Origin: a virus
Lineage: Duplodnaviria; Caudoviricetes
Direction: 5' to 3' (one strand)
Virus record (IMG/VR): IMGVR_UViG_3300044695_004869
Length of the DNA stretch: 64,000 nt
Part shown: piece by piece, positions 1 through 64,000 of the stretch
Numbering within the stretch: position 1 is the stretch's first letter
Layout: the number at the start of each line of letters is the position of its first letter
Made by a program: the position numbers and the translations under genes
The notes under the pieces: generated by a model
The model's database searches: none
What the model was told of the DNA's origin: nothing
Seen by the model: the letters and a program-made list of their open reading frames with translations, nothing else

Positions 1-3000
1 TTCTAAAATTTTAGTGTTTAATGACTGTAAAAATTTATCTATCGCGGGAATACTATAAAATGGTTGTCTTTGACCCTCAAATTCAGTGTCAAAACCATTC
101 TCACTAATTCTATGTGTTACCTTTAAAATCATATAAGGACCACTAAACATAGGAACGTTTCTTAAATTAAAGTACATCATTGGTTGAATCATTGCATTCC
201 CTAACATATCAATGTTACACTTATAACTTCTATTTCTATAAAGGTTATATAATGAAACACTCTGTGTAGATTCACTTCTATTACGATTCAAGTTTGCCAT
301 TTGATTTAATACTTCCAACGACTCTGTTGTCGGCATACCAGGATCTTGAGAAATGTCAAACTGTTTGAATATTTGTTGGTTTTGAGGCCCTATGTCCACA
401 TTAAAACCAACGACTTTATTTGACTTATCCCAATCTGTTTTTCCATTTAGATTATCAAGTAAGGGATTGTCACTTGCCCTTCTTAAATCAAACGCATCAT
501 CCCTAAAACGATAATCCACATTATCATTTAATGCTAAATGTTCACTAGGTTTGTTAGCATATAAACATAAAAACTTTGAAGTTGTTTCTCTATAGTCCAA
601 ACTTAAAAATGTACCAAATAACGAATTAGCAAACTCTAAAGTTCCTTCGGGATTTGGTGTTGGGTTTTTACTTGCATCTTGCACATTATAAAAATTAGCG
701 TAAGCCGGTAAAGTAAAATATGTAAAATTATTTTCAGTTAAAATTGTGGTAACCATATCTAACATGGTGTTAGTATATTTACCATACTCTATTAAATCTT
801 TTACTTTAAAAATATCAGCATAGATTCTTTGACCAACATCCCTACTTGCTCTATCAAATAATAATATATCTTCAAATAATGTTTTTGTTTTATAATCATT
901 ACCCGAAATAAACTTATCGTTTATAGATTTAAATGTGTCCCAAAGCTCATATCTACTTTGTTCCCCCTGTAGATCAGATTTAACACTTGTTCTATCGGGA
1001 GTGACAATAATATTTGGTAATTTATTTCTTAATCTTGTTAACTCTAAATCAATAACGGTATCAATATAATCTTCATTTTTATTTAGATAATTATTCATTA
1101 GGGTATAAAATTCACTTCTCGTAATATTACTTTTTTTAAGTTTTTGAGTCGCATAAATTTTTATAATAGGAGCAAATTGTATCACATTCTTTTCATTAAA
1201 TTGTACGTCTAAATCAATAAAGAAATCTGTTATATATGATCCGGTGTTTTTATATTGTAATTGTGGTATTTCTGAAAAACCAACATATGTCTCTAACGCC
1301 TTCCATGTTTGTGGGTTATTAGCCTTTGATTGAGCCAACGTAACAGGACTTAAAACCCCATTTGGTAATGTATTAGGTGACGATTGTTTATAACCTTGAT
1401 ATACATATGGGTCCTCAATGTATTTGTTGGAAAATGTATAAAATAATTTCTTATTAAAATTAGATGGGTTACCGTATTTCATTACAACCTCATAATTCAT
1501 AAACCCAGACAAATATGTTTTAAACGACTCAATTTGACCATTTTGTATTTCTTCTACAATTGTGTTATCAACTGTTGACGTTGGTGTTGGGACCTTCATC
1601 ATCATTCTCATTAACATTTGGAAATTTTTATACGACTTTTCACTCTCTGTTTCATCTTCCGTTATTGAGAGTATTAAAGTATCATAATCGTAAGCAGACC
1701 TACTAAAATTTAAAAATTCTATTTCTAAAATATCTAACGAATCTTTATCAAACGTTGTAAACATCTCATCCAATTTAGAATAATCACTATCGTTACCATT
1801 TATTGAGAAGTTTTCTTGTGTTGTCCCACTATTAAAAATTTGTTTAAGATAACTATCAGGATCCGGTGAAACCACTTTACTATTATTGTAATAACCATAA
1901 TTAGGGGCTTTCCAAAATAATCTAACAGAACCATTATACATTGCTGAGTTACCAATAACTTCTGTTGTTATGTTACCATTTATATTAAAACATTCATCTT
2001 TTGTTTGATTAATCAAACCCCCAAATGAAGGTAAAGGATAAACAAACGCATCATCAGTTGTTTTTACATAACAAGACCAAGGAGTTAAATTCAAAGATCT
2101 ATTATTAACAATTGGATCAAATCCATTTGGTCTATTAATAACCGATTCAGTTGTTTTAACCATAGATAATTTTGTATCTAACGCAGCCTGTATTTCTCCA
2201 CTAGTATAACCAATAGAATTTAAATTTGTAATAACAAAATTAATTACACCACCATTTTGTGTTTGATTAGGTGAAACATTATATAAACCAACCCCACCTG
2301 TTGTTCCATTTACTTGTGAATCAATTGTGGTTCCAAATTGTATTCCTGTACCAGAAATAACCATACCATTAATTATCTCATTAGAATTTATTGATAAGAT
2401 ATTTAATTGATTATTATTAACTATCTGACAAGTTCCATTAATTTGGAATGTCGAGTCAAATAAAGTTCTACCTTGATAGAATACGTTAAAGTCATCTATT
2501 GTTTTTGGGTAAAATCCATTATTTATTACGGTTTTTATATAGTTGTTGTTCCCAACCGTAGTATTTAAATTACCTTCTAAAATTATTTCTTGGGGGATGT
2601 TATTAATTGTAACATTATAAACCTTAGTTGTTGCACTATTAATTGGATCATAGTTATATGAATAGTTATAATCTTTCCACACATCCGTTAATATATCATT
2701 CCCCGTATCTACCCAAGTTTTATATCTATGCCAAAGTGACCCATATTTTAATACCCAAGCGTAAGGTAATTTATGTATCGCACCAAATTTTTTAATTGTT
2801 GACATTATGTAACTCAACTCATTCGTTGTGTTATTTGTGTCATCAACTAATTTATATCTTTCTTTTAGTGTTGCCAAAGGTAAACTATTTAAAAAAAGAT
2901 ATGCCGCCAATTTATATGGTGCAAGATCCGCCCCGTTATATCTAAAATTATAAACACCTTTTTGAATCGCATTTATAAAATAGGGGGTATTTAACATAGA

Positions 3001-5823
3001 TGTTGTCTGATCCGATAATAAATTACCGTTATAGTTTTTATAAAAAATATTTCCCTCAGTAATAAATTGATCTTTTATTTGTCTATTTTGATAAAACAAT
3101 TTTAAATTTGTTGTTATAACTGTTTGATTAAAAACACTATCAACATAATTAAAATTGGTAATTGGTTTTATAACCTGACCCTCATTAAAATTAACGATTG
3201 ATTTATTATTTAAATTATATTTTAATACATCTGAAGTTTTATACACGGATTGAGTATTTTGTAATATCGTTCCATTTGCCAAATAATTGTTATCCCATTT
3301 TAAATTTGTTAATGGATATAAATCACATATATCATATGTTTCGGGAACATTATCAACACCAAAATATTTTTCAACTAATTCACTATTTTCTAAACCAACA
3401 TTTGGTTGTGAAACACCATTATTTAATATTTTTCCATCTAAAAGTTCAAAAGGATTAATTGTTTCATTTTTAATATATGTCGTATTAAATTCACCTCTAA
3501 TGAAGTTTTGCCATGATTGACCCTCACCTTGATTAGATATATGTCTCAAAAACCCTAAATAAACTTGTGAGTTGATATTATACTCTTTTAATTTTTTAGT
3601 TAAAAATGGATTATCATCTCCCAATGCCTTTATAATATCTGTAACCTCAGCCTCCGCAGAATAAAAACTCATATTATAAATTTTACCTGAATCCCTACTC
3701 ATTAAACTATAAAAAGAATTCAACATTAATCTCTCATAAATCTCATAGAAAAATTTAACTTCTTCCGTATTTTGGAATACTTGGTTGTTAATCGGGAATT
3801 CAATCGCGTTAAAACTTAATCTATCGGGTCTTGTAAGTCCATTATTTGTATATTCAGGATCCGGTATTGGTAATTCTCTCTCCGTATATCCTTTTATAAA
3901 TTCTTCAACAAATTCAACTTCAGGCCATATTTCAGGAATAAACGCTTTTAATTTACTTGCCAACACAGGATCACCGGGATATTTTAATTCATATTTTTCT
4001 CCCCCATCATTTTTTGTATTTTCAACAATTAATTGAGGCCAAGGATAAATTGGTGTGCTCTCTACACCATCCCCTTTTATATCAACACTAGGTACTGTTG
4101 AGTTACTTCCAAATACCGCTTCTTTACGATACGGGTCTTCTCTTAAATTCCAAGCCTTAGTATGAACATCATCCATTAAACGTAAAAACGCTTCACCTTG
4201 AGCAAAAAATACCGCAAGAATATTTCTCATCGTTGGAGCAAATCCAATTCCCGTTGAGGTATCACTCATTTGATCGGCTAATTGTGTCGTTAAACTTTCT
4301 TCAATTGATTGTCTCGCAGTTTGATACTTTTGTTGAATTTTCTTTGTAAAATCCATAAAATACCCTTTTCCCTCAAATTGATAGTTTTTGTTCTTTTGGA
4401 ATTCTATTTTTAATGTTTTTGTAAATGCCGCAACTTCAGATGGATTACCAGGTAATTCTTTATTTGTTCTAATATAATATGTTTTATTTATATTGATATC
4501 ATCAAATTTTGCTTTAGTAATACAACTTTCTAAATCAATTTTATTTGGTATATAGTTTGGTTGATTTAAACCAAGTGTTTTATTTTTAGATAAAGCAAGA
4601 TTGAACTTTTTGATTATACCATTAAGTTCATTTAATGGTGCTGTTTGTTTTGCGGGATCATCTCTATATTCTTTTTTCCATTGATAAACATAGTCACCAC
4701 TATCTTTAAGGATATAAACATTAGTTTGATCTAAATATGTTTTTGCCCAAGAATCTGGGGTATAAAAAAATACATAACCCTCATATTCAGTTAATTGCGT
4801 TTCATAGTCATTCAAATCGTTTAATACATTTAAGTTAGTTTTTTTAAAACTATCTATAATGTTTTTAATAAATCTATCTAACCTATATTTTAATTGTTGT
4901 ATTGTTATTTCAGGAAAGTTATCATCAATTAAACCTTTTGATTTATATTCAGAGTATAACTCTTTCATTTTTTGATATCCCTCACTTGCAAAAGATTTTA
5001 CAACTGAGGTTGAATCATTAGTACTACTATTAGGTTTTGTTTGGTTTGTTGACACAATAGATTTATACATTAATGGAGTACCCATCATTGCTCCGTAACT
5101 AACGTGAGACATAATTGTATACTTATATGTCTTCATTTCTAATCTCACTCTAAAATTTCCTGTACTTGGATCAAAAGATGATCCGAATTTTTCTAACATT
5201 AATGGTAATCTAACCGCTTTACCCAAATATCCTTTTATTGTTAAATAAAATAATGGATATGGGAATTGGAAGAAAGCCGCGTAAGGAGAATTATTACCCC
5301 CCTCAAATAAAGATCTACCTTTAACATCCTCAAGGGTAATATCAATCGTAGGTACGAAATCTAACCCACAAGTATAGTTTATTTGTGTTATACCTAATAA
5401 CCCATTATCTACAGCACCAGGTACACCATTAGAAACTAAACTTTGACTAAAATAAAAATCATCAGGTTTATCAGGATTAACACTAACCGACTTTCTTGGT
5501 TGATTTACCCCCTCACCTTTTAATGTATTCTTACCCGTTAATTCATCTGACCATCCATTATCTAAAAACTTTTTAAAACCGGGGTTTAAGAAATTTATTT
5601 TTCCAACAGATATTGTTTTAACTGACTCGTTCAATGAAACCCCCAACGCTAACTTTGTTCTTGGTAGAACTGAGCATTCTAAATTTGCATAGAACACAAG
5701 ATTTTCGTGATCTATAAGTCGCTCTTTTGGTCTACCTTCTTCATCAATAACTTTGTTTGGATCAATAACTGATATGTTTTGGTAGTCAAATTCAACTAAT
5801 ATATTCTCTCCGTTATTTACCAT
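1..5823 (-). CDS. Very large baseplate hub protein (T4 gp27/Mu gp44-like), partial, runs off left edge (>1941 aa)
   Basis: Not in ORF track. ATG at 5823 overlaps the stop of the upstream gene. Frame hand-translated at both ends and at spot checks without stops: MVNNGENILVEFDYQNISVIDPNK... and ...RSYKCNIDMLGNAMIQPMMYFNLRNVPMFSGPYMILKVTHRISENGFDTEFEG. The latter resembles the hub/late-control-D C-terminal barrel. Lies in the baseplate cluster. Confidence 0.75.
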   Translation of the reverse strand, partial: MVNNGENILVEFDYQNISVIDPNKVIDEEGRPKERLIDHENLVFYANLECSVLPRTKLALGVSLNESVKTISVGKINFLNPGFKKFLDNGWSDELTGKNTLKGEGVNQPRKSVSVNPDKPDDFYFSQSLVSNGVPGAVDNGLLGITQINYTCGLDFVPTIDITLEDVKGRSLFEGGNNSPYAAFFQFPYPLFYLTIKGYLGKAVRLPLMLEKFGSSFDPSTGNFRVRLEMKTYKYTIMSHVSYGAMMGTPLMYKSIVSTNQTKPNSSTNDSTSVVKSFASEGYQKMKELYSEYKSKGLIDDNFPEITIQQLKYRLDRFIKNIIDSFKKTNLNVLNDLNDYETQLTEYEGYVFFYTPDSWAKTYLDQTNVYILKDSGDYVYQWKKEYRDDPAKQTAPLNELNGIIKKFNLALSKNKTLGLNQPNYIPNKIDLESCITKAKFDDININKTYYIRTNKELPGNPSEVAAFTKTLKIEFQKNKNYQFEGKGYFMDFTKKIQQKYQTARQSIEESLTTQLADQMSDTSTGIGFAPTMRNILAVFFAQGEAFLRLMDDVHTKAWNLREDPYRKEAVFGSNSTVPSVDIKGDGVESTPIYPWPQLIVENTKNDGGEKYELKYPGDPVLASKLKAFIPEIWPEVEFVEEFIKGYTERELPIPDPEYTNNGLTRPDRLSFNAIEFPINNQVFQNTEEVKFFYEIYERLMLNSFYSLMSRDSGKIYNMSFYSAEAEVTDIIKALGDDNPFLTKKLKEYNINSQVYLGFLRHISNQGEGQSWQNFIRGEFNTTYIKNETINPFELLDGKILNNGVSQPNVGLENSELVEKYFGVDNVPETYDICDLYPLTNLKWDNNYLANGTILQNTQSVYKTSDVLKYNLNNKSIVNFNEGQVIKPITNFNYVDSVFNQTVITTNLKLFYQNRQIKDQFITEGNIFYKNYNGNLLSDQTTSMLNTPYFINAIQKGVYNFRYNGADLAPYKLAAYLFLNSLPLATLKERYKLVDDTNNTTNELSYIMSTIKKFGAIHKLPYAWVLKYGSLWHRYKTWVDTGNDILTDVWKDYNYSYNYDPINSATTKVYNVTINNIPQEIILEGNLNTTVGNNNYIKTVINNGFYPKTIDDFNVFYQGRTLFDSTFQINGTCQIVNNNQLNILSINSNEIINGMVISGTGIQFGTTIDSQVNGTTGGVGLYNVSPNQTQNGGVINFVITNLNSIGYTSGEIQAALDTKLSMVKTTESVINRPNGFDPIVNNRSLNLTPWSCYVKTTDDAFVYPLPSFGGLINQTKDECFNINGNITTEVIGNSAMYNGSVRLFWKAPNYGYYNNSKVVSPDPDSYLKQIFNSGTTQENFSINGNDSDYSKLDEMFTTFDKDSLDILEIEFLNFSRSAYDYDTLILSITEDETESEKSYKNFQMLMRMMMKVPTPTSTVDNTIVEEIQNGQIESFKTYLSGFMNYEVVMKYGNPSNFNKKLFYTFSNKYIEDPYVYQGYKQSSPNTLPNGVLSPVTLAQSKANNPQTWKALETYVGFSEIPQLQYKNTGSYITDFFIDLDVQFNEKNVIQFAPIIKIYATQKLKKSNITRSEFYTLMNNYLNKNEDYIDTVIDLELTRLRNKLPNIIVTPDRTSVKSDLQGEQSRYELWDTFKSINDKFISGNDYKTKTLFEDILLFDRASRDVGQRIYADIFKVKDLIEYGKYTNTMLDMVTTILTENNFTYFTLPAYANFYNVQDASKNPTPNPEGTLEFANSLFGTFLSLDYRETTSKFLCLYANKPSEHLALNDNVDYRFRDDAFDLRRASDNPLLDNLNGKTDWDKSNKVVGFNVDIGPQNQQIFKQFDISQDPGMPTTESLEVLNQMANLNRNRSESTQSVSLYNLYRNRSYKCNIDMLGNAMIQPMMYFNLRNVPMFSGPYMILKVTHRISENGFDTEFEGQRQPFYSIPAIDKFLQSLNTKILE

Positions 5824-6136
5824 AATAGAATGTGTAATTGTCTAATTCGTTTTTATAATCCTGTAATGAAGTTAGTAATGGATACGGAATAGTCAATACA
5901 GCCCCATCAGGTATGTTAAACTCAAAACCCGTATATTGGGGGTTTGCTTGTAAGATTAACCAACCAAAAAATGGTGAATTGTAATGTTGTTGTGATACCT
6001 TATCCAATCTTGAAATTCCGACTTTATAGATATATCTTTTATCCGATGATTTTGAGGGTAAGTTAATATACGGAACAACGGTTTGTTCTCCGTTTATTAA
6101 GAATGGACTATATCTATTATAATACTGTAATTGCAT
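5813..6136 (-). CDS. Baseplate wedge protein, T4 gp53/P2 gpX LysM-like
   Basis: RLDKVSQQHYNSPFFGWLILQANP...IPDGAVLTIP pattern; position between tube initiator and hub. Confidence 0.7.
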   Translation of the reverse strand: MQLQYYNRYSPFLINGEQTVVPYINLPSKSSDKRYIYKVGISRLDKVSQQHYNSPFFGWLILQANPQYTGFEFNIPDGAVLTIPYPLLTSLQDYKNELDNYTFYYGK

Positions 6137-6138
6137 AA

Positions 6139-9100
6139 TTAATTAAATTTTACTTTACCATTGTATTTATCATCATTATTTAAATTTTGTTTAGAATATA
6201 ATTTTTTAATTCTATCAACTCCAGTCGCGTAGTTTGGTTCATTTTTATTTGTAGTATATCCAACTTTTGCTTCAAAAGGAAGTATTTCAAAACTTTGGAA
6301 CTTTTGATATTCGGGACTTGCCTCATAATCCGCAAAAATTTTGTCTTCATTATCTCTTTGTAATTTACATTTAATTTTATAAAAATCAAACCTAGCCTTT
6401 AAATCATTAACTAAATTTTCATATGGTTTTATTTTATCTAACGATGTTAAACTCTCAATAAAAGAATTGTATTTATTATCATCTAACATTATGTCTGACA
6501 TAACAATATAAAATCTTTGTTCTTCTTGTGTTGTAAATGACTTAAACCATTTATCCGGTAAGTTCCATAGATTTACGGGGGAAGGACTATATTCAATCGA
6601 TCCATTATTCATAATATAATTCGCGGACATTACATCAAAGAATTCTGTTATTGTTTTACCAACTTGGTTTGTATATACATCTAATATTGCGGTTGTAACC
6701 GTTGTTGCACTATCACCAGTTAAAGAATAAACTTTAGGTTCACCGCTTTCCAAAAGAATACCATCAAATTTTGATATAACAACATCCGTTTTTCTAAACG
6801 TATAATTAAAATTTTCTTGATAACTTGTTAAATCATTTATTGGTCCAATTATAACATTATTAATTTCAGCATTTCTTGTCCCTAAGATTTCTTCCATTTT
6901 ATTTTTAATTTGTCTTTGTTGCGCATTAGAAAATAAAGATTGTGGTTGGACAATTTCTTTAAGGACTGGCGACAATTCATTTTTACAATCTTTTACCGCC
7001 TGATCAACAATATCTTTTACTAATTTTTCAACACTGTCAGGTTTACCATAAATTTTTAATGGGGTACTGTTTTGAAATTCACTAATATTTCCATCAAAAT
7101 ATTTTCTTTTATAATTAACAAGTTGTAAAATACCATAATTACTTACATCTTTTATACTTTTTAATTGATTATAGATAGTTGAGAAAAATTCTTTGGTCCC
7201 TGTAGATAATTCAGAGATGAGGTTGTTATAATCAATCTCACCTGTCTCAATAGTTCCATCATCGTTTGCATTAGTACTTATAATTGTACCAACCGTTTGA
7301 CCACCTCTATTAGAAACCTCATTTGGTATTTGTGCAACAGTTAATGGTGCGGACCCATTTGAGATTAATTTGCCAACTATTTTCTCATCTCTTTCTGAAG
7401 TATCTTCAGTTGCAATTGCTCTTTCATCGTAGATTTCTGTGTTAGCATAATAATTAAATGATAATGCGTTTTGAAGTTGTTCTACCGGTCCCGCTAATCC
7501 ACTACCACCAATAAAATCAAAACCTAAACTAACTTTAGCAATCATAGGTTGTACTCCGATTCCCTCAGGGTTGATATCAAACACTAACGGATCATAAGTG
7601 ATACTAATACTGTTAGGTATAATTTTAGTATGGTAAAAGTCACCAATTCTTAAAACTAATACAGGTGGAGCACCAAATGATGTGTTTAACGCATCATTAT
7701 GTTTTGGTCTACCATCAGGTCCGATAACCGGAATTGTTTGACCCGGTCTCATACATTGATTTAAAAATGTTAATCTCGCATTTAAACCTTCAGGTGTTGT
7801 TGAGTGAAATGCCGGACTAAAATATTTTATTTTTTCCTTAATGGTATCATATACCATAGGATTAGTTTCTTTTATAACCTCAAAATAATCACACTCACTA
7901 AACAAATATCTTAATATTTTTTTAGAAATTCCTTCTTTAACTTTTTTAATAGGATCGGGTCTTCTAACAGGTTTTGGACCAGGAGGTGTTGGAGGTGTTG
8001 GTGGAGATGGTGGACCCGGAGGTGGAGGTGGTGGTGGTCCTGGAGGTGGTGATGGAGGTGGTGGTGGTCCCGGAGGTGGTGATGGAGGTTTAGGTACACT
8101 TGGTTCTATTCTTGCAATACGAACTCTCCTACAAGCCATTGCAGGTATTGAGTACCACTGAGCAATACTTGAATTATTAATATCACCTGATGTTGGATTT
8201 TCTGTTGGTGTCATCGTAATATTTTTTGTACAATCAACCTCTTCAAATATACTTCCATCTTTTTGTGGTATTGTTATTTCTTCCCCATTAAAATTTTCAA
8301 TAAAAGTTATTTTACCTTCACTTTCTAAAGTGGCAATAGTTTTATCACCAATTGTTTGATTCCTAAACCATTGTGTTACCGAATTTATTCTTCTTTTAGA
8401 AAGGTTTCTATTATAATTAATTTTAGCAGGAGCAGAAGCCGACCCTTGTAATTCTATTTTAACCGAACCATTTTTATCTACAATAATTTCTTTTAATTTA
8501 TTTAAAAAATCCGTTTGAATTGTCTGATAATTCCCAATAATTATATCATTATAGAATTTTTGTATAACACTTTTATTTTCGTACTTTTTAGTACCAACAT
8601 ATACATATTCAGGTGGGTTAGTTATATATTTAGTTCCTTTTACTGAAAGATACTGATTATACCAATAATCATATGGTTGACTCGCGGTAACCGCTTCACT
8701 ATATTGCCCTTCAGGATAATCATTATCAAAATAGAATGAATAATCTATAAACTTTTCAATACTTGTTATATCAACACTTTCTGTTTCATCCGTATTAATT
8801 GTATCATTATCTTCATTTTCAGGACCGGGTTCCGACCCATCACCACCTTCAGTATTACCATTACCATTAGTACCAATATTAGTTGACTTATCTTTACTAA
8901 TATTAGAATATATTGAACCCAACTCTTCCTCAGTTAATCTTGGTTCATTTAATAATTGTTGGTAAGTATATAACTCACTCGTCGGAATAGTATTAAACTT
9001 AGCCGCTAAATCATATATGTCGTATTTAACACATCCCGCAAAGAATGAATCAATAATTGAATCAACTTCTTTAGCCGGTCTATTCGCCAATTGTTTCTCA

Positions 9101-11217
9101 ATAATAGTATTCATAGCTGAAGGTGTATCAACAACTATCTTCCAACTTATACTACCACTTCTTGTTGTGTTAGCATAAGTATATATTGGTTCAGGTCTAC
9201 CCAAAAATTTAGTTGGGTTCCAAGATGCTCTAACATCTTCATTAAATGAAATATCATAAGGTGGGAACCACATTATTCTACCACCATTTGGTCCTTTCTC
9301 ACAAGTCGGTAAATCATCATAAGTATAACCAGGTTGATCCGAAGTTCTCCACGCTAAATTCTCTAAGGAGAACATATATTTCTTAACTTTACTATCAACA
9401 ATATTTGTTGATCCAGGGTTTCGTATCGGAGCGATGTTTAAATTATATGTATTATCAAGGACCGAATTATTAAATTTACGACCTGATTTTGTAATACCAT
9501 CAGTTTTTTGTAAGTCAGCATATGTTAAATAAGGTGTGTCTTTTTGGAACACACGACAATATTCTCTACCAACTTCTATACCATCAATCCCAATAACATC
9601 CTCACCCGTTGAACTATCATAATAAGCAATTACTTGAGATCCCTTTGTCATTTCTTTATATCCATCATTGAATACTTTAGAAACTTGGTTCATCGCATTA
9701 CCCGCGTGTTTTAATCTAGCCGCACCACCTACGTTATCAGCAGCATTAATAATTCTTTGGGTTTGATCTAATATTGACCCTCCTCTAAATTCAATATCAG
9801 TAGATAAATTTTGATTGTACGAATTTTGTATTTCATTAAATTCACCATCAATAATTTTAGGATCACCACCCGGTCCAACTTTCCATCCGGCATTTTCTTT
9901 ATACTTAGGGGATGTCCAAACAAATTTACCTGTTATACCCCCTTGATTAGAATATGACTCCGCTTGTAAACCAAAATTAATCTTACCTTCGTTTCCTTCA
10001 AATAGTTTTCCTAATTCTGAAGGACCATACACCAATGTTCCTTGTTGTACCCCAAGATAATTAACCGCAACTTGATTAGCAGGTTGTGTTATAAGTGATG
10101 GTTCCGCTTCTTCACTACCAACATAATACCCACCCCCACCGTTAGGTCCAACACCAAATAAATTGGATATCGCACTTGTAAATTGTTGTAGCGGTGGTTT
10201 ATCGTAATTTGGTCTGTATAAGTTGTATTCTAAACTCTTAAATAAAACAGATTGTTGTCCGTTACCGGTATTTGCTAAAAATATCTCTGAAGGATTTCTG
10301 AATTTATTCAACACACCACCTAAAGCACCTCCCGTTAAATTATTAACGGTGTTTAATGCATTTTCAGTTTGTGGTGAATACACAGGATCCGGATCATCAA
10401 AATAATCACCAGGGATAAATGAAACAGGGAAATATGTTCCCGTTAATCTATTAGCAAAACTAACAGCCGCTAATAATGGATTTTCAGGTACGGTAATCTT
10501 CCAATTCTTCGTAAAGAATGGTTGTTGTCCCGTGGCTAGCATTGATGCACTAAAAGGATCTTGTAAACTACTTAAATTAGCACTACCTAAAGTAATTTGA
10601 TAAAACTCTTGAGCAATTCTTTCTTCAAAATATTCCCTTAAATAAAGTGCTCCTGTTTTAGCAATATATGAATCCTGAGACAAGGTACCATTATCCCCAC
10701 TTGGATTATCTGAGAATAATATAGCGTATGGTGTGTAAGTTGATGGAATAAAATTAGTGGGTACCCCATCAAAATATGGTAAATAATAATGAGTTGATAA
10801 TTGTACATCAGTAATAATAACCAAATCTTTATACCCACCTTCGGGTCCATATATATTTGTAACGTAAGCAGCATCAATATAAAATTCATTGATGAGGTCT
10901 AAAACTGTATCCGTTGGGTCATAAGGACCTTCATTTGCCGGTACAGGGACTAAATTCCCGATACTATATTTTCCTTGGAATCCTCCGTCAGGACCCCATT
11001 GATTTAGAGGATATAAATTGTTTGATAATTGGTTTGTTGAAATTAAATTGTCAGGAGAATCAATTACATTACTGTCATTCAACGGACTAACTTCATATGT
11101 TACATTTCCGGGTGGGGGAGTGTATACTCCTTGTACCTGATAGGGAGCTAAATTCCTAGCAATTAATGTATCTCTAAAAGATGACGATGATGCAAATGAT
11201 AAAACACTTTCTGGCAT
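6139..11217 (-). CDS. Baseplate/tail-tube initiator protein with two tube-fold domains, an OmpA-like peptidoglycan-binding domain and a polyproline linker
   Basis: FLGRPEPIYTYANTTRSGSISW and PPVLVLRIGDFYHTKII...MIAKVSLGFDFIGG (gp48/gp54-like); FYFDND...IELQGSASA...NLSKRRINSV (OmpA C-like); follows tape measure. Confidence 0.6.
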   Translation of the reverse strand: MPESVLSFASSSSFRDTLIARNLAPYQVQGVYTPPPGNVTYEVSPLNDSNVIDSPDNLISTNQLSNNLYPLNQWGPDGGFQGKYSIGNLVPVPANEGPYDPTDTVLDLINEFYIDAAYVTNIYGPEGGYKDLVIITDVQLSTHYYLPYFDGVPTNFIPSTYTPYAILFSDNPSGDNGTLSQDSYIAKTGALYLREYFEERIAQEFYQITLGSANLSSLQDPFSASMLATGQQPFFTKNWKITVPENPLLAAVSFANRLTGTYFPVSFIPGDYFDDPDPVYSPQTENALNTVNNLTGGALGGVLNKFRNPSEIFLANTGNGQQSVLFKSLEYNLYRPNYDKPPLQQFTSAISNLFGVGPNGGGGYYVGSEEAEPSLITQPANQVAVNYLGVQQGTLVYGPSELGKLFEGNEGKINFGLQAESYSNQGGITGKFVWTSPKYKENAGWKVGPGGDPKIIDGEFNEIQNSYNQNLSTDIEFRGGSILDQTQRIINAADNVGGAARLKHAGNAMNQVSKVFNDGYKEMTKGSQVIAYYDSSTGEDVIGIDGIEVGREYCRVFQKDTPYLTYADLQKTDGITKSGRKFNNSVLDNTYNLNIAPIRNPGSTNIVDSKVKKYMFSLENLAWRTSDQPGYTYDDLPTCEKGPNGGRIMWFPPYDISFNEDVRASWNPTKFLGRPEPIYTYANTTRSGSISWKIVVDTPSAMNTIIEKQLANRPAKEVDSIIDSFFAGCVKYDIYDLAAKFNTIPTSELYTYQQLLNEPRLTEEELGSIYSNISKDKSTNIGTNGNGNTEGGDGSEPGPENEDNDTINTDETESVDITSIEKFIDYSFYFDNDYPEGQYSEAVTASQPYDYWYNQYLSVKGTKYITNPPEYVYVGTKKYENKSVIQKFYNDIIIGNYQTIQTDFLNKLKEIIVDKNGSVKIELQGSASAPAKINYNRNLSKRRINSVTQWFRNQTIGDKTIATLESEGKITFIENFNGEEITIPQKDGSIFEEVDCTKNITMTPTENPTSGDINNSSIAQWYSIPAMACRRVRIARIEPSVPKPPSPPPGPPPPPSPPPGPPPPPPPGPPSPPTPPTPPGPKPVRRPDPIKKVKEGISKKILRYLFSECDYFEVIKETNPMVYDTIKEKIKYFSPAFHSTTPEGLNARLTFLNQCMRPGQTIPVIGPDGRPKHNDALNTSFGAPPVLVLRIGDFYHTKIIPNSISITYDPLVFDINPEGIGVQPMIAKVSLGFDFIGGSGLAGPVEQLQNALSFNYYANTEIYDERAIATEDTSERDEKIVGKLISNGSAPLTVAQIPNEVSNRGGQTVGTIISTNANDDGTIETGEIDYNNLISELSTGTKEFFSTIYNQLKSIKDVSNYGILQLVNYKRKYFDGNISEFQNSTPLKIYGKPDSVEKLVKDIVDQAVKDCKNELSPVLKEIVQPQSLFSNAQQRQIKNKMEEILGTRNAEINNVIIGPINDLTSYQENFNYTFRKTDVVISKFDGILLESGEPKVYSLTGDSATTVTTAILDVYTNQVGKTITEFFDVMSANYIMNNGSIEYSPSPVNLWNLPDKWFKSFTTQEEQRFYIVMSDIMLDDNKYNSFIESLTSLDKIKPYENLVNDLKARFDFYKIKCKLQRDNEDKIFADYEASPEYQKFQSFEILPFEAKVGYTTNKNEPNYATGVDRIKKLYSKQNLNNDDKYNGKVKFN

Positions 11218-11231
11218 TTTTTTACTTTATC

Positions 11232-11239
11232 TATAAATA
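11232..11239 (-). promoter_or_regulatory. TATTTAT motif (representative; about 15 copies upstream of operon-lead genes), candidate phage late promoter
   Basis: Coding-strand TATTTATN near starts at 11232, 13129, 14673, 19003, 19047(+), 21276(+), 21284, 24063(+), 24907(+), 26016(+), 30363, 39005, 48461, 49524, 50798, 53843. Confidence 0.6.
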
Positions 11240-20758: not shown

Positions 20759-21267
20759 AGTCCTCTAAATTCATTTGGTCCAACAGGTGATGCACTTATT
20801 GTACGATAAAAAGGTTTATAACCTGCATAGGTATGTTTATTGTCAGATACGACACGACCATCATTATTAACCGTATAGTATCTAACTAACGTTTCAGTTT
20901 CATAATAACCAATGTAATCACCAAAATTAATATCAATTCCTAAATCATCTAAAGTTTTTTGGTAAACTGAAATTCTTATATTACCCGGTTCCATTTGATC
21001 CACTCTTGTTGAACCTAATAATTTATTTTCAGGTGCCGATACTTGTACAAAAGCATTAAATTCAATTGGAGGTAAAAACTTAATACCATCTGATACAGTT
21101 TCACCATATACATCATCTGTTTTTGTTTTGTATCTATCAACACGATATAGTACACAGGTAAAATTCATATCACCCACCAACCATTCTTCTCCCATTGAAA
21201 TGTCAAGGTCGAAATCGTTTGATCCAAAAAATTTACCTATCCTTGTAATAGGAACTTTATTTGCCAT
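20755..21267 (-). CDS. Neck/head-closure protein (T4 gp14-like)
   Basis: LYRVDRYKTKTDDVYGET...GDYIGY...YYTV; synteny with tail terminator. Confidence 0.65.
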   Translation of the reverse strand: MANKVPITRIGKFFGSNDFDLDISMGEEWLVGDMNFTCVLYRVDRYKTKTDDVYGETVSDGIKFLPPIEFNAFVQVSAPENKLLGSTRVDQMEPGNIRISVYQKTLDDLGIDINFGDYIGYYETETLVRYYTVNNDGRVVSDNKHTYAGYKPFYRTISASPVGPNEFRGL

Positions 21268-21326
21268 ATTTTCGGTATTTATTGATAAATATCTTTTTTA
21301 TTGTTATTTTTATTAAAAAGGAAAAT

Positions 21327-23090
21327 TTGGATATTAATCAATCATTAATAGAACGAAAAGCGTTAGAATTGTTAGACACCTATTCAGGTGCTAATAACTA
21401 TATTCTATACCTTAAAACCAAAAAAGAAACTAATAAAAAGTTTTACCCAACAAGAACCCAATCAGATTACATTATTAACTATTTAAATACCACACCAAAG
21501 ATTGCTCGTAAGTGGGTTGAGTTGGATACTTACTTCGCTAAAAAGTTTGCCGAAGAAAAGTATCTACTTGAAACTCCTGAAAATATCTTTATAGAAAAGT
21601 TGTTGGTTGAGAAAGAAAAATCTTATCACGTTTGGGCTAAATTCTTTGAGAAAGACAAATTAAGTGAATTTTGGATACCTAAATCCGCTCTTATTAAATC
21701 ACATAATGTTGAGAAGGTTGATGTTGATTATACTAAATATAGTCATAGACCACCGCTACAACATCAAAAAGAAGCAATAGAAAAATTAGCAGGATCAAGA
21801 AGATTTATTCTTGCTGATGATATGGGACTTGGTAAAACAACCGCAACAATTATTGCTGCCTTAGAAACGGGAGCGAAGAAAATATTAATTATTTGTCCCG
21901 CTTCATTAAAGATTAATTGGCAACGTGAAATTGAAAATTATTCAGATAGATCTGTATATATTGCCGAGGGTAAGAAATTTTCAACTGAATCTGATTTTGT
22001 TATCGTTAACTACGATATCCTAAAAAACTTCCACGATATGAAGGATAAGGATAAATCTTTATTAAACCAATCTGAATTTGAATTGGTTATTTTAGATGAG
22101 GCTCATATGATATCTAACCCCCAAGCACAACGAACAAAGATTATTAATCATTATGTGAAAAATATTAAAAGAGTTTGGTTATTGACGGGAACACCAATGA
22201 CATCTCGTCCAATGAACTATTATAACCTATTAAACATTATTGAATCTCCCGTCGCACAGAATTGGATGGCTTATGCTATTCGTTATTGTCAGGGATATCA
22301 ATTTACCGCGGGAAAAAGAAAAGTTTGGAATGTTACGGGAGCTTCTAACTTGGAAGAATTAAGAGATAGAACCTCAAAACAAATCCTTCGTAGATTAAAA
22401 GAAGACGTATTAGATCTACCCGATAAAATTATTTCACCAGTGTATCTTAGATTGAAATCCAAGGATTATGAAGAATTGATGGGGGAATATTATGATTGGT
22501 TTGATAATAAGAAAGATGAATCGTCTTCATTAACTGTTCAATTCTCAAAACTAATGAAAGTTAGAAAAGTTATTGCTAACGAGAAAACAAAACAAACGAT
22601 TGAGTTTGCTGAGAATATTATTGAACAAGGTAAGAAGGTAATTATCTTCACAAACTTCACAGATACTTTACAAACAATTTATCAACACTTCGGTAAACAA
22701 GCGGTTTATCTTGATGGTAGTTGTTCTAAACCTCATCGTCAACACGCTGTAGATGAATTTCAGGATAATGAAAAAATAAAAGTATTTGTCGGTAACTTAA
22801 AGGCCGCTGGTGTTGGTTTAACATTGACTGCCGCTGAGGTTGTGATAATGAATGACTTATCATTTGTCCCTGCGGAACACGCTCAGGCTGAAGATAGAGC
22901 GTATCGTTATGGTCAGAAATCAAATGTTTTAGTTTATTACCCCCTATATGAAAACACCATTGAAGGTGCCGTTTATGATATATTAAATCGTAAAAAAGAA
23001 ATCATCCGAACCGTAATGGGTGATGAACAACCTGAAAATACAGGAGATGTTGTTGAGGAAATTTTATCTTTAATAAACAAAAGAAGATAA
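21327..23090 (+). CDS. SNF2/SMARCAL1-like DEAH helicase
   Basis: ILADDMGLGKT (I), DEAH (II), LLTGTP (III), AAGVGLTLT (V), QAEDRAYRYGQ (VI). TTG at 21327 is the likelier start; the track start at 21261 overlaps the divergent gene. Confidence 0.9.
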   Translation: MDINQSLIERKALELLDTYSGANNYILYLKTKKETNKKFYPTRTQSDYIINYLNTTPKIARKWVELDTYFAKKFAEEKYLLETPENIFIEKLLVEKEKSYHVWAKFFEKDKLSEFWIPKSALIKSHNVEKVDVDYTKYSHRPPLQHQKEAIEKLAGSRRFILADDMGLGKTTATIIAALETGAKKILIICPASLKINWQREIENYSDRSVYIAEGKKFSTESDFVIVNYDILKNFHDMKDKDKSLLNQSEFELVILDEAHMISNPQAQRTKIINHYVKNIKRVWLLTGTPMTSRPMNYYNLLNIIESPVAQNWMAYAIRYCQGYQFTAGKRKVWNVTGASNLEELRDRTSKQILRRLKEDVLDLPDKIISPVYLRLKSKDYEELMGEYYDWFDNKKDESSSLTVQFSKLMKVRKVIANEKTKQTIEFAENIIEQGKKVIIFTNFTDTLQTIYQHFGKQAVYLDGSCSKPHRQHAVDEFQDNEKIKVFVGNLKAAGVGLTLTAAEVVIMNDLSFVPAEHAQAEDRAYRYGQKSNVLVYYPLYENTIEGAVYDILNRKKEIIRTVMGDEQPENTGDVVEEILSLINKRR

Positions 23091-23104
23091 ATTTCTCAAA
23101 AAAT

Positions 23105-23135
23105 TTTGTCAGTATTAAAAAATATTATATCTTTG
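23105..23135 (+). promoter_or_regulatory. Bacteroidota primary-sigma promoter (-33 TTTG, 19-nt spacer, -7 TATCTTTG)
   Basis: TTTG at 23105-23108 and TATCTTTG at 23128-23135, 20 nt before ATG 23156. Confidence 0.75.
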
Positions 23136-23155
23136 ACAAAATTTAAAAACTTTTT

Positions 23156-23998
23156 ATGGGAAAATTTCAAAAACAAGCAGCAAAAAAATACAAATACAAA
23201 CAATCTATGGTTAAACGAGATTTGTATTTAGAATTATCTGATTCCGAATTTTATGGGTTTTCATACGCTCATTTAACACCATCGGGATACGGATCAAAAA
23301 TTGAAAAAAGGTTAATGACTAAACTTGGTGTGGGTAAAGTTAATCGTAATGATATCAAAGGCGACTTTGTTACTAAATCAAAAAGTAAAAATAAACTGTA
23401 TGGTGAAATTAAAACAACTTATTTAGATGTTGATGGGTTTTATCATGTAACACATATTCGTCAATGGCATGAATTTGATGTTTATTTATTATGTTTTATA
23501 AATCCTACAACTTGTAAGGCGGAATATATTATGGTTAAAAAAGATGTTTTTAATCAATTACCATTAACTAACATGAATTTAACTAGTAACGATAATCAAG
23601 AAAATAATCATGTTGAGAAGAGGTTTTCTTTAACAGAAAATTCTGATTACATGAAATTTTTTAAAAGTGAAAACTTATTAAAATCTACAAGTTTTAAAGA
23701 TTTGTCTAATTATATTGATCAACGTGACTATTTTTATGGTAAACTTGAATTAAAAATTAATGATTATATTATGGATGCAATAATAAATTTATATAATATT
23801 TCATGTAAAACAAAAAACTATAATTATTTTTTTAAAAAAGTTTGTGATCATATATGGGACTCAATAAATAAAGATTTTGGAGATCAACCAAAAAGAAGAT
23901 TATTAAATAAGTTTGTAAAAAATACATTTAATGATGTTATTTTAAATTATTATATGAGATATAATTTATTATTTGATGATGAAAATCCTGAATTATAG
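23156..23998 (+). CDS. PD-(D/E)xK restriction-endonuclease-like protein
   Basis: GSKIEKRL...KGDFV...YGEIKT pattern (E..D..ExK); has its own promoter and terminator. Confidence 0.5.
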   Translation: MGKFQKQAAKKYKYKQSMVKRDLYLELSDSEFYGFSYAHLTPSGYGSKIEKRLMTKLGVGKVNRNDIKGDFVTKSKSKNKLYGEIKTTYLDVDGFYHVTHIRQWHEFDVYLLCFINPTTCKAEYIMVKKDVFNQLPLTNMNLTSNDNQENNHVEKRFSLTENSDYMKFFKSENLLKSTSFKDLSNYIDQRDYFYGKLELKINDYIMDAIINLYNISCKTKNYNYFFKKVCDHIWDSINKDFGDQPKRRLLNKFVKNTFNDVILNYYMRYNLLFDDENPEL

Positions 23999-24024
23999 AA
24001 TAATAAAAATATAATTTAATATAT

Positions 24025-24051
24025 AAAACCTCATTAACTTGGGGTTTTTTT
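24025..24051 (+). terminator. Intrinsic terminator
   Basis: AAAACCTCA-TTAACT-TGGGGTTTT plus T tract. Confidence 0.75.
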
Positions 24052-24085
24052 ATTTTTACTACTATTTATTTGGAAACAACTAAAT

Positions 24086-24487
24086 ATGAAAAAAATCGTA
24101 AGGTTAACCGAATCTGATTTGGCAAGAATAATTAAAAGAGTTATAAAAGAAAATCAAAATGATATTCCATCTCAAATTATGGAATGTGCTTCTGAAGTAT
24201 TAACACTATCAGATCTTACTAAAATCCCAACTTGTTTGGAATTAGCTATGGGGGTTATGACCGATAAGAAAATACCAACAGATATTTTTAAAGTAATGGC
24301 TTGTGGTACAGAATTATCTAAATTAAATAAAACATCACAAGATGGAGTAGAATTTATGAATTGTGTTTTAGGTAAAATTGGAACATCAAATCCGGTTATG
24401 AACTATACCCCTAAAACCGATCGTTTAGGTGATGGTGGTGAATTTGAACGAATGGTGGGAATAAACCAAATGAAAAGAGGAAAATAA
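24086..24487 (+). CDS. Hypothetical, putative head-packaged protein
   Basis: N-terminal MKKIVRLTESDLARIIKRVIKE leader with L/I-x-E sites. Confidence 0.5.
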   Translation: MKKIVRLTESDLARIIKRVIKENQNDIPSQIMECASEVLTLSDLTKIPTCLELAMGVMTDKKIPTDIFKVMACGTELSKLNKTSQDGVEFMNCVLGKIGTSNPVMNYTPKTDRLGDGGEFERMVGINQMKRGK

Positions 24488-24864
24488 TGAATAATAGTAG
24501 AAGTCAAACCAAAATTAGAAGAACTCAGCAAGTAAATCTAATTGCTGAACAAAGATATCTTAAACAAAAAGGTTTATTAACTGAAAACATAGATGTTTTT
24601 ATGGAATGTTTTGATACTTTTGGATTAACAATTGATCAAATTCCACAAAGTTGTATGTCAGTTACAAATAAAGAAGAATTTCTTAATTGTAGAAAAGAAA
24701 TAAATTTGGCAATTATGAGAATGAATAAATCCAATGAATTAACACCTCTACTTACTTGTTTAGAAACCAAAGCACAAAATTTAGGTTTATTTATTGAACC
24801 CCTTAACATAGAGGAACCACCTTCAGAAGAAGAGGGCGAAGAAACCCCTGAAGAAGGAAAATAA
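24487..24864 (+). CDS. Hypothetical, putative head-packaged protein
   Basis: Translationally coupled to the previous gene; LIAE/LLTE sites; acidic C-terminus. Confidence 0.45.
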   Translation: MNNSRSQTKIRRTQQVNLIAEQRYLKQKGLLTENIDVFMECFDTFGLTIDQIPQSCMSVTNKEEFLNCRKEINLAIMRMNKSNELTPLLTCLETKAQNLGLFIEPLNIEEPPSEEEGEETPEEGK

Positions 24865-24869
24865 AATTA

Positions 24870-24900
24870 TAAACCCACCATAAGGTGGGTTTTTTATTTT
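24870..24900 (+). terminator. Intrinsic terminator
   Basis: AAACCCACC-ATAA-GGTGGGTTT plus T tract. Confidence 0.8.
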
Positions 24901-24918
24901 ATAAGATATTTATGGTTA

Positions 24919-26013
24919 ATGAAAGTAACTATTAAACATATAAAATGCGATATGTCCAAAGAGGACAAAAAATTGGTGGAGGATTTTTTAAAATATTTAC
25001 AAAAAAAATATCCCGTAAAAAATGATGTTACTGTTTTATTTTTAGGTGAAAAAACAGATGGTATGTCTACGGGGAGTAGAAATGAAAATTCAGAACTTAA
25101 AATTTTAACTAAAGGTAGAATTAATAGAGATGTTTGTAGAACACTGGCTCACGAATGGGTACACGAGTGGCAAAGATCAACCAAAGGTATGGAGAGAGGA
25201 CCTGATATCGGAGGTCCAAATGAAGATGAAGCAAATTCAGAAGCCGGTTCAGTACTAAAAAAGTTTGAACGTGATTTTCCCCAACACGAAAAATTAATGT
25301 ATGAAGGTTTAATTGGTATTGGTAAAAAAATTAATTTAATAACAGAACAACTTGTATTGGCGGAAAAAGAAAACATCCGTGAAGATTTCTTAATGGAAAT
25401 GAAAAAAATTGGTATTGATAAATTACCTTATTCATATTCGGCATTAAATAAGTTTGTGGATCCTGAAACTATGAACACTCACTATAACAAACATTACAAA
25501 GGATATGTTAAAAAATTAAACGATGCTTTATCAAAAAAAGATTATGGTGATGTTGAGTTAGAAGATATTGTTAAATCAATTGGTAAATACAATACAACAA
25601 TAAGAAATAATGCTGGTGGTGCGTTTAATCACGCTTTGTTTTGGAAGATGTTGTCACCAAAAAGACAGAAACCAAGTGGTGAAGTATTTGAAAAAATTAC
25701 CAAACAATATGGGAACATTAAAAAAATGAAGGACGAATTTAACCAATCAGCTAAAGATAGATTTGGTTCAGGATGGGTATGGTTGGTTCTTACTAAAACA
25801 GGAAGATTAAAAGTCATCTCAACACCAAACCAAGACAATCCTATGATGAGTGTCGTTAAAGATGGGGGATATCCATTGTTAGGTCTTGATGTATGGGAAC
25901 ACGCTTACTACTTACGTTATAGAAATAAACGAGACGAATACATTAAAAAGTTTTGGGATTACGTAAATTGGGAATTCGTTAATGAGCTATATCTATTGAG
26001 AACTAAAAAATAA
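24919..26013 (+). CDS. HExxH metallopeptidase-like domain fused to Fe/Mn superoxide dismutase
   Basis: N-terminal RTLAHEWVHEWQ...EDEANSEAG; C-terminal HYNKHYKGY, NNAGGAFNHALFW, FGSGWVWL, NQDNP, LGLDVWEHAYY. Confidence 0.9.
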   Translation: MKVTIKHIKCDMSKEDKKLVEDFLKYLQKKYPVKNDVTVLFLGEKTDGMSTGSRNENSELKILTKGRINRDVCRTLAHEWVHEWQRSTKGMERGPDIGGPNEDEANSEAGSVLKKFERDFPQHEKLMYEGLIGIGKKINLITEQLVLAEKENIREDFLMEMKKIGIDKLPYSYSALNKFVDPETMNTHYNKHYKGYVKKLNDALSKKDYGDVELEDIVKSIGKYNTTIRNNAGGAFNHALFWKMLSPKRQKPSGEVFEKITKQYGNIKKMKDEFNQSAKDRFGSGWVWLVLTKTGRLKVISTPNQDNPMMSVVKDGGYPLLGLDVWEHAYYLRYRNKRDEYIKKFWDYVNWEFVNELYLLRTKK

Positions 26014-26033
26014 GATATTTATAAATAAAAACT

Positions 26034-27158
26034 ATGTCAATAATTTCAGAACCAGAAAGAAGTAAATTATACACGAGAATTCGTCACCTATTAGGTGCTC
26101 CACTTCGTAGTGTTGAATTAGAGGATGAACAAATGGATACTTTGTTAGAGTTCTCTATTGATGATTATTCACAATACATCCAAGATTGGTTAATTGAATC
26201 TCAATGGTCTAATCTTTGGGGGTTAAATGTTGAAACACAATCTTTAGCGAAAGCTTTTGTTACAAAAAGTTTGGACTATGAAACAAGATATACATATGCA
26301 TACTCCAAGATTGTTGGTTTACAAGCCGGAGGGGATTACGTTTTAAAGAAAGATTATATCCAATTAGTTGAGAACCAACAAATTTATGAAATTCCTGCTT
26401 GTAGGGAAATTAACGAATTGTTATGGTTTTCACCGGCCGAATTAAATAATACATTAATTGACCCATGGACTTTTGGTGGTATTGCCGGTGGTGGTTTAGC
26501 TGGTCCTGCGGGATTTGCTCAAATGGGTAACTTGGCAGGTAGTTATTTTATGATGCCAGCGTTTGATATGTTATTAAGAATGCAAGAGATTAACATTCAA
26601 AGAAGAATTATTCAAGGGGATTTAACATATAGAATTACTGCATTACCTGATGGTAAGAAAGCAATACACTTAATGAATGTACCGGGTGGAAAATTTGACT
26701 TCGGTAACGGTACCTTAAGAAAAGGTAGAGTGTGGTATTGGTATTATGATGCTTGTGAGGAAGATAAAGACGATTGTTTAAAAAATAATCCCGATATTAT
26801 CCAAATGCCATCAGATGTTCCATTCCAACAAATGTCTTGGCAAGATCTAAATAATCCTGCTCAAGTATGGGTTCGTAGATGGTTCACAGCATATTGTAAA
26901 GAAACATTAGCAAGAGTAAGAGGTAAGTTTAGTGGAAACATCAAAACTCCTGACTCTGAATTAACTATGGATTATACATCATTGGCAACTGAAGCAAAAG
27001 ATGAGAAGACAAAATTAATTGATGAACTTATCGGACCTGAAGGTAGATTGACAAGATTGAAACCTGAAAAAGTAATGGAACGAGAAGCATTAATTGCTGA
27101 GAACTTAAATAAGTCACTTAAGTTTAGAGCAATGCCAAGACAAATATATGTAATCTAA
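26034..27158 (+). CDS. Neck/head-to-tail adaptor (T4 gp13-like)
   Basis: IRHLLGAPLRSVELEDEQMD...AYCKETLARVRGKFSGNIKTPDSELTMD..L..EA..E. Confidence 0.8.
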   Translation: MSIISEPERSKLYTRIRHLLGAPLRSVELEDEQMDTLLEFSIDDYSQYIQDWLIESQWSNLWGLNVETQSLAKAFVTKSLDYETRYTYAYSKIVGLQAGGDYVLKKDYIQLVENQQIYEIPACREINELLWFSPAELNNTLIDPWTFGGIAGGGLAGPAGFAQMGNLAGSYFMMPAFDMLLRMQEINIQRRIIQGDLTYRITALPDGKKAIHLMNVPGGKFDFGNGTLRKGRVWYWYYDACEEDKDDCLKNNPDIIQMPSDVPFQQMSWQDLNNPAQVWVRRWFTAYCKETLARVRGKFSGNIKTPDSELTMDYTSLATEAKDEKTKLIDELIGPEGRLTRLKPEKVMEREALIAENLNKSLKFRAMPRQIYVI

Positions 27159-27159
27159 T

Positions 27160-27507
27160 ATGCCAAATATTATTAAAATACCACAAAGAAAGATCGTAAC
27201 TAGAACAGAACAACCACAACAACAGTTACCTGTTGATTATGTGATTGTATCTGAACCTAACTATACGTCTAATGGTGAAAAATTAATTATTGCTAAAAAC
27301 GTGGATGAAACTATAATAGTATTGGATTCCACAAAAAATCAAAAAATAACAGTAAAAGTATTAACTAATGTCACGATAAAACCGGACATGAATAAAATTG
27401 ATGAGGAATGGGACGAACTCCAATTAGATTGGGGGGCTTGCGTACAGTTTCAGTTTGTAGAAGGAAACTGGTATATACTATCTTCAGACGGGTTGAAGAT
27501 GTCTTAA
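27160..27507 (+). CDS. Hypothetical (probable virion) protein
   Basis: Coupled to neck gene; beta-rich, ...VQFQFVEGNWYILSSDG. Confidence 0.45.
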   Translation: MPNIIKIPQRKIVTRTEQPQQQLPVDYVIVSEPNYTSNGEKLIIAKNVDETIIVLDSTKNQKITVKVLTNVTIKPDMNKIDEEWDELQLDWGACVQFQFVEGNWYILSSDGLKMS

Positions 27508-27525
27508 CCCTCATCATTTAGGATT

Positions 27526-30309
27526 TTATACGTATTGTTCCCAACCTTCTTCCGCTAACTCATACATATAGTTAGGATCAATACCAACTGATTGCCAAAA
27601 ATCAACTTCACCCTGTTCCATCTTAATAAGATTTTCATAAACATCATCTTGATCTTCAGGGCTAAATGGTTTTCCATTAATTAGTTTACATTGTTCTGTG
27701 GTGTAAAAACTTCTATCTTCGGGATTTTTAATTAACAATGTATCTCTTACCTCATCATCAAATACAATTAATAATGGTTCTACTCGTTTATTAAAAGTTG
27801 CGATTGCTCTCTGAATATTATATTCCCCTAACATTTCAGGATTGTTTTCTAAATCTGAAGGATCAATACGATAACAGTTCAATTCAATATGTGAACCAAG
27901 AACCGGCATTTTACCATGTTTCTCAAAATAAGCATCCTTATCTTTTTTAGTAATCTTCTCGTTAACTTTTTGAACATCCCCATGAGTTGCCTTTGTTCCA
28001 TTATTAACATATAAGATCATATCACCAAGATTTGCCTGAACCCCATCTCTAATAAGAAGTTCCATATGAGCCATTCGTGAATTAAGATTACCTGCCTTTG
28101 TGGTTTGTTTACTACGTTTAATGTAATCCTCAATAGATAATTTAACTTTAGATTTGGATGCAATCTCCGCTAATGGAACTCTTTGGTCGAAGATTTTTTC
28201 TAAGTATTCATAATACCACTCAATAAATTCTTTACCCTCACCTTTAAGTAATTGTTTCACTCCTTTATCTAAGAACTTCTCAATATACTTAGGCATCTTT
28301 TTGGATTTGATACTATTACCTGTTAATTTGATTTTACCGTTGTGTTCCATTGTTGCGTAGTTCTTACGTGCCAAGTTAATACAAGAATCCCAAGTACCAT
28401 CACAATCAAGTCCCATCTCACCTTTCATAAAGATATCATTAAACTCGGCAACATCGGCATCATAACCACGATACTCCTTACCTTCTTTAACCAACCAATT
28501 GTTACCTTTACCAATATAAACCCGATCATCAACACCACCCTCAGGTAATGAGAAGTTCATACCATCGGTATCACACACCAAAGGACTATATCCTCTCTTA
28601 CTAAAGAAGTTTAACATTTGCCTTAAGTATTGTCTACCTGTACAAGTGATCTGCTCTCCCATGTCAATATCTCCCCACGGGAATACCTGTGGTGCGGATA
28701 AAGATCCGAAGAATGCATTAATGAAGATCTTAATTGGTAATTGTTTACGGTCAAATGATGTAGATTTCTTTTTATCAATATCTTTATATTCCGCGGCCAA
28801 ATTCTTATACATGATACGAGAGTTACGGAAGTAAGTTAATAAACCTTTCATTGCTCCCGTTATATCACACTCAGGGAACACGTCGTGAACTAACTGAATG
28901 GATGGGTATAGTGAAGAGTAGTCAAGCTTAAGTACGTCCTTAGAGTATCCTACTTTAAGTAATCGTGATAGACCACCAACAAAACTTCTTCGTTCTTCTT
29001 TCTTGGGGATTGCCAAACCATATTTGTATGACCACGCTAACATTACCATTTTCCATAATGTTGCGGTACCCATTGTAGATGCTCGTTCATATGTTGTTGG
29101 AACTAAAGATGCTAATAGAAACGTTGCTTGGTTGAACTCGTCATCCACAATCAATGTTTCCTCAAGGTCATCGTCAAGATAACGCTCAACAATGTCGTCC
29201 CCCGTTGTTTTAAGATATACATCTCCTCGTCTTACACAGATATCATCTACCTTTGGATCAATACCGACTTTTTTATATTTACCATTTTCGGTATTTAACC
29301 AATACTCATCTTTCTCGGCGTACATTGGTCCAATACTTGTGTGGTCAATGTAAATACGATCAGGGGCTTCGGCATCAATATACTTTGTAATATACTTCAA
29401 ACCTGCCTCTTTAATATTTGAATTGATTGCTTGTGCTCTACGAACTGAGTGAATAATATCAATTACATTATATCCCCACATTTGAACTTGGTTATATCTC
29501 TCAACCTCATTTGCCAACTTTAACATTGACTCTCTTTGTGAGATTGTTTTCTTACCGTTCATTGATATAGCAATCTTTTTTATATCTAAATGTAATGCTT
29601 TACATCTCTCAAAAATCCAAAACCAGTCAAAGTTCGCCGAGTTATAACCCGCAATAATTGATGGTTTAGTATCGTCTATTGTTCTAAAGAACTCAACAAG
29701 ACCCGCTCGTTCCTCATCTTCATTTGAACATTCAATAACTTTTTGGAATCCTTTATTTGTTTTCATCCCGATCATGAAGATACGACCATCTTTTGGTTCT
29801 AATGCGGTCGTCTCAAGGTCAAATACAAATCTTGTAATGTCGTTGTATTCCTCAAATCCTTTAAACAATCTTTTCTCTTTTGAGATGAGGTATTGTTCCA
29901 CGGGAGAAACCATTAATATTTTATCTTTTGCTTTTTCACCCCACGGATCAATTCCACCATCACGGAAGAATTGGGTTAATGTACGATAACCTTTAATTGA
30001 TTTAACCATATATGTTAAACCATTCTCTAATCGTTCATTACCATCTGTTCGGAGTTTTTCTATGACAATACCATATTTACCCATTGCTTGTTTCTGTAAA
30101 GCTTTGGACCCTTCGTAAAAGTTAAGACCACGTAGATCACCAACCCAAGCAAACGCTATGAGGGAATCTTGTTGAATTACTTTACCTTTTCCCGGTACTT
30201 CTTTGATTTTAAAAATGTGGTCTGATACATAATCAAACTCTACAGCAACTATATGCTGTTCAGGATCATTTCCTTCTAGGAAACTTTTAATTTCTTCTTG
30301 TGATATCAT
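27526..30309 (-). CDS. Family B DNA polymerase
   Basis: Exo I FDLETT, Exo II GYNSANFD, motif A LDYSSLYPS, motif B KIFINAFFG, motif C CDTDG. Confidence 0.95.
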   Translation of the reverse strand: MISQEEIKSFLEGNDPEQHIVAVEFDYVSDHIFKIKEVPGKGKVIQQDSLIAFAWVGDLRGLNFYEGSKALQKQAMGKYGIVIEKLRTDGNERLENGLTYMVKSIKGYRTLTQFFRDGGIDPWGEKAKDKILMVSPVEQYLISKEKRLFKGFEEYNDITRFVFDLETTALEPKDGRIFMIGMKTNKGFQKVIECSNEDEERAGLVEFFRTIDDTKPSIIAGYNSANFDWFWIFERCKALHLDIKKIAISMNGKKTISQRESMLKLANEVERYNQVQMWGYNVIDIIHSVRRAQAINSNIKEAGLKYITKYIDAEAPDRIYIDHTSIGPMYAEKDEYWLNTENGKYKKVGIDPKVDDICVRRGDVYLKTTGDDIVERYLDDDLEETLIVDDEFNQATFLLASLVPTTYERASTMGTATLWKMVMLAWSYKYGLAIPKKEERRSFVGGLSRLLKVGYSKDVLKLDYSSLYPSIQLVHDVFPECDITGAMKGLLTYFRNSRIMYKNLAAEYKDIDKKKSTSFDRKQLPIKIFINAFFGSLSAPQVFPWGDIDMGEQITCTGRQYLRQMLNFFSKRGYSPLVCDTDGMNFSLPEGGVDDRVYIGKGNNWLVKEGKEYRGYDADVAEFNDIFMKGEMGLDCDGTWDSCINLARKNYATMEHNGKIKLTGNSIKSKKMPKYIEKFLDKGVKQLLKGEGKEFIEWYYEYLEKIFDQRVPLAEIASKSKVKLSIEDYIKRSKQTTKAGNLNSRMAHMELLIRDGVQANLGDMILYVNNGTKATHGDVQKVNEKITKKDKDAYFEKHGKMPVLGSHIELNCYRIDPSDLENNPEMLGEYNIQRAIATFNKRVEPLLIVFDDEVRDTLLIKNPEDRSFYTTEQCKLINGKPFSPEDQDDVYENLIKMEQGEVDFWQSVGIDPNYMYELAEEGWEQYV

Positions 30310-30332
30310 ATTATTAATATTGGTTCATTGGC

Positions 30333-30349
30333 TGCCGTGTATAACGACA
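30333..30349 (-). promoter_or_regulatory. Hairpin in DNA polymerase 5' leader
   Basis: Minus strand TGTCGT-TATAC-ACGGCA, GC-rich island in an AT-rich leader about 24 nt before the ATG. Confidence 0.35.
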
Positions 30350-30402
30350 TTCACCTTATATCAATAAATATAAAATAAAAATAATTTTAAGTCAAACTAT
30401 TT

Positions 30403-33400
30403 TTAACAAGTAGGACAATTACCTAATAAACTTACTGTGACTCCCACAGGAACTGAAGGTACTGTTGATGAACAAACACTTGTTGCTCCACCCGCTGAAA
30501 TAATCAAAGGAGAAATTTCAGTCACACAACATGGTGTAAATGTTATTGAAACTTCTTTTGTTAGATTAGTATTAACAATTCTATAGAAAAAACAATTTGG
30601 GGTTGGGGTTGGTGTTTTTGTTGGGGTTGGTGTTTTTGTTTTAGTAATTGTAGGTGTTACCGTTTTAGTTGGGGTTGGAGTTGGAGTTTTGGTTTTTGTT
30701 GGTGTTACTGTTTTAGTGATTGTTGGCGTTGGGGTTGGAGTTTTAGTTTTTGTTGGAGTTGGAGTTGGGGTTGAGCAAGGTAATTCAGATAAACAACTAT
30801 TGCAAGAAGTGAATGTGGTCCCGTTCCAAACTAAATTTGTCGTACCAACTGTAACAGAGATAACTTGATAACAGTTAAAGTCAGTACCAACTATTACACT
30901 ACCTATTACAAAATTTATTGGTAAATTAACATATCTTATTTGTTTTGTACAACAATTTTCTACCACATATGTAAATAATTGTGGTTCAGGTGTTCTAGTT
31001 GGTGTTGGAGTTTTAGTTGGAGTAGCAGTTGGCGTTAACGCCGGTATTACATCAAAATTACATATTGAAGCGTATACCACACTTAATCCATTACCTGGTC
31101 CTGATATTGTTAATACGTTGAACGGACCATTTGCGGTTATTGTAAATAAACCGCTACCAATTCCAAAAGTACTATTACAAAATGGGTTTGAGATATCCTG
31201 ACTTGCGGTTATAACGTTATTGTTTATGGTTGCACAACAATACTCACATGAAGTAATTATTGGATTTCCACTATCTGTGGTTATTATAAATGAATCAGTA
31301 CTGGTTGGTGTATATCTATAATTAACCAATCTGATTGTTACATTATTAACAGGGTTATTAAATGTTAAAGTATATGAAAATGCGTTTTGACCAAAAAATA
31401 ATGGTGGGTTTAAAGTTATTTGTGATGAACCACAAGAAGGTACAAAAGTTATCGGAAGTCCTTGACTAACAAAACCTGTGTGTGTTTCACTTATTGTAAC
31501 ACCATCAATAATAACGGGTAATTCTAATGGTAAGGCATTATCTATTGGACAACAACCACCTATAGGGTTTGTTGAAGTTGGGGTTGGGGTCACCGTTTGT
31601 GTTGGTGTTTGTGTTGGTCTTGCGGTTGAAGAATTAGTTGGGGTAACAGTTGGTGTTGTTGTGTTAGTTGGTGTTGATGTTGGTGTTGGTGGTGGATCTG
31701 TTGGAGTATTAGTAGGTGTTGGAGTAAATGTTGGTGTGTTAGTAACTGTTGCGGTTGGTGTTGGAGTTGTACCACTAGGTGTAAATGAACTTATGGAACA
31801 TTCCGGTATGGATGAAGCTCCGGCAACTTGAATTAATGGTATTGTGTTTATAGGTGTTAAACTATAAGGGAATGTTAAGGAAATTGAATACAATTGGGCT
31901 GAATTTGAATCAACAACATAAACACCATTTACATCACTATATAATCCAAAAGGAAATGGGAAAGGTAGAGAAATATCTACTTCGACTGCTCCTGTATTGA
32001 AATTATGTTGTGTGACCCAAGATAATGTACCTGTTGGGTTGTTATATGTCACAATTAATTTAGGTGAAACTCCGGGAATATATAAAATATCACCAGAAAC
32101 ATATCTATTAGAAACTAAAGGAAATAAAATTGTTAAAACCGGTGAGGCTAAATTTGTGACATCAACGGTGAAAAAATTAGCTGATGAACCTAAAGGAAAA
32201 GTAAATTGACTTATCAACACCGTGTTATCATTTATTACCCCTAATCCGGCTCCTGAGGTAAACGGTAATTGAGTTACCGTAGATCCGGTTGGTGAAATTG
32301 CAAATGGACATGGAGTATAATCAAAAATTCTTAAATTAATCCCACCATTTGTAAAAATTCTATTAGTTGTATGTGCAATGTCCGCACCACCACCAGCAAA
32401 AGGTGGGAAATATTGAGTTAAATTAGTTATTGTATTTGTATTTTGATTATATGATACAATAGATCCGAGACCTGATAAACTACCATTAAATAAAATACTA
32501 CAATCTTCCAAACAAGGTAATCCTCCGGTTGGAGTTACCGTTGGGGTTGATGTGTTAGTGGGAGTATTGGTTGGGGTTGGTGGTGGATCTGTTGGGGTAA
32601 CGGTTGGGGTTGGGGTTGTTGTTGGTGTGGCTTGAGGTACAGTAAATTCTAATGTTATACAATCAGGACTTTGACCCGAATCAAAAGACCTAATTTGTAA
32701 AAAGTTTCCAAGATAAGAAGTCGTGTATGGTGGTGAAGTTTGTATTGTATAAAGTTCACCAGTAAAAGATCCAATATAAAAAAAATTATTCCATTGGAAA
32801 AATGATTGAATGTAAGTTGTTATTGGAATTGGTATGTCTATTTGTGGTTGCCAAGACCCACCAACATAATGAAATTGTGTCACATATTTTTGATTTGTTG
32901 TTGTGTCAAATCCTATGGTAATCATTTTACCGTTGTTATTCATAACAACTTCACTTATTTGTCTATCATTTGATAAATTACTTAATTGATATAATATAGT
33001 TTTGGACCAAATAGGCCCACTAATATCCACCAATACAATATCAAAACCTGTGTTACCGAATCCCATAGATACTAATAAATTAGGGTTAACGATATTTGTT
33101 ATTGGATCTCTATACACACATAATGCACCCGCCAACCAACCTAATGATGGGATAGCGCTTGGAGATGCGATGTCTCTAGACCATACCGCACTCCAAGGGT
33201 TTAATGTAATATCCCATTCTCTTATTCCTTGAGAAGCGTCTTGACATATCCATAATTTTGTTGATGTATTTGTCATGCTTTGCCCAAGTACATTTAAGGA
33301 TTGGGGTAAATTAAGAAATGTTGTTGTATTTAAGGATGGGTTATACACATATAAACCAACACTTGTTGGTTGAGAGGTATCCAACCTTGTCATTATTAGA

Positions 33401-35421
33401 GGAAGACAATCCACATTAACAAATTCTGATGTTGGAGTCGGGGTTGGTGTTGGTGTTGGAGTTGGAGTTACACATGGATTACAAAATACGAATAAATCAC
33501 AAGTGTTTGTACAAGAATTATAAACGTAACCATCAGGACAAGAATATCCGGTTTCAAGATAATCACCATTTTCATTCTGAACTACATTTGATTGTGGTAC
33601 ACCACTCGATGTAAAAATAATATTCAAGTCATTTAATGTTGTTGCATTTACTAAATCAGATAAGGTATTGTCGTAAATTTCACAACCAAAAGCGGCTTGT
33701 CCCCCGTCATTCCAACCATATAGTTCAACCACATGATCCCCCGCATTTAATGTGATAGGGTAAACATTCCATCTTGTGAAAGGGTAATTAGCACCATACC
33801 AAGATGAAGTTGCTAATTTTGTATTCACAATAACATTACCATCCAAAACTAATTTAAAATGATTATCTGCGGCTACACCTATGTAATAAGTTTTTGTTTC
33901 TGATATGTTTATACAAGTACTAAATCCAAGCCACGTATTCAAAGGAATGTATGATGGTGAACTTGTCCAAATACCACATCTATTTAATGGTCCTGATGAT
34001 GTTGAAGATGTTGTATTTTTCCAAAGATTTGGTGTATTAATTACCGTATATAAACCATCGGTAATTGATGTTACGAAACCATTGATTGTGTAGTTTGGGT
34101 TGTACACATAAGTACCAAACCCCGAATAACTACTATATGGTCTTGGAATTAAATCATATTGTGATGTTGGTGGTGTCGATTCAATAGATGATATTGTATA
34201 ACAAGTTGTAGCATTATATGCACTATACGATGGCCCACACTGAACTTCACAATCTAATTCACAAATTGGAGTTGTTGGAGTCATAGTTGGTGTTGGAGTT
34301 GATGTTGGTGCAGGTTGTATTGAATCGCTACATATATCAACAATTGTACCCGCTTCACTACCAGGACCTGTTATGGTTAGTGTGGTAAAAGGTGAAGAGT
34401 TTGAGATTGTAAATGTTCCTCCACCATTTTGAGGATCTGGTGAACCTGATGGACAATATGTTGCGGTAACCACATTTCCATTTATTGTGGCACAACAATA
34501 ATCACAAGAAGATAAAACAGGATTTCCCGTGTTTGTTGTAAACGTAAACGATTCCGCACCTAAAGTACTAATACTATAATTAATTAATCTTATGACTATA
34601 TTATTTACAGGAGAACTAAAGTTTAATATGTATGTAAAAGATGTATTGGAAATTGAACTACCTAAAAACACTGTATTTGTTGCCGATCCCGGTGGTGTCA
34701 TACACCAAGCAAGAACTCCACCGAATGTTGTTGATAGAACATCACCAAAACCAGATGCGGTTATTGTTACACCATTTACAATTGTTGAAGATCCCAAACC
34801 AGGTAAGGAACTAACTGATTCACATATTGGACAAACAGGAGTGGGGGTTGGAGTTGGTGGGATCTGAGTTGGTGTTGCTGTTGGGGTTGTAATAAAAGTT
34901 GTTGTGGGTGTTGGTGTGGGGGTAACATCACCACAAGGGTAATCTATTGTACATGGACCACAACCACTTAATTGTTCCGTTAATTTATCGAATTCTATTA
35001 CTAATGTTGGGGTAGATGCCGAAGTGGCTATGGTAACACACCCCGTAAATTGTGCCGACTCAACATAATATGAATTACTTGATAATGGAAAAAAGTCAGG
35101 TGGAACATCTGTTATTTGAATTATTTCATTTGAATTACAACAAGATACAAATATTGCAACTCCGGGTAATGGACAGGCTCCTATTGATACATCAAAAATT
35201 GCATCTGAACATACGTTGTTCGGGTCGTAAATATACCAACCTGTGTCAGGAAATGAGTCACTATCCGTTGATCTTGGTTCACCACAGAAAATACCTTCCC
35301 AACCAATCATTTCCCAATAACCATTTATATTCCATCTAATTGTTAATGGAGTTGCATTATCGTATGCAACCCAAGAAGGTTTTGAGTTATAAAAACCAAT
35401 AAAATTAAAATCATAATTCAT
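30403..35421 (-). CDS. Large modular mucin-like surface protein (Pro/Thr stalks, Cys-rich modules, PA14-like domain, duplicated beta-domains)
   Basis: Repeated TPTPT linkers; YYIGVAADNHFKLVLDG...ITLNAGDHVVEL (PA14-like); duplicated CxYCCATINxNV domain. Confidence 0.65.
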   Translation of the reverse strand: MNYDFNFIGFYNSKPSWVAYDNATPLTIRWNINGYWEMIGWEGIFCGEPRSTDSDSFPDTGWYIYDPNNVCSDAIFDVSIGACPLPGVAIFVSCCNSNEIIQITDVPPDFFPLSSNSYYVESAQFTGCVTIATSASTPTLVIEFDKLTEQLSGCGPCTIDYPCGDVTPTPTPTTTFITTPTATPTQIPPTPTPTPVCPICESVSSLPGLGSSTIVNGVTITASGFGDVLSTTFGGVLAWCMTPPGSATNTVFLGSSISNTSFTYILNFSSPVNNIVIRLINYSISTLGAESFTFTTNTGNPVLSSCDYCCATINGNVVTATYCPSGSPDPQNGGGTFTISNSSPFTTLTITGPGSEAGTIVDICSDSIQPAPTSTPTPTMTPTTPICELDCEVQCGPSYSAYNATTCYTISSIESTPPTSQYDLIPRPYSSYSGFGTYVYNPNYTINGFVTSITDGLYTVINTPNLWKNTTSSTSSGPLNRCGIWTSSPSYIPLNTWLGFSTCINISETKTYYIGVAADNHFKLVLDGNVIVNTKLATSSWYGANYPFTRWNVYPITLNAGDHVVELYGWNDGGQAAFGCEIYDNTLSDLVNATTLNDLNIIFTSSGVPQSNVVQNENGDYLETGYSCPDGYVYNSCTNTCDLFVFCNPCVTPTPTPTPTPTPTSEFVNVDCLPLIMTRLDTSQPTSVGLYVYNPSLNTTTFLNLPQSLNVLGQSMTNTSTKLWICQDASQGIREWDITLNPWSAVWSRDIASPSAIPSLGWLAGALCVYRDPITNIVNPNLLVSMGFGNTGFDIVLVDISGPIWSKTILYQLSNLSNDRQISEVVMNNNGKMITIGFDTTTNQKYVTQFHYVGGSWQPQIDIPIPITTYIQSFFQWNNFFYIGSFTGELYTIQTSPPYTTSYLGNFLQIRSFDSGQSPDCITLEFTVPQATPTTTPTPTVTPTDPPPTPTNTPTNTSTPTVTPTGGLPCLEDCSILFNGSLSGLGSIVSYNQNTNTITNLTQYFPPFAGGGADIAHTTNRIFTNGGINLRIFDYTPCPFAISPTGSTVTQLPFTSGAGLGVINDNTVLISQFTFPLGSSANFFTVDVTNLASPVLTILFPLVSNRYVSGDILYIPGVSPKLIVTYNNPTGTLSWVTQHNFNTGAVEVDISLPFPFPFGLYSDVNGVYVVDSNSAQLYSISLTFPYSLTPINTIPLIQVAGASSIPECSISSFTPSGTTPTPTATVTNTPTFTPTPTNTPTDPPPTPTSTPTNTTTPTVTPTNSSTARPTQTPTQTVTPTPTSTNPIGGCCPIDNALPLELPVIIDGVTISETHTGFVSQGLPITFVPSCGSSQITLNPPLFFGQNAFSYTLTFNNPVNNVTIRLVNYRYTPTSTDSFIITTDSGNPIITSCEYCCATINNNVITASQDISNPFCNSTFGIGSGLFTITANGPFNVLTISGPGNGLSVVYASICNFDVIPALTPTATPTKTPTPTRTPEPQLFTYVVENCCTKQIRYVNLPINFVIGSVIVGTDFNCYQVISVTVGTTNLVWNGTTFTSCNSCLSELPCSTPTPTPTKTKTPTPTPTITKTVTPTKTKTPTPTPTKTVTPTITKTKTPTPTKTPTPTPNCFFYRIVNTNLTKEVSITFTPCCVTEISPLIISAGGATSVCSSTVPSVPVGVTVSLLGNCPTC

Positions 35422-35447
35422 TTTTTATATCGTTTGTTTCTTTAATT

Positions 35448-37352
35448 TTAACTACTAATAAATGTAAGTAAATTACTCGTTATCTGTCCACCACCAGCGG
35501 CTGGTGTTAAAAATGCGGTAATGGATATTCTATATGTATGACCCGGAGGACAAGGACCACCATATCCATTTGGATTAACCGCGCTCGGGAACCAATCCGT
35601 CTGTTGTATTGTTGCTCCTGCTTGCCATCCAGTAGGTCCGCTTGCCCAAAAATTTATCGATGTTTGAGTAGGTGGTATGTTTGTAACTTTCCAATGTACA
35701 AAATAACCATTTGGACTTGTTCCTCCGGCGTTTATATCTTCCATTAATAAACTATAACTAATAACATCGTTTGTTGTAAAATTAGTTAAAGACCAACCTA
35801 ACCCAACACTATAGTTTAGTCCACCACAAAGAGGGTGTTTAACCACAGAACTTAATGTTTGCCCATTTAAGAATTGAGGACTCTGAACCAATATGCTTTT
35901 CGCTCCAAAATTTGCACCTCCACATGGGGTTTGTGTCATTGTAGTCCCTATCTGATAATAATAATTATTTTGACAGGTTGTTGCGGTTGTGGGGTTCAAA
36001 CCGGGTAAAGTTATTGTATTGATTGATTGTGGATTAACCATAGGTGCATTTCCTCCCATCCACGCTTTTATACCTAATTCATTTGCAACGTCATCAATAC
36101 GACAAGCATAACCCAACCAATTATTGTAAGTTCCCGTAAATGTAAATACATTTTGAGGTCCACTTGTTACAGGATATGAAGGAATACTATTTCCCGCAAA
36201 AACTAAACCAATTACTTTAAAGTTTGGTGATGCTTGAGTACCAAAATTTGCGATAAGAATTGACCCCGAATCTCCCGCCGCACATGGCCATAAACAATGA
36301 GGTTGGGCGGGATTTCCACTTGGTTTATAAAATGCAATCAATCTGTTATCGAAAGATGCGTTTGTACCATACTGATTACCTCCAGAAATATGCCATTTAT
36401 ATCCACCAACCGTTTGGAATTGGTTTATCCCAAATAATCTTAACTCACAACCTGGTGTTCCTAAACCTTTTGGACCTGTTGATCTTCCAGTACTATATAA
36501 TTGTGGGTTAGTGACCATCAAATTATCAATTTCTGCTGTCGTTGCAAAAGGTAACGGAGAAGTCATCAAAGATTCAAATCCCGAAAATTTCCACGATTGA
36601 TTGAAATCTATTTTATTACAATCAATACTAACTAATGCTCCATCTACTCTGTTTTTGGGAACTAAAGAAGGTGAGGGGGACGAAATTCCGACGGTTAAGT
36701 TAATAGAACTATTTGGAACTAAAGGCACATATCTTACAACTTGACCATATTTTAAATTTGTTTGGAAACCGAATTCGCCTGGTTGACAAGAAAAATTGCT
36801 ATTTGGAAAAACTTCATTTGTTGTTGGGAAATTATTTCCTAAGAAAGCATTTAAATTTTGGTATTGGGCAGCAATTGAGTTACCAATAACAACGTGATTA
36901 TTAGTTAAACCAACCAATGCATTTGTATGAATGTCTTGAACTATCATCCCTAATGTTCCGACAGAATTACTTTGATTAACGGAAGTTATCGATATTCCAC
37001 CCTTTAGTGTTGCAAATGCGGATCTGTTTGTTGGTGCAGTCAAAATAAATGGTTCACAAATGGGTGGTGGGTTAGTAACGGGTGTTGTTCTACTACATTG
37101 TAATGCGTAAACCTCACCAACTTGTATTACATCAGTTTTAAGTGTTAAATTATCGTTTATATTTATTTCTGAAGGTAATATCTCATCTTCAGATAATTCT
37201 GATAATGGTTTTTTTTCTTTAACGGTAAAGGATATACAAATTTCACCAGTATATACACCGCCAGTTTGTTTGAAAGAATACCCAACACCAATATCGGATG
37301 GTGTTTTATCAGCCCATTCTTGAAGTTTTTTATTTATTTCATTTGTTATCAT
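35448..37352 (-). CDS. Trypsin-like serine protease with prodomain, fused to C-terminal PEBP (YbhB/YbcL-like) domain
   Basis: GTLG...LTNNHVV (His), VDGAL (Asp), AGDSGS (Ser); C-terminal LLMEDIN...FVHWKVTNIP...GYGGPCPPGHTYRI. Confidence 0.8.
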   Translation of the reverse strand: MITNEINKKLQEWADKTPSDIGVGYSFKQTGGVYTGEICISFTVKEKKPLSELSEDEILPSEININDNLTLKTDVIQVGEVYALQCSRTTPVTNPPPICEPFILTAPTNRSAFATLKGGISITSVNQSNSVGTLGMIVQDIHTNALVGLTNNHVVIGNSIAAQYQNLNAFLGNNFPTTNEVFPNSNFSCQPGEFGFQTNLKYGQVVRYVPLVPNSSINLTVGISSPSPSLVPKNRVDGALVSIDCNKIDFNQSWKFSGFESLMTSPLPFATTAEIDNLMVTNPQLYSTGRSTGPKGLGTPGCELRLFGINQFQTVGGYKWHISGGNQYGTNASFDNRLIAFYKPSGNPAQPHCLWPCAAGDSGSILIANFGTQASPNFKVIGLVFAGNSIPSYPVTSGPQNVFTFTGTYNNWLGYACRIDDVANELGIKAWMGGNAPMVNPQSINTITLPGLNPTTATTCQNNYYYQIGTTMTQTPCGGANFGAKSILVQSPQFLNGQTLSSVVKHPLCGGLNYSVGLGWSLTNFTTNDVISYSLLMEDINAGGTSPNGYFVHWKVTNIPPTQTSINFWASGPTGWQAGATIQQTDWFPSAVNPNGYGGPCPPGHTYRISITAFLTPAAGGGQITSNLLTFISS

Positions 37353-37362
37353 TATATTTTTT

Positions 37363-38991
37363 TTAACAACTTATATTAGGTATTATGGAGAATGAATCAA
37401 ATTGAACTATAACACCATTATTATCGGTTTTAACCATATAAAGATTTTGTAAATTATTACATAAACCCGCTTGGGTTGGATCGTAAATAAACCTCGTATT
37501 TGTTTGGGGTGGATATATACCTGATCCGTTAGGAGTAAAACCATAAATTGTTACACCTAACGCCGGTGGACTATAACATCTTTTGGTCATTCCTTGAACT
37601 TGGGATGTAACGTTACAATTAGTCAAGAAACAAGCGTAAGTGTTAAGTTGACATTTTATTAAACTATCACTTATAGAAGATGGGTTTGTTATAACAACAT
37701 TAGAACCATTACAAACAAGATTATAACCTGTTTGAAATGAGAATGGATTTGGTATAAGATTTCCTCTTGTTGGTGTTGGTGTTGGAGTTTTAGTTGGTGT
37801 TGGAGTTGGTAATGGGTTATTACAATCATATACCTCAAATGAAACAAATGACGTAAATGGACCAACCGCAGCATTAATAGGTGTTCGAGTTGGAGTTTTA
37901 GTTGGTGTTGGTGTTGGAGTTTTAGTTGGGGTTGGAGTTAATCCAAATGTTTTACTTGGTGTTGGTGTTGGTGTTTTGGTTGGTGTTGTTGTTTTAGTTG
38001 GTGTATTTGTAGGAGTTGGAGATAAACCAGGAGTAGGTGTTGGAGTTTTAGTAGGGGTTGGTGTTAATCCTTGTGTTGGGGTTGGAGTTTGTGTTGGTGT
38101 TTGTGTTGGTGTTTTTGTTGGAGTTATAGTATTTGTAGGAGTTATTGTTGGAGTATTTGTTGGAGTTGGTGTTGGAGCAACCGGATCACAAGTACAAACA
38201 CTTTGAAGATATGTGGTACCATTACCTGTAAGTTTAGTAACAGATAATGCACATAATGTTGATGCAAAATCAGTTGAAGCACTGATTGTTGTTGTATTTC
38301 CAGAACAATCTAAATAACTAAATGTTGATCCTGTCACATCTGTACCACCATAATAATACCAAGTATTACAACAAGGTATTGGTGTAGAACTTGGGGTTAA
38401 AGTTGGAGTTGGAGTTGGAGTTGATGTTTGTACAAAAATTTCCATACAAAATTCATCAATAGGTACAGGTTCTGGCGCAAATGGACTCGGAGCAGGAGTT
38501 CTTGTTGGTGTAGGAGTTGGTGTGTCTTGAGGACAACAACATTCGGTTGTTGTCGTTGTTGTTGTTGGACAAACATTATTACAACATGGGAATTCTATTA
38601 GGTAACAATCTTCATATGGTAAATCTTCCGCAATAAAACTTTCTTGCACATTAATAAATAATTGTTCTCTTATTGGTAATATTAAAACACCTTGAGAATT
38701 TCTTAATAAAAATTGAGCCTCATATCTTGCGGTTTTATTTGTATCTTGTGGTTTAAATTGATAATATATATAATATTCAGGTTCAGCGTTTGGATCCATA
38801 AGTTCTTTCTCAACAAATCCAGCAGGGCTTGTTGAGATTTTAGGGATCCCGGTTTCAACATTTGTCATTGAAAAGAAGATTGCGGACTCTTCGATCATAT
38901 CCATGAAAGAATTGTAATCGCTTCTACCGTCTTTTACAACCTGTAATTTTAATATAGGGAGAGTAGCATTCTTTTTAATGAAAAATTCCAT
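37363..38991 (-). CDS. BppU-like N-terminal anchor plus Thr/Pro mucin-like stalks and Cys-rich modules
   Basis: [16 protein letters not shown]...[19 protein letters not shown]; long TPTKTPTPT runs. Confidence 0.55.
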
Positions 38992-39029
38992 TTATAGTTT
39001 TTACTATAAATATGCGGAACTACTAAATA

Positions 39030-40703
39030 TTAACATTCTTTTCTTAAAGAACCATCATAATGATCAAATCTATTATGTTCTGTCGGTGTTGATAATAAAA
39101 TACCTGATTTAATATTACCTTTTACCGTTTCTTGATAACAATGACTCATTAATGTTTGTTCATATGGGTTTTGGAATTTTGTTTTTAAATAACAATTATA
39201 ATTTCCTTCCTTAGACATTAATATTGGCCAATTAGATAAATAAATTTCTCCCGAAGCGTAAGGTACATTTCTATAAGATTTTATATGTTTAAATTCTAAA
39301 TTTGGTGAATTTGGGTCTAATCCCTGTTGAGGTAATTTAGGGTTATTTGGCCAATGAGATTCTCTAAATTCTTGAGGTACATTGTACCAAGCCCATTGTT
39401 TGTCGTGGGAACCATAAAACTCACTGAAGTTTAATTTTAAAAAATCAAAATTTTCATTTTTTAGAATGTCTAATGTTATGTCAAATATATTTTTAATATA
39501 TCTATTAAAACCATTTCTACAAGTTAAATCACCACCATTGTAAAAAAACATATCATCTTCAAAAAAATAATAATACCCTAAATCTTTTTGTTCATCAAAA
39601 TGTTCGGCAATAAATTGTCTACCACCAGTTATTCCGATGTTATCCTTTTTTATATGTTCAAACCCATATTCATTACATAATTTAATGTATTCATCTGTAG
39701 TTGTTAAATCGGTAGAATTATTTAAAAGAAATTTTTTAGTTTCATTAATAAATTTAGGGTCGTATTCTAACATTGAATTAATTAGAGTTCTAAATTGATT
39801 TGGAGAATTAAATGTAATAACATATACAGCAATATCACTACCCGTGTTTTTTACTTTAGGTTTTCTATTTTTATTTAAAATAACAACATCATCATTCTTG
39901 ACATCCTCAAAGAATTTATATAATAAACCATTACTTTCTATTTGACAATAATCAATTAATTGTGGGTTTTGATATAATAATATTGTGAATAAACTTTCTT
40001 CCGTACCCATATATCCTTTATTTAAAGTTTCAATAAGTAGGTTATAATATAAGACATTTATTTCGGCTATTGTATGTTTATCACCACCAAAAAAACCTCC
40101 TCTCGCAACAATATTTGGTTCAGAATTAGTTAATCTTTTCATTTCATTATATTCAAAACCATGTACTTCATTTTCCGCATCATATGGAAAACAAACAAAT
40201 AAAAAATTATTTGTTAATATTTTTATTTTATCCATTACTTTATCGTGAGTAAAGTAACCCCAATGAACAGTATTAGTTATTCCCGCATCTATCCAATAAA
40301 GTGAATCGGAATTAAATTTATCTAATATCCTTGCATCATTTAACAAAAACATTTTAGACATAACTAAAGGATTATACATTTCTAATCTTGCCTGTGTGGA
40401 ATCTTTTAACCATCCCGAAAGAGTATACCAACTTTCGTTTAATCTAATTTTTTGTATTTTTTCGTAATATTCATTATTTTTGAACCAATCAACACTTCTA
40501 ACTATAAATTGAGTATTATCTTCATTTCTAAATGTTTTGGCATACTCAATAACTTCTTGGTCACCAAAGATTATTAAATTACCATCATATTGTAAAAGGT
40601 CTTTGAATTTTTCTAAATATGTGTCAAAAGATCTTGACCATCCTTCAGTTAAATTACCTCTTCCGATATTCCATAAACCGGTTACTAATGTTGTGTTTTT
40701 CAT
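39030..40703 (-). CDS. HtrL/YibB-like domain fused to a GT-A (GT2-like) glycosyltransferase domain
   Basis: TLVTGLWNIGRG, YNPLVMSKMFLL, YWIDAG, GGFFGG, GTEESLFT; second domain AVYVITFNSP...YFFEDDMF. Confidence 0.6.
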   Translation of the reverse strand: MKNTTLVTGLWNIGRGNLTEGWSRSFDTYLEKFKDLLQYDGNLIIFGDQEVIEYAKTFRNEDNTQFIVRSVDWFKNNEYYEKIQKIRLNESWYTLSGWLKDSTQARLEMYNPLVMSKMFLLNDARILDKFNSDSLYWIDAGITNTVHWGYFTHDKVMDKIKILTNNFLFVCFPYDAENEVHGFEYNEMKRLTNSEPNIVARGGFFGGDKHTIAEINVLYYNLLIETLNKGYMGTEESLFTILLYQNPQLIDYCQIESNGLLYKFFEDVKNDDVVILNKNRKPKVKNTGSDIAVYVITFNSPNQFRTLINSMLEYDPKFINETKKFLLNNSTDLTTTDEYIKLCNEYGFEHIKKDNIGITGGRQFIAEHFDEQKDLGYYYFFEDDMFFYNGGDLTCRNGFNRYIKNIFDITLDILKNENFDFLKLNFSEFYGSHDKQWAWYNVPQEFRESHWPNNPKLPQQGLDPNSPNLEFKHIKSYRNVPYASGEIYLSNWPILMSKEGNYNCYLKTKFQNPYEQTLMSHCYQETVKGNIKSGILLSTPTEHNRFDHYDGSLRKEC

Positions 40704-40713
40704 ATACTTTTTT

Positions 40714-41589
40714 TTAAAGTGGTGTTATTGGATATTTTGGTATGAATCGTTCTTGATTTGGAATCCCTGTATTGTTAAATGTACAGGTAAAAAATAAAAA
40801 CCCCGAAAACCAATTGGCAATTCTATATATTTGTTTACAAGTTGATAACATATACATATCAAAAATGGTTTCTTTAAGATATTCATATAATATATCGTCT
40901 GTTAAATTCATAGTTCTAATATGTTCAAAGGTCAATGGAAATTTGTAATCATTTAAAATAAAATTTTCATGACTTGAATTTCTTAAATAGTTTTTAACTA
41001 TATCAAATTGAACGGAAACATAAACTTTTTTATTTTTATTTGAAATTAAAAAATCATCAATTTCACTTTTATATGTGTTAAGATCTTCTTCTTGATTTAC
41101 AGGATTGTCAGATGCGAATGGTCTATAGTGAATACCATAAAACTCATCTCCGAATGAATTACGTTTATTAACACAATATTCCATAACCTCATCTGTGAAA
41201 AAATTAATTTTTGGTAAATCGTCACGATAATACCATGAGTGTTTCATATGATGAATATTGTTTAATTCATCTACCTTTTTATCTACATATACAGAATAGA
41301 TGTGTTCGTAGTTATAATAATATTCATTATTATTTTTTACGGAATCAAATAAAGATGTGTCACCATTACTTATGATTGTTAGATTATCTAACATATCTAA
41401 TTTAAAAACTTTGTAAAAAACTGATCTATCGGCTGAATTAACTTTATAAGGGTTTCGTGTAAAATCTATATAAACATAAACAGTATAACCTAAGTTTTTT
41501 AATTGTTGTTGTACATCATATACCCTATATATGTTTGAATACATATCCCCTAACCCACTATTAAGACCTGTTATTATATGTGCATTCAT
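40714..41589 (-). CDS. Putative fucosyltransferase-like GT-B enzyme (NodZ/O-FucT-like)
   Basis: GLNSGLGDMY, YGIHYR, VYVSV, DMYMLSTC...FSGF. Confidence 0.45.
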   Translation of the reverse strand: MNAHIITGLNSGLGDMYSNIYRVYDVQQQLKNLGYTVYVYIDFTRNPYKVNSADRSVFYKVFKLDMLDNLTIISNGDTSLFDSVKNNNEYYYNYEHIYSVYVDKKVDELNNIHHMKHSWYYRDDLPKINFFTDEVMEYCVNKRNSFGDEFYGIHYRPFASDNPVNQEEDLNTYKSEIDDFLISNKNKKVYVSVQFDIVKNYLRNSSHENFILNDYKFPLTFEHIRTMNLTDDILYEYLKETIFDMYMLSTCKQIYRIANWFSGFLFFTCTFNNTGIPNQERFIPKYPITPL

Positions 41590-42509
41590 GAGTTATAATT
41601 TAAGATGTCATGCCATATCATATAGAATGGTTTTTGATTATTTGAATGTTCATTCCACATATTAAAATGAAATTCGTCATGTTCTCCTGATGAAAATGCG
41701 GAAAAATATAAATGAACAATTTCTTCATTGCTCATTCTATCTAATGCGATTTTCATTATCCCCTCTTCGGTACATAAGATACCGTGATTTAACACTGATT
41801 CAGTGAAGTTCCAAAAAAGATTAATATACTTTTTTAATACATTAGTATTACCTCCAATCATTCCACCAACAGGATACGGACTTTGGATTGTGTAATCAAT
41901 CAAACCTAAATTGTAAAAAGGATATGAAATTTGTGGGTTAATGGATGTTATTAAAGCAATTTTGTTTTCACACATTAAATTTAAATTATCAAATATTTTT
42001 GTGTTGAGTAATGATGAAAAATTATGTACATCATAATCTGACCACCAAGGTGCGGATAAATTTACGTGGTCTTCAATTTTATTGTATTTTTTTGAGTATC
42101 TCCACGGGAAAATTCCGGGATGTTGTAAACCAACATCTAACCAATAAACATAATCAAACCCCTCTAATTCTTTTTCAATGACTTCAAATTTACCCCACAT
42201 TATTTCAGGACCTCTACCATCTAAATCTGTGTTGAAGAATTTATCTCTAATTTCACTTATTTGTTTATGGTATTTCATATCAGATAACTCAAGTATTTTA
42301 ATTTCTAAATTACTTAAATTATAATCAGTTTTTATTTTGTTTAATTCTTCTAAATTTTTAGAATGTGTATAACAAACTACAGGTAAATTAATTCCCTGAC
42401 AATGTGAAATTAAAGATCCAATATATCTTGGTTTTCTTACATTTGTGGATCCTTGAAACGGATAACCGTTAACATCCATCCAATAAGCTGTTACAATTTT
42501 TGTCTTCAT
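41586..42509 (-). CDS. Second HtrL/YibB-like protein
   Basis: KIVTAYW, MWGKF, YVYWLDVGL, VGGMIGG, CTEEGIM. Confidence 0.5.
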   Translation of the reverse strand: MKTKIVTAYWMDVNGYPFQGSTNVRKPRYIGSLISHCQGINLPVVCYTHSKNLEELNKIKTDYNLSNLEIKILELSDMKYHKQISEIRDKFFNTDLDGRGPEIMWGKFEVIEKELEGFDYVYWLDVGLQHPGIFPWRYSKKYNKIEDHVNLSAPWWSDYDVHNFSSLLNTKIFDNLNLMCENKIALITSINPQISYPFYNLGLIDYTIQSPYPVGGMIGGNTNVLKKYINLFWNFTESVLNHGILCTEEGIMKIALDRMSNEEIVHLYFSAFSSGEHDEFHFNMWNEHSNNQKPFYMIWHDILNYNS

Positions 42510-42513
42510 ACTT

Positions 42514-43050
42514 TTATTTTTTTATACCCCAAAAGTATAAATCTTGAGGCCAAACACTTCTGGTCTCAAATTCATAACTTGAAAAAATTTCATCTACATT
42601 AATTTTTTCTCTAATATCTTCTTCGGATAAATTTCTATAATAATCTGTTTCCAATTGTGATGTAAATGGACTATTACTTGGGCTTGTTCTTTTTGTTCCG
42701 TGTTCGGGTCTACCAATACCGGCGCAAGTAAATGTGAAAATACCATCGGATTTTAAAAGATCAATCCCATTTTTAATTGTTAATTCCCAAAACTCATCAT
42801 GTTCAAAACATTCTGAAGAAATAACAACATCAAATTGATTTGGATCCTTATATTCGTGACCTCTTGAAACAACGTCAACATTGTTTCCTTCACCAATGTC
42901 AAGTCCAACATATTCGTAATCCTCAAATAAAAAACGATTATTACCGTTAATATCTAAGGATCCAATATCTAAAACCCTACAATTTTTAAATTTTTCCGTA
43001 AATTTAGATCTAACCGATTCTAAAAATATTCTTTGTTCTTCGTGTGCCAT
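42514..43050 (-). CDS. Class I SAM-dependent methyltransferase
   Basis: VLDIGSLDING...YVGLDI...DVV...FDVVISSECFEHD. Confidence 0.85.
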   Translation of the reverse strand: MAHEEQRIFLESVRSKFTEKFKNCRVLDIGSLDINGNNRFLFEDYEYVGLDIGEGNNVDVVSRGHEYKDPNQFDVVISSECFEHDEFWELTIKNGIDLLKSDGIFTFTCAGIGRPEHGTKRTSPSNSPFTSQLETDYYRNLSEEDIREKINVDEIFSSYEFETRSVWPQDLYFWGIKK

Positions 43051-43052
43051 AA

Positions 43053-43814
43053 TTAAAATCTTATATGATAATCCCCTGTTTTAGTGTAGAAAGCAAAACA
43101 AGAAGGTAAAAAGTGATTAAACACTCCATTGTAATTCCATTTCATTCCTGCCTCTAATGCCGATACCCCAATTTCAAAACCATCAGGATAATTTCTAATA
43201 TCGTTATGAATTGAATACCATAAAAACTGTTCCCATCTTTGAGTAAAGAATCTAAATTTGTAATTGTTTTTAAACACTAAACACTGTTCGTTTACAACGT
43301 GAGCATCATCCCATTTATCATATTCCAAAATATCGTAATCATAAATTTTATCCCTATAAAAACTATTTTCAGGATCTCTCCTACCATCACCAATACTTGC
43401 TGGTCTTTCAAAAACAAAGTCCAATTCTTCGTTCTCCATATAGTTTAACATATTTAATATTTTTTCTTCAGAAAAATTTTCGTGCATAATCCAATCTCCA
43501 TCTGTGAATATCACGTAATCAAATTTCTTAAATTCAGGGTTTAATCTTAACATTTCCTTTTCATTATTTAAAACTTGTTTAAGCGATAAACATTTATAAT
43601 TTAAATGGAAACTAAACCCTCCTCTTGAATCGTGTAAACTTTGTAATGATTCTCTATTGATATGAATTCTTTCGCCTAAATCAGGAAAGTCAGGATTATT
43701 TGTTGTAATAAAAAATTCACAATTTTGAGTTTTTTCTCTTAAACTTGTGTATAATTTGGCGGTGAATTCTTCATATGGCTCACCGACAGCCAAAGTTGTA
43801 AAACAGTATTTCAT
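43053..43814 (-). CDS. Putative GT-A glycosyltransferase
   Basis: FTTLAVGEPY, KCLSLK, YVIFTDGD (DxD), VNEQCLVF; inside GT operon. Confidence 0.5.
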   Translation of the reverse strand: MKYCFTTLAVGEPYEEFTAKLYTSLREKTQNCEFFITTNNPDFPDLGERIHINRESLQSLHDSRGGFSFHLNYKCLSLKQVLNNEKEMLRLNPEFKKFDYVIFTDGDWIMHENFSEEKILNMLNYMENEELDFVFERPASIGDGRRDPENSFYRDKIYDYDILEYDKWDDAHVVNEQCLVFKNNYKFRFFTQRWEQFLWYSIHNDIRNYPDGFEIGVSALEAGMKWNYNGVFNHFLPSCFAFYTKTGDYHIRF

Positions 43815-43815
43815 T

Positions 43816-44496
43816 TTATAAATTTATTTCGTTTATATAGTTTAGGCATTGAACTCCACTTGGTTTTGTGGGTTCGTCATTTTCATCCATTTGCATTCCG
43901 ATAAAAAAGTTTTTATCGTCTCTTGGAATATAGTTAGTTCTAATGTCGTATCCGCAATAAAACACCTCATCATTACTAATATTCTCCATGTATATTCTTA
44001 AGATCTCTTGATCGGCACCCCAAACTAATTCATGTGTATTAACAAAATTAATGAAGTGATCCCCAAACTCTTTTATTTTTCTTTTAATCCCATACAATCC
44101 ACTTGGTACTGGTGCGTGCCATGGATGATCTCTAATTATAAAATAATCAAGACCACTATCCATCCATTTATTAATGTACTCAACCTCTCTATCACTAAAT
44201 CGACTATCAAGGTCTCTTGCAATTACAGGAACATCTTCTAAGAATGCTAAAAACCTCCAAAAGAAAGGATAATGGATTGATTCTTTTCCACCCAAATCCA
44301 TTCCATTAACATTAATAAGGGTTCCTCCCAATTCTTTTAATTTATCAACAACACCATCTAAGATCATGTTTTCGTGGTAATAAATCCTAACTTCCCAATC
44401 AGGAAGTAAATTTTTTATTTCTGTTATATTTTTTTCTGCCCCAACATAATATTTTGGTTCAGTTCCGAATAAAGAGAAGGATACTATTGGTTTCAT
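43816..44496 (-). CDS. Putative GT-A glycosyltransferase (RDxDSR family)
   Basis: VSFSLFG...KYYVGAEKN, FWRFLAF, IARDLDSRFSDRE, IRDHPWH, GADQ. Confidence 0.5.
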   Translation of the reverse strand: MKPIVSFSLFGTEPKYYVGAEKNITEIKNLLPDWEVRIYYHENMILDGVVDKLKELGGTLINVNGMDLGGKESIHYPFFWRFLAFLEDVPVIARDLDSRFSDREVEYINKWMDSGLDYFIIRDHPWHAPVPSGLYGIKRKIKEFGDHFINFVNTHELVWGADQEILRIYMENISNDEVFYCGYDIRTNYIPRDDKNFFIGMQMDENDEPTKPSGVQCLNYINEINL

Positions 44497-45347
44497 CTTT
44501 TGTATATGTCTGTTACGTTTATAAATTCATATCTTGGTTCGTCATCAACAACTAAGTTTACATATGTGTTGAAAACTGAGTTATTTGAGTTTTTACCTGA
44601 GTTTGGACCATCATTGGTTATGGGCCAATATATTTTATCGGCATTAGATAAAAAACAAGCCCAAAATGAAAATGTGCCTTGAGCCGCTATAATTTTATTA
44701 AAAGATGTTATTTGTGAAAATACATCTATTATCGTCCCATCAATTATTATTGGGTTATATTTTGTTAATTTTTCTAATAACGAGGTATGTCTATCTAAAT
44801 GATCTAAACTAATGTATAAATTATCAAAACTTTCATTCTCAATAATATTTGTATAATAATCATCAGGTAAAACAAATGACCCATCTATTCTACTATTTCT
44901 TAACATTATTACAATATCGTTATTGTTTCTTTTTGGTAAAACTAAAGAACTATAGTACGACTTAACCATTTCTTTATATGGTTTAATGTAATCATATTTT
45001 GAAAAATAACATTGGTTTAGAAATCCATGATTTGGGTATTCCTCTATTAACCTTTGAATTGAACCGAAATGTACGATGTCGTTATCACTAATAACTTTAA
45101 TAGGTGAGGATACATCTTTTCTACCATCAATGCCCTTAAATGGAAATATTTGATCTTCATATAAACCGGTTAATCTATCTTCTCTCCTAATGAGGGCATC
45201 GTCAGGGGTTATAAAGTTATAATCTAAAAGATCTGCAATAATTCTACATCCCGCATAAATAAAAAGTTTGTTACCAAAGTTTTTTTTGGGAGATGAAAAA
45301 TGTTTACCACCTAAAAATGATTCGTATTCGTCGTACTGTTCAATCAT
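44493..45347 (-). CDS. Alpha-1,2-fucosyltransferase-like (GT11)
   Basis: FGNKLFIYA, IVIMLRNS, LPDDYY, IIAAQGTFSFWACFL, resembling the GT11 GNQMF / HxRRGD / NSTFSWW motifs. Confidence 0.65.
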   Translation of the reverse strand: MIEQYDEYESFLGGKHFSSPKKNFGNKLFIYAGCRIIADLLDYNFITPDDALIRREDRLTGLYEDQIFPFKGIDGRKDVSSPIKVISDNDIVHFGSIQRLIEEYPNHGFLNQCYFSKYDYIKPYKEMVKSYYSSLVLPKRNNNDIVIMLRNSRIDGSFVLPDDYYTNIIENESFDNLYISLDHLDRHTSLLEKLTKYNPIIIDGTIIDVFSQITSFNKIIAAQGTFSFWACFLSNADKIYWPITNDGPNSGKNSNNSVFNTYVNLVVDDEPRYEFINVTDIYKR

Positions 45348-46591
45348 AAGTTACCTGTAATTCTATCACACCACCCTTTTGATGTGCTATATGGCCAAAC
45401 AACCCAATACTTTGGTTTGTGTACCGTTTGGAAATCTCTCCATACTTTACAATATCCGTCAGGATCATTCATCATCATATTAATTTCATTAATATCGGCA
45501 TCTTTTCTAAAGATTGTTTCATCGTTCTCATCATGGAATGCAACAACCCAAAACTCATAATCTTTTTCCGGAACTTGAGTAAATCCAACATCAATACAAT
45601 GTTTGAATATTGATGCATAACTTGCCATCAATTCTTCTTCAGTTTCAAAAATGTAAGGGTTTGGTGGGTAGTTTTTATCTAAGGTATATTGTTGGACAGC
45701 TCTTTTAGAAAATAAAAGACCTGAATAGATTTCATATTCTCTTAATGTTCTTTCGGTTCCAAATCCATATTTACTGAAGTCCATTGTAACTTCTTCACCA
45801 TCCATACCAAATAACTGACGATTCTTTTGGTGTGATAAATTATTTTTATTAACCCAATCTTTATCGTCATCCCATTGTTTGGTTCTACCTTTACGAGTAT
45901 ATTCGTGCCAAATAACAACTTTGTGTGGGTGGAATAAATCATAACCGTGAGTATATGCTCTAACGGCAATTGAAATCTCTTCTCCGTGGAAATAGAACTC
46001 AGGATCATGTTGAACCTCTTCACTAAATTGACCTAAAGTAAATGCGAAGTGTGCGGAATAAAACCTTGCGGTAACAGGTTCTTTCATTTCTTGCCAACCT
46101 GGAATTGTTTCAGGTAAAAAGAACACGGCACCTTCGGGAATAAATCTATCAAACGCCATTCTCCAAGGTTCCTGTACTCTACCCGCAGGATCATTATCAG
46201 GATCAAACGAAGAAACATAACCCGTTAATAGTGGTTTCTCAAAACCTTTTTTCTGAAGTTGTTTAACCATTTTGATTAAAGTATCATCCCAATCCTTTTC
46301 AAATCTCATGTGGGAGTCAATTTGTAATGTATATTCTTCACCTTCGTATAATTGTTGAACTTGGTTTCTTGCCCAACAAACACCTTTTGAATCTGAATAT
46401 AAAACATCCAAGATTCTAAATCTTTTATCTTTACGATATTCTTCTAGTAAATCAAATTGATCATCGGGGTTATATTGTCTACAAATTCCAATTCTTAAAT
46501 TCTTAGGTTTTTTTGCGTTTTCCAACATATTTTTAATTGTTGGTTCCAATTGAGGATCACGATATGCTGCGATTTGAACAAATATTTTCAT
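45344..46591 (-). CDS. GT60 polypeptide/hydroxyproline alpha-GlcNAc transferase-like (Gnt1/Gnt2 family)
   Basis: IFVQIAAYRDPQL, KGVCWAR, YTLQIDSHMRF..DWD, FYSAHFAF, DPEFYFHGEEISIAVRAYTHGYDLFHP...WHEY. Confidence 0.8.
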   Translation of the reverse strand: MKIFVQIAAYRDPQLEPTIKNMLENAKKPKNLRIGICRQYNPDDQFDLLEEYRKDKRFRILDVLYSDSKGVCWARNQVQQLYEGEEYTLQIDSHMRFEKDWDDTLIKMVKQLQKKGFEKPLLTGYVSSFDPDNDPAGRVQEPWRMAFDRFIPEGAVFFLPETIPGWQEMKEPVTARFYSAHFAFTLGQFSEEVQHDPEFYFHGEEISIAVRAYTHGYDLFHPHKVVIWHEYTRKGRTKQWDDDKDWVNKNNLSHQKNRQLFGMDGEEVTMDFSKYGFGTERTLREYEIYSGLLFSKRAVQQYTLDKNYPPNPYIFETEEELMASYASIFKHCIDVGFTQVPEKDYEFWVVAFHDENDETIFRKDADINEINMMMNDPDGYCKVWRDFQTVHKPKYWVVWPYSTSKGWCDRITGNL

Positions 46592-46647
46592 ATGATTTTT
46601 TATTTTAATAATAAAATATCAAATCAAAAAAACAATAGTAAATGATA

Positions 46648-48447
46648 TTATCCTGAACAAGGATTTGATGTAATACAACTACTACAAGTTGCACCTATAG
46701 GCAATAAGGTTCCAACAACTGATGGACTTCCACTTGTCTGAGATACTGTTTGATAACATTGACCACCAATTAAAACTAATCTTGGTCCAAGTCCTGAGGA
46801 TGGTAATATGACATATTTTTGAAGACCCGGTATACAACAAGAAGTTGCTAAATAAATAGTACCCGGTGTCCTTGTTGGTGTTGGAGTTTTAGTTTTAGTT
46901 GGTGTTGGAGTTTTAGTTTTAGTTGGAGTTACGGTCATTGTTGGGGTCATTGTCATAGTTTGTGTTGGTGTTGGTGTTAGACAAGGATTACTTGTGGTAC
47001 AAGCATTACAATCTGAGTAAGTATTAGAATTCCAAAACAATGTTACCGGACCACTCAAAGTTGAACTAAGAAAATAACACCCTCCATTTGTTGCTGTTAT
47101 TACTGTGTTAATACTAAATGAAGATGGTAAACTCATAAATCCATCAAGTGGATATGATCCACTACAACTATCACAAGTTTTAACATAAAAAACCAAGAAC
47201 CCTGTTGTGGGTGTTACGGTTGGTGTCACAGTTGGTGTTGAAGTGTTAGTTGGTGTAATCGTATTAGTTGGAGTAACTGTTGGTGTTAAAGTATTAGTTG
47301 GAGTTATAGTATTTGTTGGTGTTACGGTCGAAGTAATAGTATTTGTTGGGGTATTCGTTGGTGTTGGTGTTTTTGTTGAAGTAATGGTATTAGTTGGGGT
47401 AATGGTATTAGTTGGGGTAATAGTATTAGTTGGAGTAATAGTATTAGTTGGAGTAATAGTATTAGTTGGGGTAATAGTATTTGTTATAGTATTAGTTGGG
47501 GTGTTAGTTGGTGTGTTGGTTGGTGTTATAGTATTAGTTGGGGTGTTAGTTGGGGTCGGAGGTGGATCTGTTGACGTATTAGTGGGGGTTGGTGTATTAG
47601 TTGATGTATTAGTTGGGGTTGGACTATTATTTGGAGTAACTGGAGGTGTTGAAGTCATTGTATTTGTTGGGGTGTTGGTTGGTGTCTCAGTTGGAGTAAT
47701 TGTTGGTGTGTTTGTTATTGTGTTAGTTGGGGTATTTGTTATCGTTGGGGTTGGAGTTAAAGTTTTAGTTGGTGTTTTGGTAATAGTTGGAGTTAATGTT
47801 GATGTAATGGATGGAGTACTAGTAATTGTATTAGTTGGTGTATTAGTAGGTGTTAACGTATTAGTTGGTGTATTAGTAGGTGTTAATGTTGGTGTTGCCG
47901 TATTTGATGGAGTAAAATTAGGTGTTGGGGTATTACTTGGTGTAATTGTTTGAGTTGGTGTTGGTGATGGTATTGGAACACAATCACCATTAACACAAGC
48001 AATCCCAATATAAATAATTAGACCATTTATATTAGTTGGGTTACTCCCACAAAAATATTGGATTAAATTTGGACCTACAGATATATTTGTTTGTAATGTC
48101 CCACTACAATCTACATAATCAAAATAACCGGTAATTGATAATGTTGGGTTAATAACTGACAAACAATTACATGGATTTACCAGTGTTGATGTTGGGGTAA
48201 GAGTAACCGTTGGGGTTGGAGTCGGAGTAACAGGGCACGTGTATAACTCAAATGTCTCACATCCGTCATAGTCAATAAGTTTAATTATAATTGATGTTGA
48301 GGTATCTAATGGTGGTGGTACGGTAAATTGAAAAGGTAATGTTACTCCATTCGCAACCAAATAGCAAAACGTATTTGTTATATCACAAACATAAACATCA
48401 TATGGGGCAACACCTGTTGAGGTAAGTATATCAACTACTTGAGACAT
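46648..48447 (-). CDS. Mucin-like Thr/Pro/Asn-rich protein with Cys-rich terminal modules
   Basis: About 250-aa ([12 protein letters not shown])n stalk; 18-nt tandem repeats near 47390-47480. Confidence 0.7.
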
Positions 48448-48520
48448 TAAATTCTTTTAATATAAATATTGATTTTTATATTTAATTAATAGGTAAAATA
48501 ATATTACAGTAAATATATCC

Positions 48521-49510
48521 TTACAATCCAAATCTTGACTTAGTTGAGTTCCAATAAGATGTTACTTGACTTTGATCTAATGCTTTATCATAAATGTTAA
48601 CTATTGATAAATAACCACCCCAATGATCAGCAAAATCCCATCTTCTCATCAATCTTATTCCTGCATTACTTGATGATGGTTGACCACCTGTGGTTGATGT
48701 TGTACTTAATAATACATTATTTACATACACCCTAACAACTTGGCTTGAGTCACAAGTTGTAACAATATTATACCAAGTATTTGCAGTTAAACCAAATTGT
48801 GGTGATAATTGGAACCCTCCATTAAAATATCCTCCTTGAGCAACCGCTCCTTGAGGTTTACCAAGAACGTAGTTAATTGAACCCCCAACAAACACTTCAG
48901 TTAGTATACATGGGAATTCTGAGGTATTAACACCATCCCAATTATGCCAAACAGATGTTGTGAATTCGGGAAGTGATTGTAAACTTGTACTACATTCCGC
49001 ATATTGACCGCCAGGTGCGAAGAAATAAAATTTACCACCATCACCTGGATCATAACCAGGACCATTAATTAAATTAAATGCCTTACCACCAATTAAATCA
49101 GTCCAAGTAGTTCCTGTTCCGGGATAACTTAATGGGTTACCCGCATCTAAAGATAATACAGGAGATATATATGAATTCCAATATCCATTTGAGGTTAGTG
49201 CTGACGAAGCTTCTACGGGATTATTGTAATTCTCATTTAAAAGTATATTTGCAATATCAACAAATTCACTATCATTAAACCCACTAGTTCTAAAAAATCC
49301 GACTGAACCTGTTACGCCAGGTACTGGTGTTGGTTGACTATCATCAGGAACAGATTGTGCAATTACATAACCCAAATCTTCATCAGGTCCGTTCCACCAC
49401 TCCATTCCGGTGTATCCGGATGTTGGGTATCCTATTGCCAAATCACCCACTTGTATTGTTCCTGAAATTGGTGAACCCGTATTATATGAAAAAGGTCTTG
49501 TTGTTGGCAT
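48521..49510 (-). CDS. LamG/concanavalin-A-like domain virion protein
   Basis: LSLDAGNPLSYPGTGTTWTDL, WYNIVTT...VRVYVNN, GYLSIVNIYDKALDQSQV. Confidence 0.75.
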   Translation of the reverse strand: MPTTRPFSYNTGSPISGTIQVGDLAIGYPTSGYTGMEWWNGPDEDLGYVIAQSVPDDSQPTPVPGVTGSVGFFRTSGFNDSEFVDIANILLNENYNNPVEASSALTSNGYWNSYISPVLSLDAGNPLSYPGTGTTWTDLIGGKAFNLINGPGYDPGDGGKFYFFAPGGQYAECSTSLQSLPEFTTSVWHNWDGVNTSEFPCILTEVFVGGSINYVLGKPQGAVAQGGYFNGGFQLSPQFGLTANTWYNIVTTCDSSQVVRVYVNNVLLSTTSTTGGQPSSSNAGIRLMRRWDFADHWGGYLSIVNIYDKALDQSQVTSYWNSTKSRFGL

Positions 49511-49538
49511 AATAGTTTTTAATAATAAATATCAATAA

Positions 49539-50477
49539 CTATATAATTTCTAATACCTTATTATATACAATAAGTGGATTTGGGTGACACTCAAATGTTT
49601 CTTTTCTTTCTAAACAATTAACTAAAGATGGTATACCTTGAATTGATTGCCACTCTCTAACACCATATTTCATATCTGACGCACAGTGTAAACCACATCC
49701 CCCTCTTACATAATGATATTTATATTCTTGGGAACCTTTTCTATATGGAGATCTAAACTCAGGGTTAATTGAACTACCAAGTTGTATTATTTCACAATCT
49801 GTTGTTCCTGCTAAATGTAACAACCCTGAATCCATTGTAATAAAACACATAGATTTATTGATGAGATGCCAAGTTTGAGATAGTGGGGTTTGATTCATTA
49901 AATTTAAACCTAAATCAATTGGGAAATTAAATACGGGTTTATCTACATTAGACCCACCAAGTTCTGAAGAATCTTTTCCTACCGATATAACCGCAATTCC
50001 TTTTTGATTTAAAAGTTTAACAAGTAGTTGCCATTTTTTTGCGTCCCACGTTCTTGAATTCCAATTTTGTACGGGGTGAATTAAAACATATTTTTCGGGT
50101 AAACCATCAATTGGTTGATATTGATGAGGTATATATTCCAATTCCATCTCATCTTTGGTTAACATAAAACCAAGATTAATTGCGTGGAATTGTCTAATAT
50201 CCATTGCGTTATGTTTATAACAAACACCATTCGGATGATATCCAACATTAAATGAGTTAAAGATCTCGTATTCTTTTTTCTGTTCTTCAGATATAATATT
50301 TGAAACCTCATCATAAACAACATCAACATATGGGTTGTTTGAAAATAGATATGGGTGATGAGTTATAACTGAAATTTTTTGATTATAACTATTAAAAAGT
50401 TTTCTAAGTGTGGGGGTTACACATAACGTATCACCTAATGCTCTTGCGTTTGAAATATCAACACATACTTTCTTCAT
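49539..50477 (-). CDS. GT9/heptosyltransferase-like GT-B enzyme with C-terminal Cys4 cluster
   Basis: ALGDTLCVTPTLRKL, YVLIHP..NWNSRTW, FITMDSGLLHLAG; CGLHC...C...C. Confidence 0.75.
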   Translation of the reverse strand: MKKVCVDISNARALGDTLCVTPTLRKLFNSYNQKISVITHHPYLFSNNPYVDVVYDEVSNIISEEQKKEYEIFNSFNVGYHPNGVCYKHNAMDIRQFHAINLGFMLTKDEMELEYIPHQYQPIDGLPEKYVLIHPVQNWNSRTWDAKKWQLLVKLLNQKGIAVISVGKDSSELGGSNVDKPVFNFPIDLGLNLMNQTPLSQTWHLINKSMCFITMDSGLLHLAGTTDCEIIQLGSSINPEFRSPYRKGSQEYKYHYVRGGCGLHCASDMKYGVREWQSIQGIPSLVNCLERKETFECHPNPLIVYNKVLEII

Positions 50478-50515
50478 ATGTTAAGTATAAAGTATGTTGT
50501 TAAAAAATAAATAAG

Positions 50516-50794
50516 TTATGGTGTCATCATTAAAGGATTTGGGTCTGTCCATTCCGGTGTTCCCAAAATTACTAATATCTCCTCATAAGTATAAGGACCT
50601 TCTTTTGTGTTTAGATTACTTACACATGACGGTATCGTACCATCCCATTTTACAAATGTTTTTGTTTCATTAACTGATTTTCTAACGGTTTCTGATGATG
50701 TTTCTAACACCGTGTTAAAGTCAATTTGATTTAACTCACTAACATTAAAGATCATAAATCTTCTATTGTCGTATTCTTGTAATTGTGTTTCCAT
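50516..50794 (-). CDS. Conserved phage hypothetical protein
   Basis: IDFNTVLETSSETVRKS...TFVKWDG...EGPYTYEEI. Confidence 0.5.
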   Translation of the reverse strand: METQLQEYDNRRFMIFNVSELNQIDFNTVLETSSETVRKSVNETKTFVKWDGTIPSCVSNLNTKEGPYTYEEILVILGTPEWTDPNPLMMTP

Positions 50795-50808
50795 AATAAT
50801 AAATATAT

Positions 50809-51840
50809 TTACATCCCAAATCTTGATTTTTGGGAATTAAAGTTTTGGAGAACTTCCGAATCTGATAATACTCTTTCATAAAGTAATAATATGGCTATAT
50901 TACCGGGGAACGGATATTGATTGTTTGTATAATTACCTAAACGTAATCTACTACCTATGGATGGTTGGTAAAGTGAATCGGTGTAATTTGAAGAAGATGT
51001 GTTGAATACTCCGTTAACATAAATTTTTGCAGTGGCGAGTTGATTTTGTAAATCATACAATAAAGTGTAAGTAAAATTATACCATATGTTATTACTGAAA
51101 GTCGCACCCGTTGTATATAAATTTCTTTGACTTGTTGTCCCCCCTGTAATTGTACGATATGATACCTGATATCTATTTATATCCGAACCGCTATTTGTTC
51201 CTCTAAATGCCATATATGGTATAAAATTACTCATCATCATATTGAACACATTTCCGTCCGAAGTCCTTTTAACCCATACGCTCCATGTCATACCTGACAC
51301 CATAGTATAACGGTCATCACTAACCACCTCATCATCAGTGCCGTCAAACACTAAGGAACCCCCACCATCCGTTGAATAAGTTACCCCATTTAATAAAGTG
51401 AAACTCAATGTATTGTTATTATTACCAACATTATAGAATGTTGTTCCGGATATAGGATATGAAGGAATATATCCGGCATCTAAACATACGGATAAACCAC
51501 TTGTTACTATTCCTTCATAATCTCTATTTACACAAACATAATTTGATTGTGTTGCATACCAATCTAAACATTGTGTTACCGTTGAGAAGTTTTGACCTGA
51601 TACTCCATTTGTATATGTTATAAGATTAACATCATTTGTTGCACTATAAAAACTAAGTTTTGATGTTTCACTTGAGTTATATGAATATATCGTATAACCT
51701 CCTGTTGTTGGTGCAACTCCATTATAATATGTGGTGGCACTTGATGGTCCCTTTCCAACATCACCAACACCAAAAAAGATATTTCCCTTTTTTAATGATA
51801 AGGTATCTCCTGTTGTTGAATATTTAATTGCGTTTGGCAT
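50809..51840 (-). CDS. LamG-like domain protein with shared N-terminal anchor module
   Basis: YEGIVTSGLSVCLDAG..SYP, LVFDGTDD, AKIYVNG, GNIAILLLYERVLSDSEV. Confidence 0.75.
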   Translation of the reverse strand: MPNAIKYSTTGDTLSLKKGNIFFGVGDVGKGPSSATTYYNGVAPTTGGYTIYSYNSSETSKLSFYSATNDVNLITYTNGVSGQNFSTVTQCLDWYATQSNYVCVNRDYEGIVTSGLSVCLDAGYIPSYPISGTTFYNVGNNNNTLSFTLLNGVTYSTDGGGSLVFDGTDDEVVSDDRYTMVSGMTWSVWVKRTSDGNVFNMMMSNFIPYMAFRGTNSGSDINRYQVSYRTITGGTTSQRNLYTTGATFSNNIWYNFTYTLLYDLQNQLATAKIYVNGVFNTSSSNYTDSLYQPSIGSRLRLGNYTNNQYPFPGNIAILLLYERVLSDSEVLQNFNSQKSRFGM

Positions 51841-51862
51841 TTAATGTTTAATTATTTATATT

Positions 51863-52117
51863 TTAATTTTCATAACCATATAAAGTCCCGTTATCAATTA
51901 TTTTCCATATCGAATGAAAATTACTTGTTGGTCTCTCAACTAATAATTCATCAACATAATCCCACCAAGAATTAAGTTGTTGTTCTGTTAATGTTGAAGA
52001 GCATTGACCTCTATAATTAACACCATATGGTTGTTCTTGATCTAATTGAATAGAACTGTTACTACTATTGAATTGTATTATTTGATCATCTGTTGTTTTA
52101 AATTCTACCTGTCTCAT
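51863..52117 (-). CDS. Hypothetical protein
   Basis: 84-aa ORF overlapping the stop of the upstream gene (ATGA). Confidence 0.45.
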   Translation of the reverse strand: MRQVEFKTTDDQIIQFNSSNSSIQLDQEQPYGVNYRGQCSSTLTEQQLNSWWDYVDELLVERPTSNFHSIWKIIDNGTLYGYEN

Positions 52118-53829
52118 TTTACCATAATCATATAATGTTGAGTTCCCCCATAAGTTAATCCGTTTGAGACATATGTTCCAAAGTCATACACTCCACCGGT
52201 TGTTGTTTCTCCACCACACCAAGCACCTGAATAATAAAAGGCGGCACCACAATAAACAGTAGCCATTCCACCCCATCCTCCTCCATACCCTGCATAACCA
52301 CAACAATCTCTCATATAGTAAATATTATTATTTGTACCTGTTGTTGTATATCCAACTGCCCCTTGCATACCTGGATAATCCGTTGTACCGTAAACAGCAG
52401 TGTTACTTTTTATTGTGGAATTAGTGTATGATTGTTGAGTATCGGAACCAAAAAATGTTGAGTAGTTTATGGAAGATACTTTATAAATAAACGGACCCCA
52501 ACTATTATCCACGTTAGTTCTTTGGTTACCAAAAATGAAAGAGGTAAACGTTGCATTTCCGTCCCATATTTCTCCCCATCCTAATTGATATGCCTTAGAA
52601 AAATCATTTATATTACCTACCGTACCACCTTTCCAACCCCAGTTTTCACCATCTAAGTTTACTGATGGGGCACTTCTAGCGATTAGCGTCCACCCTCCAC
52701 CATCAGTTGTCATATCACAATGAACTTGATATGGTGATGAGGTCGGTCCACCAGGATAAACCCAATACAATCCGTCATATCCCGCAAGTTGTGGAAATGT
52801 GTCTATAATATCTTTACAAGTTTTACAAGTATTGAAAAATGATGGCCCACTATTTCTTAATGTTCGTGTGATTTCTGTTTGAGATAAAGCTCGGTTGTAA
52901 ATTGCCCATCTATATATGTTACCTTTCCACATATTATCACCTCTACCTAAATACTGAGTACCTCCATTAGTATCATAATATGGAGTTCCTCCAGCAAAAG
53001 ATCCTGCTGATATTGCATCGTGATAATATATTTGAGCTTGGGGGGTAATTGTTATAACCCCTAAATGATATCTTGTGGTACTTACAGTTACGGCATTAGA
53101 TACTCCACCGGCATAATTAGAACTAAAATGATAATATAATTGTGATGGGTTATTTGTTGGACTATATAAATAAAAATTAAAACTTCTACCAGATCCCGCA
53201 ACTCCAATCATACACCTAAATTGACTATTAAAATCTGTAAGAGCATCTATCTTATACCAAACCGCAATTGTTATACCCGCGGACCAAGTTATATTATTAA
53301 AATTATTGGAGTTCGCAATTGAAATTAAATCATCTGTACCATCAAAAGAAAATGTCCCCGTGGTACTATTCCAAGACGTACCATTAGACAAAGTACCATT
53401 TCCAACACTACCACTATTCATTAATGGGTAAAGTGTGGATCCATTTTTAGGGTATGATGAAACACAACTACTGTCGACTAAATATACTAATCCATTAGTG
53501 ATAACCGCATCATAATCTTTATCTAGTAAGAATTTATCTGTTTGAGTAATATAATAATTTAAACATTCATTCGCTGTTGTATAATTTGTACCTGCAATTT
53601 TGTTAGTTAAATCAATTAATTGAGTGTCGTTCGATGGTACATATATTGATGGACCATTGGATGTCTTATTAAGATATATTGTATATCCACCACGAGGAGG
53701 TGAGATACCATTCCAATAACCTGAGGTACTTGTAGGTCCTTTTCCTACATCATTCGTACCAATCCAAAAGTCACCCTTTTTAAGAGCCAATGTTTGGGCC
53801 GTCGCACTATATTTTATTGAATTTGGCAT
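52114..53829 (-). CDS. LamG-like plus fibrinogen-C/intelectin-like domain protein
   Basis: LamG: FSFDGTDD...WKGNIYRWAIYNRALSQTEI; fibrinogen-like: CKDI...DGLYWVYP...VHCDMTTDGGGWTLI. Confidence 0.75.
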   Translation of the reverse strand: MPNSIKYSATAQTLALKKGDFWIGTNDVGKGPTSTSGYWNGISPPRGGYTIYLNKTSNGPSIYVPSNDTQLIDLTNKIAGTNYTTANECLNYYITQTDKFLLDKDYDAVITNGLVYLVDSSCVSSYPKNGSTLYPLMNSGSVGNGTLSNGTSWNSTTGTFSFDGTDDLISIANSNNFNNITWSAGITIAVWYKIDALTDFNSQFRCMIGVAGSGRSFNFYLYSPTNNPSQLYYHFSSNYAGGVSNAVTVSTTRYHLGVITITPQAQIYYHDAISAGSFAGGTPYYDTNGGTQYLGRGDNMWKGNIYRWAIYNRALSQTEITRTLRNSGPSFFNTCKTCKDIIDTFPQLAGYDGLYWVYPGGPTSSPYQVHCDMTTDGGGWTLIARSAPSVNLDGENWGWKGGTVGNINDFSKAYQLGWGEIWDGNATFTSFIFGNQRTNVDNSWGPFIYKVSSINYSTFFGSDTQQSYTNSTIKSNTAVYGTTDYPGMQGAVGYTTTGTNNNIYYMRDCCGYAGYGGGWGGMATVYCGAAFYYSGAWCGGETTTGGVYDFGTYVSNGLTYGGTQHYMIMVK

Positions 53830-53886
53830 TTAATCTTTATTTTATAAATACTTTAACTTTTAAACTTGGTTGTTATTTTTAACGAT

Positions 53887-56814
53887 ATGGAAAAGATTAA
53901 ATTATTATACTTAACACCCCACCTATCAACAGGGGGTATGCCTCAATTCGTCTTAAAAAGAATTCAATCATTACAAGAATATAAAGATCAGATTGAGATA
54001 TTTTTAGTTGAATACTCTCAATTCAGTTCAACATATGTTGTACAAAGAGATCAAATTATAAAATTATTAGGAAATAATCACTTCTTCACGTTAGGCGGAA
54101 CTGATGAGGTTGACAAAAAAAATATGTTGATTGACATCTTAAAAAACAATAAGATTGATATTCTTCATTCAGAAGAAATGATTGATGGATTTGAATCGTT
54201 TAATAAAGTTCCAATTGATCTACTAAACCAAATTTACTCTAACGATAGAACTTGGAGAATTATTGAGACGTGTCATAATATTTGGTTTAACCCACTATCA
54301 GATAAAAAATTACATCCTGACGCTTATTCTCTTGTAACACCATATCATATGGAGGTTTCTTTTAAAGATACCCCCCCAATGAAATTTCTATCAACATATC
54401 CATATGAAAACAAAGTAACACCTATCTTAGCGGAAAATGAAATCTATGGTGATTTCAAACAATTACCTCTTATACATAAAATAAAAGTTAGAGAAGAACT
54501 TGGTTTGGATATGTTTAAAACTCACGTATTAAATGTGGGATTATGGACAAGTGGTAAAAATCAAGGTGAGGGTGTTGAGGTCGCAAGAACTTTGGTTGAA
54601 TCTAATCCTGATATTCAATTCCATTTTATTGGAAATCAAGCACCAAACTTTGAGGACTATTGGGGTCCGATTATGAAGAACTTACCATCAAATGTTAAAG
54701 TATGGGGTGAAAGAAATGATGTTGATAAATTTATGCAAGCCTCCGATGTTTTAATGTTTAATTCAACTTGGGAATGTAATCCTTTGGTTATTAGAGAATC
54801 TATTAACTATGGTATGAAAATATTAACAAGAAATCTACCACAATATATGGGAATGTTTGATAAATACATTAAACCAATTAGTGGTGAGATCGAAGACATT
54901 TCAAAACAATTAGTTAAACTTATTAATAATGAACACACATATGACATACCAAACGATACTGATTTTGGTGATAACCTTTTGTCAATGTATCGTATTGTTC
55001 TAAATGAACAAATAAGACATAACGAACCAATTAAAAATGATTACATTTATACACAACATTATGTGTGTCAACCATTTTTTGAATTTAGAGGTCAAAGTGA
55101 AAATAAGTTTTTAATTAAAATGTTTGATGGTGATGACAATCTTATTTATAGTAATACGTTATCAATTAATAGTTGGATTAAATTAAATAGAGAATATTAT
55201 ACAGATTGGAGAACAGAGGTGTGGGAAAATGATGAATTGATTTATGAAAATAAAATTAACTTAGAAGGAAAAAGAGTTTATATATCGTTCGGATCAAAAT
55301 CATTAGGGGATACAATGGCTTGGATTCCTTATGTTGAGGAATTTAGATTAAAACATAAATGCGAATTAATTGTCTCGACATTTATGAACCAACTATTTGT
55401 TGATCAATATCCAAATATTGAATTTGTTGATCCGGGAAATGTTGTTATGAATATTCATGCCCAATATAGAATAGGGTGGTTCTATAATGAAGATGGTTCC
55501 GTAAATTATAATATGACACCAAATGATTATAAAAAACAACCATTACAAAAAACCGCAACAGATATATTAGGTCTTGAATATAATGAGATAAAACCAAAAC
55601 TTAAATTACCAAATGTTCCAAAAAAGAAAAAAGTCGGTATTGGATTTCACTCAACGGCGCAGTCAAAATATTGGAATAACCCAAATGGATGGCAAGAAGT
55701 TATTGATTATCTTATAAATTTAGGATACGAATGTATGATTTATTCTAAAGAGGGGGATGGGTATATGAATAACCATTACCCAAAAGGAGTAACTATTTTT
55801 GAAGGGGGTGACCTACAAAAAGTAATTAATGATCTTGTTACTTGCGAATTCTTTATTGGTTTGGGATCAGGGTTATCTTGGTTAGCGTGGGCTTGTGAAT
55901 TACCGATAGTTTTAATATCAGGATTTAGTGAGAAATGGGCAGAAACAACTTTAGACACATATAGAGTTATTAATGAAAATGTTTGTCACGGATGTTTTAA
56001 TTCGGAAAAATTAGATGCGGGAGATTGGAATTGGTGTCCATTACATAAAGGTACCAATAGAATGTTTGAATGTACAAAACAAATTACATCTCAAATGGTT
56101 ATTTCTGAAATAAATAAAATTCTTAAAAAAGAAAATCTTCCTGTTTTTGATTGGGGTTGGATGAATACAGATATCATTAATGCCCAATATCATAAAGAAG
56201 TTATGTACAATGAAATTTTTATTGATAAGGTTTATGAAAGATTTTTTGAGGTTGAGGAAGGTGATATTGTATTTGATATTGGATCAAGTGTTGGTCCTTT
56301 TACAAAATCAATTTTACATAAAAAACCAAAGCACGTATTCTGTATTGAACCAAGTACCTCCGAATTTAAAACTTTAGTTAAAAACACCTTAGGTTATCCT
56401 GTAACACAAATAAATAAAGGTATTGGTTTTACAAACGGGATTGTTGAATCTAATGAACTTTTTGGTGGGGAAACACATATGGAATCTATAAATTTTAAAA
56501 AACTATTGGATCTTTATGGAATTGAAAAAATTGATTTCTTAAAAACAGATTGTGAAAGTGGTGAATATGAAATCTTTAGAGATGAAAACGTTGAATTCAT
56601 TAAGAATAATGTTAAAAAGATTTCAGGTGAGTGGCACTTAAGAACGGATGAAAGTAGAGAAAAATTCAGACATTTTAGAGATAATGTATTACCTAACTTT
56701 GATAATTACCAAATATTCTCTGTTGATAATATTGATATCAAATGGGAATTGTGGACCGAAAGATTTCTTGAATGGTATGACGAAATAATTATCTATATTG
56801 ATAATAGAAAATAA
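53887..56814 (+). CDS. Tri-domain enzyme: GT4-like + TibC/Aah-like protein O-glycosyltransferase + FkbM methyltransferase
   Basis: GT4: VLNVGLW...KNQ, FMQASDV..FNSTWECNPLVIRE; TibC-like: SKSLGDTMAW, STAQSKYWNN, FIGLGSGLSWLAW, CHGC/WCP/FECTK; FkbM: VFDIGSSVG, IDFLKTDCESGEY. ATG 53887 preferred. Confidence 0.75.
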   Translation: MEKIKLLYLTPHLSTGGMPQFVLKRIQSLQEYKDQIEIFLVEYSQFSSTYVVQRDQIIKLLGNNHFFTLGGTDEVDKKNMLIDILKNNKIDILHSEEMIDGFESFNKVPIDLLNQIYSNDRTWRIIETCHNIWFNPLSDKKLHPDAYSLVTPYHMEVSFKDTPPMKFLSTYPYENKVTPILAENEIYGDFKQLPLIHKIKVREELGLDMFKTHVLNVGLWTSGKNQGEGVEVARTLVESNPDIQFHFIGNQAPNFEDYWGPIMKNLPSNVKVWGERNDVDKFMQASDVLMFNSTWECNPLVIRESINYGMKILTRNLPQYMGMFDKYIKPISGEIEDISKQLVKLINNEHTYDIPNDTDFGDNLLSMYRIVLNEQIRHNEPIKNDYIYTQHYVCQPFFEFRGQSENKFLIKMFDGDDNLIYSNTLSINSWIKLNREYYTDWRTEVWENDELIYENKINLEGKRVYISFGSKSLGDTMAWIPYVEEFRLKHKCELIVSTFMNQLFVDQYPNIEFVDPGNVVMNIHAQYRIGWFYNEDGSVNYNMTPNDYKKQPLQKTATDILGLEYNEIKPKLKLPNVPKKKKVGIGFHSTAQSKYWNNPNGWQEVIDYLINLGYECMIYSKEGDGYMNNHYPKGVTIFEGGDLQKVINDLVTCEFFIGLGSGLSWLAWACELPIVLISGFSEKWAETTLDTYRVINENVCHGCFNSEKLDAGDWNWCPLHKGTNRMFECTKQITSQMVISEINKILKKENLPVFDWGWMNTDIINAQYHKEVMYNEIFIDKVYERFFEVEEGDIVFDIGSSVGPFTKSILHKKPKHVFCIEPSTSEFKTLVKNTLGYPVTQINKGIGFTNGIVESNELFGGETHMESINFKKLLDLYGIEKIDFLKTDCESGEYEIFRDENVEFIKNNVKKISGEWHLRTDESREKFRHFRDNVLPNFDNYQIFSVDNIDIKWELWTERFLEWYDEIIIYIDNRK

Positions 56815-56819
56815 TCCTT

Positions 56820-56848
56820 AACCCTCACCTAAAAAGTGGGGGTTTTTT
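56820..56848 (+). terminator. Terminator between convergent genes
   Basis: AACCCTCAC-CTAAAAA-GTGGGGGTT plus T tract. Confidence 0.7.
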
Positions 56849-56849
56849 A

Positions 56850-57548
56850 TTAACAAGGACCTTGATATGCTAGTGTAGAGGATCCGTCCCAATAGTAACA
56901 ATCAGTTCCGTCACTATAAAAGGCATCTCTCGCCGGAATTTTACAAAGATTATCATCAAATATTCCATCGGCATTTGCCAAATTACACGTACCACCACAA
57001 GGTAAGTGTAGGTAATATACTGCCGTTGTATTACAAGAACAAGCTTCCCCACATTCCGGACCATAACATAATTCTCTTTCACAACAAACTTCAACACAAG
57101 GTGTTGGAGTCGGAGTTGGTGTTGGCGTTGGACTTGATCCGGCCGATGTTGCCGTTGGTGTTGCCGTTGGAGCCGAGGTATTTGATGGAGTAACGGGTGG
57201 TGTTGATGCCGGTGTTGCCGGAGGAGTTCTTGTTGGTGTAGGTGTCATTGTTGGTGTACTAGGTGGTGTTTTTGTTGGGGTCGTCGTTGGTGTTACAGTT
57301 CTTGTTGGTGTATTAGTTGGTGTATTAGTCGGCGTATTAGGTGGTGTTCTTGTTGGAGTTGCGGTTCTTGTTGGTGTCATAGTTTGTGTTGGTACAGGAC
57401 TTCCTCCCGGTGTTCTTGTTGGTGTCACTGTTGGTGTTGGTGAACAGAAATCAATGTCATCCATTTTACTTGCATTTGCTTTAAGTATATCATCAACTTT
57501 GCTGATATTAGCACATAAAACGTCATTAACTTTACTTACTGTTGGCAT
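56850..57548 (-). CDS. Thr/Pro mucin-like protein with Cys-rich C-terminus
   Basis: Short N-terminal xxKVxxV repeat, about 115-aa TPT stalk, Cys-rich tail. Confidence 0.65.
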
Positions 57549-57558
57549 ATTAAATAAA

Positions 57559-60500
57559 TTATACTAACTCAATCCAATCTTGTGAAGGGTTAAAGTAAAC
57601 TTCGTCAGTTGCAATTGCGTATCCGCAAACTCTCACAATATCGGCGGTTCCCGTTGGTTGAGTGGATGTTAGAGTATCTCCTGCGGTCGATAGGTAAACC
57701 GGAGCACCAATAGTAAATGACCAAGACGTATTTTTAAAGTAACCTCTTACTAACATACCTCTGTTATAAGCCACTGCATTAGTACATATACCAAGTAAGT
57801 TTCTTGATGCAGATGCGCTATCCGCATCTGCCGACAACCAAGTGTTGGATGATGATAAATATCTAACTTGTCCAACGGCGGGACTAAATCCTACATCACC
57901 AATAGATAATAATTCACCATAATGGTCACCATTTGACGCTAATCTTGATACAGGATCAGTGTTGATTGTATAATATCCTGATGTTCTTGTAACTTGGAAG
58001 TGATCTGATATTGTTGCACTTCCCGTAACATTTAGTAGGTTTGTTATTCCATTAAATGTTAAGTTAGGTTCTGAGTTTGCCGAATTTGCGGTTCCATTAG
58101 CGGTTAATATGTTATTATCTGTTGTTGGAGAAATTGAAGTAAATCCTGTACCTGATGTACCATTTGTTCCGGTAGTACCATTGGTACCTGATGTACCGTT
58201 TGTTCCTGAAGTTCCATTAGTTCCGTTTGTTCCATTTGTACCATTTGTTCCTGAAGTTCCATTAGTTCCGTTTGTTCCGTTGGTCCCATTTGTTCCTGAA
58301 GTTCCATTAGTACCGTTGGTTCCATTAGTTCCATTTGTACCTGATGTCCCATTAGTACCGTTCGTACCATTTGTTCCATTAGTTCCATTTGTACCTGATG
58401 TCCCATTAGTACCGTTCGTACCATTTGTTCCATTAGTTCCATTTGTACCTGATGTCCCATTAGTACCGTTCGTACCATTTGTTCCATTAGTTCCATTTGT
58501 ACCTGATGTCCCATTAGTACCGTTGGTTCCATTAGTTCCATTTGTACCTGATGTCCCATTAGTACCGTTGGTTCCATTAGTTCCATTTGTACCTGATGTC
58601 CCATTAGTACCATTAGTACCTGATGTTCCGGCAGCTCCGCTTACACCAGATGTCCCATCAGTTCCTGATGTACCATTTGTTCCGTTAGTCCCTGATGTTC
58701 CGTTTGTTCCACTAGTACCGTTAGTCCCTGACGTTCCATTGGTTCCGTTAGTTCCCGATGTTCCATCGGTTCCGCTAGTACCATCGGTTCCACTTGTTCC
58801 GTTTGTACCATTCGTTCCTGAAGTACCATTCGTTCCTGAAGTTCCATTAGTACCGTTGGTTCCTGATGTTCCGTTAGTACCGTTGGTTCCTGATGTTCCG
58901 TTAGTACCGTTGGTTCCTGATGTTCCGTTAGTACCGCTAGTTCCATTAGTACCATTGGTTCCTGAAGTTCCATTTGTTCCACTTGTTCCGTTTGTACCTG
59001 ACGTTCCATTAGTACCATTGGTTCCTGAAGTTCCATTAGTACCATTGGTTCCTGATGTTCCGTTAGTTCCTGAAGTTCCATTTGTGCCGTTTGTACCAGA
59101 AGTACCGTTGGTTCCATTTGTTCCTGAAGTTCCATTAGTACCGTTGGTTCCTGATGTTCCATTTGTACCGTTGGTACCATTTGTACCGCTAGTTCCGTTA
59201 GTACCTGATGTACCATTTGTTCCGCTAGTACCATTCGTTCCATTTGTTCCTGAAGTACCGTTAGTACCCGAAGTACCATTTGTGCCCGAAGTTCCATTTG
59301 TTCCGTTAGTACCTGAAGTCCCATTGGTTCCATTTGTTCCTGAAGTTCCGTTTGTACCACTTGAACCATTCGTTCCGTTAGTACCTGAGGTTCCATTGGT
59401 TCCATTTGTACCATTTGTCCCCGAAGTCCCGTTTGTACCACTTGATCCGTTTGTTCCTGAAGTTCCATTTGTTCCATTCGTACCGCTAGTTCCATTTGTT
59501 CCTGACGTTCCATTTGTACCGTTTGTTCCTGACGTTCCATTTGTTCCGCTAGTTCCATTAGTACCATTTGTTCCCGAAGTTCCATTTGTTCCATTCGTAC
59601 CGCTAGTTCCATTTGTTCCTGACGTTCCATTTGTACCGTTTGTTCCTGACGTTCCATTTGTTCCGCTAGTTCCATTAGTACCATTTGTTCCCGAAGTTCC
59701 GTTAGTTCCGCTAGTACCATTTGTTCCATTCGTACCTGAAGTACCATTAGTGCCATTAGTCCCATTCGTACCCGAAGTTCCATTTGTTCCTGACGTTCCA
59801 TTCGTACCATTTGTTCCTGAAGTCCCATTAGTTCCACTTGAACCATTTGTTCCATTCGTACCTGAAGTACCATTAGTACCATTAGTCCCATTCGTACCCG
59901 AAGTTCCATTTGTTCCTGACGTTCCATTCGTACCATTTGTTCCTGACGTTCCATTCGTACCATTTGTTCCTGAAGTCCCGTTAGTTCCAGATGTTCCGTT
60001 CGTACCTGAAGTCCCGTTAGTTCCATTTGTTCCACTAGTACCATTCGTACCTGATGTACCATTAGTACCGTTGGTACCACTTGAACCATTTGTTCCTGAG
60101 GTACCATTAGTCCCATTTAAACCACTTACACCTGAAGTTCCGTTAGTTCCAGATGTTCCATTTGTTCCGCTAGCACCATTTGTCCCGTTGGTCCCTGAAG
60201 TTCCATTCGTACCCGATGTACCATTAGTTCCGCTAGTACCGTTCGTACCATTAGTTCCGCTAGTACCGTTCGTTCCGTTAGTTCCGTTAGTACCGGATGT
60301 TCCATTAGTACCTGAAGTTCCATTAGTACCATTTGTTCCTGATGTCCCATTTGTTCCTGATGTTCCATTTGTCCCGTTAGTACCCGAAGTTCCATTAGTT
60401 CCATTAGTTCCTGAAGTTCCATTCGTTCCGCTAGTTCCATTTGTACCTGATGTTCCATTCGTTCCGTTTGTACCTGAAGTTCCATTTGTACCTGATGACC

Positions 60501-64000: not shown

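Follow-up and report, generated by a model that had tools for sequence, protein, structure and literature searches.

A phage GT60-family glycosyltransferase encoded beside a Thr/Pro-rich mucin-like protein, a candidate initiator of cytoplasmic O-glycosylation

We describe a glycosyltransferase of family GT60 that is encoded by a lytic-type jumbo myophage directly behind the gene for a Thr/Pro-rich, mucin-like protein. The evidence leans slightly towards a role of this enzyme in the cytoplasmic O-glycosylation of Thr in the Thr/Pro stalks of the phage. To our knowledge, mucin-type O-glycosylation initiated by GT60 or GT27 enzymes is regarded as a eukaryotic trait, and we know of phage virion glycosylation documented so far mainly for mycobacteriophages. 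The window referred to below is the whole stretch of phage DNA that was analysed (64,000 nucleotides, IMG/VR record IMGVR_UViG_3300044695_004869).

Family, fold and motifs of the phage enzyme

An earlier, sequence-only reading had assigned the gene to GT60, and the assignment holds. The Pfam profile PF11397, "Glycosyltransferase (GlcNAc)", matched the open frame at E 4e-73 with 247 bits (cut-off 21), and the characterised Dictyostelium Gnt1 (Q8T1C6) came first in a Foldseek search of Swiss-Prot with the AlphaFold model (pLDDT 95.6; E 1e-25, 26% identity, residues 2-312), which by profile and by likeness to a characterised member places the protein in CAZy family GT60. The match to phrog_24687 extended over the full length of the protein (574 bits). 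Across an alignment of 40 homologue sequences at 37-50% identity, D92, H94, H229, F201, E204, E205 and R211 are invariant and G203 nearly so; the predicted model has the GT-A fold, and the DxH motif is accompanied by a distal His. A sequence search of the PDB returned no relative, only chance-level matches to T7 RNA polymerase (E ~0.05), and for the locus as a whole megablast yielded no match among GenBank phages.

The sequence-only reading had named a lipid- or LPS-type GT2 as the structural match that would speak against it. Instead, two aligners placed mucin-type ppGalNAc-Ts closest among solved structures. In Foldseek, the Swiss-Prot matches after Gnt1 were ppGalNAc-Ts only, as were ranks 1-8 in the PDB. 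A VIA search, which is independent of Foldseek, gave GalNAc-T1 a Z of 21.4 and TgGalNAc-T3 a Z of 19.9, with generic GT-A enzymes at or below 17.0 and polysaccharide-acting ones ranking next after the ppGalNAc-Ts. Sequence identity to the ppGalNAc-T structures is only 11-16%, and the fold likeness of this predicted model fixes neither the acceptor nor the donor of the enzyme.

With GT27, the family of animal and Toxoplasma ppGalNAc-Ts, the phage enzyme has in common the GT-A core, the DxH motif, the distal His and the presence of an additional domain C-terminal to the catalytic part. In the phage protein, however, this domain comprises ~100 aa and is not a ricin B lectin; neither PF00535 nor the ricin-lectin profiles, which would mark a GT27 enzyme, matched. 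The C-terminal domain is absent from Dictyostelium Gnt1, whose match ends at residue 312, and is found in most bacterial and phage relatives of the protein. A second difference from Gnt1 is that PF11397 profile positions ~44-95 are missing from the phage enzyme. An atlas feature search with residues 312-415 gave no usable match for the C-terminal domain, a region that whole-model searches barely probe.

Gene order in the phage and its relatives

As first read, the GT60 gene lies directly downstream of the mucin-like gene on the same strand, 56 nt behind it, and heads a tight operon of glycosyltransferase genes: seven more same-strand genes follow, overlapping by 4 nt or lying 1-10 nt apart (Table 1). 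Neither a terminator-like hairpin nor an obvious Shine-Dalgarno sequence was seen on the minus strand of the spacer.

Table 1. Features of the GT60 locus, with positions in the window
Feature	Position	Strand	Description
GT60-family (PF11397) glycosyltransferase (P0001)	45344..46591	(-)	open frame, 415 aa, soluble
Domains of the GT60 protein			residues 1-~312 GT-A catalytic; ~313-415 extra beta-rich C-terminal domain
D92-S93-H94 codons	46310..46318	(-)	DxH metal/nucleotide-sugar motif, beta-strand end
C-terminal domain of the GT60 protein	45347..45655	(-)	~100 aa (residues ~313-415), predicted beta-beta-beta-alpha-beta-beta-beta
AT-rich spacer	46592..46647	(-)	56 nt, between Thr/Pro-rich gene and GT60 gene
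Thr/Pro-rich mucin-like protein (P0002)	46648..48447	(-)	599 aa, candidate acceptor
Variable tailoring cassette	40714..45347	(-)	six genes
Cassette genes			weak GT11-like 284 aa; 226 aa; weak GT-A/GtrB-like 253 aa; SAM methyltransferase 178 aa; 307 aa; 291 aa
Two-domain glycosyltransferase	39030..40703	(-)	557 aa; N-terminal HtrL_YibB, C-terminal GT-A
542-aa protein	37363..38991	(-)	second candidate acceptor; Thr/Pro stretches at residues 138-181 and 257-384

The 599-aa protein consists of 29.5% Thr and 14.5% Pro, with Thr reaching 43% in residues 154-430, and contains 12 exact TPTNTI units. It is built from Cys-rich modules linked through (TPTNTI)n-type stalks, has no signal peptide, and varies in repeat number, its counterpart in a near-identical contig having 571 aa. 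Thr/Pro linkers are frequent in this phage and occur in five ORFs of the window. Further downstream, the content of the tailoring cassette varies among related phages, and in the 557-aa HtrL-type protein the E-D-D of the GT-A domain is invariant; Pfam searches with E up to 1 brought no further annotation of the 226-, 307-, 291- and 542-aa proteins. The GT60 gene is surrounded by late structural and fibre genes. Elsewhere the window encodes GT9/TibC-like genes (49539-50477 and within 53866-56814), a giant Gly-Thr-X collagen-like fibre and LamG/fibrinogen-domain proteins.

This arrangement recurs in a set of 80 related phage loci, which are mutually related and so do not constitute independent evidence. 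An HtrL-type partner of ~560 aa lies downstream of the GT60 gene in 76 of the 80 contigs and is followed by a 542-aa-type gene in 67 of the 80 loci. On the upstream side, a same-strand Thr/Pro-rich ORF ends at most 400 nt away in 43 of 70 related phages.

No gene of the operon encodes a hydrophobic segment, and the whole window holds a single borderline stretch, in a 1672-aa protein. The GT60 protein itself is soluble and has no membrane segment, in agreement with the cytoplasmic place of work proposed for it earlier.

Relatives and neighbouring genes in bacteria

The label "protist-style", which the sequence-only reading had attached to the enzyme, is misleading. Its closest relatives come from bacteria, with 71% identity in Saprospiraceae. 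The GT60-like family is broadly distributed over prokaryotes and phages, where it has thousands of members, and clustering at 50% identity divides it into no fewer than 4697 clusters. A tree groups the phage GT60 enzymes with Bacteroidota, and a purely protist-derived gene was rejected on this position. The pair of GT60 and HtrL genes appears to be common to the phage lineage and Bacteroidota. A literature search turned up no publication on GT60 enzymes from bacteria or phages.

Of 81 bacterial or cultured-phage loci, 35 carry the pair. At distances of up to 2 kb from the GT60 and HtrL module, the density of Thr/Pro/Ser-rich segments is 0.98 per 10 kb, compared with 0.24 per 10 kb further away (binomial p 2e-5 raw, 0.02 when collapsed by lineage), and this ~4-fold enrichment of Thr/Pro-rich ORFs near the pair extends over bacteria of many phyla. 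Such a neighbour is missing from the majority of bacterial loci. Eleven of the Thr/Pro-rich neighbour ORFs begin with a twin-arginine-type leader and continue as almost pure Thr/Pro repeats, and the combination of a Thr/Pro neighbour bearing a Tat-type leader with the GT60/HtrL pair was found in at least 10 bacterial lineages. Called genes confirmed a Por_Secre_tail protein beside the GT60 module in Saprospiraceae, and PqqD together with a Thr/Pro tail protein in Gemmatimonadaceae. The association with Thr/Pro-rich proteins, first noticed at the single phage locus, receives support from conserved synteny in the 80 related phages and, independently of these, from co-occurrence across many bacterial phyla.

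Proposed pathway and competing explanations

We infer the acceptor, donor, linkage and order of steps in the following scheme. The GT60 protein, a soluble GT-A enzyme, is probably metal-dependent and active in the infected cell's cytoplasm, where it probably initiates O-linked glycans by transfer from a UDP-sugar to Thr hydroxyls in the Thr/Pro stalks of the phage's late proteins. What is known of the family would make this sugar an alpha-linked HexNAc, for instance GlcNAc. The 599-aa product encoded upstream comes first among the candidate acceptors; the others are the 542-aa and 1672-aa proteins, whose stalks are similar. Extension of the chain would then fall to the two-domain HtrL-type transferase, and the phage-specific extra transferases and the methyltransferase would complete the glycan. 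A complex prediction of the GT60 protein with residues 318-357 of the 599-aa protein returned a score of 0.00 and a peptide pLDDT of 26, values that weigh neither for nor against this scheme.

Two eukaryotic GT60 systems offer points of comparison. Gnt1 of Dictyostelium and Toxoplasma, the cytoplasmic Skp1-hydroxyproline alpha-GlcNAc-transferase, belongs to the same Pfam family as the phage enzyme, and both are soluble, cytoplasmic, DxH-bearing and independent of a lipid carrier. Next after Gnt1 in the Skp1 pathway acts PgtA, a two-domain di-glycosyltransferase (GT74 and GT2; PMC6939170), which the conserved two-domain HtrL-type partner of the phage locus may parallel; we found no paper connecting HtrL_YibB to GT74. 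The acceptor side, in contrast, differs. The window encodes no prolyl 4-hydroxylase (PhyA-type 2OG oxygenase), as a Skp1-type pathway would include, and five related phage genomes, with completeness of 93-100%, lack the 2OG oxygenase families PF13640 and PF03171. Because the related phage genomes have no prolyl hydroxylase and no Skp1-like acceptor, a hydroxyproline acceptor is unlikely, and we rejected it.

The second comparison is with TcOGNT, the pp-alpha-GlcNAc-transferase of Trypanosoma cruzi, and Dictyostelium Gnt2, Golgi mucin initiators that are likewise GT60 enzymes. Both belong to the secretory pathway and are type II membrane proteins, whereas the phage enzyme lacks such an anchor. 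In chemical terms, the TPTNTI stalks of the phage come closest to their acceptors, Thr residues within Thr/Pro-rich mucin repeats (PMC3769586). Among phages, mycobacteriophage virions are summarised in PMC12619734 (citing Freeman et al. 2023) as bearing glycans at the C-termini of capsid and tail-tube subunits. That system and the one proposed here would have in common that transferases encoded by the phage act in the host cytoplasm on its own structural proteins; they differ in that the candidate acceptors here are long mucin-like Thr/Pro stalks.

An unlikely alternative is that the enzyme modifies proteins of another class, namely the Gly-Thr-X collagen-like fibre, LamG/fibrinogen-domain, capsid or tail proteins, and that adjacency to Thr/Pro genes reflects shared late expression only. 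The window is indeed rich in such candidate acceptors and in other protein-type transferases, among them the GT9/TibC-like genes, and the GT60 gene of the cultured phage XacN1 has no adjoining Thr/Pro-rich gene, yet the conserved bacterial neighbours are almost pure Thr/Pro repeats devoid of collagen-like or LamG parts, and characterised GT60 and GT27 enzymes modify Thr/Pro-rich or Pro-derived sites (PMC3769586, PMC6939170).

Rather improbable, too, is a sugar or lipid-linked acceptor, that is, a host polysaccharide, LPS core or capsule built or remodelled during infection. The absence from the window of membrane proteins and of the flippase, polymerase and priming transferase of a lipid-carrier (Und-P) locus led us to reject a lipid-linked pathway, and the location of the gene in a late structural and fibre region of a lytic-type phage, the enrichment of Thr/Pro-rich neighbours and the closeness of polypeptide transferases in structure all argue against such acceptors. 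In their favour, an Acidobacteriaceae subclade has its GT60 homologue beside GT9, HldE-like (heptose) and epimerase genes and not beside Thr/Pro proteins, a neighbourhood that fits a glycan acceptor. Acinetobacter LOS outer-core loci contain HtrL genes (PMC4172580), polysaccharide-acting GT-A enzymes score right behind the ppGalNAc-Ts, and one source, JGI, labels near-identical proteins "glycosyltransferase involved in cell wall biosynthesis".

Glycosylation of modified DNA bases as an anti-restriction hypermodification, a frequent role of phage glycosyltransferases (10.1101/2023.12.21.572611; discussion in PMC12619734), is very improbable for this enzyme, for which the searches run gave no relation to known DNA glycosyltransferase folds; base-hydroxymethylation genes were not found in the window, and the bacterial homologues lie in chromosomal loci with secreted proteins.

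Beyond O-glycosylation of the phage's own stalks, we tentatively raise a wider possibility, itself doubtful at present: a widespread and undescribed prokaryotic mucin-type module made up of a Thr/Pro-repeat protein, a GT60-like initiator with the C-terminal domain and an HtrL-type di-glycosyltransferase. Its bacterial Thr/Pro protein, often of twin-arginine type, could receive its glycans in the cytoplasm before export in the folded state. Such a module might be the counterpart, perhaps the source, of the protist Gnt1-PgtA pair, and lake jumbo phages might have acquired it from hosts within Bacteroidota, its middle genes then diversifying to give a variable sugar coat of their fibres. If so, the bacterial Tat-type Thr/Pro proteins and the enzyme pair would offer a testable route to cytoplasmic mucin-type glycosylation and a candidate prokaryotic origin for enzymes of the protist Skp1 pathway.

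If Thr in the stalks is the acceptor, an abundant lake jumbo phage lineage would coat its own Thr/Pro stalks with self-made glycans whose composition differs among near-identical phages, which would matter for how hosts are recognised, how well particles withstand proteases and grazers, and how sticky they are. At least 24 lake metagenome runs, each from a separate coded study, contain the lineage that carries the GT60 gene.

The GT60-family gene in its phage context

The AT-rich window (~30% GC) stems from an uncultured jumbo myophage, with genes for a tail sheath, a T4-type baseplate protein, a gp19-like tube protein, a family B DNA polymerase and giant fibre-like ORFs. Its DNA was detected in at least 24 lake-water metagenome runs (one coded study per run), none of the matching runs being RNA, and the GT60-family protein, P0001, is also found on contigs of up to 234 kb. 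Its ORF is open and encodes 415 residues. The gene for the Thr/Pro-rich protein P0002 lies 56 nt upstream on the same strand, and no terminator-like hairpin was found on the minus strand between the two. P0002 contains 29.5% Thr and 14.5% Pro; its 22 Cys are clustered into small modules, the TPTNTI unit occurs 12 times in exact form, and Thr makes up 43% of the central stalk. Seven further genes follow the GT60 gene with 4-nt overlaps or gaps of 1–10 nt. The sequence-only reading had placed a GT60 gene behind a (TPTNTI)n gene and at the head of a packed gene run, an observation that ORF, Pfam match, spacer and gene gaps confirm in full. A Shine-Dalgarno sequence is absent before the GT60 start codon, where only an A/T-rich leader occurs (46592–46620); together with the tree position of the enzyme, this fits a Bacteroidota (Saprospiraceae-like) host. 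Elsewhere, the window encodes an Fe/Mn superoxide dismutase (24919–26013, +) with both Pfam domains at residues 166–356 and, fused to its N-terminal side, an unannotated stretch of ~165 aa.

Features of the window and leader-bearing Thr/Pro-repeat ORFs at bacterial loci (L-numbers)
Feature	Coordinates	Strand	Basis
GT60-family gene (P0001)	45344-46591	-	PF11397, phrog_24687
Thr/Pro-rich protein (P0002), 599 aa	46648-48447	-	composition, repeats
HtrL-type protein, 557 aa, HtrL_YibB domain at residues 3-252	39030-40703	-	Pfam domain match
Second Thr/Pro-bearing gene	37363-38991	-	homologue after HtrL gene in related phages
Leader + Thr/Pro-repeat ORFs	L034:147-1061, L036:488-1012, L053:2748-3473, L055:2792-3454		
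Leader + Thr/Pro-repeat ORFs	L045:7479-8240, L058:7491-8126, L062:7283-7873 (-), L056:4424-5998		

Fold and family of P0001

The GT60 assignment, originally made from motifs, holds in an HMM search: P0001 matches PF11397 ‘Glycosyltransferase (GlcNAc)’, the Pfam family behind CAZy GT60, (E 4e-73; 247 bits, cut-off 21), and the phage family phrog_24687 end to end with 574 bits. An alignment of 40 full-length homologues (37–50% identity) reveals invariant D92 and H94 (DxH motif), F201, E204, E205, R211 and H229, and an almost invariant G203. Among reviewed UniProt models, the AlphaFold2 model (mean pLDDT 95.6, pTM 0.90) is closest to Dictyostelium Gnt1 (E 1.3e-25, 26% identity, query residues 2–312), a Skp1-hydroxyproline GlcNAc-transferase (PMC6939170); the other 29 listed matches are all polypeptide GalNAc-transferases or GalNAc-T-like proteins. 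Mucin-type ppGalNAc-Ts occupy Foldseek ranks 1–8 in the PDB, the wall-teichoic-acid enzyme TarS appearing first at rank 9. A Foldseek-independent scan of 48,161 chains returned GalNAc-T1 (Z 21.4) and Toxoplasma GalNAc-T3 (Z 19.9), followed by the generic GT-A enzymes K4CP (17.0) and SpsA (16.8).

The protein begins straight at the first Rossmann strand. Across the whole window, hydrophobic segments were found neither in P0001 nor in any operon gene, the sole borderline stretch being in a 1672-aa protein; P0001 is therefore predicted to act in the cytoplasm without a lipid carrier. In the model, residues ~313–415 form an additional β-rich domain, for which neither a feature search nor the whole-model structure scan recognised a known fold. 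This domain is missing from Gnt1 but present in bacterial relatives and a Micromonas protein. P0001 is thus a real GT60/PF11397 member with a polypeptide-transferase-like catalytic domain, and belongs to a large, uncharacterised clade of prokaryotes and phages marked by a C-terminal domain of its own and by a conserved partner with two domains.

An exhaustive HMMER scan yielded at least 4697 clusters (50% identity), of which 985 have E < 1e-30, and two to four tandem domain copies in some giant members. In each of five giant proteins of 1600–2460 aa (P0123, P0125, P0126, P0131 and P0136), four stretches align with the query, a pattern suggestive of tandem PF11397 domains. Relatives are encoded in at least 559 bacterial species genomes, the best among the matches listed being from Saprospiraceae (71% identity); one Saprospiraceae relative sits on a truly bacterial contig beside carbamoyl-phosphate synthase, NAD kinase, Omp85 and UvrB genes. 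In GenBank, the only phage carriers are four jumbo phages of Xanthomonas and Stenotrophomonas (45–49% identity), while IMG/VR holds hundreds of related contigs (at least 566 confirmed stretches). BFVD contains the same fold, already auto-named ‘Glycosyltransferase, GlcNAc’, in uncultured Caudovirales, Megaviridae and Pandoravirus. Within one limited paper collection, no paper on GT60 enzymes in phages or bacteria was found.

In a quick maximum-likelihood tree of bacterial and phage sequences, with a midpoint root for drawing only, the lake-phage enzymes group with Bacteroidota, with Saprospiraceae/Lewinellaceae sequences nested among them, and the enzyme of Xanthomonas phage XacN1 groups with Burkholderiales (SH-aLRT 100). 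Phage copies therefore group by host phylum, whether that host is known or only likely. The initial interpretation, a protist-style mucin-type initiator acting on phage proteins, is partly supported: GT60 membership and the polypeptide-transferase-like domain stand, whereas ‘protist-style’ needs correcting given the bacterial breadth of the family.

A conserved partner and Thr/Pro-rich neighbours

A homologue of the 557-aa HtrL-type protein accompanies the GT60-like gene in 35 of 81 loci from bacteria or cultured phages (XacN1 among them), with independent gene calls confirming it in Saprospiraceae and Gemmatimonadaceae, and in 76 of 80 related phage loci (the best 80 of the at least 566 IMG/VR stretches; 70–88% identity, contigs up to 322 kb). 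Its model (pLDDT 90.9) shows a disordered linker connecting two GT-A domains, the second with an invariant E-D-D, and in the PDB it matches bifunctional transferases built of two domains (LH3, chondroitin polymerase K4CP, mimivirus R699, LARGE1). The two genes usually abut in bacteria but are separated by six genes in the window phage and by none to six different genes in related phages; the module thus has conserved ends and a variable middle. In the protist Skp1 pathway, Gnt1 is followed by two-domain PgtA (GT74+GT2) (PMC6939170), which the GT60/HtrL pair recalls in its layout. In the cultured jumbo phage XacN1 (L005:10409-15946), a carbamoyltransferase, two small ORFs and HtrL-type ORF330 (42% identity) come after GT60-like ORF334. 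A GT9 gene is close by, and the phage offers a tractable system for this module.

Of the related phage loci, 70 extend far enough upstream to be assessed; in 43 of these, a same-strand Thr/Pro-rich ORF of about 190 to 1650 aa, often unalignable with its counterparts, ends no more than 400 nt before the GT60 gene. After the HtrL gene, 67 of 80 loci carry a homologue of the second Thr/Pro-bearing gene; such synteny reflects shared ancestry, and related loci are not independent evidence. Five ORFs of the window, that of the sheath-like protein among them, contain Thr/Pro linkers; in XacN1, the nearest lie several kilobases off, in a 3314-aa baseplate-adjacent protein. Compared with L002:13-1728, on an otherwise identical contig, P0002 differs only by in-frame stalk repeat indels of 20 and 8 residues, reflecting either repeat-number variation or assembly collapse.

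At bacterial loci, the density of Thr/Pro/Ser-rich segments is 0.98 per 10 kb up to 2 kb from the module versus 0.24 in outer flanks (28 vs 11 segments; binomial p 2e-5, ~0.02 after a crude lineage collapse). More than half of these loci have no Thr/Pro neighbour in a crude stop-to-stop ORF scan, which is prone to spurious frames in high-GC genomes. More revealing than these numbers are the ORFs themselves. Small neighbouring ORFs from Myxococcota, Vicinamibacterales, Halieaceae, Ectothiorhodospiraceae, Acidimicrobiaceae and Alphaproteobacteria combine a twin-arginine-type leader (e.g., RRRLLQ, RRKLLQALG, RRQFVKY) with 100–250 residues of nearly pure Thr/Pro repeats, those of Halieaceae ending in a hydrophobic anchor and basic tail. 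Judged by sequence, they resemble exported mucin-like proteins of a class not yet described, and we infer that a Tat-type leader would suit cytoplasmic glycosylation followed by export. A Saprospiraceae/Lewinellaceae neighbour joins an RR leader and Ser/Thr/Pro repeats to a T9SS sorting domain (Por_Secre_tail), and TatA is encoded close by; a marine low-GC contig carries upstream a Cys-module/TP-linker protein resembling P0002. In Gemmatimonadaceae, the product of the gene directly upstream combines a PqqD domain with a hydrophobic segment and a tail of Thr/Pro. This locus (L088:4290-10984), ordered NTP_transf_5 (726 aa), 312-aa ORF, PqqD + Thr/Pro tail, GT60-like and HtrL-type, recalls peptide-maturation (RiPP-like) clusters through its PqqD and nucleotidyltransferase genes.

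Candidate acceptors

Several lines (related phages, bacterial neighbours, the lack of 2OG oxygenases and repeat variation) support a putative Thr/Pro-rich acceptor. Five related phage genomes (93–100% complete) have one PF11397 gene each and no 2OG oxygenase of PF13640 or PF03171, which argues for Thr rather than hydroxyproline as acceptor residue. The candidate donor sugar and anomeric linkage would follow family precedent (PMC6939170, PMC3769586). With somewhat better than even confidence, we consider the most likely job of P0001 to be initiation, in the cytoplasm of the host, of O-glycans on the Thr/Pro stalks of phage-encoded proteins. Transfer to another protein acceptor is unlikely. A glycan or LPS acceptor appears slightly more doubtful still; Gnt1 and ppGalNAc-Ts, not a lipid/LPS GT2, are the best structural matches. 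DNA as acceptor is highly improbable.

Beyond these stalks, the GT60-like family may serve several kinds of acceptor, as contexts in Acidobacteriaceae and Sphingobacterium indicate. An Acidobacteriaceae subclade has no HtrL partner and lies beside GT9, HldE-like, epimerase and DUF4254 genes. In Tunturiibacter lichenicola (L080:971-7960), the GT60-like gene lies in divergent orientation beside GT9, PfkB+cytidylyltransferase (HldE-like), epimerase and DUF4254 genes, a heptose-type context that suggests a different acceptor for the subclade. In Sphingobacterium zeae (L052:1924-7636), a C39-peptidase ABC exporter and two unannotated ORFs precede the GT60-like gene and a 2Fe-2S ferredoxin comes after it, an arrangement that could represent a glycosylated secreted-peptide locus.

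What the first reader, a model, noticed from the sequence alone, without database searches (positions are those of the whole stretch)
53887..56814. TibC/Aah-like protein O-glycosyltransferase fused between a GT4 and an FkbM methyltransferase
Seen: a central domain with SLGDTxAW, IGLGSGLSWLAW and four Cys (CHGC, WCP, FEC at about 55981-56076). Established: TibC/Aah are iron-finger, dodecameric enzymes that hyper-heptosylate Ser in repetitive autotransporter passengers. Inference: a one-polypeptide attach-extend-methylate assembly line, placed convergent with the Ser-rich collagen and TP genes. The donor may not be ADP-heptose in a Bacteroidota host.
Basis: partly seen in the sequence, partly recalled or inferred. 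Interest (0 to 1): 0.75.

Follow-up and report, generated by a model that had tools for sequence, protein, structure and literature searches.

The report
Phage TibC-like fibre-glycosylating fusion enzyme
An uncultured lake jumbo phage encodes one 975-residue protein that joins a true relative of the E. coli adhesin-glycosylating enzyme TibC to a second sugar transferase and a methyltransferase. Comparison with other genomes suggests it sugar-coats the proline-free collagen-like fibre encoded next door, a target class not known for this enzyme family.

Summary
ORF 53887-56814 (+) is an intact 975-aa protein with three domains: GT4 (aa 1-350), a TibC/Aah-family domain (aa 406-745) and an FkbM methyltransferase (aa 795-932).

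- **Central domain:** TIGR04414 scores 287 bits against a cut-off of 200. The predicted fold matches TibC at TM 0.87. The catalytic Asp, the Thr/Lys/Trp donor contacts and all four Cys are kept.
- **Setting:** the window is a myovirus-type jumbo phage, not a bacterium.
- **Acceptor:** in a tree of 106 family members, the enzymes next to AIDA-type autotransporters form one clade. None of these has a collagen-like neighbour. The window, nearly all phage copies and several bacterial chromosomal copies form the other side. There a Gly-Ser/Thr-X repeat gene lies within 8 kb in 28 of 44 well-flanked loci.
- **Donor:** relatives encode GmhA and HldE-like kinase and adenylyltransferase genes, some directly behind the TibC-like gene.
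- **Fusions:** the same GT4 and several unrelated sugar O-methyltransferase families are fused to this domain in varying orders.

I read it as an attach-extend-methylate enzyme for the neighbouring GTN/GTS fibre. No biochemistry exists. The scan noted the same architecture on other DNA before (e1-5369322, e1-5369326).

The parts
53887..56814 (+). 975-aa three-domain enzyme (an alternative TTG start at 53866 gives 982 aa)
   Evidence: ORF list and translation. More than 120 protein clusters at 67-100% identity have the same length, on contigs up to 390 kb.
53887..55068 (+). N-terminal GT4-type GT-B glycosyltransferase domain (aa 1-394); E-x7-E motif at aa 296-304 (nt 54772-54798)
   Evidence: PF00534 scores 37.4 bits against a cut-off of 26.4. 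The AF2 model has pLDDT 93. The best PDB folds are the retaining GT4 enzymes BshA, MshA, PimB', WaaG and HepE, at TM 0.6-0.68. E296 is invariant in 98 full-length homologues; E304 is E in 88 and Q in 11 of 99 aligned rows (the query plus 98 homologues).
55102..56121 (+). TibC/Aah-family (BAHT, GT9-related) domain, aa 406-745; catalytic Asp475 at nt 55309-55311; Thr590/Lys594 and Trp665 are donor contacts
   Evidence: TIGR04414 scores 287.4 bits against 200. TibC 4RAP/4RB4 give E 7e-65. The AF2 model has pLDDT 97.3, and Foldseek matches TibC at TM 0.85-0.87. Residue conservation was checked in 138 representatives.
55984..56073 (+). Four-Cys knuckle (Cys700, 703, 717, 729) that aligns with the Fe(Cys)4 'iron finger' of TibC (Cys339, 342, 358, 370)
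   Evidence: Alignment to TibC. The TibC residues are named in PMC4358343. The Cys are kept in 134 of 138 representatives and in all 98 full-length homologues.
56269..56682 (+). FkbM-type SAM-dependent methyltransferase domain (aa 795-932); glycine-rich motif DIGSSVG at nt 56275-56295
   Evidence: PF05050 scores 27.5 bits against 22.7. TIGR01444 scores 35.9 against 37.7, just below its cut-off. D797, G799 and G803 are invariant.
56820..56844 (.). G+C-rich hairpin with T runs between the convergent genes; terminator-like
   Evidence: Consensus scan and sequence. The number of such sites in the region is no higher than in shuffles, so this is a weak call.
57559..64000 (-). Proposed acceptor: giant proline-free collagen-like fibre gene, whose 5' part lies beyond the window. 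It has about 650 uninterrupted Gly-X-Y triplets in the window (GTN 433, GTS 192) and a C-terminal globular domain of about 195 aa.
   Evidence: Translation and triplet counts. Pfam Collagen gives E 3.5e-116. A complete copy of 2625 aa lies in L090.
56850..57548 (-). Alternative acceptor: 232-aa protein with a long Thr/Pro tract and a Cys-rich C-terminal domain
   Evidence: Translation. No Pfam hit.
49539..50477 (-). Second, remote TibC-like GT9 paralogue (312 aa) without the N-terminal barrel. It keeps the LGD motif and a C..C..C..FEC pattern.
   Evidence: PF01075 gives E 1.7e-13. TIGR04414 gives only 41 bits. hhalign against the BAHT alignment gives probability 96.5%. The gene is conserved in 19 related loci.

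Best explanation
The gene encodes a soluble, phage-made, three-module protein-glycosylation enzyme. The central TibC/Aah-family module attaches a heptose from ADP-heptose to Ser/Thr hydroxyls, with Asp475 as the catalytic base. Its acceptors are the Gly-Thr-Asn / Gly-Thr-Ser triplet repeats of the giant proline-free collagen-like fibre encoded immediately downstream on the opposite strand. The N-terminal retaining GT4 module then adds a second sugar, and the C-terminal FkbM module O-methylates the glycan. The fibre therefore leaves the cell carrying a short capped glycan.

What is shown: the domain identities, intact catalytic and metal-binding residues, the phage context, and the recurrent genomic pairings and fusions.

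What is inferred: the acceptor, the donor, the order of the three steps and any oligomeric state.
For: 1. Family and fold:
- TIGR04414 scores 287 bits against a cut-off of 200.
- TibC gives E 7e-65 end to end.
- The predicted fold has pLDDT 97 and TM 0.87 to TibC; the next best matches are the LPS heptosyltransferases at TM 0.5-0.57.

2. Residues that PMC4358343 shows to be needed in TibC:
- D110, T226, K230, W305, F368 and Cys339/342/358/370 are all present here.
- They are invariant or nearly so in 138 diverse representatives and 98 full-length homologues.

3. Phage context:
- Tail sheath, tube, baseplate hub, DNA polymerase and helicase genes lie in the window.
- 121 IMG/VR loci carry relatives.

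4. Acceptor:
- In a tree of 103-106 domains, the copies next to AIDA-type autotransporters form one side of a branch with SH-aLRT 100. Five of five tested neighbours are such autotransporters, and this side includes the Salmonella, C. rodentium and E. coli plasmid copies. None of its 36 representatives has a Ser/Thr Gly-X-Y neighbour.
- On the other side, which holds the window, 35 of 66 representatives have such a gene within 8 kb (Fisher p 2.7e-9). With at least 5 kb of flank on both sides the count is 28 of 44, at a median distance of about 600 bp.
- The pairing also holds in ordinary bacterial chromosomal contexts, where the partners are small signal-peptide proteins with (GTS)n, (GSS)n or (GTT)n tracts.
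- In 3 of 4 complete phage lineages the main collagen-like genes lie within 20 kb of the TibC-like gene.

5. Donor:
- Complete relatives G001 and G002 carry the same three-domain fusion at 64% identity. They encode GmhA (238.7 bits), an HldE-type kinase (301 bits) and an rfaE-domain-II-like adenylyltransferase.
- In another lineage the TibC-like gene is directly followed by adenylyltransferase-like and kinase-like genes.

6. Coupling of the modules:
- Of 150 diverse representatives, 34 carry this GT4 type and 30 this FkbM type, in different orders.
- Other, unrelated sugar O-methyltransferase families (Methyltransf_24, RMNT_CmcI, TylF) also occur fused to the domain.
- Domains are conserved while linkers drift.
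Against: - No glycan, metal or activity has been measured for any member of this clade.
- The 64-kb window holds no heptose-pathway gene, and the rest of this phage's genome could not be searched. The closest IMG/VR relatives are fragments without such genes.
- The heptose-pathway hits in relatives are all below NCBIfam's curated cut-offs, and neither GmhB nor HldD was found.
- TibC Arg286, which contacts adenine N1, is Val here and varies across the clade. This leaves room for another nucleotide.
- About a third of well-flanked loci on the window's side of the tree have no collagen-like gene within 8 kb. In one complete genome that gene lies 48 kb away.
- In phages, fibre genes and glycosyltransferases may cluster simply because both are late or variable-region genes.
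- TibC acts on a beta-helix, not on a Gly-X-Y repeat, so recognition would have to differ.
Confidence: 0.55

Rival explanations
1. Same enzyme chemistry, but the acceptor is another Ser/Thr-rich virion protein. Candidates are the adjacent 232-aa Thr/Pro-tract protein (56850-57548), the LamG-domain fibre proteins upstream (48521-53829), or several proteins at once.
For: - The Thr/Pro-rich gene lies even closer than the collagen-like gene.
- LamG genes and the second GT9 are conserved beside the fusion gene in 17-22 related loci.
- The window holds several other glycosyltransferases and Thr-rich proteins, so substrate assignments among them are open.
- Loci on the window's side of the tree without a nearby collagen-like gene exist.
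Against: - The Thr/Pro protein has homologues in only 5 of 80 related loci.
- Gly-Ser/Thr-X repeat genes are the partner that recurs both in phages and in unrelated bacterial chromosomal loci.
- A separate GT60-type GlcNAc transferase in the window (45344-46591) is a more natural enzyme for mucin-like Thr/Pro tracts.
Confidence: 0.2
2. The protein is an auxiliary gene that remodels a host envelope glycan (LPS core, O-chain or capsule). This would block superinfection or aid release, which is how glycosyltransferase and rfaE genes in large aquatic myophages are usually read.
For: - GT9 enzymes are classically LPS heptosyltransferases; WaaC and WaaF are the next-best structural matches.
- The literature reads glycosyltransferases and rfaE in the host-recognition clusters of pelagimyophages as O-chain modification genes (PMC7029224).
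- GT4 and FkbM domains are common in polysaccharide synthesis.
Against: - The central domain is not a generic GT9. It scores 287 bits on the TibC/Aah model against 15.7 bits on heptosyltransferase I.
- It keeps the N-terminal barrel and the Cys4 module that TibC uses for protein-substrate binding.
- Its bacterial relatives pair with secreted repeat proteins, not with LPS loci.
- No membrane segment or lipid-carrier enzyme was seen in the gene.
Confidence: 0.1
3. The central domain belongs to the family but uses a nucleotide sugar other than ADP-heptose, for example an ADP- or other NDP-hexose. The attached sugar would then not be a heptose.
For: - Arg286 of TibC, which reads adenine N1, is Val646 here and varies across the clade (V36, R36, T22, L18 of 138).
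- Pro300, which sets D,D-heptose selectivity in TibC, is Gly here (G72, S57, P6).
- No heptose gene lies in the window.
- Complete relative G005 has no GmhA or HldE-like gene.
- The pathway hits in other relatives are below curated cut-offs.
Against: - Trp305 (heptose O4) and Thr226/Lys230 (beta-phosphate) are invariant.
- The best hit for the genes that directly follow TibC-like genes in several lineages is HldE domain I or II.
- G001 and G002 add a GmhA at 238.7 bits, which has no known role outside heptose synthesis.
- PMC4358343 itself calls the Arg286 contact weak.
Confidence: 0.2

Closest known systems
TibC and Aah, the bacterial autotransporter heptosyltransferases (BAHT family; TIGR04414; PDB 4RAP/4RB4; PMC4358343)
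   Same: The domain is homologous over the whole catalytic protomer (query 405-746 = TibC 38-387, about 36% identity, predicted TM 0.87). It has the N-terminal barrel and the two-lobe GT-B core. It keeps catalytic Asp110, donor contacts Thr226, Lys230 and Trp305, Phe368 and the four Fe-binding Cys. The tip of the beta-hairpin 'thumb' is hydrophobic (Tyr-Met in place of Phe-Val). Like TibC it is a soluble cytoplasmic enzyme expected to act on a repetitive Ser/Thr-rich surface protein.
   Different: It is phage-encoded and fused in one chain between a GT4 and an FkbM domain. It falls on the other side of a branch with SH-aLRT 100 from all autotransporter-linked members. No autotransporter is nearby; the recurrent partner is a Gly-Ser/Thr-X repeat protein. 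Arg286 is Val, Pro300 is Gly and the thumb is three residues shorter. Iron content and dodecamer formation are untested.
LPS core heptosyltransferases WaaC/WaaF (CAZy GT9)
   Same: They share the GT-B fold and the GT9 Pfam signature (PF01075, E 4.4e-4 here). They use ADP-heptose through an inverting mechanism with an Asp base.
   Different: The match is only TM 0.5-0.57 with 12-14% identity. These enzymes have no N-terminal barrel and no Cys4 module, and their acceptor is a lipid-linked oligosaccharide.
BclA of the Bacillus anthracis exosporium: a collagen-like (Gly-X-Thr) fibre densely O-glycosylated with an oligosaccharide capped by the 2-O-methylated sugar anthrose (PMC10050317, PMC6222408)
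   Same: The logic is the same: a surface filament built of Thr-rich collagen-like triplets, glycosylated along the repeat, with an O-methylated terminal sugar.
   Different: The enzymes are unrelated and the linkage sugar is GalNAc rather than heptose. BclA is a bacterial spore protein and its triplets are rich in Pro. This is an analogy only, not a relationship.
Mycobacteriophage virion glycosylation (Freeman et al. 2023, PMC10527164, as cited in PMC12582341)
   Same: Phage-encoded glycosyltransferases decorate the phage's own structural proteins.
   Different: Those are different glycosyltransferase families acting on capsid and tail-tube tails. They are not multidomain fusions, and neither a TibC-like domain nor a collagen-like acceptor is involved.
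Microcystis phage Mel-JY01 protein WWT39291.1 (1226 aa, annotated 'methyltransferase FkbM')
   Same: A cultured phage carries a TibC-like domain (50% identity to aa 399-750) fused in one chain under an FkbM annotation. A 'cytidylyltransferase like protein' gene lies 3 kb downstream.
   Different: The domain order differs (the TibC-like domain is C-terminal) and the TibC-like part is not annotated. No paper on it was found in the library.

Membership tests
BAHT / TIGR04414 (TibC, Aah) | Score above the curated cut-off of the family HMM over its full length | tested here: met
   287.4 bits against a cut-off of 200, HMM positions 27-374 of 374.
BAHT / TIGR04414 (TibC, Aah) | TibC protomer fold: N-terminal beta-barrel, GT-B catalytic domain, beta-hairpin thumb and knuckle insertion | tested here: met
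   The AF2 model has pLDDT 97.3 and begins with six strands before the first Rossmann-like lobe. Foldseek gives TM 0.85-0.87 to all 4RAP/4RB4 chains. This rests on a predicted structure, not a solved one.
BAHT / TIGR04414 (TibC, Aah) | Catalytic base Asp110 and donor-binding Thr226, Lys230 and Trp305 | tested here: met
   These correspond to D475, T590, K594 and W665. D, K and W are invariant and T is T or S in 138 representatives.
BAHT / TIGR04414 (TibC, Aah) | Arg286 contact to adenine N1 | tested here: not met
   The aligned residue is Val646, with Lys at -1. The column varies across this clade (V36, R36, T22, L18).
BAHT / TIGR04414 (TibC, Aah) | Four-Cys 1Fe-0S 'iron finger' | tested here: inconclusive
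   All four Cys align (C700, C703, C717, C729) and are conserved.
BAHT / TIGR04414 (TibC, Aah) | Dodecameric ring (back-to-back dimers joined through the thumb) | not testable with these tools
   The hydrophobic thumb tip (Tyr626-Met627) and Phe727 are kept, but the oligomeric state of a 975-aa fusion cannot be derived from them.
BAHT / TIGR04414 (TibC, Aah) | Genetic pairing with an AIDA-type autotransporter whose passenger repeats are the acceptor | tested here: not met
   No autotransporter lies in the window. The autotransporter-linked members form the opposite side of the tree. The partner here is a Gly-Thr-Asn/Ser repeat gene.
BAHT / TIGR04414 (TibC, Aah) | ADP-heptose as donor | not testable with these tools
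   The only support is indirect: GmhA, HldE-kinase-like and adenylyltransferase-like genes occur in relatives, and none in this window.
CAZy GT4 / Pfam Glycos_transf_1 | Pfam gathering score, complete two-lobe GT-B fold and the E-x7-E motif of retaining GT4 enzymes | tested here: met
   PF00534 scores 37.4 bits against 26.4. The AF2 model has pLDDT 93 with two Rossmann-like lobes. BshA, MshA, PimB', WaaG and HepE are the top matches. E296-x7-E304 is present.
FkbM methyltransferase family (PF05050 / TIGR01444) | HMM score over threshold and a SAM-binding glycine-rich motif | tested here: met
   PF05050 scores 27.5 bits against 22.7. TIGR01444 scores 35.9 against 37.7, just below its cut-off. 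The D-I-G-S-S-V-G motif is invariant. The methyl acceptor is untested.

The most novel reading that the evidence does not exclude
The TibC/Aah family has a second, large and mostly unnoticed branch whose natural acceptors are Gly-Ser/Thr-X collagen-like repeats rather than autotransporter beta-helices. This branch occurs in jumbo phages and in the chromosomes of several bacterial orders. In the phages it is built into single-chain glycan assembly lines and is sometimes supplied by phage-encoded ADP-heptose synthesis. The resulting dense heptose-based, methyl-capped glycan would take over the stabilising role of hydroxyproline in a micrometre-long, proline-free triple-helical fibre.
Probability: 0.35. 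Interest if true: 0.85.

Novelty: new variant of a known kind. Interest (0 to 1): 0.7.

Why it matters
BAHT enzymes are known as virulence-linked modifiers of AIDA-type autotransporters in Proteobacteria. In this analysis the family has 768 representative clusters at E <= 1e-30 and is mostly multidomain near this query. It splits into an autotransporter-linked side and a side linked to Gly-Ser/Thr-X repeats, which includes many uncultured jumbo phages.

If the inference holds, it would:
- define a new acceptor class for protein O-heptosylation;
- explain how proline-free 'collagens' of phages could be stabilised or shielded;
- give a concrete role (virion glycosylation rather than host LPS editing) to the glycosyltransferase, rfaE and gmhA genes that are routinely called auxiliary LPS genes in aquatic phages;
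- offer compact one-chain enzymes for glyco-engineering of repeat proteins.

The claim is directly testable by co-expression in E. coli.

Tried and rejected
- **Homodimer prediction:** a job on the central domain (two copies) returned no verdict. It counts neither for nor against oligomerisation.
- **Heptose-pathway genes in the window:** tblastn with GmhA, kinase and adenylyltransferase proteins from relatives found nothing.
- **The window's own genome:** it is not held, and the 111-kb metagenome contig of the same phage could not be searched.
- **Closest IMG/VR relatives:** the five closest (18-57% complete) have no GmhA or HldE-kinase match, which is uninformative for fragments.
- **GmhB and HldD:** searches in five complete relatives found only generic SDR epimerase matches or nothing.
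- **T4-type late promoter:** TATAAATA lies 36 nt upstream of the ATG, but the octamer is not enriched in the window (17 found against 14.6 expected). I give it no weight.
- **Direct fusions:** none of 271 collected proteins joins a TibC-like domain to Gly-X-Y repeats.
- **Literature:** no paper in the library links TibC/Aah-type enzymes to phages or collagen-like proteins, and none mentions phage Mel-JY01.
- **Inactive or decayed fusion:** rejected. All catalytic motifs of the three domains are invariant across 98 full-length homologues, while the linkers drift to about 50% identity.
- **Assembly or gene-calling artefact:** rejected. The same 975-aa frame recurs on many independent contigs.
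Full report
**Observation.** The + strand carries one uninterrupted ORF from 53866 (TTG) or 53887 (ATG) to 56814.
- SLGDT at nt 55300-55314;
- IGLGSGLSWLAW at 55855-55890;
- CHGC at 55984-55995, WCP at 56032-56040 and FEC at 56065-56073.

The gene is convergent with a 232-aa Thr/Pro-tract gene (56850-57548, -) and a giant Gly-X-Y gene (57559 to beyond 64000, -). A G+C-rich hairpin followed by T runs lies between them at 56820-56844.

**What the window is.** It is phage DNA, not a bacterial chromosome.
- PHROG hits identify a tail sheath (15657-18968), tail tube (14151-14639), baseplate hub, DNA polymerase (27526-30309) and helicase.
- The exact protein occurs on metagenome contigs up to 234.7 kb, from JGI and ENA metagenome assemblies. 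No whole genome is held for the window.
- Only 3 of 36 genes have a Shine-Dalgarno-like motif, and the leaders are A-rich. From general knowledge this fits a Bacteroidota-type host, but it does not show one.

**Anatomy.**
- *Domains.* Pfam finds Glycos_transf_1 at aa 201-350 (37.4 bits against 26.4) and FkbM at aa 858-932 (27.5 against 22.7). NCBIfam finds TIGR04414, the TibC/Aah model, at aa 406-745 with 287.4 bits against a cut-off of 200.
- *Match to TibC.* The solved TibC chains 4RAP and 4RB4 match at E 7e-65 over query 405-746 and TibC 38-387.
- *Residues that matter in TibC.* The TibC paper (PMC4358343) names Asp110 (catalytic base), Thr226 and Lys230 (beta-phosphate), Trp305 (heptose O4), Arg286 (adenine N1), Pro300 (D,D-heptose selectivity), Phe265/Val266 (thumb tip needed for the dodecamer), Phe368 and Cys339/342/358/370 (Fe site).
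- *State here.* Read from the alignment, the query has D475, T590, K594, W665, F727 and C700/C703/C717/C729. It differs at Arg286 (Val646), Pro300 (Gly660) and the thumb tip (Tyr626-Met627), and the thumb is three residues shorter.
- *Conservation.* In 138 diverse representatives D, K and W are invariant. Thr is T or S, and the four Cys are present in 134. The Arg286 column varies (V36, R36, T22, L18) and the Pro300 column is mostly G or S.
- *Predicted folds.* An AlphaFold2 model of aa 395-750 has pLDDT 97.3. It matches every TibC chain at TM 0.85-0.87, and the next best matches are WaaF and WaaC at 0.5-0.57. A model of aa 1-394 (pLDDT 93) is a complete two-lobe GT-B fold. It is closest to the retaining GT4 enzymes BshA, MshA, PimB', WaaG and HepE, and it has an E-x7-E motif at aa 296-304.
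- *Selection.* Across 98 full-length homologues the GT4 and TibC-like modules keep 79% and 75% median identity. The FkbM module keeps 52% and the linkers about 50%. Catalytic, Cys and SAM-motif residues are invariant, except E304, which is Gln in 11 of 99 rows. All three modules are therefore maintained.

**Breadth and modularity.**
- An exhaustive profile-free search with aa 395-750 found 1485 representative clusters at E <= 1e-3 and 768 at E <= 1e-30.
- Of the best 150, 124 are 600 aa or longer and only 13 are stand-alone enzymes of 450 aa or less.
- 34 of the 150 carry a homologue of this GT4 domain and 30 a homologue of this FkbM domain, placed before or after the TibC-like domain.
- Pfam on 61 of them adds Methyltransf_24 (5), GT2 (3), the rhamnosyl O-methyltransferase family RMNT_CmcI (2) and TylF (1). 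Close relatives of 1192-1550 aa add GT2, GT8, GT25 or further methyltransferase domains.
- Repeated fusion in different orders, and to unrelated O-methyltransferase families, argues that these modules act on one glycan.
- IMG/VR holds 121 related loci with full, GT4+TibC, TibC-only and TibC+FkbM forms.
- The cultured Microcystis phage Mel-JY01 has a 1226-aa protein annotated only as FkbM methyltransferase, with the TibC-like domain at its C-terminus.

**Acceptor.**
- *The neighbouring gene.* A complete copy (L090, 2625 aa) has 52 N-terminal residues, then 793 uninterrupted triplets (GTN 490, GTS 230, GSS 32, GTD 27). A globular C-terminal domain of about 195 aa follows. The protein is about 30% Thr and 13% Ser, and none of the 793 triplets contains Pro.
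- *Phage loci.* A Gly-X-Y ORF dominated by Ser/Thr lies within 10 kb of the TibC-like gene in 38-43 of 80 IMG/VR loci, and many of the others are cut by contig ends.
- *Whole genomes.* All five complete phage genomes examined have both genes. In G005, G001/G002 and G003 the main collagen-like genes (in G003, one of three) lie 2-19 kb from the TibC-like gene. In G004 the distance is 48 kb.
- *Bacterial loci.* The decisive comparison came from bacterial genomes, where at least 560 loci were found and 80 kept.
- *Tree.* In a tree of 103 domains, a set of 35 bacterial rows is split off by a branch of length 0.54 with SH-aLRT 100. The set includes Burkholderia, Enterobacteriaceae, Selenomonadales and Lentisphaeria. 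Together with L036 it makes 36 rows, none with a Ser/Thr Gly-X-Y ORF within 8 kb. Five of five tested neighbours there are AIDA-type autotransporters (AIDA, Autotransporter, ESPR, Pertactin).
- *Classical copies.* Three plasmid copies annotated next to AIDA-I or AIDA-repeat genes (Salmonella, C. rodentium pCROD1, E. coli) fall in the same set, making 38 rows on one side of a branch with support 100.
- *The window's side.* The other side holds the window, every viral locus except the long-branched L036, and chromosomal loci of Methylococcales, Arenicellales and Burkholderiaceae MAGs, among others. There 35 of 66 representatives have such an ORF (Fisher p 2.7e-9). With at least 5 kb of flank on both sides the counts are 28 of 44 against 0 of 18, at a median distance of about 600 bp.
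- *Bacterial partners.* These are small proteins with signal or lipoprotein leaders and (GTS)n, (GSS)n or (GTT)n tracts. They sit among housekeeping-looking genes rather than phage genes and hit Pfam Collagen.

The pairing therefore holds in two unrelated genomic settings. It is still association, not proof.

**Donor.**
- The window has no heptose-pathway gene, and the rest of this phage could not be searched.
- The complete relatives G001 and G002 carry the same fusion at 64% identity. They encode a GmhA (238.7 bits against 265 for NF001628), a full-length HldE-type kinase (301 bits against 345) and an rfaE-domain-II-like adenylyltransferase (107 bits).
- In the L042-type lineage the stand-alone TibC-like gene is directly followed by an adenylyltransferase-like gene (100.7 bits) and a kinase-like gene (117 bits). 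Kinase-like genes also follow the TibC-like gene in L020, L023 and L058.
- All of these scores are below curated cut-offs, and GmhB and HldD were not found. G005 has none of these genes.
- I take this as moderate support for ADP-heptose, probably the D,D form where no epimerase is present. The variable Arg286 and Pro300 positions are the main reservation.

**Mechanism proposed.**
1. During the late phase the soluble enzyme meets the newly made fibre chain in the cytoplasm.
2. The TibC-like module uses Asp475 to activate Ser/Thr hydroxyls of the GTN/GTS triplets and transfers heptose with inversion.
3. The GT4 module adds a second sugar with retention.
4. The FkbM module caps a hydroxyl with a methyl group.

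Shown: domain identity, intact active sites, phage context, pairings and fusions. Inferred: the acceptor, the donor, the order of steps, the timing and any ring assembly.

An analogy from the literature is BclA of B. anthracis. Its collagen-like region is densely glycosylated with an oligosaccharide ending in the 2-O-methylated sugar anthrose (PMC10050317, PMC6222408). Phage self-glycosylation has a precedent in mycobacteriophages (Freeman 2023, cited in PMC12582341).

**Rivals.**
- Another virion acceptor, such as the Thr/Pro protein or the LamG fibres (0.2).
- Remodelling of a host envelope glycan, as such genes are usually read in aquatic myophages (PMC7029224) (0.1).
- A non-heptose donor, which is a separate question from the acceptor (0.2).
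- An inactive fusion or an artefact is excluded by conservation and by recurrence on independent contigs.

**Membership and novelty.**
- By HMM, fold and active-site residues the central domain is a member of the TibC/Aah protein family.
- It fails the family's functional definition, pairing with an autotransporter, and lies across a fully supported branch from all such members. One donor-contact residue also differs.
- I therefore file it as a new variant of a known kind: a phage-borne, multidomain BAHT from a branch linked to collagen-like repeats.
- JGI's automatic annotation already names these proteins 'autotransporter strand-loop-strand O-heptosyltransferase'. No paper in the searched library connects the family with phages or collagen-like proteins.
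- The scan itself has noted the same architecture in other genomes (e1-5369322, e1-5369326, e1-5411033, e1-5380581, e1-5322114).

Noticed in passing
window 49539-50477 (-): A second GT9 gene of 312 aa is a remote paralogue of the TibC-like domain (hhalign probability 96.5%). It lacks the N-terminal barrel but keeps the LGD catalytic motif and a C-x3-C ... C ... FEC pattern that aligns with the four-Cys module. It is conserved beside LamG-domain genes in 19 related loci, so the phage may have two TibC-derived transferases.
   Followed up: partly
L116:6450-6824, 9106-9717, 10059-10520; L121:6452-6826, 9195-9779; L098:9142-10023; L105:9175-9507: In bacterial chromosomal loci (Arenicellales and other Gammaproteobacteria MAGs, Methylococcales, Burkholderiaceae), stand-alone TibC-like genes are flanked by one to three small lipoprotein or signal-peptide proteins. 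These consist of (GSS)n/(GTS)n tracts, and several end in poly-Asp. This may be an undescribed class of heptosylated bacterial surface proteins.
   Followed up: partly
window, upstream of most gene starts (e.g. 11218-11242, 38992-39016, 48448-48472, 53830-53854): Only 3 of 36 genes have a Shine-Dalgarno-like motif and the leaders are A-rich. A TATTTAT box sits 10-20 nt upstream of many start codons. The fusion gene itself has only a near-match (TATTTTATAAATA, about 37-51 nt upstream).
   Followed up: partly
window 57559-64000 (-) and L087-L090: The collagen-like gene has different lengths in different assemblies of the same phage: 2254, 2625, 2652 and more than 3747 aa. This reflects either real repeat-length variation or assembly collapse. 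Its GTN triplets also create about 490 Asn-Gly-Thr sequons, so N-glycosylation of Asn is a formal possibility that I did not examine.
   Followed up: no
L042:826-9195 (+): The 2789-aa tail-fibre-like gene (Gp53-like C-terminus) upstream of the split GT4/TibC genes in a related phage lineage contains Hint/intein-splicing domain matches near its C-terminal end.
   Followed up: no
L091 (Microcystis phage Mel-JY01, PP395634.1) 4750-8430 and 11243-13162: A cultured cyanophage carries a 1226-aa protein annotated only as 'methyltransferase FkbM', whose C-terminal 350 aa are TibC-like (50% identity). A 639-aa 'cytidylyltransferase like protein' lies 3 kb downstream. This is a tractable system for testing the hypothesis.
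   Followed up: partly
window 39030-46591 (-): A run of eight genes is mostly sugar-modifying enzymes: an HtrL/YibB-like protein, a small SAM methyltransferase, a GT11-like protein and a PF11397 GlcNAc transferase (E 4e-73). It sits between fibre-like genes, so several glycosylation activities may share the same set of Ser/Thr-rich virion proteins.
   Followed up: no
G003 (IMG/VR contig of 476 kb, locus L023): This relative is classed by IMG/VR as a provirus of 476 kb. Its GT4+TibC gene is followed by an HldE-kinase-like gene, and a collagen-like gene lies 2.3 kb away at the contig end.
   Followed up: no
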